DNA of 55,087 bases from an uncultured Candidatus Actinomarina sp. (GCA_902576605.1 CACGVI010000005.1:1-55087); one strand, 5' to 3'; positions 1 to 55,087 are shown, numbered from the stretch's first letter. Numbers and translations: made by a program. Notes: a model not told the origin generated them from the sequence alone.

Positions 1-52
1 ATATAAGAAAAGGTATACATAGTGTTAAAAAAATATAGGTGAATTCACTCAA

Positions 53-430
53 TTGCATATGCTATTTACAATAATAGAAGTGTTGAAGAATATAATTAAA
101 AATAATAGTAGTCAAGCTTTTGCAGTTTCAATTCTATTCATGTTAATTGTGAGAATTATTTCAAACACATCAACATTTTTGTTTTCAGCAATTTTTGTTT
201 TTTCGTTTATTTCATATTTTTTAATGTTTACTCTTGCCATAGATGCACTTAAAAAAAATAAAATAATAGGGATTTACCTTTGTATAACAGTTTTTTTTAT
301 ACCTCCTAATATTTTTGAAGAATACAAGGGTCTATTATTTCCTGTTACATATCTCTCCCATTTTGCTTATCTAGGTTATTTAATTTCATTAGAATTGTTT
401 GATAAATGGAAAAAAAGTCATGAATTATGA
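53..430 (+). CDS. Hypothetical small membrane protein
   Basis: 125-aa ORF with several long hydrophobic stretches; no recognised motif; start codon uncertain. Confidence 0.55.
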   Translation: MHMLFTIIEVLKNIIKNNSSQAFAVSILFMLIVRIISNTSTFLFSAIFVFSFISYFLMFTLAIDALKKNKIIGIYLCITVFFIPPNIFEEYKGLLFPVTYLSHFAYLGYLISLELFDKWKKSHEL

Positions 431-460
431 AAAATACTCTTTGTACCCTAAAATGAAATA

Positions 461-3424
461 ATGAAACAGGGTGTGATAAAATTTTCTATTTTTGTTATTG
501 CATTTTTTGCAACAACTTTTTTAATTAATTCACAAAATGAACCTGCAATGGCATTTGAATTACCGACAAGTGTAACTCTCAACTGTGTAGACAATGCCGT
601 AGCACCCTTAAATAACTTAAAAGAAATTCAAACATTTCTAAGCTGTAATGGGTTTAACCCTGGTCCAATTGATGGTCTTAGTGGTTCTAGAACTGATGGA
701 GCAATTAAAAGCTTTCAAAAAACTGTAGGCCTTACAGCAGATGGTCAAGTGGGTCCTGCAACGAGACAAGCCATGAGAAGCTACAGTTCTGTTTCTTTCA
801 CATTCCAAGGGAGTGGTTGGGGTCATGGAGTTGGGCTTAGCCAGTATGGCTCAAAAGGATTGACTGAGCTAGGAGCTGATTTTTGTTCAAATACAAGTTC
901 ATGTAATTCTAATGAGGTTGTGACTTACTATTTTCAAGGTACTTCTGTAAAAAAATTGTCAGAAATTAGCTTATCCTCACCAGATATATCAACAAATAGT
1001 AATGCGCTATGGGTTGGATTAGCTCGAAATGCGAAATCAATAAGCTTGACTACTCTTCCTTCTTCAAGTCCTCCAACCTTATTTATATGCCAGGAAAACC
1101 TACCACAAGTAGCAGGGGTGCAAGCATTTCTTTCTTCAAGGGGTTTTGACCCAGGTACTGTAGATGGTGCATATGGTGATAGGACTGCTGATGCTCTTAA
1201 AAGTTATCAAGCTTCTGTCGGCATAGGTCAAACAGGAACAATAAATGATGAGACTTTAAACAAAATTAAGTCAGATGCAAATTCTGACGGACCATGTGAA
1301 TCAAACTTTGGTCCATTGAAAATATCTGGTGGTGCAACAATAAATATAATTTATTCGAATGGGAATTGCTACCTTACTGGACATCCTTTACTATCAAAAG
1401 TTCCTGCATCATGCAATATTGGAATTAGGTGGTCTGATGGTGGAAGAATCAGAGTTGGTCCAAGAGAACATAAACATGGGGTTCTCAAGTTAAGAAACAA
1501 AGGTGTATCAAGTGGCTTTCACGTTTCGTTAGCAGTGAATATTGAAAAATACCTTTACGGATTAGCTGAGATGCCATCACATTGGAATGTGAAAGCACTT
1601 GAAGCTCAAGCTTTAGTTGGTAGAAGCTATGCTGTCTTTCAGTATTTAAAACGTGATATTCCTTCTGAAAAAACCGATATTGATGCTGGATTATCAAGCA
1701 CTAGAAAAAGTTATTGCTGGTGCCATATCGGCTCTACAGCATCTAGTCAATATTATTATGGTTATCTTAAAGAAATTGCTGGACCTAACTGGGTACAAGC
1801 TGTAAATAATACCTCTGGAAAAGTTATAACGTATGATGGAGGATACACCGAGAGCACTGTTGTTCAAGCGTTTTATTCATCATCTACTGGTGGAAAAACA
1901 AATGATAATGTAGTTGGATTTGGTTCTGCTACTGCATGGCCATATTTAAAAACTGTTGATGATCCATGGTCAGTTGACAACAGAGTTGGAAATCCCAAAG
2001 CTGCGTGGTCATATGACTTCAGCTCTTATCAGCTATCAAAAAATATTCTTTGTGGTGAGACACCATGCTTTGATGCAGTTACAGATATTTATGTATCTTC
2101 TGTTTCAGAGTCTGGTGCTGCTTTACAGGTAACAATGAAAGGTTTTAAAAATGGCTCTGCTAAAACTGTAACTAAATCTGGTAGAAATATTAAATCACAA
2201 TTAGGGTTCACTTCTCATTATTTCAAAACTTCAAGTCAGTCTGATGTTTCGAATTTAAATATAGGGCCCATTACTGCAAATAATACCTCAACCGCTGCTG
2301 TTGAAAATTCATCAAGCTCAACAGGTGACACTCCACAGTATGCAACTTCTTCCAGTGGACTAAATTACTTATCAAAAGCAGGACTTTTGAATGTTTGTAA
2401 TGAAACATCAAGTGCATGTCAAGCAAAAACAATTTCAAGAGAAGAAGCTGCAGCAGTTGTATCTGTGGTTGGTGGAGTCTCTCTTGATGCACCAAATGCA
2501 TATAGTGATGATGATCAAAGTATTTACCAACAAGCAACTAATGCCTTGCCTTATTATGGAATGCAAATTTGTTTTGGTAGCCCATTTCAAATTCAACCAT
2601 CCGAAACTGTTTCTAGAGATGAACTTGCTTGTTTGCTTGTTAAATCTATAAGAGCTGGAACAACTGAAAATCTTAGTGGTTCAGTTGATAAGTATTCTGA
2701 TGAAGGTGCAAGTAAGTGGACAAATGAAATAAATGTACTTGCAGCAAACGATATAATGCCGGCATGTAGTGACTTAAGCGATAAATTTTGTCCAAGTCGA
2801 AAAATAACAATTGGAGAAGTTTCGTATATTGTCAATAAATTGGTTGAAAAATCACTTGTCCCAACATCAGTATTTGATGCTAATCCATTCCAGACAGGAT
2901 GGACAGCAAATGGTGGTGAAGTAACTGAAGCTTCATCAACAGCTGTTTCAAATCCTAATGCGGGTAATGACGCATGCATACCCCAAAACAACAGTTCTCT
3001 AGTTATCAATTCAACTTTAGACATTCAGCAATTTCTTTCCAACAATGGGTTTAATCCTGGACCAATTGATGGTCAATCTGGTCCAAAAACTAAAAACGCA
3101 ATTATTGCCTTCCAAAAAGAGAATGGACTTTTAGCAGACGGAATAGCTGGGAATAAAACTAAAGCTGCAATGAGGGCATATACAGGTTGTAAAAGTGAAA
3201 ATACTTGCATAGCAAGAGATAATAGATCAGCAAAACTTGACTCAATTTCTGATATTCAAACTTATCTAGCGAACAACGGATTTAATCCAGGAATTATTGA
3301 TGGAAAAATGGGATCCTATACCAGAGAAGCTATTAAAGCCTTCCAAAGAAAAGTTGGATTAATTCCAGATGGTGTCGCTGGGGCAAGAACTAAATCAGAG
3401 ATGAAATCATATACAGGCTGTTAG
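461..3424 (+). CDS. Secreted SpoIID/LytB-domain cell-wall protein with 4 peptidoglycan-binding domains and 3 SLH-like repeats
   Basis: N-terminal signal peptide; GSGWGHGVGLSQYG, EKYLYG.AEMP..W...ALEAQA..GRSYA and AFYSSSTGGKT SpoIID motifs; four Q.FL/YL...GF.PG..DG..G..T..A...FQ/YQ repeats; SLH-like TISREEAA, TVSRDELA, ITIGEVS. Confidence 0.85.
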   Translation: MKQGVIKFSIFVIAFFATTFLINSQNEPAMAFELPTSVTLNCVDNAVAPLNNLKEIQTFLSCNGFNPGPIDGLSGSRTDGAIKSFQKTVGLTADGQVGPATRQAMRSYSSVSFTFQGSGWGHGVGLSQYGSKGLTELGADFCSNTSSCNSNEVVTYYFQGTSVKKLSEISLSSPDISTNSNALWVGLARNAKSISLTTLPSSSPPTLFICQENLPQVAGVQAFLSSRGFDPGTVDGAYGDRTADALKSYQASVGIGQTGTINDETLNKIKSDANSDGPCESNFGPLKISGGATINIIYSNGNCYLTGHPLLSKVPASCNIGIRWSDGGRIRVGPREHKHGVLKLRNKGVSSGFHVSLAVNIEKYLYGLAEMPSHWNVKALEAQALVGRSYAVFQYLKRDIPSEKTDIDAGLSSTRKSYCWCHIGSTASSQYYYGYLKEIAGPNWVQAVNNTSGKVITYDGGYTESTVVQAFYSSSTGGKTNDNVVGFGSATAWPYLKTVDDPWSVDNRVGNPKAAWSYDFSSYQLSKNILCGETPCFDAVTDIYVSSVSESGAALQVTMKGFKNGSAKTVTKSGRNIKSQLGFTSHYFKTSSQSDVSNLNIGPITANNTSTAAVENSSSSTGDTPQYATSSSGLNYLSKAGLLNVCNETSSACQAKTISREEAAAVVSVVGGVSLDAPNAYSDDDQSIYQQATNALPYYGMQICFGSPFQIQPSETVSRDELACLLVKSIRAGTTENLSGSVDKYSDEGASKWTNEINVLAANDIMPACSDLSDKFCPSRKITIGEVSYIVNKLVEKSLVPTSVFDANPFQTGWTANGGEVTEASSTAVSNPNAGNDACIPQNNSSLVINSTLDIQQFLSNNGFNPGPIDGQSGPKTKNAIIAFQKENGLLADGIAGNKTKAAMRAYTGCKSENTCIARDNRSAKLDSISDIQTYLANNGFNPGIIDGKMGSYTREAIKAFQRKVGLIPDGVAGARTKSEMKSYTGC

Positions 3425-5334
3425 CTAAGATAGTTTCTAATTTTTTCTCCAATAGATTCTGCATTAACCTTAAAAAACTCTGCTAAATCTTTTTCTGGTG
3501 CAGATTTACCAAAAGTCTGAACGCTAAAGGATTCTGTTATATTACCAATATAATCTGACCATCCTGCAGACTTACCTAACTCAATGGTAAAGATAAATTT
3601 ATTGTTATTTAATGACTTAGATATTTCAGGAGTTAATTTGTTTAGTATTGGAACGCTTACAATTTGAATTGAAAATTCTTTAAGCATTTCTTTTACTTCC
3701 AATGCTAAATTAACTTCTGAGCCGGATGCAAAAATAGTTAAATCCTTCCCTTTGGAAATGACAAAACCACCATTTAGAAAATCTGAATAGGTGACATCAT
3801 AATTTAAAAATTTCAAATTTTGTCTTGTCAGTGAAAGAGCTTTAGGATTTTTTGTATTAGAAAATAAATACTTATAAGCAAATATTGTTTCAATACTGTT
3901 AGAAGGTCTTATAACATCTAGCCCTGGAATTAGCCTCAAAGACATGAGGTGTTCTATTGGTTGGTGTGTTGGGCCATCTTCTCCAAGATATATTGAATCA
4001 TGTGTAAATATATATGCAGAATTTAAATTCATTAGTGAAGCCAACCTGATGCTTGGACGCATGTAGTCTGAAAAGACTAAAAAAGTAGAACCGAAAGCAA
4101 ATAAATTGCTATGAAGACTTATTCCATTAACTACTGCAGCCATACTGTGTTCTCTAATTCCAAACTCAATATTTTGCCCACTTCTATTTTTACTTGTATA
4201 TGATTCATCACTAATTATTTGCTTAGTTGATGCAGCGAGATCAGCTGAACCCCCTAAAACAAATTTATTATCTAAACCAATCAACTTCATATAATTACCG
4301 CCAGTAACACGTGTAGCTGCATCTTGAATTTCAAAACTTTCTGGAAAATTTAATTCATTTTTTTCAAACTGTTCCCATAGTTTTTTAAATGATCCATCAT
4401 TTGTTAATTTATTATTTAAATTTGAATTCCATTTTTCAAAAGATTTATCATCTTCTAATCTTTTTTCAGCAAAATATTCATAAATATCATTACTATGCTC
4501 GAAAGGATCTCCTTCCCAGCCAATTTCTCCTAGAAATAATTGCATTTCCTCACTCCCTAAAGGAGCACCATGAATTGAGCTTGTATTTTGTTTATTTGGT
4601 GCAAATTTTCCAATTGTGCTTTTTGCTATTATTAAGGAAGGCTTGTTTATTTCTTTTTTTGATAAATCTATAGCATTTTCAATTTCTACTTCACTATGAC
4701 CGTCAACTTCTAAAACTTGCCACCCAACGGATTCGAATTTTTTCTTTTGATTAGTAATAGATACTTTGTCGACATTCCCATCTATAGAAATATTGTTGTC
4801 ATCAAATATATATATCAATTTTCCTAATTTCCATACTCCAGCTAACTCTGCAGCTTCAAAAGATATTCCTTCCATCAAATCTCCATCAGAGACTATGCCG
4901 TAAACATAATGATCAATAATGTCTTTTCCTAAAACTTCAGACAAATAGGACTCTGCTAAAGCTAGTCCAACTCCAGTTGCAAATCCTTGGCCAAGAGGTC
5001 CGGTAGTTATATCAATTCCTAATGAAGTTTCAACTTCAGGGTGACCAGCAGTTTTAGAATTTAGTTGTCTAAATTGCTTTATATCTTCAAGGGAAATATC
5101 AAATCCATTAAAATGAAGCAAACTATAAAGTAGCATCGAACCATGGCCTGCGCTTAAAACAAACCTATCCCTATTGATCCAGTTAGGTTGTTTATTTGAA
5201 ACTTTTAGCACATTTTTGAATAAGACTGTACCTACTTCTGCCATACCCATAGGCATTCCTGGATGTCCAGAGTTTGCTTTTTCTACAGAAGCTGCAGATA
5301 TGACTCGAATAGATTTTGTTACTTTATCAAACAT
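3421..5334 (-). CDS. tkt: Transketolase
   Basis: SGHPGMPMG, RDRFVLSAGHGS, TTGPLGQG, SDGDLMEG, FGIREH, THDSIYLGEDGPTHQP motifs. Confidence 0.97.
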   Translation of the reverse strand: MFDKVTKSIRVISAASVEKANSGHPGMPMGMAEVGTVLFKNVLKVSNKQPNWINRDRFVLSAGHGSMLLYSLLHFNGFDISLEDIKQFRQLNSKTAGHPEVETSLGIDITTGPLGQGFATGVGLALAESYLSEVLGKDIIDHYVYGIVSDGDLMEGISFEAAELAGVWKLGKLIYIFDDNNISIDGNVDKVSITNQKKKFESVGWQVLEVDGHSEVEIENAIDLSKKEINKPSLIIAKSTIGKFAPNKQNTSSIHGAPLGSEEMQLFLGEIGWEGDPFEHSNDIYEYFAEKRLEDDKSFEKWNSNLNNKLTNDGSFKKLWEQFEKNELNFPESFEIQDAATRVTGGNYMKLIGLDNKFVLGGSADLAASTKQIISDESYTSKNRSGQNIEFGIREHSMAAVVNGISLHSNLFAFGSTFLVFSDYMRPSIRLASLMNLNSAYIFTHDSIYLGEDGPTHQPIEHLMSLRLIPGLDVIRPSNSIETIFAYKYLFSNTKNPKALSLTRQNLKFLNYDVTYSDFLNGGFVISKGKDLTIFASGSEVNLALEVKEMLKEFSIQIVSVPILNKLTPEISKSLNNNKFIFTIELGKSAGWSDYIGNITESFSVQTFGKSAPEKDLAEFFKVNAESIGEKIRNYLS

Positions 5335-5354
5335 TGCTTTAAGTATATAAGAAT

Positions 5355-6983
5355 CTATACAGACGCAAAGGAATCTTTTGCATGGTATGAAGACCTAACT
5401 AAAGGACCAGATTCTACATGCGGTATTCCGAAAGACTCTCCTATAAGTTTATAATGTTCAAATTCTTCCTCCGGTGCGTATCTATCTATTGGTCGATGTT
5501 TTGCAGTAGGACGCAAATACTGCCCAATAGTTACAATATCAACATCTAATTTTGATATATCTCTTAACACAGATATTACTTCCTCTTTGCTCTCTCCCAT
5601 TCCAACAATTAAACCTGTTTTTGTTTTTCCTTCAAACCCCTGAGATTTTACATAATGCAATAAAGATAAGGATCTTCCATAAGATGCAGATGTTCGTATC
5701 TCTCTTTGCAGCCTTGGTACTGTTTCAAGATTATGATTGATTACTTCTGGTGAGGCTTCAATTATATTGTTAATTGCTGCTCTATCACCTTTAAAATCTG
5801 GTATCAAAACTTCTACATCACAACCATTATTAAATTTTTTGACTTCTCTTATTGTTTCTGCAAAAAATAAAGAACCACCATCGTTTAAATCATCTCTATT
5901 AACAGAAGTGATTACAGCATGTGAAAGTCCCATAGTATTAACACTTTCAGCTACTCTTTTTGGTTCTTCCCAATCTAAACTTCCAGGCTTTCCAGTTTTT
6001 ACATCACAAAACCCACAAGCCCTAGTACAAACATCACCCATAATCATAAATGTTGCAGTTCCCATAGACCAACATTCATATATATTAGGACATGAAGCCT
6101 CTTCACAAACTGTATTTAGCTTTTGTTCATTCAATAGATTTTTTAAAGATCTGTAATCATTTCCCAAATTAGCTTTAACTTTCATCCATTCAGGTCTTTT
6201 TGGCTCATTTGGTAAAACCCCTTTAATAGTTATTGGAATTCCTTTACTTGACGGTTTAAAAACTCCCTCTGCAACCATTTTGTCTATGTTGAACTCTTTT
6301 TTTGACTTAAGTTGTTTTGGTGTGAATTGTGAAAATTGCTCATCAACTTCTTTATATTTAAATAACTTTGAGAAATTTTTAGACACTATATGTGAAACTT
6401 CCTCAAAAGAAACTTCATTATTATAGTTTTGAATTGAGGTAATATTTTCTAACTCATTTCCACAAGGATTTATGAGCTGGAACCCTTCTAATTTATCAAA
6501 AATATTTAATGAAAAACCATGATACGTTGTCCACTTACTAACTTTTACCCCTATTGAAGCAATCTTTCCTTTTTCAGTCCAAACCCCGGTGTCATCTTCT
6601 TTAGTAAATGAATCTATAGATAATTCTTTTAGAGAATCGATTAAAGTGTTCTCAATCAATCTCACAAAAGGAATAACTTTTTTTGGATCTTCAAGTCTGA
6701 TAATTGGATATCCAATCAATTGACCTTCTCCGTGAAAAGTAATATCTCCACCTCTGTCCGTCTCGAAATAATCTATTTTCATTTCTTCTAAATAATCTAG
6801 TGAAACAAGTAAATTGCCTTCTTTTGATGTTCTTCCAGATGTGATTACATTGTCATGTTCAAGTAATAAAAGGTAGTCGTCATTTTCTAAGTTGTTTGAT
6901 ACAGATTTGTGTAAACCTAGTTGTAAATCATAAGCTTCAGAATATGAAAGTTTACCAAGCCACCTTATATTTAATTTTCTCAA
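5355..6983 (-). CDS. lipB-lipA: Fused octanoyltransferase (LipB) / lipoyl synthase (LipA)
   Basis: N-half LLLEH, DRGGDITFHGEGQL, KIASIG, HGFSLN, INPCG (LipB); C-half CEEASCPNIYEC, CTRACGFC, RSSYHA (LipA radical SAM). TTG start immediately after the E2 stop. Confidence 0.93.
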   Translation of the reverse strand: MRKLNIRWLGKLSYSEAYDLQLGLHKSVSNNLENDDYLLLLEHDNVITSGRTSKEGNLLVSLDYLEEMKIDYFETDRGGDITFHGEGQLIGYPIIRLEDPKKVIPFVRLIENTLIDSLKELSIDSFTKEDDTGVWTEKGKIASIGVKVSKWTTYHGFSLNIFDKLEGFQLINPCGNELENITSIQNYNNEVSFEEVSHIVSKNFSKLFKYKEVDEQFSQFTPKQLKSKKEFNIDKMVAEGVFKPSSKGIPITIKGVLPNEPKRPEWMKVKANLGNDYRSLKNLLNEQKLNTVCEEASCPNIYECWSMGTATFMIMGDVCTRACGFCDVKTGKPGSLDWEEPKRVAESVNTMGLSHAVITSVNRDDLNDGGSLFFAETIREVKKFNNGCDVEVLIPDFKGDRAAINNIIEASPEVINHNLETVPRLQREIRTSASYGRSLSLLHYVKSQGFEGKTKTGLIVGMGESKEEVISVLRDISKLDVDIVTIGQYLRPTAKHRPIDRYAPEEEFEHYKLIGESFGIPHVESGPLVRSSYHAKDSFASV

Positions 6984-6984
6984 A

Positions 6985-8259
6985 CTAGTTTAATTCCTGT
7001 GACCAGTCAGAGTTTTCTAATTTTTCTCTTATAGAATTTAAGAACAATAATGCAACTGAACCGTCAAAAGCTCTGTGATCCCATGTCAAACTTAACATTC
7101 CAGTATGCCTAATAGCTATAGAATCAGTGCCATCCTGTGCTTCAATAACTACTGGTCTTTTTTTAACTGACTCAGTAGACAATATTGCTACGTTTGGCTG
7201 ATTAATTATTGGAGAAGTTAAGAATGAATTGAATGAACCATTGTTAGAGATGGTAAATGTACTTCCCGAAACATCATCCAAATCATAAGATCCTTCTCTT
7301 AGCTTTGATGATGTATCGGATATTTTTCTTGCTAAACCTTTCAAGCTAAATGAATCTGCTTCACGAAGAGTTGCGACTAATAAGCCCTCTTGATTGAGGT
7401 CAACAGCTATACCTAAATTAATATTACTGTGAAAACTGTGGATATTTTTATCAAGGTCGAATGAACTATTTACAACGGGATACTCTCTTAAGGCATATAT
7501 TGTAGCTAGAGATATAAAAGGTAGATAAGTTAAAGAAAAACCATTCTCTTCTTTAAATGATTTTTTGTGCTTGCTTCTTAGTATTTCAACATTTTCATAG
7601 TCAACTTCGACAGAAGTCATTACATGAGCAGAAGTCTGTTTTGACATAATCATATTCTCAGCAATTCTTCTTCTTAATCTAGAAATTTCACCACTTGAAG
7701 GTTCGGCTGATTGTACTTGCTTCTCTTTTTGTTGGCTTGGTGCTTCTTTTGGTTTTTGAACAGTCTGACTTTCAGAAGTTATAAAACTCTCAATATCTTT
7801 CCTTGTAATCCTTCCACCTGATCCAGTACCGGTAACTTGCTCAAGATCTACATTGTTTTCAGTTGCTAATTTTCTAACAACAGGTGATAACTTTAAATTA
7901 GTACTTTTAACAACTGGAGAAGATCTGACTTCTTCAACTTCCACTTCAACAACTTCCTTGACTGGCTCGCTGACAGTTTCTACTTCGTTCGATGTTTTTT
8001 CGTTAACAGAGCTACCACTTGAATCTCCATCAAGTTCCAATAGAGATGCTCCAACTTCAACAGTCTCACCTTCTTCAACTAGAAGAGATGTGACCTGACC
8101 AGTAAAAGGAGATGGAACTTCAGTATCAACTTTATCAGTTGATATTTCTAGAATAGGATCATCTTCTTTTACCTCATCACCAACTTGAACTAGCCAGCGA
8201 AGTATTGTTCCTTCAGTTACCGTTTCACCCAATTGGGGCATAGTTACAATTTGACTCAT
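6985..8259 (-). CDS. 2-oxoacid dehydrogenase E2, dihydrolipoamide acyltransferase
   Basis: Single lipoyl domain (ISTDKVDTE), E3-binding domain (SPVVRKLA...GTGSGGRITRKD), catalytic WDHRAFDG. Confidence 0.93.
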   Translation of the reverse strand: MSQIVTMPQLGETVTEGTILRWLVQVGDEVKEDDPILEISTDKVDTEVPSPFTGQVTSLLVEEGETVEVGASLLELDGDSSGSSVNEKTSNEVETVSEPVKEVVEVEVEEVRSSPVVKSTNLKLSPVVRKLATENNVDLEQVTGTGSGGRITRKDIESFITSESQTVQKPKEAPSQQKEKQVQSAEPSSGEISRLRRRIAENMIMSKQTSAHVMTSVEVDYENVEILRSKHKKSFKEENGFSLTYLPFISLATIYALREYPVVNSSFDLDKNIHSFHSNINLGIAVDLNQEGLLVATLREADSFSLKGLARKISDTSSKLREGSYDLDDVSGSTFTISNNGSFNSFLTSPIINQPNVAILSTESVKKRPVVIEAQDGTDSIAIRHTGMLSLTWDHRAFDGSVALLFLNSIREKLENSDWSQELN

Positions 8260-8263
8260 GGTT

Positions 8264-10270
8264 TTATTGTAATTCTTTTATAGCTTTTATGACTTTTTCA
8301 GCACTCGGTATGAAAGCATCTTCAAGCACAGGAGCAAAAGGAATATGAGTATTTGGAGGTGTAACTTTAACAATTGGATTGTCTAAGTTCCAAAAACCTT
8401 TTTCAGCTACCATAGATGAAATTTCAGATGCCACTGATGAGAAAGGAACATCCTCTTGTAAAATGCACAAATTTGATGTTTTTTCAACAGAATGAAGAAT
8501 AATTTCTTCATCAAGTGGAACAATTGTTCTAATGTCAATAATCTCAACGGAAATGCCTTCCTTTTCTAATTCTTGAGCAGATTGTTCTGCTACTGAAACC
8601 ATTCCTGACCATGTAACAATTGTTATGTCTGAGCCTTCTTTGACTATTTTTCCCTTACCAATTTCAACTTCATATAGTCCAAGTGGCACATCCATTTTTA
8701 TGTCAGGTTTTCTATATAGTTTTTTATGCTCTAAATACATAACCGGGTTTGGATCATTCACAGCAGCTACCAAAAGTCCTTTTGCATCATATGGATTAGA
8801 TGGAGCAACTACCTTAATTCCAGGATGATGAGCTAACAATGATTCAGGACTTATTGAGTGAAATGGACCAGACCTTGTACCTGCTCCTGTTGGACCCCTT
8901 ACAACCATAGGGACAGCTTTTCCAGCTTTCCAATGATATTTTGCTGCTTCGGTTGTTATCTGATCAAGTGCTGGATATACAAAATCATAAAACTGTAACT
9001 CAACTATCGGCTTTTTACCTGCTAGAGCTGCTCCAACTGCTGCTCCAGTAAATCCTCCCTCTGAAATTGATGTATCTATAACTCTGAACGGTCCATATTT
9101 ATCAAAAAGACCTTTTGTTGCTTTAAACGCACCTTCAAAAACTCCAATATCTTCACCCATCATAAAAACGTTTTCATCATTTTCCATCAACTCATCTAGT
9201 CCGTTAGTAATTGCTTCAATGTAGTTCATTGTTTTTTTATTATCTTCACTATTTTCAATTTTCGGAGTCGTTCTTATAGCAAAAATATCTGCTTCCTCAT
9301 TATTTGGATCCGGATCATCTTGATTTTTTGCCCAATCTAATGTTTCTTTTATTTCGGTTTCTAACTCATCTGTTAAATTTATAAAATGTTCAGTTGTGAA
9401 TAATCCTTCCTCTAATAAGGAATCCTCAAATCTTGCAATGGGATCTCTTTTCATCCAAAAATCTCTTACTTCATCATTTACGTATTCAGCGGGATCGTGT
9501 CCTGCGTGACCATAATGACGAAAGGTGACTAATTCAATTAATGAAGGTCCGTTACCATTCCTAGCTTCTTCACACGAATCATGAATTGCATCTATTACTT
9601 CATATATATCATTTCCATCAATAATCTTTGCTGGAATTCCATAGCCAGCAGCTCTATCAGCTACATTAGGTGTACCAAATTCAGTATCATTTGGTGATGA
9701 ATAAGCAAACTGATTATTTTGAACAGTAAAAACTACAGGTAGATTTAGCACTGCAGCCATATTTACACTTTCGTGCCATGTACCTGTTGCAGTAGCTCCT
9801 TCACCACAGTTTGCAACAGCAACTACGCCGGAACCACTTTGTTGAGATGCTAAAGCCCAACCAACTGCTACAGGTGCTGAATCAGGTAGCGGGGAAACAA
9901 CCATCAAAGTGCCTTTATCAACAATACCAAAGTGGCTATTTCCATCTCGTCCTTTAGATGGACCATCATTTTTTCCATAGAAATTTAATGCAATTTCTTT
10001 AAGAGTTACGCCTTTTTTAATTTGAACACCAAGATCTCTGTGTGTTCCTCCAAATATATCTTTTGAATCCATACCAGCAGCAATTCCCGCCATACATGCT
10101 TCTTGACCAATTCCCGGATAAACTGCACCACTTAACTGTCCACCTTTGTACATTTTTAACAATCTATCCTCTAATAATCTTTGTGTTTTCATTGATTTGT
10201 AAATATCCCACAAAACTTCTTTTGAAAGTGTTGCTGAATAGCCTTGTCTAGTTATTTTTTCAATTTGCAT
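8264..10270 (-). CDS. 2-oxoacid dehydrogenase E1, fused alpha/beta subunits (branched-chain-like)
   Basis: GIGQEA, TPP motif GEGA...NNQFAYS, RHYGH (alpha); MGEDIG, DTSISE, GPFHS, YLEHKKLY (beta). Start moved to the ATG at 10270 just after the lpdA stop (ORF track gives 10291). Confidence 0.9.
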   Translation of the reverse strand: MQIEKITRQGYSATLSKEVLWDIYKSMKTQRLLEDRLLKMYKGGQLSGAVYPGIGQEACMAGIAAGMDSKDIFGGTHRDLGVQIKKGVTLKEIALNFYGKNDGPSKGRDGNSHFGIVDKGTLMVVSPLPDSAPVAVGWALASQQSGSGVVAVANCGEGATATGTWHESVNMAAVLNLPVVFTVQNNQFAYSSPNDTEFGTPNVADRAAGYGIPAKIIDGNDIYEVIDAIHDSCEEARNGNGPSLIELVTFRHYGHAGHDPAEYVNDEVRDFWMKRDPIARFEDSLLEEGLFTTEHFINLTDELETEIKETLDWAKNQDDPDPNNEEADIFAIRTTPKIENSEDNKKTMNYIEAITNGLDELMENDENVFMMGEDIGVFEGAFKATKGLFDKYGPFRVIDTSISEGGFTGAAVGAALAGKKPIVELQFYDFVYPALDQITTEAAKYHWKAGKAVPMVVRGPTGAGTRSGPFHSISPESLLAHHPGIKVVAPSNPYDAKGLLVAAVNDPNPVMYLEHKKLYRKPDIKMDVPLGLYEVEIGKGKIVKEGSDITIVTWSGMVSVAEQSAQELEKEGISVEIIDIRTIVPLDEEIILHSVEKTSNLCILQEDVPFSSVASEISSMVAEKGFWNLDNPIVKVTPPNTHIPFAPVLEDAFIPSAEKVIKAIKELQ

Positions 10271-10271
10271 A

Positions 10272-11636
10272 TTAATGTAACCCCCTACCACTTAAACTCA
10301 TTAATGATTCACCAATTGCTTCACTCAAAGTTGGATGTGCATGTATAAATTCTGATGCTTCATCTGGAAGCGCTTCCCAGCCAACCATATACATTAATTC
10401 ATGTATCATTTCACCAGCAGCGGGACCGCACACACTTGCTCCCACTATAGGACCATTTTCCTCTGAGTAAACTTTTACTAATCCCTGATTTTGATTTTGT
10501 ATCATAGCTCTCCCTATACCAGCGAAGCCGTGTTGCGATTGATTAATTTTCACTCCAAGTTCTTTTGCTTTATCGGAGTTTAAGCCTACCTCAGCAAGTT
10601 CTGGCCTGGTGTATACAACATAAGGTATTGCATTGTAATTTACTGGATTGTTTTCACCTGTTGCAATATGAGTTACTGAACTTACTGCTTCAGCAAAAGC
10701 TACATGAGCTAATTGAGGAGTGTCCTCAACAATATCCCCTAAAGCATAAATATTTTCTATCTCTGTTTGTAAAGTGTCTAAGTTAGTTTTTATAAAGCCT
10801 TTATTAACATTTATACCTATTTCCTCAAGTCCAATATTTTGAGTTAAAGGTTCTCTTCCTACAGCAACTAATACACAATCAAAGCTATCACTCTCACCAT
10901 CGGAAAAGTTAACTTTATTATCATTAATAGAATCAACAGACGTACCTAATTTGAAAATAACCCCTCTTTTTGAGAGTTGCTTTCTTAATTCACCGGAAGT
11001 TCTTTTGTCTAAGCCAGGTAAAATTTCATTAGCCAACTCAACGACTACAACATCTGAATCCAAATCGTTTAAGAGACTTGCAAATTCACAACCAATGGCT
11101 CCCGCTCCGATCACACAAACTCTTTTTGGGGGTGTCTCCCAATTCAATGCTGTGTCAGATGTTATTACAAATTCATTATCAATTTCAATACTTGGGAGTG
11201 ATCTTGGTTTTGAACCAGTTGCAAGAAGTATAAAATCTGATTCAATTATTATTTGTTCACCATCTGCTTTTTTGACTAGGACATTATTTTTGTCTTTAAT
11301 CGAACCCCAGCCTTCAATTACATTTACTTTTTTGGATTTAAGCAACATACTGATTCCGCCAACAAGCTTGTTAACAATTTCATATCTTTTTTCAGCTGTT
11401 TTAGCCCAGTTAATAGTTTTTTTATCTATATCTATCCCAAACTCACTTGATGTCTCGATTTCATGATTTAATTCTGCAACATGTAGCCAGTATTTTGCTG
11501 GTATACAGCCCCTATTTAAACAAGTTCCACCGAGAGTATCAGATTCGATTAGGGTGGTTTCTAAATCAAAATTACTTGCGTAAAGTGCAGCAGCATAACC
11601 TGCTGGTCCTCCACCAATGATGGTTAATTTTTTCAA
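10272..11636 (-). CDS. lpdA: Dihydrolipoamide dehydrogenase (E3)
   Basis: GGGPAGY, GGTCLNRGCIP redox disulfide, GAGAIG, HAHPTLSE; TTG start with AAAGAGG SD. Confidence 0.95.
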   Translation of the reverse strand: MKKLTIIGGGPAGYAAALYASNFDLETTLIESDTLGGTCLNRGCIPAKYWLHVAELNHEIETSSEFGIDIDKKTINWAKTAEKRYEIVNKLVGGISMLLKSKKVNVIEGWGSIKDKNNVLVKKADGEQIIIESDFILLATGSKPRSLPSIEIDNEFVITSDTALNWETPPKRVCVIGAGAIGCEFASLLNDLDSDVVVVELANEILPGLDKRTSGELRKQLSKRGVIFKLGTSVDSINDNKVNFSDGESDSFDCVLVAVGREPLTQNIGLEEIGINVNKGFIKTNLDTLQTEIENIYALGDIVEDTPQLAHVAFAEAVSSVTHIATGENNPVNYNAIPYVVYTRPELAEVGLNSDKAKELGVKINQSQHGFAGIGRAMIQNQNQGLVKVYSEENGPIVGASVCGPAAGEMIHELMYMVGWEALPDEASEFIHAHPTLSEAIGESLMSLSGRGLH

Positions 11637-11678
11637 ATTACCTCTTTCTGGACAGGGTCTCTATCCAATCGAGATAAT
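11637..11678 (-). promoter_or_regulatory. SD-sequestering RNA hairpin in the lpdA leader
   Basis: Minus strand ATTATCTC-gat-TGGATAG-agacc-CTGTCCA-gaaa-GAGGTAAT: 8-bp and 7-bp helices (one G-U each) that enclose the GAGG SD. Confidence 0.55.
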
Positions 11679-11705
11679 AACTACACTTTTACGAGGGGTT
11701 CCCAA
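11661..11705 (-). CDS. Candidate leaderless leader peptide MGTPRKSVVIISIG upstream of lpdA
   Basis: TTG..TAG 14-aa ORF 5 nt after a TATCAT -10 hexamer (11711-11716); Val-Val-Ile-Ile-Ser-Ile run; its Ile codons can pair with the lpdA SD. Confidence 0.45.
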   Translation of the reverse strand: MGTPRKSVVIISIG

Positions 11706-11747
11706 GAAAAATGATAATAGTTATCGTCACATTTAAATCTACTAAAG

Positions 11748-11764
11748 TTTGAACGAAGTTCAAA
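11748..11764. promoter_or_regulatory. Palindromic operator-like site TTTGAAC-GAA-GTTCAAA
   Basis: Perfect 7-bp inverted repeat with a 3-nt spacer in the divergent lpdA / 11800 promoter region. Confidence 0.45.
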
Positions 11765-11799
11765 ATTAGGATTGTTTTATATTTAAGTAGAATGTAACT

Positions 11800-11886
11800 A
11801 TGCAGACAAGACATTTAATAATTGCATCTCTTTTGACAGGTTTATTAATACTTGCAGCCTTTGGTGCTTGGCTATTAACTTTTTAG
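11800..11886 (+). CDS. Small single-TM protein MQTRHLIIASLLTGLLILAAFGAWLLTF (not in ORF track)
   Basis: 28-aa ORF; TAGAAT -10 (11788-11793) lies 6 nt before the ATG; one hydrophobic helix; stop 2 nt before an in-frame TTG of the next gene. Confidence 0.6.
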   Translation: MQTRHLIIASLLTGLLILAAFGAWLLTF

Positions 11887-11888
11887 AA

Positions 11889-12857
11889 TTGAAAAACTTT
11901 AATCTACAACAAGGCATCATACATATACCAATGGAACTTCCGTGGAACTCTCCTGGATTTGTAAATGTTTATTTCATTGAGGACAATGACGGATATGTAA
12001 TGATTGATTGTGGAGTAAACGGAATCGAATATCAAGAATTATTAGAAACCAAAATGGATTTAATTGGTTTGTCATACGAAAATGTAAAGTTATTAATTGG
12101 CACTCATATGCACTCTGATCATATAGGACTATCTACAACATTAAGAAAGAAAGGGATACCTTTCGCACTCTATAAAAATTCTGTTGATTTTATAGACGGT
12201 TATAACGATTGGTCAATTAGATTTAAAAAACTTAGAGAATTTGCTAAAAAAGAAGGAGCTCCAAAAAGTTTCTTGAATGACCTCGATCAAATAGAAACTC
12301 CAATATATGCGGGTAAAATTTCAAAACCAGATGTTTTGCTTGATGAAGGAAATATAAAAAATATTAAAAGAAATATTGAAATTATATTTACCCCTGGACA
12401 TGATAGAACAGAAATCTCTATCCTTGATAATCCATCCAAAATATTATTTTCTGGTGATCATATCTTACCAAAAATTACCCCATTCATTCCCTTAGAGGAC
12501 GCTGATGATGACATGCTTGAAAAATATACATCTTCACTAAACAAGGTTTATAATCTTGAACAAAAGTTAATTGCTCCTGGTCATGGAAATTTAATTGAAA
12601 AACCATACTCTCGTATTGAGCAAATGCAACTTCATCACAAAAAAAGATCTGATAAAATCATTGACCTGATTGGTGACTCAAAATTTTCAGGCTGGGAGAT
12701 TGTAAATTTACTATTTCCAAGAAAACTTGATGAACTTAACCTAAGGCTTGCATTTCAAGAAACTTTGGCTCATTTAATATATTTGGAAAACAAGGGTTTG
12801 ATAACACATGTCGTAGATGCAAATAGAAATTACTGGGAGAAAGTTAGGCAGGTTTAA
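11889..12857 (+). CDS. MBL-fold metallo-hydrolase with C-terminal winged-helix domain
   Basis: THMHSDHIG, TPGH, FSGDH, PGHG motifs; ETLAHL.YL C-terminus. Start probably TTG 11889 (ORF track 11868). Confidence 0.88.
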   Translation: MKNFNLQQGIIHIPMELPWNSPGFVNVYFIEDNDGYVMIDCGVNGIEYQELLETKMDLIGLSYENVKLLIGTHMHSDHIGLSTTLRKKGIPFALYKNSVDFIDGYNDWSIRFKKLREFAKKEGAPKSFLNDLDQIETPIYAGKISKPDVLLDEGNIKNIKRNIEIIFTPGHDRTEISILDNPSKILFSGDHILPKITPFIPLEDADDDMLEKYTSSLNKVYNLEQKLIAPGHGNLIEKPYSRIEQMQLHHKKRSDKIIDLIGDSKFSGWEIVNLLFPRKLDELNLRLAFQETLAHLIYLENKGLITHVVDANRNYWEKVRQV

Positions 12858-13047
12858 AACCTCTATTTTTTGCTTCATCAATATTGTCTGGTGAAAATGA
12901 TTGAATAAGATTTAATTTAATGTAATCAACACTGTTGGTCAAAGCAGACAATTTTTCAAATTGTTCTACGTCGTCACAATCATAAAATTTCATATTTTTT
13001 CTAAATCCGACAAACCTAAAATTTTCGAATCTATCTAGCCTATTCAA
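12844..13047 (-). CDS. Small hypothetical protein
   Basis: 67-aa ORF, TTG start directly after the acyl-CoA dehydrogenase stop; ends FSPDNIDEAKNRGF, recalled as an Acidimicrobiia-type small protein (not verified). Confidence 0.65.
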   Translation of the reverse strand: MNRLDRFENFRFVGFRKNMKFYDCDDVEQFEKLSALTNSVDYIKLNLIQSFSPDNIDEAKNRGFKPA

Positions 13048-13048
13048 T

Positions 13049-14170
13049 TTAGAGGTTAAGTAATTCTGCTATTTTATCTCTTGCTAGTTTAGGAGTTCCC
13101 AGTAAGAGTGAGTCGGACTTAGCTTTTTTAAAATATAAATGCGCTGGATGTTCCCATGTAAAACCAATTCCGCCATGAACTTGAATATTGTCACCTGCAA
13201 TTTTATTAAAAACTTCGGAACAATATGATTTGGCAAGCATTGAGCTCATTTCAGTCTCTACGTCATCTAAATAATCAATCCTTACGGCGCTATAGGCTAC
13301 AGATTTTGCACTTTCCAGATGCATAAGCATATTGGCACATATATGTTGAATTGCTTGAAAAGATCCGATTGGCCTTCCAAATTGTATCCTTTCTTTTGCA
13401 TACTGCGTAGACATATCTAAACATGCCTGTGATGCACCAACTTGTTCCATTGCTAAATAGCCGAGTGCAATATTTTTAACTTTATTCCATGCAGACAACT
13501 CTGCGTCTAATTCAATTAGAACATCATCCGTACTTAATGTAACCTCTGACATTTCAACTTCACACATTGGTCGTGTTTGATCAAGAGAAGTAGTTTCTTT
13601 AATTATTACACCGTCAGAGTTGGTAGAGACTAATACAAACTTACAACCGTCTTCATGTTTTGCTAAAACTGCAATGTAATCTGAAACATCTCCAAACATA
13701 ACATATTTTTTATTTCCACTAAGAATATAGCCAGAATCAACAGTAGTTAGCTGTGTGTTTATTGTGTCTTTATTAATTTCATATTTATCACTTTCATAGA
13801 CTGCAAAAGTTCCTATTTTTTCACCACTTATAATTTCAGGTAAAAGCTCGTCTTTTTTTTCCTTTTTTGAATTCATTAATATTTGTTTGAAAACTACACC
13901 GGAGCTAAATATTGGAATTATTGGCATATAGTATCCAAGAACCTCAGAGAGAATAGCTGTATCAGTATTAGAAAAACCAAGTCCACCGTCTTCTTCAGGC
14001 ACATCTAAGGCTAACCAGCCTTGGTCGATGACTAAATCCCATACTTTTTTATCAATTCTGCAGTTTTCATCCACTTTCTGGATTGTCTCTAGAAGATCTA
14101 TATTTTCCTTTAAAAGTTTATTTGAGTTCTCTTTAATTTCATTTTGAAGATCGGTCAATGTAAATTGCAT
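13049..14170 (-). CDS. Acyl-CoA dehydrogenase family protein (FadE-like)
   Basis: VPEEDGGLG, LSGNKKYV, YAKERIQFGRPIGSFQAIQH, IQVHGGIGFTWEH motifs. Confidence 0.93.
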   Translation of the reverse strand: MQFTLTDLQNEIKENSNKLLKENIDLLETIQKVDENCRIDKKVWDLVIDQGWLALDVPEEDGGLGFSNTDTAILSEVLGYYMPIIPIFSSGVVFKQILMNSKKEKKDELLPEIISGEKIGTFAVYESDKYEINKDTINTQLTTVDSGYILSGNKKYVMFGDVSDYIAVLAKHEDGCKFVLVSTNSDGVIIKETTSLDQTRPMCEVEMSEVTLSTDDVLIELDAELSAWNKVKNIALGYLAMEQVGASQACLDMSTQYAKERIQFGRPIGSFQAIQHICANMLMHLESAKSVAYSAVRIDYLDDVETEMSSMLAKSYCSEVFNKIAGDNIQVHGGIGFTWEHPAHLYFKKAKSDSLLLGTPKLARDKIAELLNL

Positions 14171-14246
14171 TATCTAATTGTAATTTTTATTTTTTATTTC
14201 GCTAATCATATTTAACTTGTTTCAAATCGTAATTAACATAGATGTT

Positions 14247-14972
14247 ATGTTAGAAATTAAAAATTTACATGCAGAAGTTGAAGGTACTGAAATTTTAAAA
14301 GGTGTTGACTTAAAAATTAATCCTGGGGAAGTACACGCAATTATGGGGCCAAATGGTTCTGGTAAATCTACCTTAGCAAATGTAGTTATGGGAAATCCAG
14401 TTTATGAGGTTACGGAAGGATCAGTGATGTTTGAGGGTGAGGATATCACTGAAGAACCAGTAGACAACAGAGCAAAATTAGGTATGTTTCTCGCATTTCA
14501 ATATCCGGAATCAATTCCAGGAGTAACAATAGTAAATATGCTTAAAACAGCGCTAACAAATATTGAAGAAACTGAGTACACGACACTTGAACTTAGATTA
14601 AAAGTTGCCGAAGCAATGGAACAGCTAGGCCTGTCTGCAGATTTTGCTGATAGATATTTAAATGAAGGATTTTCTGGTGGAGAAAGAAAAAGAAATGAAA
14701 TTCTTCAACTTGCTGTACTCAATCCAAAGCTTGCAGTTTTAGACGAAACTGATTCTGGATTAGATGTAGATGGATTAAAAGTTGTTGGAGAGGGTGTAAG
14801 TAAATTAAAAACAGATGATAAGGGTTATTTAGTTGTAACCCATTACCAAAGACTTCTGGAATATATAAAACCTGACTTCGTCCATGTTTTTGTCGATGGG
14901 GCAATTGTTGAATCTGGTGGAGTCGAATTATCTGAAAAACTTGAAAAAGAAGGATATGAATCATACTTATGA
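14247..14972 (+). CDS. sufC: Fe-S cluster assembly ATPase SufC (copy 1)
   Basis: HAIMGPNGSGKST, FLAFQYP, NEGFSGGERKR, LDETDSGLD. Start MLEIK at 14247 (ORF track 14217). Confidence 0.95.
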   Translation: MLEIKNLHAEVEGTEILKGVDLKINPGEVHAIMGPNGSGKSTLANVVMGNPVYEVTEGSVMFEGEDITEEPVDNRAKLGMFLAFQYPESIPGVTIVNMLKTALTNIEETEYTTLELRLKVAEAMEQLGLSADFADRYLNEGFSGGERKRNEILQLAVLNPKLAVLDETDSGLDVDGLKVVGEGVSKLKTDDKGYLVVTHYQRLLEYIKPDFVHVFVDGAIVESGGVELSEKLEKEGYESYL

Positions 14973-16189
14973 TTAAAGTAAGCGATCTTAAAAAAGATTT
15001 TCCAATTTTTGATAGAGAAATTAATGGAAAAAGACTGACTTATTTAGATTCCGGTGCAACTTCTCAAAAACCAGAATTAGTTATTAATGAAATGTCAAAT
15101 GTATATTCAAATATTAATGCAAATGTTCATAGGGGTACTTATGTTCTCTCATCAGAAACTACAGCAAAATATGAAGATGTGAGAAACAAGCTTAAAGAAT
15201 TTATTAATGCTTACTCCTCCGATGAAATTATTTTTACAAAAGGTTGTACAGAGGGATTTAATTTTTTAGCAAATTCTATTTGCAAAGATTTAAATCCCGG
15301 AGATGAAATCATTCTTTCAGAAATTGAACATCATGCAAACATAATTCCATGGCAAATGGTTGCAGAAAAATACAATCTAAAAATCAAATATATTAATATA
15401 ACTGAGTCATTTAACCTAGATATCGATCATTTTGAAAGTCTCTTAAATTCAAATACTAAAGTAGTTTCTATAGTTGGAGAATCAAATATGTCTGGAATGC
15501 TCCCAGATATAAAAAAACTTAATTCACTAATTAGAGAAAAAACAAATGCAATATATATTGTTGATGGTGCTCAACTGGTCCCACACAGAAAAATTGATGT
15601 ACAAGATTTAGGAATTGATTTCATTTGTGTATCAGGACATAAAATGTTGGGACCTACTGGGATTGGCGTTGTTTGGGGCAGAAAAGAATTACTTGAGAAA
15701 TTAGATCCAGTTTATGGTGGTGGAGACATGATTGAAGAAGTTTTCTATGAAACTGCAACTTGGGCTCCCATTCCACATAAATTTGAAGCGGGCACTCCGC
15801 CGTATGTAGAAGCGATAGGCTTAGGAGCTGCAGTCGATTATTTGACTAAATTAGATATGAAAAATGTTGAAAAACATTCAGATGAGCTGCGACTATATGC
15901 AAAAAATAAATTAGAAAATATTGATCGCTTGAACATTGTTCATACAAACTCTAATTTAGCTGGCTGTACATTTGCAATGAGTGTGGAAGGAGTACATGCT
16001 ACTGATGTTTCTTTAATGCTAGACACATTTGGAGTCGCAGTGCGGGCAGGGCATCACTGTGTTCAACCATTCCACAGGAAATTAAACCTTGATGCCACTT
16101 TTAGAGCTACTGGCTATATTTATAATGATGAAGAAGATTTTGATATATTGTCTAACACAATTGAAGAAAGTATAAAATTATTAACTTAA
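14969..16189 (+). CDS. sufS: Cysteine desulfurase SufS
   Basis: YLDSGATSQKP, EHHANIIPW, DGAQ, SGHKMLGPTG, FEAGTP, RAGHHC. Confidence 0.95.
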   Translation: MIKVSDLKKDFPIFDREINGKRLTYLDSGATSQKPELVINEMSNVYSNINANVHRGTYVLSSETTAKYEDVRNKLKEFINAYSSDEIIFTKGCTEGFNFLANSICKDLNPGDEIILSEIEHHANIIPWQMVAEKYNLKIKYINITESFNLDIDHFESLLNSNTKVVSIVGESNMSGMLPDIKKLNSLIREKTNAIYIVDGAQLVPHRKIDVQDLGIDFICVSGHKMLGPTGIGVVWGRKELLEKLDPVYGGGDMIEEVFYETATWAPIPHKFEAGTPPYVEAIGLGAAVDYLTKLDMKNVEKHSDELRLYAKNKLENIDRLNIVHTNSNLAGCTFAMSVEGVHATDVSLMLDTFGVAVRAGHHCVQPFHRKLNLDATFRATGYIYNDEEDFDILSNTIEESIKLLT

Positions 16190-16190
16190 A

Positions 16191-16604
16191 ATGAGTATTC
16201 AAGAAAAAGTTGAAGGGTATAAAAAAACTCTTGCATTATTTCCAAACCCACAAGAAAAATATCAGTATTTAATTGAACAAGCTAAGAAAAGTGAAGACTT
16301 TCCAACTGAATTAAGAATTGATGAATTTAAAGTAAATGGTTGCCAGAGTCAAGTCTGGTTAGTTCCAGAAGAAAAAGATAATAAATTGTATTTTAAAAGT
16401 GACTCAGATGCATTGATAGCTAAAGGACTCGTAACCTTAATTGCATCTATCTACTCAGACGAAGCACCCAAAGATATTCTGAACTCAGAGATTGATCTGA
16501 TGGAAGAATTTGAATTAGGTGTAATTTTGAGCCCTGCAAGAAGAAATGGTGCTTTCAGTATGTTAAAAACTATTAAGGAATTTTCACAAAAATTAGCTGA
16601 TTGA
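16191..16604 (+). CDS. sufE: Sulfur acceptor SufE
   Basis: KVNGCQSQVWL, SDSDALIAKGL, LSPARRNG motifs. Confidence 0.92.
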   Translation: MSIQEKVEGYKKTLALFPNPQEKYQYLIEQAKKSEDFPTELRIDEFKVNGCQSQVWLVPEEKDNKLYFKSDSDALIAKGLVTLIASIYSDEAPKDILNSEIDLMEEFELGVILSPARRNGAFSMLKTIKEFSQKLAD

Positions 16605-17054
16605 ACCTTCCCACCAATTTTCATGTGGAAAATAAATCCAAACTTGTTCAGTATCTTTTGCTAAATCTTGTGTGTAATAATGTGGCTCAAAATCACACTC
16701 GTTATTCCACCACAATGCAGAAAAGCGAACATCACACTCATGATTTATATTTTCTTTAATATAGTTTGATAATCGCTCAAACGTTTCACCGCTATCACAT
16801 ATATCATCTACAATTAAAACTTTTGAATCATTAGATTTTGGAAGATAATTTTCCCAATGTGGAAAATCTCTGGTTGAAGCATGCACTGGTTTAAAAGGAA
16901 TACTTAATTTGTGAGATATCATAACTCCTGGAATCAATCCGCCTCTACTAATGCCAACGATTACATCGGGTTTAAATCCATCTGCTTCAATTTTTTCACA
17001 AATTAAATTTGTATCTTCAATTTGTTGTTCCCACGTATAAATTAATTTTTCCAT
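16593..17054 (-). CDS. Type I phosphoribosyltransferase (purine salvage-like)
   Basis: IVGISRGGLIPG, VLIVDDICDSGET PRPP motif, WIYFPHE; divergent from the nucleoside transporter. Start MEKL at 17054 (ORF track 17078). Confidence 0.85.
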   Translation of the reverse strand: MEKLIYTWEQQIEDTNLICEKIEADGFKPDVIVGISRGGLIPGVMISHKLSIPFKPVHASTRDFPHWENYLPKSNDSKVLIVDDICDSGETFERLSNYIKENINHECDVRFSALWWNNECDFEPHYYTQDLAKDTEQVWIYFPHENWWEGSIS

Positions 17055-17180
17055 TTTCGTAAGTGCTAATTTTATCAAAGAATAAAAAGTGCAGAGAAGA
17101 TATTTAATTATTTTTTAACTTCAAAATAAAAGACGTAGCTTGAGTATGTTCTATACTAATCGTATGAAAAGGAGGTAAGG

Positions 17181-18209
17181 ATGCGTAGAAGTTGGGCGGT
17201 AGGCCTAATTATTATCAGTATTCTTGCTATGGCCTGCGGGGGAGCCGCAGACGTAGATGATTACAAAGCAGCCTTTGTGTATCTTGGATCCGCAAACGAC
17301 GGAGGATGGACACAGGCACATGACGAAGGTCGTCAATATTTAGTTGAGCAAACCGGGATTGAAACAGCTTTCACTGAGGATATTCCACCTGATGCAACTG
17401 AATTCAGAACAGTAGCTGAAGCTTATATTGAACAAGGTTACAATATAATTTTTGGAACTACTTTCGGATACCTAGACATAATGGAAGAGATGGCACTTGA
17501 ATATCCAGATGTTATCTTCTTACATTGCTCTGGATATAAATCAAATGATTCTAACTATACAAACTATTTTGGAAAAATTTATGAAGCAAGGTATTTGTCT
17601 GGATTAGCAGCTGGATCACTTACAGAGTCAAATAAAATTGGCTATGTTGCAGCATTTCCAATACCAGAAGTTATAAGAGGTATTAATGCTTTTGCAAACG
17701 GTGTCAAAGAAGTGAACCCAAATGCTACTGTTGAAGTAGTTTGGACAAACACTTGGTTCGGACCTGAAGAGGAAACTCAAGCAGCAAATGCACTTCTAGA
17801 AGCAGGTGCTGATGTATTAACTCAACATCAAGATTCAGCTTCTACCGGCATTGCCGCTGAAGCAGCTGGGGCAAAATGGATTGGTTACCATACTGGTTAT
17901 GGAAAAGATGCCGCTCCAAGTGCTTTCGTCACTGCACCAGTCTGGAACTGGGGACCGTTATACACTGATATGGTTAATGCAGTTATAAATGACGAATTTA
18001 CTACAACACCATATTGGACAGGAATGTCTGGTAATGTTGTAGATTTGTTTGAGGTATCTGATGATGTGTCCAGTGATGTTAAAGCATTGATTGAACAAAG
18101 AAAACAAGAAATTATCGACGGAACTTTTGTGATATTTGAAGGTTCAAGTGATGGTGACTTATTAGGTATGAGTTACTTTGTTGACAATGTTGTAGGTACA
18201 TTAGACTAA
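17181..18209 (+). CDS. BMP-family nucleoside ABC transporter substrate-binding lipoprotein
   Basis: Lipobox-like LAMAC; DGGWTQAHDEG, YEARYLSG, FPIPEVIRGINAF, QHQDS; AAGGAGG SD; TATACT -10 at 17152-17157. Confidence 0.92.
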   Translation: MRRSWAVGLIIISILAMACGGAADVDDYKAAFVYLGSANDGGWTQAHDEGRQYLVEQTGIETAFTEDIPPDATEFRTVAEAYIEQGYNIIFGTTFGYLDIMEEMALEYPDVIFLHCSGYKSNDSNYTNYFGKIYEARYLSGLAAGSLTESNKIGYVAAFPIPEVIRGINAFANGVKEVNPNATVEVVWTNTWFGPEEETQAANALLEAGADVLTQHQDSASTGIAAEAAGAKWIGYHTGYGKDAAPSAFVTAPVWNWGPLYTDMVNAVINDEFTTTPYWTGMSGNVVDLFEVSDDVSSDVKALIEQRKQEIIDGTFVIFEGSSDGDLLGMSYFVDNVVGTLD

Positions 18210-18217
18210 ATGTTTTT

Positions 18218-18255
18218 ATTACAGCACCTCTTCTTGAGGTGCTGTAATTTTTTTT
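18218..18255 (+). terminator. Intra-operon rho-independent terminator-like hairpin
   Basis: ATTACAGCACCTC-ttctt-GAGGTGCTGTAAT (13-bp stem) followed by a T-run ending at 18255. Confidence 0.8.
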
Positions 18256-19752
18256 ATGAATAATAAAATTTTAGAAACTAAAAATATTACAAAAAGTTTT
18301 GGAACATTAAAAGCTCTTGATAATGTAAGTTTTAATCTTTATGAGGGCAAAATTCACGGATTATTAGGTGAAAATGGAGCTGGTAAATCATCACTTATGA
18401 ATGTTCTCTCAGGACTTTATCATCCTGAAAAGGGATCCATATATATTAAAAATCAAAAATATAAAATTTCAAATCCAGACTTTGCTTCGAAACTTGGGAT
18501 TGGAATGGTTCATCAGGAATTTAGGCTGGTTGAAAGTTTTAGTATTAAAGATAATTTAACTCTTTCAAGATCAAATATTTACATAGACAACTTCAAGACT
18601 GCATATAAAAAATATTCTGAAATATTTGCATTAAATGTAAGAGAAGATGAAGCAGTTTCTAACTTATCTGTTGGGGAGAAACAAAAAATTGAAATTATGA
18701 AACTTATTTTTAACAACAGCAATATCATGCTTTTGGATGAACCAACAGCAGTGCTTACGCCTCAAGAAACTCTTCAGCTTAAAAATTCTCTCGTAACACT
18801 TGCAAAAGAAGATATGAAAACAATAGTTTTAATTACACATAAATTAAAAGAAATACGTGAATTTACAGAAATTGTTTCAGTTTTAAGAAATGGAAAAATG
18901 GTTTCAAATGATTTACTAACTCAAGAGGTTAGTAATAACCAACTAATTAATCTAATGATGGGCAAAGTTAAAAAATCTCAAATAAATAAAAACAATGAAA
19001 TTGGAGATATTAAATTAGAAGTCAAAAGTGTTACTTCCAAAGATCCGGTAAATAATATCAAAAAGCTAGACGATATTAACTTTCAAATAAGAAGTGGTGA
19101 AATTTTAGGACTAGCAGGAGTATCTGGAAATGGACAAGTGGAGTTAGCAAATCTAATTGCGGGCATTGAAAAAAATTTTGAAGGAAAAATAATTATAAAT
19201 AACAACGATGTTTCGAACAAAGGAGTTAAATCTAGAAAAAAACTAAATTTATCTTATATTCCTGAAAACAGGCTTGGAGTCGGTCTAGCTCCTGGAGTTT
19301 CAGTGTTAGATAATTCAATAGTTAAAGATTATTTTCAGACAAAACTTGGACCACACTTGTCTAAAAATAGAACTGTAAAATATTTAGAAAATTTAATAAA
19401 TCAATTTTCAATCAAAGCGCCAAATCCAAAAGCTGAAATTTCTACTTTGTCTGGAGGCAATATGCAGAAATTATTGATGGGTAGAGAGCTAATTGGAAAC
19501 CCTGATGTAATTATTGCGTCACAACCAACTAGAGGCCTCGATGTAAATGCTGTTGAAGCAATTCATAATCTTTTAATAACTCAAAGAAATAAAGGTTCAG
19601 CAATTTTTCTAATTTCAGAGGATCTTGATGAACTTTTTAAATTAAGTCATAAACTACTTGTGATTTATGAGGGTAAAGTAATTAAATCTTTTTCCACATC
19701 TGAATCAGATATTGAAAGTATTGGCTTAGCAATGGCAGGTATTGGTGAATAA
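18256..19752 (+). CDS. Nucleoside/sugar ABC transporter ATP-binding protein (two ABC domains)
   Basis: GENGAGKS, LSVGEKQ, LLDEPT, LSGGNMQK, QPTRGLD. Confidence 0.93.
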   Translation: MNNKILETKNITKSFGTLKALDNVSFNLYEGKIHGLLGENGAGKSSLMNVLSGLYHPEKGSIYIKNQKYKISNPDFASKLGIGMVHQEFRLVESFSIKDNLTLSRSNIYIDNFKTAYKKYSEIFALNVREDEAVSNLSVGEKQKIEIMKLIFNNSNIMLLDEPTAVLTPQETLQLKNSLVTLAKEDMKTIVLITHKLKEIREFTEIVSVLRNGKMVSNDLLTQEVSNNQLINLMMGKVKKSQINKNNEIGDIKLEVKSVTSKDPVNNIKKLDDINFQIRSGEILGLAGVSGNGQVELANLIAGIEKNFEGKIIINNNDVSNKGVKSRKKLNLSYIPENRLGVGLAPGVSVLDNSIVKDYFQTKLGPHLSKNRTVKYLENLINQFSIKAPNPKAEISTLSGGNMQKLLMGRELIGNPDVIIASQPTRGLDVNAVEAIHNLLITQRNKGSAIFLISEDLDELFKLSHKLLVIYEGKVIKSFSTSESDIESIGLAMAGIGE

Positions 19753-20803
19753 GTATACTTTATCAAAACGTCAAGCTGTCAATGAATTATCGACCTTTTA
19801 CTCTTTTCTAGCTGGATTTTTGATTGCATTAGTCATAGGCTCAATAATTTTATTAATACAAGAAAAAAATCCTATCGATACTTTCTCTTTAATGTTCAAG
19901 CTTTCTATTGGTAGTGTTAACAGCTTAAGTTCATCATTAAATAAAGCAACCCCATTAATTCTTGCAGGTTTAGGTATTGCGATAATAAATACCGTGAAAC
20001 TGTGGAATATAGGTGCTGAAGGCCAAATTTTCATGGGTGCAATAGGTGTGAATTTATTTTATATTAATTCAAACTTATCAAATCCAACAATATTAATTTT
20101 TTTGCTTTTATTATCGGCATTTATAGGTGGTGCTTTTTGTATTCTAATTCCAGCTCTTGCAAAAGTTTTGTTTGGTGTTAATGAAATAATTACTACCTTA
20201 TTAACAAATTACATAGTCATAGGGTTGACTATTTATTTAGTAAATGGTCCCTGGAAAGATCCTAATTCGCTTAACTTTCCTGCAGCAGCTTACGTTGGAA
20301 AAGAAGTCTATTTGCCAACCATGTTTGGTAAATTAAGCTATGGATTTTTAATTTGCATTATATTTACAGCTTTAGCGCATTATCTAAAAAATAAATCAGT
20401 TTTTGGGTATGAAATGAGAATTGCTGGAGGATCTGAAATGACTGCAATTTATGCCGGAATAAATGCAAAGCAAAAAGCTTTTTTTGCAATGTTAATTGGT
20501 GGGGGTTTTGCAGGTTTAGCTGGTGGAGTTGAATTATTAAGTCAGACGCATCGGGTCTCAACAGGAATCTCACAAGGATTTGGATATACAGCGATAATTG
20601 TTGCAGCAATCACCGGAATGAGGCCCATAGGAATTTTTTTAGTTGGTACATTGTTTGGAGCACTGTCTATTGGTGGGTCAGTAATTCAAACTATCGGTGT
20701 AAGCACTTATATTGCTGATATTATTCAGGCATCAACATTATTTGGAGCTTTAGTAATTCAGTTTTTTTTCAATTATAAATTATTAAGAGTAGATGATGAT
20801 TGA
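19742..20803 (+). CDS. Nucleoside ABC transporter permease
   Basis: WNIGAEGQ, NEIITTLL, GFGYTAIIVA; multiple TM segments. Confidence 0.92.
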   Translation: MVNKYTLSKRQAVNELSTFYSFLAGFLIALVIGSIILLIQEKNPIDTFSLMFKLSIGSVNSLSSSLNKATPLILAGLGIAIINTVKLWNIGAEGQIFMGAIGVNLFYINSNLSNPTILIFLLLLSAFIGGAFCILIPALAKVLFGVNEIITTLLTNYIVIGLTIYLVNGPWKDPNSLNFPAAAYVGKEVYLPTMFGKLSYGFLICIIFTALAHYLKNKSVFGYEMRIAGGSEMTAIYAGINAKQKAFFAMLIGGGFAGLAGGVELLSQTHRVSTGISQGFGYTAIIVAAITGMRPIGIFLVGTLFGALSIGGSVIQTIGVSTYIADIIQASTLFGALVIQFFFNYKLLRVDDD

Positions 20804-21719
20804 TATACAGCTTCTTGGTTTATTGAACGCAACACTTCAAGCAGCAACATTATTATTTGTTGCAGCACTAGGTGAATTAATTACTGAAAAATCTGGGATA
20901 TTAAATCTTGGTGTTGAAGGAATGATATCAATTGGCGCAGTTGCAGGGTTCATGACTGCTGTTAATACAAACAATATCTTTTTAGCAGTTATTGTTGGGG
21001 TTCTTTCGTCTTCTGTATTTGCTTCAATACACGCAGTAGTTACCGTTGTTTTAAAACAAGACCAAACAGTATCTGGATTAATTTTAACGATACTTGGTTT
21101 AGCTCTTTCATCTTTAATTGGAAAAAATTATGTTGGGAAAAAACTCGATACAAAGCTAGATAGTTTTTTTTCTATTGATGATCCATCAAACATTCTGCAA
21201 GTGCTTTTAAGCCAAAACATAATATTTTATGTTGCAATTTTGTTGATGATACTAGTTTCGTATACCCTCAAAAATACAATGTTTGGAAGAAGACTTGAAG
21301 CAGTAGGTGAAGATTCTAAAGCAGCAGACTCAATGGGGTTAAATGTTACAAAAACACAATTTATAGCCACATGTTTAGGTGGAGCATTTGCTGGATTATC
21401 AGGAGTTTACTTAACATTAAGCTACGTTCCCTACTGGACAGACAATATGACAGCTGGAAGAGGATGGATTGCACTTGCTCTAGTAATTTTTGGAGGATGG
21501 AAGCCTTATCGCACAGCTTTAGGTGCTTTACTTTTTGGATTCCTCGAAGCATTAGTTCCTAGACTACAAACATATGGTTTTGAATTAAATCCTTATATTG
21601 TAAAAATTGCTCCATACATAATCACAATATTAATTTTGGTTTTATTAACAATTTATAAGGGTGGAAAAACAGGTGCACCAAAAAATATTGGTATTCCATT
21701 CTTTAGAGAAAATAGATAA
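20793..21719 (+). CDS. Nucleoside ABC transporter permease
   Basis: EKSGILNLGVEGM, AVGED, MTAGRGWIALA. Confidence 0.92.
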   Translation: MMIDIQLLGLLNATLQAATLLFVAALGELITEKSGILNLGVEGMISIGAVAGFMTAVNTNNIFLAVIVGVLSSSVFASIHAVVTVVLKQDQTVSGLILTILGLALSSLIGKNYVGKKLDTKLDSFFSIDDPSNILQVLLSQNIIFYVAILLMILVSYTLKNTMFGRRLEAVGEDSKAADSMGLNVTKTQFIATCLGGAFAGLSGVYLTLSYVPYWTDNMTAGRGWIALALVIFGGWKPYRTALGALLFGFLEALVPRLQTYGFELNPYIVKIAPYIITILILVLLTIYKGGKTGAPKNIGIPFFRENR

Positions 21720-21760
21720 ATCAAATTATTTAAATCAATTTTTTGGTAGTATTAACACAA

Positions 21761-21791
21761 CTTTAATTAACACCTGTGAGTGTTGAAAGGA
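21761..21791 (+). promoter_or_regulatory. PyrR-binding RNA stem-loop overlapping the pyrR Shine-Dalgarno
   Basis: CTTTAA-tt-AACAC-CTGTGA-GTGTT-gAAAG: CUUUAA motif, CNGNGA hexaloop and CTTT/AAAG lower stem; overlaps the AAAGGA SD (21786-21791). TAGTAT -10 at 21747-21752. Confidence 0.8.
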
Positions 21792-21797
21792 AACGTC

Positions 21798-22274
21798 TTG
21801 GAAATAGATAAAATAATTTATCGTCTAAGTAAAGAAATTACTGAATCTGAGTTTAACAATCCTCTATTACTTGGAATCCCAAGAAGAGGCGATTTAATTG
21901 CAAAAAGAATTTCAAAAAACCTTGATCAACTAAATTACGCTCATGATATTGATACTATTGATTATTTACCATTTAGAGATGATTTAGAGGAAGAAATTAA
22001 GAAAACCAAATTAAATATAAATCCGCAAGAAAGAGATGTCATTTTGATTGATGATGTTATTTATACAGGAAGAACCTTAAGAGCTTCAATAGAGGCCGTA
22101 GTTCATACAGGCAGGCCAAGATTAATAGCTCTTCTTTGCTTGATTGACAGAGGCCATAGAGAATTACCCATGAGTCCAAAATTCATTGGAAAAAATATAC
22201 CTACTAATGAAGAGGAGTATGTTTCAGTATTTCTTAAAGAATTAGATGATGTTGATAAGGTTGAGGTTAAATAG
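21798..22274 (+). CDS. pyrR: Pyrimidine operon regulator / uracil phosphoribosyltransferase PyrR
   Basis: LLGIPRRG, FRDDL, LIDDVIYTGRT, LIDRGHRELP, GKNIPT. TTG at 21798 follows the SD (ORF track 21780). Confidence 0.92.
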   Translation: MEIDKIIYRLSKEITESEFNNPLLLGIPRRGDLIAKRISKNLDQLNYAHDIDTIDYLPFRDDLEEEIKKTKLNINPQERDVILIDDVIYTGRTLRASIEAVVHTGRPRLIALLCLIDRGHRELPMSPKFIGKNIPTNEEEYVSVFLKELDDVDKVEVK

Positions 22275-22277
22275 CAT

Positions 22278-23156
22278 ATGAAGCATCTTCTAGATTTTCA
22301 AAATTTAGAAAAAAGAAATTTAGAAAAGATTGTTAATGCTATTTTGAAACTTAATATACAAAAATTAAAAAAAATTGATTCTTTTACCCTTTTGCAATTT
22401 AATGAAGGTTCAACAAGAACTAGGCTTTCATTTTCAATTGCTGCTCAGAAATTGGGTATCAATGTAGTAGAGTCGCAAGACTCAATTTCAGCTAAAGAAA
22501 AAGGTGAAAGCTTGACTCACGAATTGGAAACTTTTAAATCTATGGGAATAGAAGCATTAGTAATAAGGACAAAAGAAAATAATTTAGAGGAATATAAAAA
22601 TTTTGATGAAATTTCAGTTATTAGTGGAGGATTTGGTAATACTTCTCATCCAACACAAGCATTAGTTGATGTTGCAACTCTAACAAAACTAAATAAATTT
22701 TCATATGAAGTACCAGTAACGTATGTTGGTGACCTTAAACATTCAAGGGTATTTTCTTCTGGCAGGGAGCTATTAACCAAATTAGGATTTAAGGTTGGTG
22801 TTTTCTCTAATGAAGAACTTCTTCCAAGTAATTTAGATAATTTATGTGTTTTTAATTCTTGGGAAGAAGTAGTTGAAAATTCAGGATCTGTTGAATTATT
22901 AAGAGTTCAAAAAGAACGCATTGAAAATATTGAAGGTTTTGATTTTAATAATTACAAAAAAAACTTTCAATTAACCAATGAAATACTTGAAAACACTTCC
23001 GATGACTTTGTGGTCTTGCACCCAATGCCGATAAATATTGGAATAGAAATAGATGAAAGTGCAGTAAAAAGCAAAAAATTTATATACCAAGAGCAATTAA
23101 AAATGGCAATTCCTGCAAGGGTTGCAAGCTATCAATATGTTTTTGGAGCTATATGA
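22278..23156 (+). CDS. pyrB: Aspartate carbamoyltransferase (divergent)
   Basis: FNEGSTRTRLSF, KGESL, HPTQAL, GDLKHSRV, LRVQKER, HPMP. Confidence 0.93.
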   Translation: MKHLLDFQNLEKRNLEKIVNAILKLNIQKLKKIDSFTLLQFNEGSTRTRLSFSIAAQKLGINVVESQDSISAKEKGESLTHELETFKSMGIEALVIRTKENNLEEYKNFDEISVISGGFGNTSHPTQALVDVATLTKLNKFSYEVPVTYVGDLKHSRVFSSGRELLTKLGFKVGVFSNEELLPSNLDNLCVFNSWEEVVENSGSVELLRVQKERIENIEGFDFNNYKKNFQLTNEILENTSDDFVVLHPMPINIGIEIDESAVKSKKFIYQEQLKMAIPARVASYQYVFGAI

Positions 23157-24211
23157 TTGAAATGCCATCATTTATTGATCTTCATACCCATACACGTTAT
23201 CCAGATAAAAATAATTTCCCTATTTTAGAAATTGAAAAAGCAGCATTAAATGGTGGGTATTCAGAAGTTTTAGCTATGGCAAATTCTGAAATAACAATTG
23301 ATTCAATAGAAAATCTTAAACTAGCGAGGTCCTTTGATAAAAAGTTAAGAATAAAAGTTCATCGAGTTGGAGCATTATCAAAAAATCTTGATGGAAAAGA
23401 GCTTGTAAATTTTAATAAATTTGTTGATGAAGGAGTAACAATTTTTTCAGACGATGGAAAAACACTTATTGATGATGATCTTTCGGAAATTGCTTTTAAA
23501 GAAATTGCTAAGTTAAATGGTGCAATTTTTCAACATTGTGAAAAAAACTGCCACACAAATCCTGGTGATATAGCACCTCCTTACAACACTTCGGAGCTAA
23601 TTACTATTCATGAAAATGAAGAGTTTGAAATTGTAAAAAGAGATTTAGATTTAGTAAACAAATATAAAACTAGATATCATATACAACATGTTTCTTCTAA
23701 AAAGAGTGTCGAACTAATAAAAGATGCAAAAGAAAATGGCCTTCCAGTAACTGCTGAAGTAACCCCTCATCACTTACTAAAAAATAACCTAGATATAAAT
23801 ATGAATGATGGAAGCCTCAAAATGTATCCACCATTAAGATCAGAAGAAGATAGGCAAGCATTAATTAGTGGCCTGAAAAATGGAATTATCGATGTTATTG
23901 CTACTGATCATGCTCCCCATCCAAAAGAAACTAAAGAAGTAAGTTTCAAGAAATCTGCCAGAGGCGTGGTTGGGCTTGAGTCAGCATTTGTTGTTTTATT
24001 TTCCTCAAATTTATTTAGCTTGGAAGAACTAACAAGATTTATGTCGATAAACCCAATGAATATTCTGGTTAGTCTTGGATATGATAGTTCAAACACTAAA
24101 AAGAATAACTGGACTAAAAATGATAGTACTTTTATTACAAAATCATTCTACAAAAATTCAGCCTTTGAAAACTTCCAAGTAAGCATTCAGAAAGAACTTA
24201 ATCATGTATAA
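23153..24211 (+). CDS. pyrC: Dihydroorotase (short)
   Basis: FIDLHTH, FSDDG, QHCE, HVS, EVTPHHL, PPLRS, ATDHAPH. Confidence 0.92.
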   Translation: MIEMPSFIDLHTHTRYPDKNNFPILEIEKAALNGGYSEVLAMANSEITIDSIENLKLARSFDKKLRIKVHRVGALSKNLDGKELVNFNKFVDEGVTIFSDDGKTLIDDDLSEIAFKEIAKLNGAIFQHCEKNCHTNPGDIAPPYNTSELITIHENEEFEIVKRDLDLVNKYKTRYHIQHVSSKKSVELIKDAKENGLPVTAEVTPHHLLKNNLDINMNDGSLKMYPPLRSEEDRQALISGLKNGIIDVIATDHAPHPKETKEVSFKKSARGVVGLESAFVVLFSSNLFSLEELTRFMSINPMNILVSLGYDSSNTKKNNWTKNDSTFITKSFYKNSAFENFQVSIQKELNHV

Positions 24212-25301
24212 AAAAACTTTGCTTGTCAATCAAAATGGAGATGAATTTATAGGATGGTCCGATAACGAATTTAACCCCACAACTGGTGAGCTAATATTTA
24301 ATACAGCAATGACAGGTTTTGTTGAAATTCTCAGTGACCCCTCCTATATAAATCAAATAATTACGTTTACTTCTTCTCATGTTGGAAATTATGGAATGTC
24401 ACAAGATGATTATGAGTCTAATGAACCAAAAGTTGAGGCTGCAATAGGTAATTCATTTACATATGATCCTTCATCTTGGAGATCAGAAAAATCTGTAACT
24501 TCTTGGTTAAAAGAATATGAAATACCCTTCAGTGGAGGTTTTGATGTCAGGTCAATAGCAAAGCATCTTAGAGACTATGGGTCCAGTATGTTTGCAATAG
24601 GACAAGAGGTTGATAAAGACTCACTTATTAATTTAGTAAAGGATGCCAAGGACATAATTGGTGACAATTCAGCACTGACAGCTGGTAGTTTGAGCTTGGG
24701 TAACGATACTGTTGGTAAAGTTGGAATTTTAGATCTTGGAGCTAAACAAAGTATTGTAAATGTATTGAAAAAGTTAAATTTTCAAGCTGTAGCAATTTCT
24801 CCAAAAGAATCAGCAGAAAACATTCTTTCAATGAATCTGAAAGGTATTTTAATATCTAATGGACCTGGAGATCCAAGATCTCTTGGTGGTGTTATTGATA
24901 CTGTTCAAAAGCTAATTGGTAATATACCTATATTTGGAATCTGTTTAGGCCATCAAATTTTAAGCCTTGCGTGTGGTCTGACTGTTAAAAAATTAGAATT
25001 TGGACATCATGGCTCTAATCACCCTGTAGAAATCAAAGGAATCAAGAAAGCATTGATTACTGCCCAGAATCACGGATTTGCTGTAGATGATTTTGAATCT
25101 GATCTTGTACACGAAAAGTTTGGAAGAATTGAAAGTTACGCAAGTAATTTAAATGATGGAAGTAATGAAGGTATAAGTATTTGGGAATCAATGGCTTATT
25201 CAGTACAGTTTCATCCAGAATCTGGTCCGGGCACATCTGATGGACTACAAATTTTTGATCCATTTGTGAAACTTATGGAAAGTAATTATGCCAAAAAATA
25301 A
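24204..25301 (+). CDS. carA: Carbamoyl-phosphate synthase small subunit
   Basis: [36 protein letters not shown]. Confidence 0.96.
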
Positions 25302-28300
25302 AGATATAAATAGCATTTTAATAATTGGATCAGGACCAATTGTAATTGGGCAAGCATGTGAGTTTGATTATTCAGGATCACAGGCTGCAAAAGCACTTAA
25401 ACATGAGGGTTATAGAGTTATTCTTGTTAATTCAAATCCAGCAACTATTATGACTGATCCTGAAATGGCAGATGCTACATATATTGAACCACTGACTGTA
25501 AATTATTTGAAAAAGATAATTGAGATTGAAAGACCTGATGCTGTCTTACCTACATTAGGTGGACAAACAGCACTTAATTTATCAATGGAATTAGAAAATG
25601 AAAATGTATTCGATAAAAATGATATTTTACTTTTGGGTGCTTCAGCAAAATCTATAGAGATTGCAGAAAATAGGTGGCTATTTAAAAGTGCTATGGAAAG
25701 TGCAGGAATTAAAACATTACAAGCTGAGTATGTTAAGTCTATCGAAGAGGGTGTCTCTGCTAGTGAAGATATAGGATTTCCATTAATGCTTAGGCCTTCA
25801 TTTATTCTAGGTGGAGGTGGCACAAGTCTTGTTGAAAGTAAAAAAGACTTAGAGAAAAAGTTAAAAGATGCATTTAAAGCATCACCAACGCAAGAAGTTT
25901 TAATTGAAGAATCTGTTTATGGTTGGAAAGAGTATGAACTTGAGGTAATGAGAGACAGTGATGGAAACGGTGTTATTGTCTGTGGAATTGAAAATTTTGA
26001 CCCAATGGGCGTTCACACTGGAGATTCCATTACAGTAGCCCCAATTCAAACTTTGTCTGACAAAGAATATCAAATTATGAGAGACGAAGCGCTACTTTGT
26101 TTAGACACAATTGGGATTGCAACTGGTGGAAGTAACGTTCAATTTGCAGTTAATCCAGAAAATGGTGATAGAAGAATTATAGAAATGAATCCTCGAGTCT
26201 CGAGGTCTTCAGCATTAGCATCTAAAGCAACTGGGTTTCCTATTGCAAAATTTGCAGCACTATTAGCTGTGGGTTACAACCTTACAGAATTAAAAAATGA
26301 TATTACTGGTTCAACACCAGCAAGTTTTGAACCAGTTCAGGACTATGTAGTTGTTAAGATTCCAAGATTTGATTTCCCAAAATTCCCCTCTACAGATGAC
26401 GTCTTAGGAACGTCTATGCAAAGTGTAGGTGAGGTTATGTCAATAGCTTCAACTTTCACAGAAAGCTTGACTAAAGCAATTAGATCACTTGAAATAGGAA
26501 AAACAGGAATAAGAAATATTGACAATCGATTTATAAACCTGCCAAAAAAACAACTTCAAGAAGAAATTAAAACACCAAGACCTAGAAGAATTTTTGCGAT
26601 TCTAGAAGCTATTAGAAGAAACTGGCCAATCGAAGATATAGCTTTCTTGTCAAAAGTAGATTTGTGGTTCTTAAGAGAGATTGAAAAAAGTTTTAATGTA
26701 AACCCAGAGTCAACTCCTGTATCAATTTTAAAAATGCTTGGTTGGACTGATGAAGATCTAGATTCTAAAGAAATAAAGGATGACCTTGAAAATAAAAGAG
26801 CTTATAAACTTGTAGACACTTGTTCAGCAGAATTCCTATCAAAAACTCCATATTTGTACTCTACTTTTGGGACGTCAGACGATGACAGCGCATCAAAGAA
26901 TAAAAAAGTCGTAGTCATAGGTTCTGGGCCAAACAGAATTGGACAGGGAATAGAGTTTGATTATTGCTGCGTCCATGGGGTTGAGTCTTTAAAAGAAAAT
27001 AATTATGAAGCTATCATGATTAACTCCAACCCAGAAACTGTTTCTACAGATTATGACACTGCAGATAAATTGTATTTTGAACCACTTTCTTGGGATGAAG
27101 TTAAAGCAGTGTTAGCAAGAGAAAATCCAGATTCAGTGATTATTCAACTTGGAGGGCAAACTCCCCTAAAGCTAGCAGATAAAATCTCTTCAGCAGGTTA
27201 TAAAATTGCTGGATCGTCTCTAGATGTCATAGATGCAACTGAGGATAGAGATTTATTTCAAAAACTTTGTTTATCTTTAAATATTGATCAACCAAAATCA
27301 AAAATTTCATTTAATGAGGATAAGTTAATCAGTGCAGTTAAAGAGATTACTTATCCTGTGCTGTTAAGACCAAGCTATGTTTTGGGAGGTAGGGCTATGC
27401 GTGTTGTTAAAAATGATGAGGAGTTAAAAAACTACCTTTCAATATTAGCAACTGCAGATGACGATGGGAATCCTTTTAGTTCCGGCCCACTACTTGTTGA
27501 CCAGTTTCTAACAGAAACTATCGAAATAGATGTTGATTTAATTTCAGATGGAAAAGATGTCTTTATTGCAGGAATTTTAGAGCATTTGGAACCTGCAGGA
27601 GTTCATAGTGGAGATTCTACAGCTGTTCTTCCACCATTTAGTATTACGGAGAGCATGATAAAGGAAATTAAAGACAAGAGTACGACCCTTGCAAAAGCCC
27701 TTGGTGTAAAAGGGTTATTAAATATTCAATTTGCTATTAAAGATGATACATTGTTTATTCTTGAGGCAAATCCAAGAGCTTCAAGAACTATGCCTTTTGT
27801 GTCAAAAGTGACAGGAAACCAAATAATCAAAGCTGGAACCCTTTTAATGCTTGGACATAGTTTGGATTCAATCAAAAAAACTACCAATTATTTGAATAGT
27901 TCAACAAATAAAGTAGCTATTAAAAAAGCTATTTTTCCTTGGTCAAGATTTCCAGCTGAAGATACAATGCTTGGCCCTGAAATGAAAGCAACAGGAGAAG
28001 TGTTGGGAATTGGAAGAAGTTTTGGAGTTGCTTTAAATAAAGCTTATGCAGCTGCAGGAGTTGAGATAAATGAAAATGAAAAAGGTATTTTTGTATCTCT
28101 TAGCGATCAAGAAAAACCTAATTTTATAAAAATTGTAAAAACTTATTCCGACTTAGGATTCAAAATTTATTCAACATATGGAACAGGAGAATACTTAGAA
28201 AATAACGATATTAACTCAACTATTGTTGGAAGGGCTGATGAGACCTTTCCAACTTCTTTGACTATTCTTCAAGATAAGCTCATTTCACTTGTTATCAATA

Positions 28301-28470
28301 CGCCTACATTTGCAAACGAATATACAGATGGATGGAAAATTAGGCGACTCTCACATGAAACTGGTGTAGCAGTAGTTTCATCTGTTAGAGAAGCTGAGGC
28401 TTTTTTACAGGCATTTTTAGAAACTACGAAATCTTTTGAAGACATGGAGGCAATACAAAATGTCAGTTAA
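25288..28470 (+). CDS. carB: Carbamoyl-phosphate synthase large subunit
   Basis: [27 protein letters not shown], two ATP-grasp halves, C-terminal MGS-like domain. Confidence 0.97.
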
Positions 28471-29098
28471 ACCAATATTCTTTGCACTAGATGGAAAATC
28501 ATTATCTGAATTTGAATTTGAACTAAAAAAATTAAAAGATCATATATACGGAGTAAAAGTAGGCCTTGAACTCTTTGTTTCTGAAGGGCCATCTGTTGTA
28601 GAAAAGTTAAAAAAACAAGGATGGCAAGTTTTTTTGGACCTAAAACTTCATGATATACCAAATACTGTTAAGGAAGCTACAAGAAGTGCAGCAAACCTTG
28701 GTGCAGATTTTTTAACAATTCATATCGCTTCTACTAGCGATGCCTTAATTGAAGCATCAAACAATAAAGGCAATACTCTGCAAATTCTTGGTGTTAGTAG
28801 TTCACTAACCAGTAGAGCTATGAGTAACTCAGTAAGTGAAGAAGTAAACAAAGAGTTTAAAGCAGCGAAAGAATGTGGTGTTGACGGAGTAATTTGTCCA
28901 GCTTCAGAAATATCTAAAACAAAAGAGATATTTGATTTAATTGTAACTCCTGGGATACGTCTTAAAAATGATGACAAAAATGACCAAAAAAATATTGCAA
29001 CACCTAATTTTGCAATCAATGAAGGTGCAAAATATATAGTTATGGGAAGATCTATAAGAAATAATCTCGACTACATTATCAATGATTTAGAGTTATGA
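28460..29098 (+). CDS. pyrF: Orotidine-5'-phosphate decarboxylase
   Basis: [36 protein letters not shown]. Start at 28460 (ORF track 28436). Confidence 0.94.
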
Positions 29099-29772
29099 AA
29101 ACATTTATTGCAGCACCATTTGGAAATTATATTAAAACATCAAGTACAATCTCCGTTACTGGAAGCTGGACTATAGAAAAACGTAAAGGCCGTATAAAGC
29201 AAATTGTAAAAACACTGAGATACACCAAGAGAGGGTGGGTTAACAAAATAGGCTTAAGAAATCCTGGATTTGAATATGGTATAAAAAATCATAAAGAAAA
29301 TGAGGTATTTTCAGTAGCTGGAATTGAGGAAGATGATTGGAAAATTTTTGCTGAATTGATTCCCAGTGATACAAATCTAGAAGTAAATATGTCATGCCCA
29401 AATATTGAAAACCACTTTACTTCAGGAATTGAAAACTTCAGTTATGAGTCTCGCCAGTGGTACATTGGAAAGATTTCTCCATTAACAACTTTTGATGAGC
29501 TAGAAAAATATATAAATGAATTTAATTTTAAACAAATCCATGCATGTAATACTTTGCCCATTGAAAAAGGTGGTTTAAGCGGAAAAGAACTTATCCCATA
29601 TACTTCTAAATTTATTGAGCATATAAAGCAGTACTATCCTCATATTGAGATTATTGCTGGTGGAGGAATATCTGAAAAAAAAGATATTGAGCATTATATT
29701 GAGTTAGGCGCAGATCACATAAGTCTTGGAACTGTATGTTTCAATCCAGTAAAATTAGGAAGGTTATTATGA
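29095..29772 (+). CDS. pyrD: Minimal dihydroorotate dehydrogenase-like protein
   Basis: NKIGLRNPG, EVNMSCPN, CNTL, GGLSGK, IAGGGI, GAD motifs; position in the pyr operon; only 225 aa. Confidence 0.8.
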   Translation: MKTFIAAPFGNYIKTSSTISVTGSWTIEKRKGRIKQIVKTLRYTKRGWVNKIGLRNPGFEYGIKNHKENEVFSVAGIEEDDWKIFAELIPSDTNLEVNMSCPNIENHFTSGIENFSYESRQWYIGKISPLTTFDELEKYINEFNFKQIHACNTLPIEKGGLSGKELIPYTSKFIEHIKQYYPHIEIIAGGGISEKKDIEHYIELGADHISLGTVCFNPVKLGRLL

Positions 29773-30125
29773 ATTTATTTATCAGAGAAGATTTTATTTC
29801 ACACGCAGGATTGCCATTGACTTGGAAGGTCGAATGTGATGCGTTAGGTGAGGGTGATTACGAAGCGCTTGCAAAAATAGTGAGCGAAAAAATTAAATTT
29901 AAAGATGTTGTTGGTATACCTCGTGGAGGTATTCCTTTTGAAAATGCCCTTAAACAGTACGCATCTAATGACGAAAATGATCCTTTGTTAATTTGTGATG
30001 ATGTATATACAACTGGTACATCAATGAGAGAGGTTTATCAAGAGGGTGCAATTGGTATTGTGGTTTTTGCAAGGAATGAGATTACAGATGATTGGATTAA
30101 GGCAATTTGGCAAATGTCAATTTAG
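29769..30125 (+). CDS. pyrE: Minimal orotate phosphoribosyltransferase-like protein
   Basis: FISHAG, VGIPRGG, LICDDVYTTGTSM PRPP motif; last gene of the pyr operon; ATGA overlap with pyrD; about 118 aa (ORF track start 29736). Confidence 0.75.
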   Translation: MNLFIREDFISHAGLPLTWKVECDALGEGDYEALAKIVSEKIKFKDVVGIPRGGIPFENALKQYASNDENDPLLICDDVYTTGTSMREVYQEGAIGIVVFARNEITDDWIKAIWQMSI

Positions 30126-30556
30126 TCTTCAAATTTACTAATTCTTCTTAAATATCTCTCATCTTGAATTAATTTAGCATCTAAGAAACTTTCAACAATA
30201 TCTAGAACATTTTCTTCATTTATATTGTTTGCGCCTAAACATAAAACATTTACATCATTGTGTTCTACACTTTGGGTTGCAGTCTCTTTATCAACTACAT
30301 TTGCAGCTCTTATTCCTTTTATTTTATTAGCAGAAATAGACATGCCTACACCGCTTCCACAAATCAATAATCCTCTTGAGGATTCATTATTGACTACAAA
30401 ATCACAAACTTCTTTTGCAAAGTCTGGAAAATCGCAACTCTCTTCACTGTTGGTTCCAAAATCATTTAAGTTAATTTCTTTTTTAAGGTTGTGAACAATA
30501 TAATTTTTTAGATTGTATCCAGCATGGTCAGATGCAATTGCTAAATTTTGAATCAT
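30122..30556 (-). CDS. rpiB: Ribose-5-phosphate isomerase B
   Basis: IASDHAG, CGSGVGMSISANKIKGIRA, HNDVNVLCLG. Confidence 0.93.
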   Translation of the reverse strand: MIQNLAIASDHAGYNLKNYIVHNLKKEINLNDFGTNSEESCDFPDFAKEVCDFVVNNESSRGLLICGSGVGMSISANKIKGIRAANVVDKETATQSVEHNDVNVLCLGANNINEENVLDIVESFLDAKLIQDERYLRRISKFED

Positions 30557-31923
30557 TAAATTAATTTTTCTATATTTAAAAGCTCATCAATTTCTTCACT
30601 TGAAATCAAGTTTTTCTCAATTAAAACTTCTTTAATAGTTTTGTTTTGTGACATTGCTTCTTTTGCAACTTCAGCAGATTTGTCATAACCAATTACAGGC
30701 ACTAAAGCGGTGACTAATATTGAATTTTTTTGAATATTTTCATCAAGCTTTTCTGTATTTGCTTCTAAATGATTAATTAATTTTTTTTCAAATACATCGG
30801 TACTAGTAGTCAAAAGCTCAATACTTTCAAGTAGATTGTGTGCCATAACAGGTAACATTGTATTCAATTCAAAGTTCCCATTTGATGAAGAAAAGGTAAT
30901 TGTATTGTCATTTCCTATTACTTGTGCAGAAACTTGCATAACCATTTCAGGTATTACAGGATTAACTTTGCCAGGCATTATTGAAGAGCCGGGCTGTAAT
31001 GCAGGAATAATTAACTCATTTAGTCCAGAGATAGGTCCACTACCCATCCACCTAATATCATTTGCTATTTTAAACATAGATACAGCAAATGCTTTTAAGG
31101 ATCCTGACAAATGAACAACTTCTTCTCTAGACCCTTGACGAGTAAAATGGTTTTCTACTTCAACAAAATTAATACCTAATGATTTTGAAATCTCTTTTGC
31201 TACATCTTTACCAAAGTTGTCTGGTGCATTGATTCCTGTACCAACTGCTGTACCACCAATAGCTAATTTACTTGTATTTATAAGTGATAATTTAATATCT
31301 TCTAGTCTCTCTGATAAAATTGCTGAATATCCGCTAAATTCTTGTCCAAGGGAAACAGGCGTTGCATCCATTAAATGGGTGCGTCCATTTTTGTAAACTT
31401 TTTCCCATTTTTTGGCTTTATCTTCGAGAGACTGAATTAAACTTTCAACTGCTGGAATCAAATTTTGAACAATTTCTGTTACAGCAGCGACATTAGTGGC
31501 TGTTGGAATTACATCATTCGATGACTGACTCATGTTTACATGGTCATTTGGATGAATATTTTCACTTAAACTTTCTGACGCAATTTTTGAAATTATTTCA
31601 TTAGCATTCATGTTTGTTGAGGTGCCTGATCCAGTTTGAAATATATCCACAACAAAATCTTTATCATGATCACCGTCAATTACCTGTTGCGCTGCATCAA
31701 TAATTGAATCTGCAAAATTTTTATCTAATAATTTATTATTTTGATTTACTTTTGCACAAGCTTTTTTGATCTCACCTAAAGCTTTAATAAACGATCTAGA
31801 AAATCTAAGATTTGAAATTGGAAAATTGTCAACTGCTCTTGCAGTAGAGGCTCCATATTTAGCATCAATTGGAACTTGAAACTCTCCCATTGAGTCTTTT
31901 TCAGTTCTAAATTGTTCTGTCAT
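30556..31923 (-). CDS. fumC: Class II fumarate hydratase
   Basis: FQTGSGTSTNMNANE, GRTHLMDATP, GSSIMPGKVNP. Confidence 0.95.
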   Translation of the reverse strand: MTEQFRTEKDSMGEFQVPIDAKYGASTARAVDNFPISNLRFSRSFIKALGEIKKACAKVNQNNKLLDKNFADSIIDAAQQVIDGDHDKDFVVDIFQTGSGTSTNMNANEIISKIASESLSENIHPNDHVNMSQSSNDVIPTATNVAAVTEIVQNLIPAVESLIQSLEDKAKKWEKVYKNGRTHLMDATPVSLGQEFSGYSAILSERLEDIKLSLINTSKLAIGGTAVGTGINAPDNFGKDVAKEISKSLGINFVEVENHFTRQGSREEVVHLSGSLKAFAVSMFKIANDIRWMGSGPISGLNELIIPALQPGSSIMPGKVNPVIPEMVMQVSAQVIGNDNTITFSSSNGNFELNTMLPVMAHNLLESIELLTTSTDVFEKKLINHLEANTEKLDENIQKNSILVTALVPVIGYDKSAEVAKEAMSQNKTIKEVLIEKNLISSEEIDELLNIEKLI

Positions 31924-31932
31924 TTACTGTTC

Positions 31933-32622
31933 CTAGTATTGAGTGTATCCACCAGAATCGACTTCTTCAATAAGTTCTTTAGTTCCTGTTTTTGCAATTT
32001 CACCATTTACTACAATATGCACCTTGTCTACATCTAAGTAGTTTAAAATCCTACTGTAGTGAGTAACAATAAGGTATGCCGTGGTGTTATTTCTATTTTC
32101 ATTAATCAGCTCGGCAACAGATTTTATAGCATCAATATCTAGTCCTGAATCTATTTCATCTAGTAATGCTACTTTTGGATTTTTAAGTGTTAATTGAAAA
32201 AGCTCACACCTCTTTTTTTCACCGCCGGATAAATCTACATTTACTTCACGATCAAGAAATTCTTTTAATTTAAAATTCTCAGCAAGGCTAGTAATTTCAT
32301 CATCAGATAAGTCTGGATTTATAATTTTAGAAAATTCGAGAAGCGTTACTCCAGGTAGTCCAACGGGGTATTGAAAAGACTGAAAAACTCCCATTTCTGA
32401 TCTTTCGTTTTGTTGTTTTTTACTTATTTCTTTTTCATCAATAAAAATTGAACCTTCACTTTTATAATCTTTATTACCCATTACAACATGGCATAGTGTT
32501 GATTTTCCTGAACCATTGGGACCCATTACCGCATGGAGTTCACCAGGCTTAATTTCTAAATCAACTCCCTTAAGGATTTCTACTTCACCTATTGATGCCT
32601 TTAAGTTTTCAATCTTGAGCAT
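31933..32622 (-). CDS. sufC: Fe-S cluster assembly ATPase SufC (copy 2)
   Basis: HAVMGPNGSGKST, FQYP, LSGGEKKR, LDEIDSGLD; in an operon with sufB and sufD. Confidence 0.92.
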   Translation of the reverse strand: MLKIENLKASIGEVEILKGVDLEIKPGELHAVMGPNGSGKSTLCHVVMGNKDYKSEGSIFIDEKEISKKQQNERSEMGVFQSFQYPVGLPGVTLLEFSKIINPDLSDDEITSLAENFKLKEFLDREVNVDLSGGEKKRCELFQLTLKNPKVALLDEIDSGLDIDAIKSVAELINENRNNTTAYLIVTHYSRILNYLDVDKVHIVVNGEIAKTGTKELIEEVDSGGYTQY

Positions 32623-32932
32623 CAGTAACCATTTCTACATATATATAACCATCAATTATTTCAGTTTCATAGGTATTAACACTCTTTGTTGCAGGTAATG
32701 TAACTGCTTCACCAGTTTTTAAATCAAACTCAGCACCGTGAAGAGGGCATTCAACTTTGCAATCATATACTTCCCCTTCAGATAAACTGGCTTCAGCATG
32801 AGAACACATATCATCAATGGCAAAATATTTCCCTTCACAATTAAATAAAGCAATCTGCTGAGTATCAGTTTCAAATAAAGCCGATGAGTTTTCAGCAATA
32901 TCTGCACATTTTATTGTTTTTAATTTTTTCAT
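32609..32932 (-). CDS. Rieske [2Fe-2S] ferredoxin
   Basis: CSH...CPLH Rieske ligands. Confidence 0.92.
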   Translation of the reverse strand: MKKLKTIKCADIAENSSALFETDTQQIALFNCEGKYFAIDDMCSHAEASLSEGEVYDCKVECPLHGAEFDLKTGEAVTLPATKSVNTYETEIIDGYIYVEMVTDAQD

Positions 32933-34090
32933 TTAGTTACTTTCAATTATGTTCATATATTTTTTTTCAATAATTTTAGAAACTTTATCATGAATAACTT
33001 CCCACTCAGAATTATTTATTACTTCATTAAAAAAGCCTTTGATAAGTAATTTATCTGCATCAACTTTTTCAACACCTCTAGCCATAACATAGTGATAAAC
33101 ATTTTCTTCAATTGGACCTACTGAAGAACCGTGACTGCAGATTACATCATCACACAATATTTCTAGATTGGGTACAGATTGAGCGGTAGCTTCTTCGCTG
33201 AGTAGTATATTTCTGTTTTCTTGATGAGATTCTGTTTTTTCTGCTCCCTCAGCTATGTGTATTGTACCAGTAAATATTGAACTACTTTCATCACCTAATA
33301 CACCTTTTGTAATCATATTTGATGATGTATTTTTTCCCAGGTGATTTACAAATACTCTGTTGTCATGAATTTGCTTTTCTTCACCAAAATAAATTCCATC
33401 TAAACTAAATTCTGAGCCATTGCCTAAAAGATCTATATCCATTCTTGAACGAGAAAATCCTGCACCTGTGCTTATATTGTGAATAGTTAAATTAGAGTCT
33501 CTTTCAAGCTGGGCATATATTGAATTTACAATATTGATTTCTTTTGTTGAAGTTACAGAAAGTATTATTTCTAAATTTGAATTATCGTTTAGGAAAATTT
33601 CAATAATTGGATAAATGTTTCCAATAACTAATTCATCAAAATTTAAATATAATTTTCCAGATTTGTTCTTTTCTACACTAATTCCGATGTAAGGAATAGC
33701 GTTATCGTCTGATTGGAAATTTACAGTAAAATATTGTTCGCTATCTCCTTTTATATTTAGTTGAAAACCACCCGTTACTTTTTCAAATTGTTCAATATTA
33801 AATTTATCAAACGGTCTTTTAATTGACTCTTTGATTAGCGGTTTTTTGATTTCATTGATGTCTGTAATTTCAATATGATTATGTTCTGAATTTATTTCAT
33901 AAGTAAAACAATTTGAATCAATATCAAAGGTTTTAGAATCCTTTATATCAGTAGCTTTTCCAATTTCAATGTCATTAAGTTCGAATAATTTTTTTCCGAG
34001 ATACTTCCAGTCCTCATCTTTAGCAGTAATGTTTTCGAAATCTTTTGATGAAAGTGACTTTAATTTTTTTTCAAATAATTTAGTGTTCAA
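32933..34090 (-). CDS. sufD: Fe-S cluster assembly protein SufD
   Basis: QENRNILLS, PNLEILCDDVICSHGSSVG, YVMARG; follows sufB. Confidence 0.9.
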   Translation of the reverse strand: MNTKLFEKKLKSLSSKDFENITAKDEDWKYLGKKLFELNDIEIGKATDIKDSKTFDIDSNCFTYEINSEHNHIEITDINEIKKPLIKESIKRPFDKFNIEQFEKVTGGFQLNIKGDSEQYFTVNFQSDDNAIPYIGISVEKNKSGKLYLNFDELVIGNIYPIIEIFLNDNSNLEIILSVTSTKEINIVNSIYAQLERDSNLTIHNISTGAGFSRSRMDIDLLGNGSEFSLDGIYFGEEKQIHDNRVFVNHLGKNTSSNMITKGVLGDESSSIFTGTIHIAEGAEKTESHQENRNILLSEEATAQSVPNLEILCDDVICSHGSSVGPIEENVYHYVMARGVEKVDADKLLIKGFFNEVINNSEWEVIHDKVSKIIEKKYMNIIESN

Positions 34091-34104
34091 TTTTTACCTA
34101 TTCA

Positions 34105-35514
34105 TTAACCAACAGCGCCAGCTTCAATCATGTTTAGTTCAATCAGTTGATTAAATTCCATGGCATACTCCATTGGTAACGTTTTAGTAAATTCTTCTAC
34201 AAACCCTGCGACGATCATAGAAGTTGCTTCAGATTCAGAAAGGCCTCTGCTCATAAGATAAAACAGTTGATCTTCTCCTACTTTTGAAACTGTTGCCTCG
34301 TGACCTATGACTGCTGACGCTTCTTCGATTTCCATATAAGGATAGGTATCTGATCTTGATTCATCATCAAGAATCAAAGCATCACATCTTACAAAACTTT
34401 TTGCTGTTTCTGAACCATCTTCAACTCTGACTAATCCTCTGTAAGCACCTCTTCCACCACCTTTGGAAACCGATTTTGATGTAATCAAAGAGGTTGTATC
34501 TGGAGCAAGATGAACCATTTTCGCTCCTGTATCTTGATGTTGGCCAGAATTTGCAAAAGCTACAGATAAGACTTCACCATGCGCACCTGGTTCCATTAAA
34601 TAAACAGAAGGATATTTGACCGTTAAACCTGAACCAAGATTTGCATCAATCCATTCCATTGTTGCATTTCCATAAGCCTGCGCTCTTTTTGTGACCAAGT
34701 TATAAACATCATTTGACCAGTTTTGAATTGTTGTGTATCTACATGTCCCAGATGCTTTCACAACTATTTCTACAACCGCGGAATGTAAAGCATCCGTTGT
34801 ATAAACAGGTGCTGAACAACCTTCAATATAATGTACAGAAGCGCCTTCATCGACAAGAATTAATGTTCTCTCAAATTGACCCATATTTTCTGCATTAATT
34901 CTAAAATATGCCTGCAAAGGATCTTCCACATGTACACCTTTTGGAACATAAATGAATGATCCACCTGACCAAACGGCTGAATTTAGTGCAGCAAATTTAT
35001 TGTCACCTGGAGGTATTACCGTTCCAAAATATTCTTTAACTAATTCCGGATACTCTCTGACTGCTGTATCCATATCGCAAAATAATACACCTAATTTTTC
35101 TAAATCTTCTCTATTTTTGTGATAAACAACTTCGCTCTCATATTGTGCCGTAACTCCAGCAAGATATGTTCTTTCAGCCTCAGGAATACCAAGTTTTTCA
35201 TAAGTTTGTTTTATTTCTTCTGGTACTTCATCCCATGAGTCTGCTTGATTTTCAGTAGGTTTTATGTAGTAATAAATATCATCAAAATCTAATTGACTTA
35301 ATTTTTCCTTTGCAACCCACTCAGGCATAGGTTTGTCAAGAAATCTTTTGTATGCTTTAAGTCTGAAATCTAGCATCCATTCAGGTTCTTCCTTAATTTC
35401 AGACATCTTACGAATAATGTCTTCACTTAAACCTTTTTCAGGTTTGAATACATTTTTTTCAGGATCAGACCACCCAAGCGAATACTTACCTAAATCTATA
35501 TCAACGTTTGCCAT
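34105..35514 (-). CDS. sufB: Fe-S cluster assembly protein SufB
   Basis: [45 protein letters not shown]. Confidence 0.97.
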
Positions 35515-35595
35515 ACTTTTATATTAATAATGTGCTGATTCAATCATAAAAAGTATTGATTTAATTTATTTTCTTAATTAGTTATTATTTTTTAT

Positions 35596-36030
35596 ATGCC
35601 TGCAATTTTTATAAATCCAAATACTGAAGAACACATAAATTTATTGAATCGCCTAAAAGAACAGAATCAAGATTTAAGAGTTTTTATATCAGACAAAATT
35701 GAAAAAGAGTTTATAGAAAAATTACCTGGAAAAAAAGCAATAGGCGACATTTACGATGATTCACACATATATACAGCTTCTGAAGGAGCATTTTGTGGAA
35801 TATTTTATGAAGGATCTGAAAATTCTTTAAGAGAAGTGTTTATAAAGTCAATTAAACAGTCATCATTAAAAAGAATTTTATGGATATCTAATCAGAAAGA
35901 ATCGGATGCAATCACAGAATTAGATAATTTAACTTATATTTTTTGTAACAATGATTCAAATTATGAAGATACTGTTTTGAAATTAGAAGAAATTGATGAA
36001 GTAAGTGATAAATTTATCGACTTATCTTAA
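35596..36030 (+). CDS. Hypothetical protein (possibly a degenerate Rossmann/NAD(P)-binding-like fold)
   Basis: 144-aa ORF; DLRVF...KKAIGDIYDDSHI..ASEGA pattern resembles short NAD(P)-binding proteins but lacks GxxGxxG. Confidence 0.6.
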   Translation: MPAIFINPNTEEHINLLNRLKEQNQDLRVFISDKIEKEFIEKLPGKKAIGDIYDDSHIYTASEGAFCGIFYEGSENSLREVFIKSIKQSSLKRILWISNQKESDAITELDNLTYIFCNNDSNYEDTVLKLEEIDEVSDKFIDLS

Positions 36031-36078
36031 AAAACTTTGAACTTAGATTACTAGATTGTAAAGTTGTAAAATTCTCTT

Positions 36079-36918
36079 ATGAAGAAAAATTCATTTTTTA
36101 AATCTGGTTCCGGAGCTCGAAAAGCATTTGTTTCTAACTTCCAAGATAAAACAGAATTAAAAGAGGTCACAGACTCAAACAATAAGTCAAAAATAATAGA
36201 TAAAATTTTTCACAAAAGCTCTGAAAATATGGAGGAACTTGAAAATAATTCTGTTAGCCTCACAGTCACATCCCCGCCTTACAACATTGGTAAAGACAGC
36301 GACCTAGATTTAACTGATGATGAGTACTGGTCAATGATGGAAAATATTTTTAAAGAAACATATAGAGTCACTGAATCCGGGGGGAGACTTGTTGTAAATG
36401 TTGCTAATTTAGGTAGGAAACCATATATTCCTTTTTCAAAATACTTCACAGAGCTTTTAATTGAGACTGGTTTTATTATGCGTGGTGAAATCATATGGCA
36501 AAAGTCCAAAGGAGCTAATGCTAATTTTGCCTGGGGTAGCTGGCTATCGGCATCCAACCCAGTTATTAGAGATATTCACGAGTATTGTTTAGTATTTTCA
36601 AAAGATTCACTTAAAAAATCTACTCAAGGTGAATCTTCTCTTGAAAAAGAAGAGTTTATGGAATCTACACTTTCTATATGGAATATAAATCCAGCAAGAG
36701 CAAAGAAAATAGGCCATCCCGCTCCATTTCCAATAGAACTTCCACAAAAATTTATAAATCTATACACATACAAAAATGATTTAATTCTTGATCCTTTCCT
36801 AGGAAGTGGAACAACAGCTATAGCAGCAAAATTATTGGAGCGAAATTTTGTTGGTTATGAAATTGAAGAAGAGTACATCGAAATAGCTAAGAATAGATTA
36901 AAAAAAGAAGTTAATTAA
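36079..36918 (+). CDS. Orphan N4/N6 DNA methyltransferase (beta class)
   Basis: Catalytic VTSPPYN precedes SAM-binding DPFLGSGTT; HPAPFP; no restriction gene adjacent. Confidence 0.9.
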   Translation: MKKNSFFKSGSGARKAFVSNFQDKTELKEVTDSNNKSKIIDKIFHKSSENMEELENNSVSLTVTSPPYNIGKDSDLDLTDDEYWSMMENIFKETYRVTESGGRLVVNVANLGRKPYIPFSKYFTELLIETGFIMRGEIIWQKSKGANANFAWGSWLSASNPVIRDIHEYCLVFSKDSLKKSTQGESSLEKEEFMESTLSIWNINPARAKKIGHPAPFPIELPQKFINLYTYKNDLILDPFLGSGTTAIAAKLLERNFVGYEIEEEYIEIAKNRLKKEVN

Positions 36919-38632
36919 CTAAATTCCAAGCTGAAAATAATTGTTGATAAATTTCGTTATTTGAAAGTAAAGTTTCATGATTATCAAAACCAACTAATTT
37001 GCCGTCACTCATAACAAGTATCTTTTCTGCATTTAAAATAGTTTCCAATCTATGAGCAATAACAACAGATGTTTGATAATCAAGCAATTTATCAGTTGCG
37101 TCAAGAATGGAGCTTTCAGATTCAATATCTAAGTTAGCTGTAGCCTCATCGAATACAATAATTTGTCTTTTAGCAAGCACTGCTCTGAGTAAAGCAATAA
37201 ACTGCCTCTCTCCTGCTGAAACATTTGCTCCTCTTTCTCCTACATCTTGCTCTAACCCGTCTTCATATCTTTCAAACCAATCGATCAAACCAATATTTTC
37301 TAGTTCACTTTTTAAATCTATTTTTTCAGGATTAGAATAAATTAAATTATCTTGAATCGAACCTCTGAATAAAAAGCTTTCCTGAGGAACATATGCAATA
37401 TTTTCCCTTGCCCATTTTTGTGATATATCTTTTGAAGATTCACCATAAAATTTTACATCCCCTTTAATAGGGAGATAAAATCTTAAAATTAATTTTGCAA
37501 TAGTGCTTTTTCCAGCTCCGGTTTCTCCAACAATAGCGATTTTTTCTCCTCTATCGATTGAAAAAGAAACATCATGAAGTACAGTTTCTCTACCGTATGA
37601 AAATTCAACATTTTCGAATTTTATGACATTATTTGAGTCTGCTTCTGGAGAATTAGTTCCTGTTTTACTTAATACAGGTTCTTCATCTAAAATTGAAAAA
37701 ACTTTCTTCATTGAAGAGCCTGCAGACCTTAAAACATCATAGTTAAAAGAAAGTTGAATTAGAGGATCAAAAAAATAATTAAGATAAAACAATAATGCAA
37801 CTAGTTCACCAACTGTGAGTGTGCCTTGCTCTATTCTTGCAGCTGCAAACCAAATAACAACTGCAATTGAGGTCACTCTTGTAATCTCCAAAAAAGGAAA
37901 GTATATTGCAATATTTTTTGCCGACTGCATATTTGCTTTTAGGTGTTCATTATTAACTTCTTTAAATCTTTTTAATTGCTTTGATTCATCTGCGTAAGCT
38001 TGAATGATTCTTACTCCTGAAATTCCCTCCTGTAGAGATGATAAGACTTGTCCTATCCATTCCCTCACTGACCAGTATGTTTTATCCGCGTGTTTTCTAA
38101 ATATTCTGGTTGCAATTCCAAGTAACGGAAGAATCAGAAATGATAATAATGAAAGCTGGACGTCTACCAAAAATACGGCAATGGTAGCACCAAATATGGT
38201 AAGTAAAGAAGTCAAAATACTACTAGCTCCTTCTCTTGCAAATTCATTCAAGCTTTGCATGTCAGAAGTCATTCTTGCTACTAGCACTCCTGTTTTATTT
38301 TTTTCAAAATAATTTATATCTAAAGATGACATATGTCTAAATAATTTTTCTCTTATGCTTTTCACATAAGACTCACCAACAAGACCAATAGAAAGAAGTG
38401 CTTTACTTGTCACAAAATATAATACAACAAGTGTTGAGAAATAAAATAAGCACTGAATAAGTAAGTACTCATAGTCATACTGCATTACACCATTGTCAAT
38501 TCCTCTAGATATTAATTGTGGACCAATCATTCGCACACCAGTTCCAAGCATTGCAATCATTGAAGCAAAGAGGAAAGGTCTATGAACTTCTGGTACTAAT
38601 TTGAATGATCTTAAGAAGGTGTTGTCTTTCAT
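36911..38632 (-). CDS. ABC exporter, TMD+NBD subunit
   Basis: TM domain then GETGAGKST, SAGERQ, VFDEATA, IAHRL. Confidence 0.93.
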   Translation of the reverse strand: MKDNTFLRSFKLVPEVHRPFLFASMIAMLGTGVRMIGPQLISRGIDNGVMQYDYEYLLIQCLFYFSTLVVLYFVTSKALLSIGLVGESYVKSIREKLFRHMSSLDINYFEKNKTGVLVARMTSDMQSLNEFAREGASSILTSLLTIFGATIAVFLVDVQLSLLSFLILPLLGIATRIFRKHADKTYWSVREWIGQVLSSLQEGISGVRIIQAYADESKQLKRFKEVNNEHLKANMQSAKNIAIYFPFLEITRVTSIAVVIWFAAARIEQGTLTVGELVALLFYLNYFFDPLIQLSFNYDVLRSAGSSMKKVFSILDEEPVLSKTGTNSPEADSNNVIKFENVEFSYGRETVLHDVSFSIDRGEKIAIVGETGAGKSTIAKLILRFYLPIKGDVKFYGESSKDISQKWARENIAYVPQESFLFRGSIQDNLIYSNPEKIDLKSELENIGLIDWFERYEDGLEQDVGERGANVSAGERQFIALLRAVLAKRQIIVFDEATANLDIESESSILDATDKLLDYQTSVVIAHRLETILNAEKILVMSDGKLVGFDNHETLLSNNEIYQQLFSAWNLVN

Positions 38633-38634
38633 AT

Positions 38635-40389
38635 CTATATTTCCGTAGTTTCATTCTCTAGAAATAAAGACTTGTATGTATCAACTGACTCTATAAGCTC
38701 CTGGTGTTTTCCTTGGGCTTTGACTTTGCCATTTTCGAGAAACACCACTTCATCACACAACTCTATAGTTGGGACTCTGTTTGTTATTATTAAAGTCGTC
38801 ATATTTGACATTACTTGATTTAATTCATTTCGAATCTCTTCTTCAGTACTTGCATCTACTGCTGAAAGGGCATCATCGAGAATAAGGACACGTGGCTTTC
38901 TTAAAATAGCTCGAGCTAGTGCGATCCTTTGTCTCTGACCCCCAGACAAACCATAGCCTCTTTCTCCTACCTTTGTTTCGTAAGATTCTGGAAGTTGTGA
39001 AATAAAATCATGCGCTCTAGCAATAAGTGCTGCGTCTTCTATCTCTTCTAGTGATGCATCCTCTAACCCAAGCGAAATATTTTCTCTTGCTGTATTAGAA
39101 AATAAAAAACTTTCTTCAAAGGCAAGGCTTACCTTACTTCTTAAATCACTCAATCTTAAATTCTTGATATCTACTCCATCAATTTCAATAGAGCCAGACT
39201 CAATTTCATACAATCTTGGAAGAAGATAAGCCAGTGTAGATTTTCCAGAACCTGTAGAACCTACTATTGCTACAGTCTTTTTTCCCTCAATTTCTAAAGT
39301 AAGATCATCAAAAATTTTCTCATTTCCATACTTAAAATTTACTTTTGAAAACTTTAATGAACCGTCTCCGTCTTCAGGTAGCTCATAAGGTAATTCATCA
39401 TCTGTAATTGTTGGTGTTTCGTTTAGTAACTCAAGAATTCTATTTCCAGCAGCAACACTTGATGGAATTTCGGATAGAAACCAAGCTGTAATTCTTAGAG
39501 GCCAAATTAACAAAAATACATATTGTGTAAAAGCAATAAATTCACCAAGAGAGAGAAAATTATTAATTGTTAAATACCCTCCTAAAAGCAACACTGCAAG
39601 TGTTATGACCATTGGTATAAGTTCAAATAAAGGAACAAATCTTGTTCTCAACTTAAGGTATCCGAGTGAAGTGTCATAAATTTTTTGGACCGCATCTTCT
39701 ACTCTGTTATTAGCTTGTTCTTCATTTCCAAATGCTTTTACAACCCTGATTCCTCCCAACTGTTCTTCAACTTCAGTTGTCATATTTGCTTCTGCCTCTT
39801 TTACTTTCAAAGAAACACCCATTGCTTTGGAGGAAAAGTTAGATGCTAACCACAAAACAGCTGGAATAGATAGCAGCACTATGCTTCCAAGTGGAAGGCT
39901 CAAGCTTAATAGTGTCACGCTTAAAATAAGAAGTAGAAATATATTAGCGGATGCAAGTGGAGCAATAGCAAAAGCTAGCCTTACTTGTGATGCGTCACTT
40001 GAGGCTCTTGCCATCAAATCACCTGTAGGTACCTGATCGTGATAATTAAATGCAAGCTTTTGCATATGTGTAAAAATTCGATTCCTAATTCCAGCTTCTA
40101 CATTATAGGAAACATCCATACTGAAGTATCTTCTTGTGCCAATTGAGATTGCTCTTGTATATCCTGCGATAACCATAAAGGAAATAAACACAATTAAAGC
40201 TCTTTGATTTTCAGCAACAATACCATCGTCAATAATTCTTTTGATTAGATATGGTTGAATAATTACTAAAAAACACCAAAGAAGAGCTGAACTGTTAGAA
40301 ATATAAAAGCTTTTTTTGTTTTCTTTTATACCTTCTATAAAAAAAGATATTGCTTTTTTAAATTCTGGTGTTTTAAAGACTTTAAACAT
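38635..40389 (-). CDS. ABC exporter, TMD+NBD subunit (degenerate-site partner)
   Basis: GSTGSGKST, LSGGQRQR, LDDALSAVD (D for the catalytic E), ITNR (N for the switch H). Start MFKV at 40389 (ORF track 40434). Confidence 0.92.
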   Translation of the reverse strand: MFKVFKTPEFKKAISFFIEGIKENKKSFYISNSSALLWCFLVIIQPYLIKRIIDDGIVAENQRALIVFISFMVIAGYTRAISIGTRRYFSMDVSYNVEAGIRNRIFTHMQKLAFNYHDQVPTGDLMARASSDASQVRLAFAIAPLASANIFLLLILSVTLLSLSLPLGSIVLLSIPAVLWLASNFSSKAMGVSLKVKEAEANMTTEVEEQLGGIRVVKAFGNEEQANNRVEDAVQKIYDTSLGYLKLRTRFVPLFELIPMVITLAVLLLGGYLTINNFLSLGEFIAFTQYVFLLIWPLRITAWFLSEIPSSVAAGNRILELLNETPTITDDELPYELPEDGDGSLKFSKVNFKYGNEKIFDDLTLEIEGKKTVAIVGSTGSGKSTLAYLLPRLYEIESGSIEIDGVDIKNLRLSDLRSKVSLAFEESFLFSNTARENISLGLEDASLEEIEDAALIARAHDFISQLPESYETKVGERGYGLSGGQRQRIALARAILRKPRVLILDDALSAVDASTEEEIRNELNQVMSNMTTLIITNRVPTIELCDEVVFLENGKVKAQGKHQELIESVDTYKSLFLENETTEI

Positions 40390-40439
40390 GCTTAACCATA
40401 ATAATTGGGTAAAAAATTTAAAATAATGGACCAAATACT

Positions 40440-40457
40440 TTGTGCATTATTTCACAA
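40440..40457. promoter_or_regulatory. Rex/CRP-type operator TTGTGCA-TTAT-TTCACAA
   Basis: One mismatch to the Rex consensus TTGTGAA-N4-TTCACAA; just upstream of the TATCGT -10 (40464-40469) of the menA fusion gene. Confidence 0.6.
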
Positions 40458-40476
40458 GCGTATTATCGTAATCGAT

Positions 40477-41994
40477 ATGAGTGATGTCTTAGATAAAAAA
40501 ATTGAAAATGTTTTAGATCAAGCAGATCGAATGTTCATAGCTACTAGCGTAGGAGGAAACTCTTCTGGAGCATCTGTATTTTTTAGTAGAGATGGAGAGG
40601 ATCTAGTTTTCTTTACCTTCCACCCTACCCGCAAAGCTGAGCAAATAAGATTAAACCCCAGAGTGCACGTTGTAATCTGGCCAAAAGGTCAAGAAGGAAT
40701 CGAAGGATTACAAATTGATGGTGAGTGCTACAAGATAAAAGATGAAGATGAAAAGAAAAGAGCTTACGAATTAGTCTTAAATACAACCGAAGCGTTTAAA
40801 GAGTTCATGGAAGATGAGTTTTTAATTAAAAATGATGTTGTTGGTTATTACAGAATTAAACCAACAACCATTAAATATGTGAACTTTTATCAAGAAGAAA
40901 AGTTTGAGTGGAAGACATATCCTGCAAACAAAACATCTGCAGTAAAAATGGCATTTAAACTCGGACTAAAAAGAATTGGACTATGGTTAAGAACTATTCG
41001 CGCACCATTTTTAACAGCTACTTTTGCCCCAATTTTTATTGGTGCAGCAGTTGCTTGGAATGATTTAAAAGAAGCTGGTTTAGATTCAAGTTGGTCATGG
41101 AGAATGTTTTGGCTTGTTCTTGGTGGAGCATCACTAGCTCAAGTTGCTACAAACGCATCAAATGATTATTTCGATCACACTTCAAATGCTGATGAAATAA
41201 ACAAAGTGGCAAGTCCATTTAATGGTGGTAGTAGGGTTATACAAGTTGGCTTAATGACACCTGGACAAGTTCTTTTAACTGCATTAATTAGTATTGCTGG
41301 AACTGTTGCTATTGGTCTTCATTTAAATCAACAAGTTAGTGGAGAGTTTTTTGGTAATACTCCAATTTTATGGACAGGTATAATTGGAACATTTTTAGCC
41401 CTGGGCTATACCGGTGATCCTGTAAGACTTGGATACAAAGGTTTCGGAGAAATCGCAATTGCACTTGGATTTGGTCCAGTTATGGTAATGGGAGCACATT
41501 ACGTATTGACAGCGTCAATTCATAACAATGTAATTTCAGAATGGAATTGGATTGAAGCATTGCTTGCATCTGTTCCAATAGCAATTCTTGTAATGCTTAT
41601 TGTCTGGATTAATCAGTTTCAAGATGCTCCTTCTGATGCTGCAGTAGGTAAAAATACTTGGGTTGTAAGAACTGCAGAACAAGGTGAGTGGATGAAGCTT
41701 GAAAAACCAATGAAGTTGTATAAGCAATTCATGATTGAAGCATTTGTTGCAGTTGCGTTTGTAGGTGTCATAAGTTTTTTCACAGATTACGGTACAGTTT
41801 ATGCTTTCATGGCGTTACTCCCCCTTGCGCTTGTTTGGAAAGCTTTTAAGATGGCCGATGAATGGATGATTAAGTGGAATAATCCTGAGGCTGATCGTCA
41901 AAAAGTTCCTTACGAACTTCTTTTAGTAAATGTATCGACAATAGGAATTCATTTCCTAACAGGTATTTTGCTAGCAGTGGCATACATTCTCTAA
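40477..41994 (+). CDS. menA: Fusion of a pyridoxamine-5'-phosphate-oxidase-like split-barrel domain and MenA (DHNA prenyltransferase, UbiA family)
   Basis: N-term MFIATS..., FFTFHPTRKAEQIRLNPRV, GLQIDG (PNPOx-like); C-term IRAPFLTAT, NASNDYFD, GGSRVIQ, NQFQDAPSD..VGKNT. Start 40477 (ORF track 40405). Confidence 0.85.
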   Translation: MSDVLDKKIENVLDQADRMFIATSVGGNSSGASVFFSRDGEDLVFFTFHPTRKAEQIRLNPRVHVVIWPKGQEGIEGLQIDGECYKIKDEDEKKRAYELVLNTTEAFKEFMEDEFLIKNDVVGYYRIKPTTIKYVNFYQEEKFEWKTYPANKTSAVKMAFKLGLKRIGLWLRTIRAPFLTATFAPIFIGAAVAWNDLKEAGLDSSWSWRMFWLVLGGASLAQVATNASNDYFDHTSNADEINKVASPFNGGSRVIQVGLMTPGQVLLTALISIAGTVAIGLHLNQQVSGEFFGNTPILWTGIIGTFLALGYTGDPVRLGYKGFGEIAIALGFGPVMVMGAHYVLTASIHNNVISEWNWIEALLASVPIAILVMLIVWINQFQDAPSDAAVGKNTWVVRTAEQGEWMKLEKPMKLYKQFMIEAFVAVAFVGVISFFTDYGTVYAFMALLPLALVWKAFKMADEWMIKWNNPEADRQKVPYELLLVNVSTIGIHFLTGILLAVAYIL

Positions 41995-42618
41995 TTGGCT
42001 GAAAAAGCTAACTTTTCAAACATATATAAGTTTTACGACGTAATTAATTCTTTCATAACACTTGGGTTTGATAAATCTTGGAGAAACAAAGCCAGTAACC
42101 ATATAACTGGTACAAGGGTTTTAGATCTTGGAAGTGGAACTGGTGCAGCTTTTCAACAGCTTCAAAACCTCGAAGTAACGGCTATTGACCCTGATGAAAA
42201 GATGCTTCAACTTAATAAATTCAAAAACAAAATTATTGGTGGTGCTGAAAACCTTCCGTTTCCAGATAACTCTTTCGACAGTGTTTATTGTGCTTTTGTA
42301 TGGAGAAATGTAAACGATCCAACAAAAGGCATTGAAGAGGTACATAGAGTTTTACGACCAGGTGGAAAATTTATTCTTCTTGATATGACCAGGCCTAAAA
42401 ATAACTTTCTTAAATTACTACATAAGGTTGGTACATTCAAAGTAACTCTATTGATTGGATTGTTAACCTTTAACTTAAGAGAGTACAGATTTCTTCACAA
42501 CTCACTAGATAAATATCCTCAACCTGAAGAATATTTTCAAGCCCACCCTTTTCAATATTGCAATATAGAAAGAATGGGCTTGTTTAAATTTGTTTACCTA
42601 ACGGTGCTGACGAAATAA
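41995..42618 (+). CDS. menG: Demethylmenaquinone methyltransferase (MenG/UbiE family)
   Basis: YDVINSFITLGFDKSWR, VLDLGSGTG, AENLPFPDNSFD, RVLRPGG; directly after menA. Confidence 0.85.
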   Translation: MAEKANFSNIYKFYDVINSFITLGFDKSWRNKASNHITGTRVLDLGSGTGAAFQQLQNLEVTAIDPDEKMLQLNKFKNKIIGGAENLPFPDNSFDSVYCAFVWRNVNDPTKGIEEVHRVLRPGGKFILLDMTRPKNNFLKLLHKVGTFKVTLLIGLLTFNLREYRFLHNSLDKYPQPEEYFQAHPFQYCNIERMGLFKFVYLTVLTK

Positions 42619-42638
42619 GTAATGTTAGGCTAATAATT

Positions 42639-43094
42639 TTAAAATGGGGGCATATCGTCATCATCGTAATCCCTTCTATATCGCCAAGGTGGGATATTTA
42701 AATCGGTTTCTATACTTTTTAAAAAATCATTCATATTTGATTTTTTTATTTTTAATGCACTAAAGGTATTGATATTAAATTCTGGAAATTTTTCAACATT
42801 TGATAGTACAGTTTGTATTGCATCAGCATTCCCAGCTTCTACGTATAATTCAAGTTCTTTAAGTGCATCTAGTCTTAAATTCAACTGTCGAATATATAAA
42901 GAAAGTTCTTTAAGGTATATACTCGATAGAAGAGTTGAGTAAAAAACAGGATTTGTTGTCATCCAGTTGGTTACACTATTTGCTGATATATTAAGTTCAT
43001 CCAAGATATCTTCAACATCATTACCCGCTACAAATAGGTTTATAAAATGAGTTTGTTTTTCGCTTAGTTTGCCAAGCTTTTTTTTAGAATTCAT
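42639..43094 (-). CDS. HTH-domain protein
   Basis: LSEKQTHFINLFVAG..VEDILDELNISANSVTNW...NPVF resembles N-terminal HTHs of phage/terminase-small-type proteins; acidic tail DYDDDDMPPF; overlaps the upstream gene. Confidence 0.65.
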   Translation of the reverse strand: MNSKKKLGKLSEKQTHFINLFVAGNDVEDILDELNISANSVTNWMTTNPVFYSTLLSSIYLKELSLYIRQLNLRLDALKELELYVEAGNADAIQTVLSNVEKFPEFNINTFSALKIKKSNMNDFLKSIETDLNIPPWRYRRDYDDDDMPPF

Positions 43095-43611
43095 TGAAAT
43101 CCTCCATACTCATTTCATCGGGAAGAGGTGGGGTTGTATTTAACTCTTTATACATTTCAGGTATCCAAGGCATAAGGTCTGGACATTGCGATGACACAGT
43201 AGAAACTAAATATTGATGATATTCAAATTGTTTTTTACTACTTTTTGAAATTGCATAAACACAAACATATAACCATGTAATCAGTGATACTGGAACACTT
43301 GTAGTTTGTTGTGTCGTCTTAATAAACACTCCAGGCCCCTCAAGTAGAAGATGAATTGGCATCCCATCAAAGGGGTGAATCATTACTCCATCATCTAACT
43401 TTTCAGCATTCAATTTTTTTTGTGTGTTTGTAAATAAAAAAATAAACAAAAATATTGAAACAAAATAGCTCGCAACTAAATTGCTTCTGTAAAGCCATGC
43501 AGAAGCAATTAAATATATATTTGTTATTGCTAATAAAAGCACTAAGTATATTTTTGAAAACTTATTATTTCGCATAAGCTTTGGTATTTGTGATTTAAAT
43601 TTAGACAACAT
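43084..43611 (-). CDS. Hypothetical protein with two N-terminal TM helices
   Basis: IYLVLLLAITNIYLIASAWLY and LVASYFVSIFLFIFLF segments; ATG directly after the herA stop. Confidence 0.7.
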   Translation of the reverse strand: MLSKFKSQIPKLMRNNKFSKIYLVLLLAITNIYLIASAWLYRSNLVASYFVSIFLFIFLFTNTQKKLNAEKLDDGVMIHPFDGMPIHLLLEGPGVFIKTTQQTTSVPVSLITWLYVCVYAISKSSKKQFEYHQYLVSTVSSQCPDLMPWIPEMYKELNTTPPLPDEMSMEDFNEF

Positions 43612-45360
43612 TTAAAAATCCTCAACAGAAAATTCTATCAACATGCCTTTTCCATTTGGATCAATTGCAGACCTAAGTCCTAAAGCAAAAAATTGACAGC
43701 TAATCATTAGACCAGTTTTTTTATCTTCATCAAGTGGATCTAGTGTTTTGAGCTCTTTAAATGCTTCACTTGTTAAATTTTTTGATAATTGATTAATTAC
43801 TGACTGCTGTATTCCGTACCCTAAAAGTAGAATTTTGTTTTTAATTCTCTCAAAAATTTCACTATCAAGTTGCAGTGGATCCGGATTTACAAATGCAAAA
43901 CCTAAGCCTTTGGATCTGGCCCAATTATTCAGCAATTCTTTAATGCCTTTAATAGCGCTTTCCTGATATATATTTTCTGTTTTATTTGGAAAATACATAC
44001 CAGCCTCATCAGCAAAAAATAAAGCTTTTGTCTGTTTGAAATTAGAATCTGATAAAAGTTTCTTTTGGCGTTCAATCAATTTTGAAACTATAAGACTCAA
44101 ATGCTTTTCTTTTACCCACTCAGGGATAAAATTTTTACTTCCTGGATGGATAAAAATTATGGTATTTTTACCTGAGTTTTTTGTCTTGCTAGATTTCTTT
44201 GTCAAAAACTCGTCTATAATTTCTTCAATACTCCACTTTTTATCATTACTAGAGAAGTACTGTATTAATTTATTTAGATTATTTTGGATGGAACAGACTC
44301 TGTAGTTATCATTTAAAAGTTCTGTTACTTTTTCTTTAAATGCCTCCAGTGGTCTAGGATTCGAAACCCCAGCATATACTTGAGTAGCATATGTATCTTC
44401 TTCAAATTTTTGAAGGATAAATATTACGTCATCTCTTTGAACTTCAGAACCATTTTTTATTAATTCAGGTTTTTCTTTTAGTAAGATATCTAAGAAAACG
44501 TCAATGAATTTTGCTTTGTTTCCAATATTAAAAGTAGCTTTGTTATTAAAAGTATCATATGCTTTAGCCATTGCAACTAAATTTTCATGATTCAAATCTA
44601 AAATAATGTCATCAAAAATTGATAAATTATAAATTTCTCGATTGTTTTGATGCACTGTATCAATAAAGTTTTTACTAGAGGCAAGAGATTCACCATACAT
44701 TTGGGACTTTGGATCAATGCCTAGCAGATTGATATCAGTTCCAGAATAAATTTTCAGCAAATTCAATAGTACTGAACTCTTACCCTGACCCGTATCGGCA
44801 AATATACCAATATGCTTAGCAGAGTTATCGTGATTTGGTTTTAAAATCAGATTGTCATATCCACCTTTAATTTTTTTTGAGGGAATTCTTCCAAATTTTG
44901 AATAGTCTTCTAGGTTTAATGTAGATTCCAATTTTTCTATAAAATCTCCAGCATCAACAACTGCTTCACCTGGCAATATGGGTCTGGGTAATGCATTTAA
45001 CGACTTAACGCCATCAATTGGATCAGTCTCAATTACGTTGTATATTTTAAAATTTGCTTTGTAATATGTAGTTTCACGAATTTTTAGCTCTAACGCATAG
45101 CCATCAATATTTTCAATTTCATTCGATCTTGAACGTGTATATTCAATATATTCCTTGTTTCTATCTTCAACACCATTAATTGGCTCTAACCCTGTAACTA
45201 CACCAGCTACTAGATAGCTTGCCATAGTCTTAGGGTTTTGGATTTTAATTGCTAGCATTTCGCCTTCGCGAATAGATTCCCTGTTGTCTCCAGATACTGT
45301 TATGGGTACCTCCCATACATCTCCTCCAACATTTGTTTTAGCTATAATATTTTCTGACAT
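43612..45360 (-). CDS. herA: HerA-like (FtsK/HerA superfamily) ATPase
   Basis: N-terminal beta-rich HAS-barrel-like region; HIGIFADTGQGKS Walker A, GIDPK, FFADEAGMYFP Walker B, WARSKGLG arginine-finger region; AAAGGAG SD. Confidence 0.85.
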   Translation of the reverse strand: MSENIIAKTNVGGDVWEVPITVSGDNRESIREGEMLAIKIQNPKTMASYLVAGVVTGLEPINGVEDRNKEYIEYTRSRSNEIENIDGYALELKIRETTYYKANFKIYNVIETDPIDGVKSLNALPRPILPGEAVVDAGDFIEKLESTLNLEDYSKFGRIPSKKIKGGYDNLILKPNHDNSAKHIGIFADTGQGKSSVLLNLLKIYSGTDINLLGIDPKSQMYGESLASSKNFIDTVHQNNREIYNLSIFDDIILDLNHENLVAMAKAYDTFNNKATFNIGNKAKFIDVFLDILLKEKPELIKNGSEVQRDDVIFILQKFEEDTYATQVYAGVSNPRPLEAFKEKVTELLNDNYRVCSIQNNLNKLIQYFSSNDKKWSIEEIIDEFLTKKSSKTKNSGKNTIIFIHPGSKNFIPEWVKEKHLSLIVSKLIERQKKLLSDSNFKQTKALFFADEAGMYFPNKTENIYQESAIKGIKELLNNWARSKGLGFAFVNPDPLQLDSEIFERIKNKILLLGYGIQQSVINQLSKNLTSEAFKELKTLDPLDEDKKTGLMISCQFFALGLRSAIDPNGKGMLIEFSVEDF

Positions 45361-45372
45361 TTTATCTCCTTT

Positions 45373-46437
45373 TCATGTCCTGACTCTAAATGGAAGATTA
45401 TGTAAAAAATCTTCCTGTTCCATTGCTATTTTTTCATCCAAGCTATTGAGCGAGAACCTACGCTTCATTTCACTTTTAGCAAAATCTTCTGCAAAAAATG
45501 TAGCATAAGGTTCTTTTTGAATACCCAACATTTCTATGGATAAAGCTTTAAATATTGATTGTTTTGATTTTTGAAATAACTTGTTGTTTAAATATTCAAC
45601 TTTTAAAGGACTGTCGTTTGTGTCAAACTTAAGGATTTCACCCTTATATATATTTTTAGAGAAATTTAACAACCTTTCATATTGATCTATGTAATCAGCT
45701 GCATTGCTATCAAAAGCTCTTAATGAAGAGAGCCTCGTAAGCATTTGGTCTTGATGTATTTTCTCAATAAAGGATTCATTAGAATGCAATACAACACCAA
45801 AAACTCTCTTTGGAATCAATTGATTATAGTCTTTTTTAAATTCATCTAGAATAATTTTCAAATCATATGAAAAAAAATCCTTAACAACATAACAAACTGT
45901 ATTTGTCATTAAATTATCAACTAAAGTTTTAAACTCAGACGCATCGAATCGATCACAAAGTTCTGGAAAAATTTCAACAAGGTTTTTAATATCTTTAAGA
46001 ATTGCCCAGAATGGTCCATCTACAATTATCAAATCATCGTCTTGAGTATTTTTGCAAGTTTCATTAATAGCTTGGAATTCAAGTAGCCTCATTTGCAAGA
46101 GATCTTTTTCTAAATTTGTAGACCAGATTGTGTCAGATTTTGCAAAATCGTACTGATGCCGTCCTTCAAGAATTACACCTGTTGTTGAAGCACATGCTAT
46201 AACTTTGTATTTGTATTCTCCACTTACATCATTTATTTCAGATAGTGTGCCATCAATTCCAAAGGTTCTTGGTGATGGCACAACTATCTTTTCCCCTTGC
46301 CCTATAGGGGTAAGGGTCCCAGGGTTATTTCTTAAAATATATTCTCTTAATCGCATCCTATCTTTAGCTAAATTTGTTCTTAACTTATAGTCGTTTATTG
46401 ATAGAGAGCTAATTGAGTTCTCTGTAGTTTTACTCAT
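45373..46437 (-). CDS. nurA: NurA-family nuclease
   Basis: FGIDGT, MRLLE, LIIVDGP, YVVK and C-terminal EPY....AE..AK match NurA motifs; directly upstream of herA. Start MSKT at 46437 (ORF track 46461). Confidence 0.8.
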   Translation of the reverse strand: MSKTTENSISSLSINDYKLRTNLAKDRMRLREYILRNNPGTLTPIGQGEKIVVPSPRTFGIDGTLSEINDVSGEYKYKVIACASTTGVILEGRHQYDFAKSDTIWSTNLEKDLLQMRLLEFQAINETCKNTQDDDLIIVDGPFWAILKDIKNLVEIFPELCDRFDASEFKTLVDNLMTNTVCYVVKDFFSYDLKIILDEFKKDYNQLIPKRVFGVVLHSNESFIEKIHQDQMLTRLSSLRAFDSNAADYIDQYERLLNFSKNIYKGEILKFDTNDSPLKVEYLNNKLFQKSKQSIFKALSIEMLGIQKEPYATFFAEDFAKSEMKRRFSLNSLDEKIAMEQEDFLHNLPFRVRT

Positions 46438-46555
46438 AAGACTGTTCCAAAATATTTTCAAATCCCTGCTCAGTTATTAGATTTTCTAATTCAGTAAGCC
46501 GAAGGTCAAGAGCGGTTGTTTCACTCTGAAGGTAATCTAAGATTTTCACAATCAT
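46430..46555 (-). CDS. Small acidic protein MIVKILDYLQSETTALDLRLTELENLITEQGFENILEQSYE (not in ORF track)
   Basis: 41-aa ORF filling the gap before nurA; its stop overlaps the nurA start (ATGAGTAA); helical/coiled-coil-like pattern. Confidence 0.55.
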   Translation of the reverse strand: MIVKILDYLQSETTALDLRLTELENLITEQGFENILEQSYE

Positions 46556-46574
46556 TGATATCTTTTTAAACAAC

Positions 46575-46967
46575 TTATACATTTGTAGGTCCTTCTTCAG
46601 TGGAACTTTCTTCTAAAACATACTTAAAAATTTGTGCTTCATTCATCATTGGAGCAACAGCAACTAAGAAGTTCCCAGTGTCATCTTCCACAACAAAATT
46701 TTGTTTTGTTTTTGGGTCAACTTCTTTTATAAATATTTGATCCGGATCTAATGAATGAAATTCATCCTTTGATGCAATTTCTCCAAATAAAACACAGCCG
46801 TCATCATCTGTAAAAACCAATTGATCTCCTTCTGCAAAGTGACCTTTTAGTTGACCAGTTTTATACCTTCTTAATACTTCCGTATTGATTATTTGGCACA
46901 ATTGATACAATTTTGAGTTTGTTGTATTAGATATGCTTTCTTTAATTGTTGTTAAAACTTCTTCCAT
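46575..46967 (-). CDS. Hypothetical acidic protein (helix plus possible SH3-like beta domain)
   Basis: 130 aa; AAGGAG SD; FAEGDQLVF...LFGEI pattern resembles SH3/KOW barrels. Confidence 0.7.
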   Translation of the reverse strand: MEEVLTTIKESISNTTNSKLYQLCQIINTEVLRRYKTGQLKGHFAEGDQLVFTDDDGCVLFGEIASKDEFHSLDPDQIFIKEVDPKTKQNFVVEDDTGNFLVAVAPMMNEAQIFKYVLEESSTEEGPTNV

Positions 46968-46969
46968 TT

Positions 46970-47158
46970 TTATTCTCCTTGAGTTCTATTGATATGTCCA
47001 CGTATCCTTGGGAAGGAAACTGGTGTGTGTAAAAAGCAATATTTTTTTTTGTTGTAAATCGATAGTTGCGTAAGGCAGTATTGCTCTGCACAAAATCTAC
47101 CGCTAACATATTGCTTCGACTTGCGTCTGTTACTCGTTCCGAGTCTTTTTCCATTCAT
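46970..47158 (-). CDS. Small basic protein with putative C-x4-C-x12-C-x2-H zinc finger
   Basis: GRFCAEQYCLTQLSIYNKKKYCFLH; AGGAGA SD 7 nt upstream; stop 2 nt before the next start. Confidence 0.72.
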   Translation of the reverse strand: MNGKRLGTSNRRKSKQYVSGRFCAEQYCLTQLSIYNKKKYCFLHTPVSFPRIRGHINRTQGE

Positions 47159-47177
47159 TCGAAATTCTCCTAAATTA

Positions 47178-47197
47178 AATAACTATTAATAACTATT
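47178..47197. repeat. Tandem direct repeat (AATAACTATT)x2
   Basis: Two exact 10-bp copies next to the 9-bp array. Confidence 0.75.
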
Positions 47198-47199
47198 TT

Positions 47200-47261
47200 T
47201 GAGCAGAGTGAGCAGAGTGAGCAGAGTGAGCAGAGTGAGCAGAGTGAGCAGAGTGAGCAGA
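47200..47261. repeat. Tandem repeat (TGAGCAGAG)x6 + TGAGCAGA
   Basis: Six perfect 9-bp units plus 8 nt of a seventh, read directly. Confidence 0.97.
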
Positions 47262-47270
47262 AAACATACC

Positions 47271-47311
47271 TTGGTAGTGCAAACCGTCTGCTCATTGGTA
47301 AGCACTACCAA
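47271..47311. repeat. Inverted repeat TTGGTAGTGC / GCACTACCAA with repeat-complementary loop
   Basis: Perfect 10-bp arms (47271-47280, 47302-47311); the loop contains TCTGCTCA (47287-47294), the reverse complement of TGAGCAGA. Confidence 0.9.
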
Positions 47312-47427
47312 AAGTAATAATCTATTTATAACAGATATAAAAATTAATGCGCGCTTATTTTATAAGAATTTGATAATTTTTATAAATTTAGCAAAATCGT
47401 CGGTACAATATATAATAGTTAGTAACA

Positions 47428-48672
47428 ATGACAAAAATTAAAACTTTAGAAGAAATTAAATATCTGTTGGTTAGTGATTTTGGAATCAAAAATATTTCTG
47501 GCAGACCTATATTGACTACCAATTCAGAAGATATATCAGGCATTCTAGGAAGTGCCCTCCCCTCTATTTATTATCGTGTCGAAATTGAGTACGAAAATTA
47601 TAAAAATAATGCATATGTTATTTTTTCTTTAGCTTTGGATCCAATTAAAAATACTGAACTATATTCATATAATGAAAATACAATTAAAATTCTCAATTAT
47701 TCACAAAATCCTGGAAGATCACCTTCATCTCCTGAATTCAAAATTGAGTTAAGAGAAAATAATATTGATCAAAGTTTTGAAGTAGCCTACAGACAGTTTC
47801 ATAAAAATTTAGAAAATGATGAATTTGAAAATATTTTTTTAGATAAAGAATTAAAAACTCTGAAATTAGCTTTTTCTGATCTGGAAACAATACTGAATAA
47901 AACTAAAAAAGAAAGAAATAATCTAGTTCAACAAGTAAATGTAGAAAATGAGCTAAAGACATTTTCATTAGATCCTCAAATGTTTAATGACTTTAACATT
48001 TTAGATTTGCAAAAAACATGTACCCTTTTTCTTGAAGCTAGGTATGGTGCACTACATAAATTAAAAGAAGATAATTCAGATATTCAGACACTAGAAGTTA
48101 TTGATTGGCAACAACTTTATAATACTTACACTACAAAAAATATTGCTCTTTCCTATCTAAACAAAATAAACGATGCTGAATCTTTCAAAATAAATGATGA
48201 ATTTTTAATATCTATTTATTTCACAATAATCAAAGACTTGAATGGCATAGAGCAGAAAATATTTACTAAGGCATTAAAAAATTTAAATATTGAGCCAAGC
48301 ATTTTAGAAAGTAGCCTATATAAAGCAATTGATAGAATGAAAAAAATTCAAAATGAAGAATATCAAAAACGACAAAAGTTGAAATCGTCAATTGGCGAAG
48401 CTCCAAGGAAAAGAGAGTATAAAATTGAAATTAATTCTGCGACAAATCCAAAATTAAACAAAACAAGGGACGCCCTTTTATATATTGAAGTTTTACTGCG
48501 GTTAATATCCAAAAACAATACTATGAATCAAGATCTTCTTTTGCAAAGATCTTTAGACATGTATCTTAGAACTAAATTTGCAAGGTTTAAACAAGATGGG
48601 TATATAAATAATTCAAAAAATGGTCCTCGGTACACTCTTGAAAGCAAAGGTCGAAATCTTCTAACTAAATAA
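47428..48672 (+). CDS. Hypothetical 414-aa protein, helical, with possible C-terminal winged helix
   Basis: Long ORF divergent from the nurA-herA operon; C-terminus FARFKQDGYI....GPRYTLESKGRNLL fits a wHTH wing pattern; TATAAT at 47411-47416. Confidence 0.7.
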   Translation: MTKIKTLEEIKYLLVSDFGIKNISGRPILTTNSEDISGILGSALPSIYYRVEIEYENYKNNAYVIFSLALDPIKNTELYSYNENTIKILNYSQNPGRSPSSPEFKIELRENNIDQSFEVAYRQFHKNLENDEFENIFLDKELKTLKLAFSDLETILNKTKKERNNLVQQVNVENELKTFSLDPQMFNDFNILDLQKTCTLFLEARYGALHKLKEDNSDIQTLEVIDWQQLYNTYTTKNIALSYLNKINDAESFKINDEFLISIYFTIIKDLNGIEQKIFTKALKNLNIEPSILESSLYKAIDRMKKIQNEEYQKRQKLKSSIGEAPRKREYKIEINSATNPKLNKTRDALLYIEVLLRLISKNNTMNQDLLLQRSLDMYLRTKFARFKQDGYINNSKNGPRYTLESKGRNLLTK

Positions 48673-48886
48673 AATCTAATATCTCAAGATACATATTAAG
48701 ACTAGGTTTTATTTTAATACTTTTAAGGCTGAGAGATTTAACTTTATTTTCATTCGTAGAAATAATTTCTAAAATTACTTCTTCATTTCCAGGATAATTA
48801 TTAAATACGTTTCTTAATTTATACAAACTTTCTTTATTTAATTTATACTCTTCAAACCTTATGATAAAAGCATTGGGATCTGTCAT
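48665..48886 (-). CDS. Stand-alone domain resembling the C-terminal domain of DNA Pol III alpha (DnaE)
   Basis: LYKLRNVFNNYPGNEEVILEI...IKIKPSLNMYLEI resembles the L..LK.IL..HPG...V.L....V.PS..L..L end of DnaE; 73 aa with its own ATG. Confidence 0.55.
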   Translation of the reverse strand: MTDPNAFIIRFEEYKLNKESLYKLRNVFNNYPGNEEVILEIISTNENKVKSLSLKSIKIKPSLNMYLEILDFI

Positions 48887-48890
48887 GGTT

Positions 48891-49133
48891 CTACCAAAGA
48901 GGTCCGAAAAGACGAGAATATAAAATATATAGTGAATTTTTTTCTACTTCAACCATTTGTTTCCAAAACTTTATATTTTCATTAGAGTAAATTGCACTAG
49001 CTTCATCCTCTGACATACCAGAATCAATATTTCTTATATAATTTTCCTGTGGTTCAGTAATACCAACTTCTAATAAGTCTTTAAGGGCTTTTTGGATAAT
49101 ATTTAATTCTTGTTGATTTAACTCATATTGCAT
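48891..49133 (-). CDS. Hypothetical protein
   Basis: 80-aa ORF; TAATAT -10-like hexamer 7 nt before the ATG; stop 4 nt before the next start. Confidence 0.6.
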   Translation of the reverse strand: MQYELNQQELNIIQKALKDLLEVGITEPQENYIRNIDSGMSEDEASAIYSNENIKFWKQMVEVEKNSLYILYSRLFGPLW

Positions 49134-49144
49134 ATATGCAATAT
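49125..49144. promoter_or_regulatory. Perfect 20-bp palindrome ATATTGCATATATGCAATAT
   Basis: Self-complementary; overlaps the start codon at 49133 and part of its -10. Confidence 0.5.
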
Positions 49145-49166
49145 TAAAAAAAGACTATGACAAAAT

Positions 49167-49769
49167 TTATTGATTAGCTAGAGCTACAAGAAGTTGTCCT
49201 ACTTGATCCTGTGGAAGGTTTCCAGTTCTTCTTGCAACAACATTCAAATCTTTATCTAAAAACACCCAGTAAGGAAATGCGTTTAGTCCATAAGCAGTAG
49301 CAATCTCTTTATCAAGGTCGTATAACTGAAGTTCAGACCAACCCTCATTTGCTAGCCAATCGTGTGGAGGATAATTATCCCTGGATCTGTCAATTGAAGT
49401 TGCAACCGCTATCAACTCAATGCCGTCTGGTACGCCAATTAGATTTACATATTCTTGAACTACAGGCACTTCTTGTTGACAGTACCCACACCAGTGAGCT
49501 AGAAAGAGTAATGCTTTAGCATTGCCGTTCTTTTCAATTGTTACAATTTCAGAATTTTGATTAGGTGCAGAGAAAGTTGGAGCAGCTAAGCCTCTAGCGA
49601 TATTGTCATCATTTTCTGATGCAAATTGAGGAAGAAAATCACCATTTACTGTTGTTTCACCTTCTGGTAAGTTGCCATCTATAGGTTCATCTACAAGCGT
49701 CACACCAATAGCAACAGCTAAACCAATTACTAAAACAACTCCACCAGCGATAAAAAAGTTTTTATTCAA
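49167..49769 (-). CDS. Membrane-anchored TlpA/ResA-like thioredoxin
   Basis: N-terminal TM, APTFS, FLAHWCGYC, AYGLNAFPYWVFLD. TTG start at 49769 after GAAAGG (ORF track 49793). Confidence 0.88.
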   Translation of the reverse strand: MNKNFFIAGGVVLVIGLAVAIGVTLVDEPIDGNLPEGETTVNGDFLPQFASENDDNIARGLAAPTFSAPNQNSEIVTIEKNGNAKALLFLAHWCGYCQQEVPVVQEYVNLIGVPDGIELIAVATSIDRSRDNYPPHDWLANEGWSELQLYDLDKEIATAYGLNAFPYWVFLDKDLNVVARRTGNLPQDQVGQLLVALANQ

Positions 49770-50280
49770 TAATTTCCTTTCTCGATAAATCATAATACAA
49801 CAAAGCTAAAAATATCGTCAAAAAACCAGTACTAGCCATAACTGGAATTGAAATAAATCCAAAGATGTCAACATATTTTAGATTACATGGCACGTCAACA
49901 GCGCAGGAACCTCCACCTCCTCCACCATTTTGGAGATATATATGATAAGCTCCTACTCCAACGCCTAAAAGACTCAAGTATGCAGCGCGGATAAATCTTT
50001 TATTAAATAATCCAATTATCAATATTAATGCGATTGGGTACATCAAATAGCGTTGATACCAGCAGAATTTACATGGAATAAATCCAACAACTTCTGAATA
50101 GACCAAACTTCCAACAGAACAAACAAAAGCTACTAATGTTGCAAAGTTGTAAAATTGATCATTTATAACTTTGCTAAATCTTTTTTTTGTAAAGATAAAA
50201 AATAATAATAGTGAACATATAGCCCATGCAACAAAAGTAAAGAAGCCAAATAAAGTATTAAAAAAAACAATTAAGTCCAT
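49762..50280 (-). CDS. dsbB: Disulfide bond formation protein (DsbB/BdbC family)
   Basis: GSLVYSE..GFIPCKFCWYQR..MYP, second pair C....PC, FGFISIP. Confidence 0.88.
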   Translation of the reverse strand: MDLIVFFNTLFGFFTFVAWAICSLLLFFIFTKKRFSKVINDQFYNFATLVAFVCSVGSLVYSEVVGFIPCKFCWYQRYLMYPIALILIIGLFNKRFIRAAYLSLLGVGVGAYHIYLQNGGGGGGSCAVDVPCNLKYVDIFGFISIPVMASTGFLTIFLALLYYDLSRKEIIE

Positions 50281-50295
50281 AAAGAATTTTACCCT

Positions 50296-50331
50296 AAAAA
50301 AAATGATAGGCGGTCATTGCCGCCTATCATT
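50296..50331 (-). terminator. Rho-independent terminator of the rhodopsin gene
   Basis: 12-bp stem AATGATAGGCGG / CCGCCTATCATT with a 6-nt loop, followed by a T-run on the minus strand. Confidence 0.88.
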
Positions 50332-50353
50332 AAAGTTTTTGTATGAAAAAGTT

Positions 50354-51013
50354 TTAGACTTTTTCTCCTGACTTGATTCTTGCCATTCCAAGTACCAATA
50401 CACCAAGACCAACTTTATTAATTATGTCAGCAATTGTGTAAAGAACTTCTCTAATAGCATCGAAGTCGCCTGCTACTGGAGCTAAATAACCTAATGGATA
50501 GATTATCCAACCAACAAGTATGAGATTTTTGATTTTCTCAAACTGATCTGCTTCTGCAGCTTTAAGTCCTGCACCTTCTGCTTGAAGATTTCTCATCAAG
50601 TATGCATATGCAAGCATAGCTACAACAAATCCAATCCAGTAATTGTCACTGCCTGCAGATGATGTTTCACCGTAATAACCAGCTCCGATCATCACTGTTG
50701 CAGCGAGTCCCCAGTTTCTAACTTTTTCGTTATACTCTGCACCTGAAGATGTCACAGCAAGCACCTCTACAAACATTAATGGTACTGTTAGGATCCAGTC
50801 GACATATCTTAAGCCTGTATCATAATCCCCACCAGCCCATGAGCCAGTCATTTTGTTATAGTGATACCAAGCTATTCCTGTCACAAGAGCGGAGATATAC
50901 ACTCCTCTTCTGTGTTTTGGATCTACTTCTCTTGATGATGCTAGTAAAAATACTGTTCCAGCGAGCATACCCACTGTTGCCACCATAAAGAGTCTATAAG
51001 TAAGTTCAGCCAT
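50354..51013 (-). CDS. Proton-pumping microbial rhodopsin (MACR/proteorhodopsin-like)
   Basis: 7 TM; RYVDWILTVPLMFVE (DTE motif, Met at the position equivalent to 105), helix-B His, DIINKVG retinal Lys; AAGGAG SD. Confidence 0.95.
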   Translation of the reverse strand: MAELTYRLFMVATVGMLAGTVFLLASSREVDPKHRRGVYISALVTGIAWYHYNKMTGSWAGGDYDTGLRYVDWILTVPLMFVEVLAVTSSGAEYNEKVRNWGLAATVMIGAGYYGETSSAGSDNYWIGFVVAMLAYAYLMRNLQAEGAGLKAAEADQFEKIKNLILVGWIIYPLGYLAPVAGDFDAIREVLYTIADIINKVGLGVLVLGMARIKSGEKV

Positions 51014-51043
51014 TTTAGCTTACTCCTTTTGTTTAATTTTTAC

Positions 51044-51063
51044 ATTGTGAAACTAATCACAAT
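51044..51063. promoter_or_regulatory. Rex/CRP-type operator ATTGTGA-AACTAA-TCACAAT
   Basis: Perfect TGTGA-N6-TCACA; one mismatch to the Rex consensus; abuts a CATAAT -10 (51064-51069, minus strand). Confidence 0.7.
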
Positions 51064-51129
51064 ATTATGTTATTCATTTTGTGCATTTGTGAATGTATTT
51101 TTAAATTTTTTTTTAAAATCGGTGTAACT

Positions 51130-52632
51130 TTATTTCAAAATACTAGTAATGACGCCCAACGACTCATTACCCCATTGCTCAAGATAGGGTTTTAAGTTAA
51201 ACTTTCTGGCTGTTGAGTCAGAAGTCATATATCTAATTTTCCCAAATATACTACGCTCTGGCCCCCATGCTCTGTCATACCTTCCAAGAATCCAAAAAAC
51301 TCCTGAATACGAATTTGGATCTCTGCCGTCTAATGAATATCTATCATTAAGAGTAATCATATAAGAAAGTGCAATTTGCGGATTTGGTGTCCATTCAAGA
51401 ATTTTTTTTCCCCACAACATTCTCAAATAGTTTTGTATAACTCCTTGAGTTCTTAATTGATTTTGGGCAGCATTCCAAATTTCGTCATGAGTTTGAGAGT
51501 AAGTTAATTCGTCTAAAGAGTAAATGTATTCTCTTTCGTCTAAAGAATGTTCTTGTAAAGTTTTTATAGCCCATTCCGGTAAGCTAGAGTACTGATTGTA
51601 ATTAGCACGCCTAACACACGTATGGTAACCAAGCTCTCTCCATGTAATTAATTCATCCATAAAGCTTTCAAAATTATCAGAACTTCCCCACCAACCTTCT
51701 CTTCGTCCAACCATTTTTGGATTTATAGATTCTGGAGACCAAGACTCTAGTTCAGATATTTTATCAAATACTTCATGAGTCGATATCTGACCGGAGTGAA
51801 AATATGGAGATAGCTGGCTACTTGCTTCTTTTGAAGGGTCACTTCTGTATTGTGCATAATCTTGATATCCAACCTCAATAAATTTATTAAGTTGTTTTGC
51901 AGCATTCGAATACCCACCTCTGATAGAACTAATCTCAACTGTTTTGTCTATATTTAAATTTTCTAGAAAGTCATCTATGTTTTCACTTTCAAAATTATAA
52001 GGAACCCATTTATTTTGTATATCTTTTATAAGTGAAACATCAAATTTTTTGTTTAAAAGATCAAGAGGGTGTTCAAGAGGTGTTTCAATAATAAAATCTT
52101 CTAAATTTTTATGAAGATACCTTCTAAAATCATGTGCTCTTACATACTCTTTTTCTGAAAGCCTTATTGGAACAATTCCGTTCGAATCTACAAGCTCATA
52201 TCTTGTATTAATTTCACCAGATGCTTTTGCTGTCATTTGAGGAACGAAATAAGTTGGATAATCATCCGTTACTACTACTGAAGCATCTTTTGAAATCTCT
52301 GTTAACAGTCCTTCAGACTCCTTTGATGACTGTTCAACAAATGGATAGTAGTAAGCCTTAGAACTTAGAACTGTTTCATATACTTCTTTCATACCTTCAA
52401 GTGTGAACTTATGAAATCGTATACTTGACATCGGATAGTCAAGTATTAATGGTTCCAAAATAAGCAGAGGTTGAGAAAGTTGATTCGCCCACTCAACTGC
52501 TCGTTGCAACGCAAAGTTATACCCAACTCTCTTAAAGGAAATCATCCAGTAAACAACATATTTTGAATCTGGAATTGATTCGGGATTGATGTCTTTTAGT
52601 GTAGTAACACGTGTAAGTGGAACTTGTACCAT
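51130..52632 (-). CDS. phr: Class II CPD DNA photolyase
   Basis: VVYWM, NFALQRA, SQLSPYFHSGQIS, ELITWREL, THDEIWNAAQ, YLRMLWGKKILEW, LDGRDPNSY. Confidence 0.92.
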   Translation of the reverse strand: MVQVPLTRVTTLKDINPESIPDSKYVVYWMISFKRVGYNFALQRAVEWANQLSQPLLILEPLILDYPMSSIRFHKFTLEGMKEVYETVLSSKAYYYPFVEQSSKESEGLLTEISKDASVVVTDDYPTYFVPQMTAKASGEINTRYELVDSNGIVPIRLSEKEYVRAHDFRRYLHKNLEDFIIETPLEHPLDLLNKKFDVSLIKDIQNKWVPYNFESENIDDFLENLNIDKTVEISSIRGGYSNAAKQLNKFIEVGYQDYAQYRSDPSKEASSQLSPYFHSGQISTHEVFDKISELESWSPESINPKMVGRREGWWGSSDNFESFMDELITWRELGYHTCVRRANYNQYSSLPEWAIKTLQEHSLDEREYIYSLDELTYSQTHDEIWNAAQNQLRTQGVIQNYLRMLWGKKILEWTPNPQIALSYMITLNDRYSLDGRDPNSYSGVFWILGRYDRAWGPERSIFGKIRYMTSDSTARKFNLKPYLEQWGNESLGVITSILK

Positions 52633-52732
52633 ATAAAGACATTTTAAATTCCAAATTGAATTATTAATAATAATAAGGAGTAAATTAGTTTTAAATATGA
52701 AAATTTTTAGCTACACTAAAAAGGTTTAAATA

Positions 52733-53908
52733 ATGGGTGCAATAAATATTTCTAGTGTTGGTAAAATTTATCCAAATGGCACGCGTGCTTTAGAAGATGT
52801 CAATATTGAAATCAATGACGGAGAGTTTGTAGTATTAGTCGGCCCTTCTGGTTGTGGTAAAACAACTTTACTCAGAATGGTAGCTGGTTTAGAAGATATA
52901 ACCGAGGGAGAGATTTCTATTGCTAATAAATTAGTAAATGAAGTCGCACCTAAAGATAGAGATATAGCAATGGTTTTCCAAAATTATGCTTTATATCCTC
53001 ATATGTCTGTGTATGACAATATGGCTTTCTCACTTAAATTGCGTAAATTACCCAAAGATGAAATTGATAAGAAAGTAAAAGATGCGGCAAAAACATTAGA
53101 AATTGATGAATTATTAGATAGAAAACCAAAAGCTCTATCAGGAGGCCAAAGACAAAGAGTTGCTATGGGTAGAGCAATCGTTAGAAGTCCACAAGCATTC
53201 TTAATGGACGAACCTCTTTCAAACTTAGATGCTAAATTAAGAGTTCAAATGAGAGCAGAATTGGGGCAACTTCATACCCAGTTAGAAACTACTACTTTGT
53301 ATGTAACACACGATCAAGTTGAAGCTATGACTATGGGTGATAGGGTTGCAGTAATCAGGAAAGGCCTTTTACAGCAAATTGATACACCTAGGCAAATTTA
53401 TCTGTATCCGAAAAATATTTTTGTTGCTGGTTTTATTGGAAGTCCTTCAATGAATTTTGTCTATGCAACTGCAACAAAATCTGGAAAGGGAATGAAAATC
53501 AATTTTGGTGAAAACGAAGTAAAAGTAGCAAGCGCTCCAAAGGCTTTAATGGCATATGAAGGAAAAGAAATTGTTGTTGGAATTAGACCAGAGGCATTTG
53601 AAGATTCTGTATATGCAAATGAAAAAGAGTTTAGCGAGTATATAGAAATTGAAATATCTCTTCTTGAACAATTAGGTTCAGATACATATGTTCATTTTTA
53701 CAAGGATATCAAACCTGTTCAAACAGAAGCCATTGCAGAGATATTGGCTGATGAAGGCGAAGATATTTCAGTGCTTGGCAGTGAGACAAAATTTATTGCA
53801 AGGATAAATCCAAACTCATCCGTTGAAGAAGGTCAGAAAATAAATTTAGCGCTTGACCCGACAAAGTTGCATTACTTTGATCCTGATACCGGTTTAGCAA
53901 TAACTTAA
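52733..53908 (+). CDS. Sugar ABC transporter ATP-binding protein (MsiK/MalK-like)
   Basis: GPSGCGKTT, VFQNYALYPHM, LSGGQRQR, MDEPLSNLDAKLR, HDQVEAMT, C-terminal TOBE. Confidence 0.94.
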   Translation: MGAINISSVGKIYPNGTRALEDVNIEINDGEFVVLVGPSGCGKTTLLRMVAGLEDITEGEISIANKLVNEVAPKDRDIAMVFQNYALYPHMSVYDNMAFSLKLRKLPKDEIDKKVKDAAKTLEIDELLDRKPKALSGGQRQRVAMGRAIVRSPQAFLMDEPLSNLDAKLRVQMRAELGQLHTQLETTTLYVTHDQVEAMTMGDRVAVIRKGLLQQIDTPRQIYLYPKNIFVAGFIGSPSMNFVYATATKSGKGMKINFGENEVKVASAPKALMAYEGKEIVVGIRPEAFEDSVYANEKEFSEYIEIEISLLEQLGSDTYVHFYKDIKPVQTEAIAEILADEGEDISVLGSETKFIARINPNSSVEEGQKINLALDPTKLHYFDPDTGLAIT

Positions 53909-55087
53909 TTAAAAATTAGTATCTAATTCCTCTGTAATGTCTTCAATCTCTCTGTACGCTCTTTCTTTACCCATGTCAATATAGTTCTTTAATGCTATCC
54001 AGAGTGCATCAGCCCCAATCTTTCTTTCCATTAATTCACTAGCATCATAACGAAAAGAGTTTTCTATTAGTGAAACCATTACCAGATCGGCTTCTTTCTT
54101 AGTTAAAGGATTTATAATTGGATTTTTATTACGCTTATTTGCTGGAACATACGTGGCATCTAATTGATTCATCCATTGTTTGCCAAATTCTTCATTTATC
54201 AATGCATTAAACACTACTTCCGTTTCGTTTGAATAATTTAAAACAGTCAAAATATCTCCAATACCTACAATTGAAGACTCGCTTTTTGTTGATGGAAATT
54301 TAAAAAAGTCATAGTCTTGACCAAAGGTCTTATTTTCTGGCATATAAAATTCTGCATAATGACCTCCCCATGAAAAGACACAATCTACATCTTCACTAAG
54401 TAGGTTCTTGTAATTATTCCTGAATTCTTTTCTTATAACTCTTTTATTTGTTCCATATACAGCATTTTCTATGAATACTAATTTACCAATACTATTTATA
54501 GAACTAAGTATTTTGCTATCAGAAGATAATATATTCTGATTACTCCAATTATCGTATGTCTCTAGTCCATATTCACTAATAATTAAGTCTTCTAACCAAT
54601 TTGTGGCTATCCATCCAGTGGAAGCCCCACTTTCAATATCTAGACACCATAAATTTTCGTTAAATTTTGAATATTCTAAAGTAAAATTTAAAATTTCCCC
54701 GTAAGAATTAAATTGAGGAGATCCAATATTATTATATTTTTCAACACTATACCAAATCATTGAGTTTGGAAACAATCTAAAAAATGCGCCATAATTTTGG
54801 TTAGAGTTTTTTGAAGTTGTAATTTGCTGAAGATGTTTTGAATAGTAATTTTTCATTTGTTCTGAAGATATAATTTGTCCGATTGGCTTGATTATCGAAC
54901 GCTCACCAAGGTTTACAACTCCTTGAGGATTTGGAATTAATGCAATATCAATACTTGTATTCTGGTTCTCAATAAGATGTGTCTCAATGTCTGAAAAAAT
55001 TTCGTATTTAATTTTTAAATCTGTCGAGTCTTCAATAACCTTTAATTCATCCATAAAGTATTCTAAATCTGTCATTTGAGGTCCAGC
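53909..55087 (-). CDS. Sugar ABC transporter substrate-binding protein (probably 5'-truncated by the window edge)
   Basis: PNPQG, SMIWY, WCLDIESGASTGWIATNWLED, DYDFFKFP, FRYDASELM resemble alpha-glucoside-type SBPs; frame stays open to 55087 and no signal peptide is visible. Confidence 0.8.
   Translation of the reverse strand, partial: AGPQMTDLEYFMDELKVIEDSTDLKIKYEIFSDIETHLIENQNTSIDIALIPNPQGVVNLGERSIIKPIGQIISSEQMKNYYSKHLQQITTSKNSNQNYGAFFRLFPNSMIWYSVEKYNNIGSPQFNSYGEILNFTLEYSKFNENLWCLDIESGASTGWIATNWLEDLIISEYGLETYDNWSNQNILSSDSKILSSINSIGKLVFIENAVYGTNKRVIRKEFRNNYKNLLSEDVDCVFSWGGHYAEFYMPENKTFGQDYDFFKFPSTKSESSIVGIGDILTVLNYSNETEVVFNALINEEFGKQWMNQLDATYVPANKRNKNPIINPLTKKEADLVMVSLIENSFRYDASELMERKIGADALWIALKNYIDMGKERAYREIEDITEELDTNF

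Follow-up and report, generated by a model that had tools for sequence, protein, structure and literature searches.

The stretch of DNA analyzed here (the window, 55,087 nucleotides) is a whole contig of a ~1 Mb genome (33% G+C) from an uncultured Candidatus Actinomarina sp., a lineage which, among free-living marine bacteria, is one of the smallest and most abundant. The contig carries an accessory island of ~6.5 kb with ubiE on its left and a thioredoxin-like gene on its right, and between the two divergent transcription units of this island lies a noncoding region with a perfect 9-bp tandem array, a two-tier hairpin and a short palindrome (Table 1). An earlier note on this DNA had reported the array, a 10-bp stem extendable by ACC/GGT and a loop complementary to 8 of the 9 unit bases, as well as an adjacent twofold repeat, and had placed all of this between the two divergent units; inspection of the sequence, TRF and folding confirmed each of these observations.

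Table 1. Features of the island and of the region between its divergent operons (positions counted from the first nucleotide of the window).
Feature	Position	Strand	Description
ubiE	41995-42618	+	left neighbor of the island
Accessory island	42619-49166		~6.5 kb, inserted between ubiE and the thioredoxin-like gene
Remaining leftward operon	42639-46967	-	130 aa, 50 aa, 362 aa, 582 aa, 175 aa, 151 aa
62-aa gene	46970-47158	-	basic protein, C-x4-C-x12-C-x2-H; first gene of the leftward operon
Ribosome-binding site	47167-47171		AGGAG, 8 nt ahead of the ATG of the 62-aa gene
Twofold repeat	47178-47197		(AATAACTATT)x2, quasi-palindrome of form AAATAnnTATTT; TRF score 40
Tandem array	47200-47261		(TGAGCAGAG)x6.9, perfect: six full units + TGAGCAGA; minus-strand reading (CTCTGCTCA)n; TRF
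Two-tier hairpin	47271-47311		apical loop of 9-11 nt; both strands folded
Outer stem	47271-47280 / 47302-47311		TTGGTAGTGC / GCACTACCAA, perfect 10 bp
Internal loop			2x2 AA/AA, separates outer and inner stems
Inner stem	47283-47286 / 47296-47299		ACC(G) / (T)GGT
Loop segment	47287-47294		TCTGCTCA, exact reverse complement of TGAGCAGA, i.e., of 8 of the 9 unit bases
Palindrome	47354-47366		CTTATTTTATAAG, located between the hairpin and the 414-aa promoter; alignment
Promoter-like site	47388-47416	+	TTAGCA-17-TATAAT, 10 of 12 consensus matches only
414-aa gene	47428-48672	+	orphan protein with C-terminal winged-helix-like domain
73-aa gene	48665-48886	-	small gene; tblastn vs L048-L051
80-aa gene	48891-49133	-	small gene; tblastn vs L048-L051
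Thioredoxin-like gene	49167-49793	-	right neighbor of the island

TRF gave the array a score of 124 (period 9, 6.9 copies, 100% matches), while every other array in the window scored 52 or less, in agreement with the statement of the earlier note that it is the only such array there; in the entire assembly (757,654 bases, 63% complete) it is the sole perfect noncoding array. Across the window, 11 copies of the motif TGAGCAGA were counted where 1.76 would be expected, a number reached in none of 100 shuffles, and 8 of the 11 occurrences belong to the array and the loop. The twofold repeat, which has the array on one side and the ribosome-binding site of the 62-aa gene on the other, may be an operator or a small hairpin; repeats of this type are found as a single copy in a second genome carrying the island (G045) and as two imperfect copies in metagenome contig L048.

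Several trivial origins of the array were considered. The possibility of an assembly artefact, which the earlier note had itself raised, was rejected, as the same design is present in five independent assemblies (the window and four further loci, namely another genome and three metagenome contigs) and the window stretch is present in 20 listed runs, which come from 11 studies. Contigs from Logan are broken at the array; in X4, a second DNA run, the unitig of the array is covered to a depth of 17.8 and its flanks to ~5.5, which fits ~6.5 units, and in metagenome X1 many variant array unitigs reach a summed depth of 266 against 13.6 for the flanks. A coding repeat was likewise rejected, since TGA appears in each of the three plus-strand frames with the 7-bp unit of L049 and since the minus-strand peptides differ from locus to locus. 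No tRNA or tmRNA was found at the element, and a search of Rfam gave 0 matches at the gathering score and none of relevance at E values up to 1, the best sub-threshold match being unrelated (E 0.5).

Folded alone, the hairpin has an energy of -19.9 kcal/mol on the plus strand and -22.4 kcal/mol on the minus strand (z -5.2 and -4.6, respectively), and none of 200 shuffles was equally stable; the entire 171-nt stretch is of ordinary stability (z -0.06 and -0.95). No intrinsic terminator was called at the hairpin on either strand, and only in the window and L048 is it followed, on the minus strand, by a U-rich tail (UGUUUUCU).

The 62-aa protein belongs to a family present in 63 of 64 genomes of the genus, usually twice, and its Cys/His pattern is kept in two core paralogues, with a third (island) copy in G000, G045 and G046 only. 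Searches of Pfam, PHROGs, NCBIfam and PADLOC matched no family to it, and the Atlas returned unnamed actinobacterial clusters only. Farther along the leftward operon, the 362-aa gene occupies the usual NurA position ahead of the 582-aa gene; its product had no Pfam match and gave an unusable structure model (pLDDT 49), and it may at most be taken as a candidate NurA-like protein, NurA being marked by DG-type motifs. The 582-aa protein is a HerA-like P-loop ATPase according to a PADLOC match to mad8 (3.1e-8), Walker A and B motifs are read from its translation, and one of its homologues carries PF01935 (HerA central domain). The operon further encodes a membrane-like protein (175 aa) and an HTH-like protein (151 aa). 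On the other side, the 73-aa and 80-aa genes come after the 414-aa gene and ahead of the thioredoxin-like gene in every locus.

The 414-aa protein matched no family in four libraries (Pfam, PHROGs, NCBIfam and PADLOC), and its homologues number 7 among 5.8 billion proteins and 13 among 1.84 billion representatives, while the genomes that carry the family number 2 of 64 in the genus and 2 of 401 in the class. The C-terminal part (residues 254-414) has a likeness to wHTH domains with Z scores of 5-7.3, which lie below the tool's own bar of 8, in a predicted fold which is poor overall (pLDDT 64.7). Foldseek returned nothing for this model at E <= 0.001, PDB sequence searches gave nothing significant, and the Atlas gave no result for the 414-aa protein. 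Used alone as query, the protein had no relatives among viral or genome contigs; with an alignment as query, viral contigs again gave nothing and genome contigs gave G045 alone. Searches of viral contigs for two distant homologues (P0015 and P0021) were also negative, and neither the 414-aa nor the 582-aa protein is present in the phage collection. The labels "wHTH protein" and "Zn-finger protein" given by the earlier note are plausible but tentative, as judged from domain resemblance and residue pattern.

The island itself is variable in the genus. In four genomes (G009, G077, G042 and G072) ubiE and the thioredoxin-like gene are adjacent, with no island between them; G045 has an island at the same site with the same gene order and diverged proteins, and G046 has a diverged version, again with the same gene order, at another site. 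No direct repeats were found at the island ends, and no att repeats or integrase were seen. The island is therefore a rare, movable module: the third copy of the 62-aa family is present in only 3 of 64 genus genomes and the G046 version lies elsewhere. In the related island of G046 a 504-aa gene replaces the 414-aa gene, and there is neither an array nor a stable fold (z -0.46 and +0.52). Separately, a homologue of the 362-aa protein with 97% identity (P0027) and one of the 414-aa protein with only 69% (P0008) are listed from the same source, with equal values for the longest contig, and this difference within one source suggests that the right arm of the island may be exchanged independently of the left arm.

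We compared five loci, all with a homologue of the 414-aa gene: the window, L017 (the locus of G045), L048, L049 and L050; in the last four the protein is ~60% (partial), 97%, 64% and 46% identical to that of the window, respectively. The array and hairpin accompany the 414-aa gene at every locus, and the layout is the same in all five, with the array followed after 4-9 nt by the hairpin and then, after ~40 nt, by the palindrome, a TATAAT-type box and the ATG of the 414-aa gene. The TATAAT or TATAGT box is aligned in all five; in the window the promoter-like site ends 12 nt before the ATG, and the leader would be very short. The palindrome is exact in four of the five loci, whereas G045 retains GCTTATTTT and has a diverged second half (GTATT); a similar palindrome, CTTTATTTATAAG, is also found in the G046 island. 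We take the palindrome to be a probable protein-binding site.

The units themselves differ. L048 has 7.0 copies of TGAGCAGAA (9 bp), L017 has 6.8 copies of TAGCAGAAT (9 bp), L049 has at least 7.0 copies of GCGTGAA (7 bp) and L050 has at least 3.9 copies of ACTGGAGATTTC (12 bp), the last two arrays meeting the contig end; the three complete arrays are 61-63 bp long. In every locus the apical loop holds a complement of the local array, the longest such complement being 8 nt in the window, 6 nt in L048, 7 nt in L017, 7 nt in L049 and 6 nt in L050, as compared with 2-4 nt between a loop and arrays of unrelated units. Per 20000 shuffled loops, the observed length was matched by 31 for the window, 665 for L048, 255 for L017, 183 for L049 and 1084 for L050. 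In G045, 10 nt of the loop are complementary to the unit closest to the 62-aa gene. Stem sequences vary by locus (the types GGTAGTGC, AGTAGTGC, GC-rich GGCGGCGC and CTTGAGG) yet remain paired, and the five hairpins fold with z scores of -2.2 to -5.2 on both strands; a MAFFT alignment of the hairpins was structurally inconsistent. The five loci are not independent, as the window and L048 are close kin and the unit of L017 is related to theirs, leaving three unrelated unit families.

The loss of loop-repeat complementarity in homologous loci had been named in the earlier note as a refuting outcome; the complementarity was instead present in 5 of 5 loci. Array, hairpin and complementarity change jointly over these loci and are tied to the 414-aa family and its island context. 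We regard this joint change of loop and repeat over unrelated sequences as strong comparative evidence for a working nucleic-acid pairing. The window and L048 differ at 11 positions in 166 noncoding nucleotides (47262-47427), four of them within the loop of 11 nt, and a single G/A difference is shared by all six full units. The loop of the window contains a 10-nt complement of the L048-type unit, TCTGCTCATT, and the ancestor of the two probably paired over 10 nt, each lineage then having lost part of the match. Of this, 8 nt are left in the window, as compared with 6 nt in L048; this shrinkage from a reconstructed 10 nt suggests that selection on the complementarity may be loose.

In our best, tentative reading, array and hairpin belong together as the two parts of a single cis-element which acts through base pairing of loop and unit, most likely as RNA. 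The specific form of this idea that we favor, tentatively, is a small RNA or an RNA leader in which the loop would pair with ~7 targets arranged in tandem in front of the Zn-finger/HerA-like operon and which would give each island control of a private specificity. Here we infer transcription of the element, its acting strand, pairing in the cell and a regulatory outcome. A leftward transcript starting in the divergent promoter region would cross the hairpin, then the array and then the ribosome-binding site of the 62-aa gene. Its loop (AAUGAGCAGAC as minus-strand RNA) could pair with any of ~7 registers of CUCUGCUCA located 9-70 nt downstream, either in cis, as a pseudoknot, or in trans once the stable hairpin had been released. 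Such pairing would hold the operon down through a translation block or early termination, and seven equivalent targets would make it fast and robust. With its own pair of loop and unit, each island variant would have private control in the manner of heteroimmune phages; related immunity-RNA elements are likewise distinguished by their paired bases. The winged-helix end of the 414-aa protein would probably read the palindrome and not the repeats.

Several observations argue for this reading. Pairing is preferred over a protein lattice because the unit length varies (7, 9 and 12 bp) while the winged-helix end is almost invariant; spacing is immaterial to pairing but not to a protein lattice, so the variation in length counts in favor of pairing. 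In addition, the complement is constantly located in the apical loop, the stems covary, and candidate promoters on the minus strand are located upstream of the hairpin. Finally, the G046 island, with its other large gene, has neither the array nor a stable fold. Against the RNA reading, we know of no perfect head-to-tail target arrays in antisense control, and the comparison draws on only three unrelated unit families among the five loci.

As to the strand, energies favor the minus-strand hairpin in 4 of 5 loci, z scores in 3 of 5; the energies are, for instance, -23.0 vs. -15.9 in L017 and -24.6 vs. -19.0 in L050, and in these loci C-A mismatches on the plus strand turn into G-U pairs on the minus strand. 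Two changes favor the plus strand, namely the unit G opposite a loop U in the window and the change of A to G at 47311, and loop-array duplex energies computed for both strands gave no clean separation of strands, nor of own and foreign arrays. A promoter scan found two minus-strand candidates upstream of the hairpin, called no sigma-70-like promoter from the array to the 62-aa gene, and called no plus-strand promoter left of the array. Two contigs from RNA libraries, both unstranded and possibly derived from DNA, cover the element and are weak evidence for its transcription: X19 contains the array at a depth of 19 as compared with 2-3 on the gene, and X20 holds 254 nt that begin in the loop and reach into the gene. 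These runs were seen as contigs only, and stretches they leave uncovered are uninformative. We lean toward the minus strand as the acting one, which is to be read as a leaning and not as a result.

The main competitor, somewhat unlikely in our estimation, is a site that works as DNA, in which one of the island proteins would bind the units as iterons, with the inverted copy exposed in a cruciform or single-stranded hairpin, serving as a clt locus, a loading site for the HerA-like pump, an origin, a centromere-like site or an operator. The host is actinobacterial, and direct plus inverted repeats are typical of actinomycete plasmid sites in the available text of the work on these plasmids (PMC3583192). 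Among the island products are a winged-helix-like protein, a membrane-like protein and the HerA-like ATPase, the array is placed between divergent operons, and the three complete arrays keep to a nearly constant length, all of which would suit such a site. What speaks against it is that the unit is 9, 7 or 12 bp long among 414-aa proteins which are 46-64% identical and almost invariant at the winged-helix end, and that no island protein (10 ORFs; Pfam, NCBIfam and PHROGs) matched a Rep or FtsK_SpoIIIE family. Furthermore, the stems stay paired despite their change, in part through pairs of the G-U type that exist on one strand, whereas a double-stranded site would need no such pairing, and the HerA-like module of G046 is without an array, indicating that the pump can do without it. 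Of the possibilities put forward in the earlier note, the structured leader or noncoding RNA and the iteron/hairpin loading site remain the two leading readings.

An improbable variant is that the hairpin is a guide, as RNA or as single-stranded DNA held by the 414-aa protein, and that its loop reads the array. If so, the island would mark itself with a programmable address which could serve in loading of the HerA-like pump, in partition, or in telling itself from rival islands, and a new specificity could arise through a change in the loop and amplification of the matching repeat, with the DNA-reading surface of the protein untouched. A loop guiding a protein in this way would be a new natural programmable recognition system.

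The earlier note had also proposed a slipped-strand switch of variable copy number. In a contingency locus of this kind, the number of units would switch or tune the divergent promoters and the match to the loop would be incidental. Perfect head-to-tail units in a promoter or leader region, the concerted change of all units between the window and L048, and the variant array unitigs of X1 (266 vs. 13.6) are what such a locus might show; however, 3 of 3 complete arrays hold 6.9, 7.0 and 6.8 units at 414-aa identities down to ~60%, the depth in X4 fits ~6.5 units, only one promoter match is strong and the array does not fall within its -35/-10 spacer, and the loop complementarity of all five loci would be left unexplained. 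A copy-number switch therefore finds no support here, and we consider it quite improbable.

Very unlikely, in our view, is a system like the type III toxin-antitoxins, with a repeat RNA, a terminator hairpin and a 414-aa protein that would cut and bind the repeat RNA. The plus-strand order of repeats, hairpin and gene in 5 of 5 loci would agree with it, as would the likeness of the island to a conflict or mobile system. ToxI-type units are ~34-36 nt long, and those of 7-12 nt found here are far below this length; the 414-aa gene has its own promoter-like site past the hairpin, where no terminator was called, its product has no PADLOC or Pfam match, and no promoter was called on the plus strand left of the array. 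The least likely explanation, a loop that serves as a telomerase-like template for copying units, so that the array would follow the loop by mechanism and not by selection, would account for the wholesale change of loop and unit with unchanged stems between the window and L049 and for complements which cover roughly a whole unit, both in L049 (7 of 7 nt) and in the presumed ancestor of the window (10 nt where the unit has 9), but this proposal of the earlier note is disfavored by the lack of an RVT_1 match in the 63%-complete assembly and of any polymerase-like family among the island proteins, by complements of only 6 nt out of 12 in L050 and 6 out of 9 in L048, and by the position of the array inside the island and not at its end.

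In sum, the comparison points to a previously undescribed base-pairing element of control or recognition, located in a rare, fast-diverging island. As loop and unit can be swapped between natural variants, the pairing hypothesis is directly testable. Our literature search found no described element of this design, and the available portions of the Actinomarina papers describe no mobile or regulatory element of this kind.

Partial likenesses to four groups of known systems are nevertheless evident. In ToxIN, AbiQ and CptIN, a tandem repeat array, a hairpin and a protein gene follow one another, and the present loci share this order; they differ from type III toxin-antitoxin systems in that units of 7-12 nt are too short to fold, in that the protein is of no known family, and in that it has a promoter-like site of its own.

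Elements for transfer and replication of actinomycete plasmids come closer in their arrangement. According to the accessible parts of the reports, pJV1 has nine 9-bp repeats with two inverted repeats, pIJ101 has an inverted repeat with three 5-bp repeats, the clt locus of pWTY27 has 7-bp repeats with inverted repeats and is bound by the FtsK-like TraA, the winged helix of pSVH1 TraB reads 8-bp repeats, and the pWTY27 origin has GTGGGAAC five times, the inverse TTCCCAC five times and a long inverted repeat, bound by RepA and possibly forming a stem-loop (PMC3583192; PMC4447253). As far as these descriptions go, our element is similar in having short direct repeats (5-9 bp there) beside an inverted repeat and near genes for a DNA-pump ATPase and a winged-helix protein, and it has 6.8-7.0 perfect noncoding units where the array is complete and, in each of the five loci, a hairpin separated from the array by 4-9 nt. 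Unlike those sites, it is accompanied by a HerA-like ATPase only, with no TraB/FtsK_SpoIIIE or Rep family; its units are perfect, strictly head-to-tail and of a length which varies among close homologues; and its inverted copy is located exactly in the loop of a hairpin whose stems covary.

For the pump itself, the nearest parallel is TdtA, the HerA-type protein of Thermus ICEth1, which in the available text is described as being without a DNA-binding domain of its own, with a separate recognition factor expected (PMC5365140). Both small integrated elements have the gene for a HerA-like hexameric ATPase after a gene of ~360-380 aa in the NurA position. In contrast to ICEth1, for which the same text describes no repeat/hairpin element, the present island has such an element and shows no att repeats or integrase. 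If the element acts as DNA, it would be a cis site for a HerA-type DNA pump.

The closest parallels to the reading that we prefer, pairing as RNA, are the immunity RNAs of phages P4 and P1. The P4 CI hairpin RNA pairs with seqA and seqC of its own transcript (PMC4825925), the hairpin of the P1 C4 antisense RNA pairs with targets in its own transcript (PMC8198154), and in both cases, as described in the text available, the pairing silences downstream genes of the mobile element (PMC4825925; PMC8198154). Like P4 CI and P1/P7 C4, which are hairpin RNAs encoded in a leader as described there, the element presented here combines a hairpin with a few bases complementary to sites close by, in what would be one transcription unit. 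It is unlike them in lacking a sequence or Rfam match, in belonging to an actinobacterial island of 6.5 kb and not to a phage, in that its transcription and processing are so far putative, and in having ~7 perfect tandem targets where P4 CI and P1 C4 have one or two. If the element acts as RNA, it would extend in-cis antisense immunity to a multi-register target and to the Actinobacteria.

Judged from sequence identities, the accessory island is a mosaic of differently diverged parts; the comparison covered L048 and L051 (other loci) and two protein database homologues, P0008 and P0027. At L048, which also carries the array and hairpin, identity to the window is 97% for the 414-aa protein, 86% for the 62-aa protein and only 81% for the 73-aa and 80-aa proteins. 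P0027 is 97% identical to the 362-aa protein and P0008 69% identical to the 414-aa protein; the two come from the same source, and their longest contigs are equal in length. In G045, the genome that contains locus L017, divergence beyond the 62-aa gene is too great for tblastn to match the genes there, while identity in the two flanks is still 73-88%.

Genome G046 holds a diverged form of the island (L061, contig C3, ~5139-11906) at a different chromosomal site, beside the rpiB and fumarase genes. Its gene order is that of the window island, with the 414-aa gene replaced by an unrelated 504-aa orphan. Neither the array nor a stable hairpin was found in this version, which nevertheless retains a palindrome resembling CTTTATTTATAAG.

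Many short array unitigs of 46-57 nt, with 0-4 differences, were recovered from a seawater metagenome run (X1) for window 47200-47260. Their summed depth was 266 vs 13.6 on the flanks, a hint that the population contains either numerous variants of the array or arrays that are longer.

Two promoter-like sites in the window diverge from each other with overlapping -10 boxes, and the -35 box (TTGTCA) of the minus-strand site shares bases with the start codon (ATG) of the 414-aa gene. In addition, a minus-strand hexamer resembling TAnnnT lies between hairpin and array in all five loci (window 47262-47270, L017, L048, L049 and L050), the five versions reading TATGTT, TATGTT, TATATC, TAGCAT and TAAAAT. 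Should this hexamer act as a -10 box, transcription would begin with the array, and the -35 region would fall within the hairpin.

Positions of features in the window, in the genome it comes from (G000) and in other genus genomes
Feature	Location	Positions	Strand	Remark
Core copy, 62-aa family	G000, contig C1	53436-53636	-	
Core copy, 62-aa family	G000, contig C1	28529-28723	-	
Promoter-like site	window	47407-47434	-	10/12 matches
Promoter-like site	window	47388-47416	+	10/12 matches
Perfect palindrome ATATTGCATATATGCAATAT	window	49125-49144		overlaps start codon of 80-aa gene
80-aa-homologue region	L062	9605-12651		
80-aa-homologue region	L063	7411-8966		
80-aa-homologue region	L064	579-818		

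Palindrome ATATTGCATATATGCAATAT sits just past the stop of the thioredoxin-like gene, and a related palindrome is present in G045. Homologues of the 80-aa protein, 45-49% identical, occur in three more genus genomes (L062, L063 and L064), each adjoined by a membrane-like ORF of 157-160 aa. Near the homologue in L062 and L063 are ORFs of 415-417 aa, whose N-termini we take, by motif, to resemble cytosine-5 DNA methyltransferases. The 80-aa gene may be a marker of variable-region edges. Directly adjoining the island (window 49167-51013) are thioredoxin-like, DsbB-like and bacteriorhodopsin-like genes, as assigned by Pfam.

Two core copies of the 62-aa protein family, which is without a Pfam model, lie ~22-25 kb apart in nearly all genus genomes (63 of 64). 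All three copies in G000 have C-x4-C-x12-C-x2-H in common. Directly downstream of one core copy in G000 is a DnaK-like gene, named by eye from its N-terminal sequence, and downstream of the other is an ORF of 69 aa that contains the motif CGHC and to us has the look of a copper chaperone.
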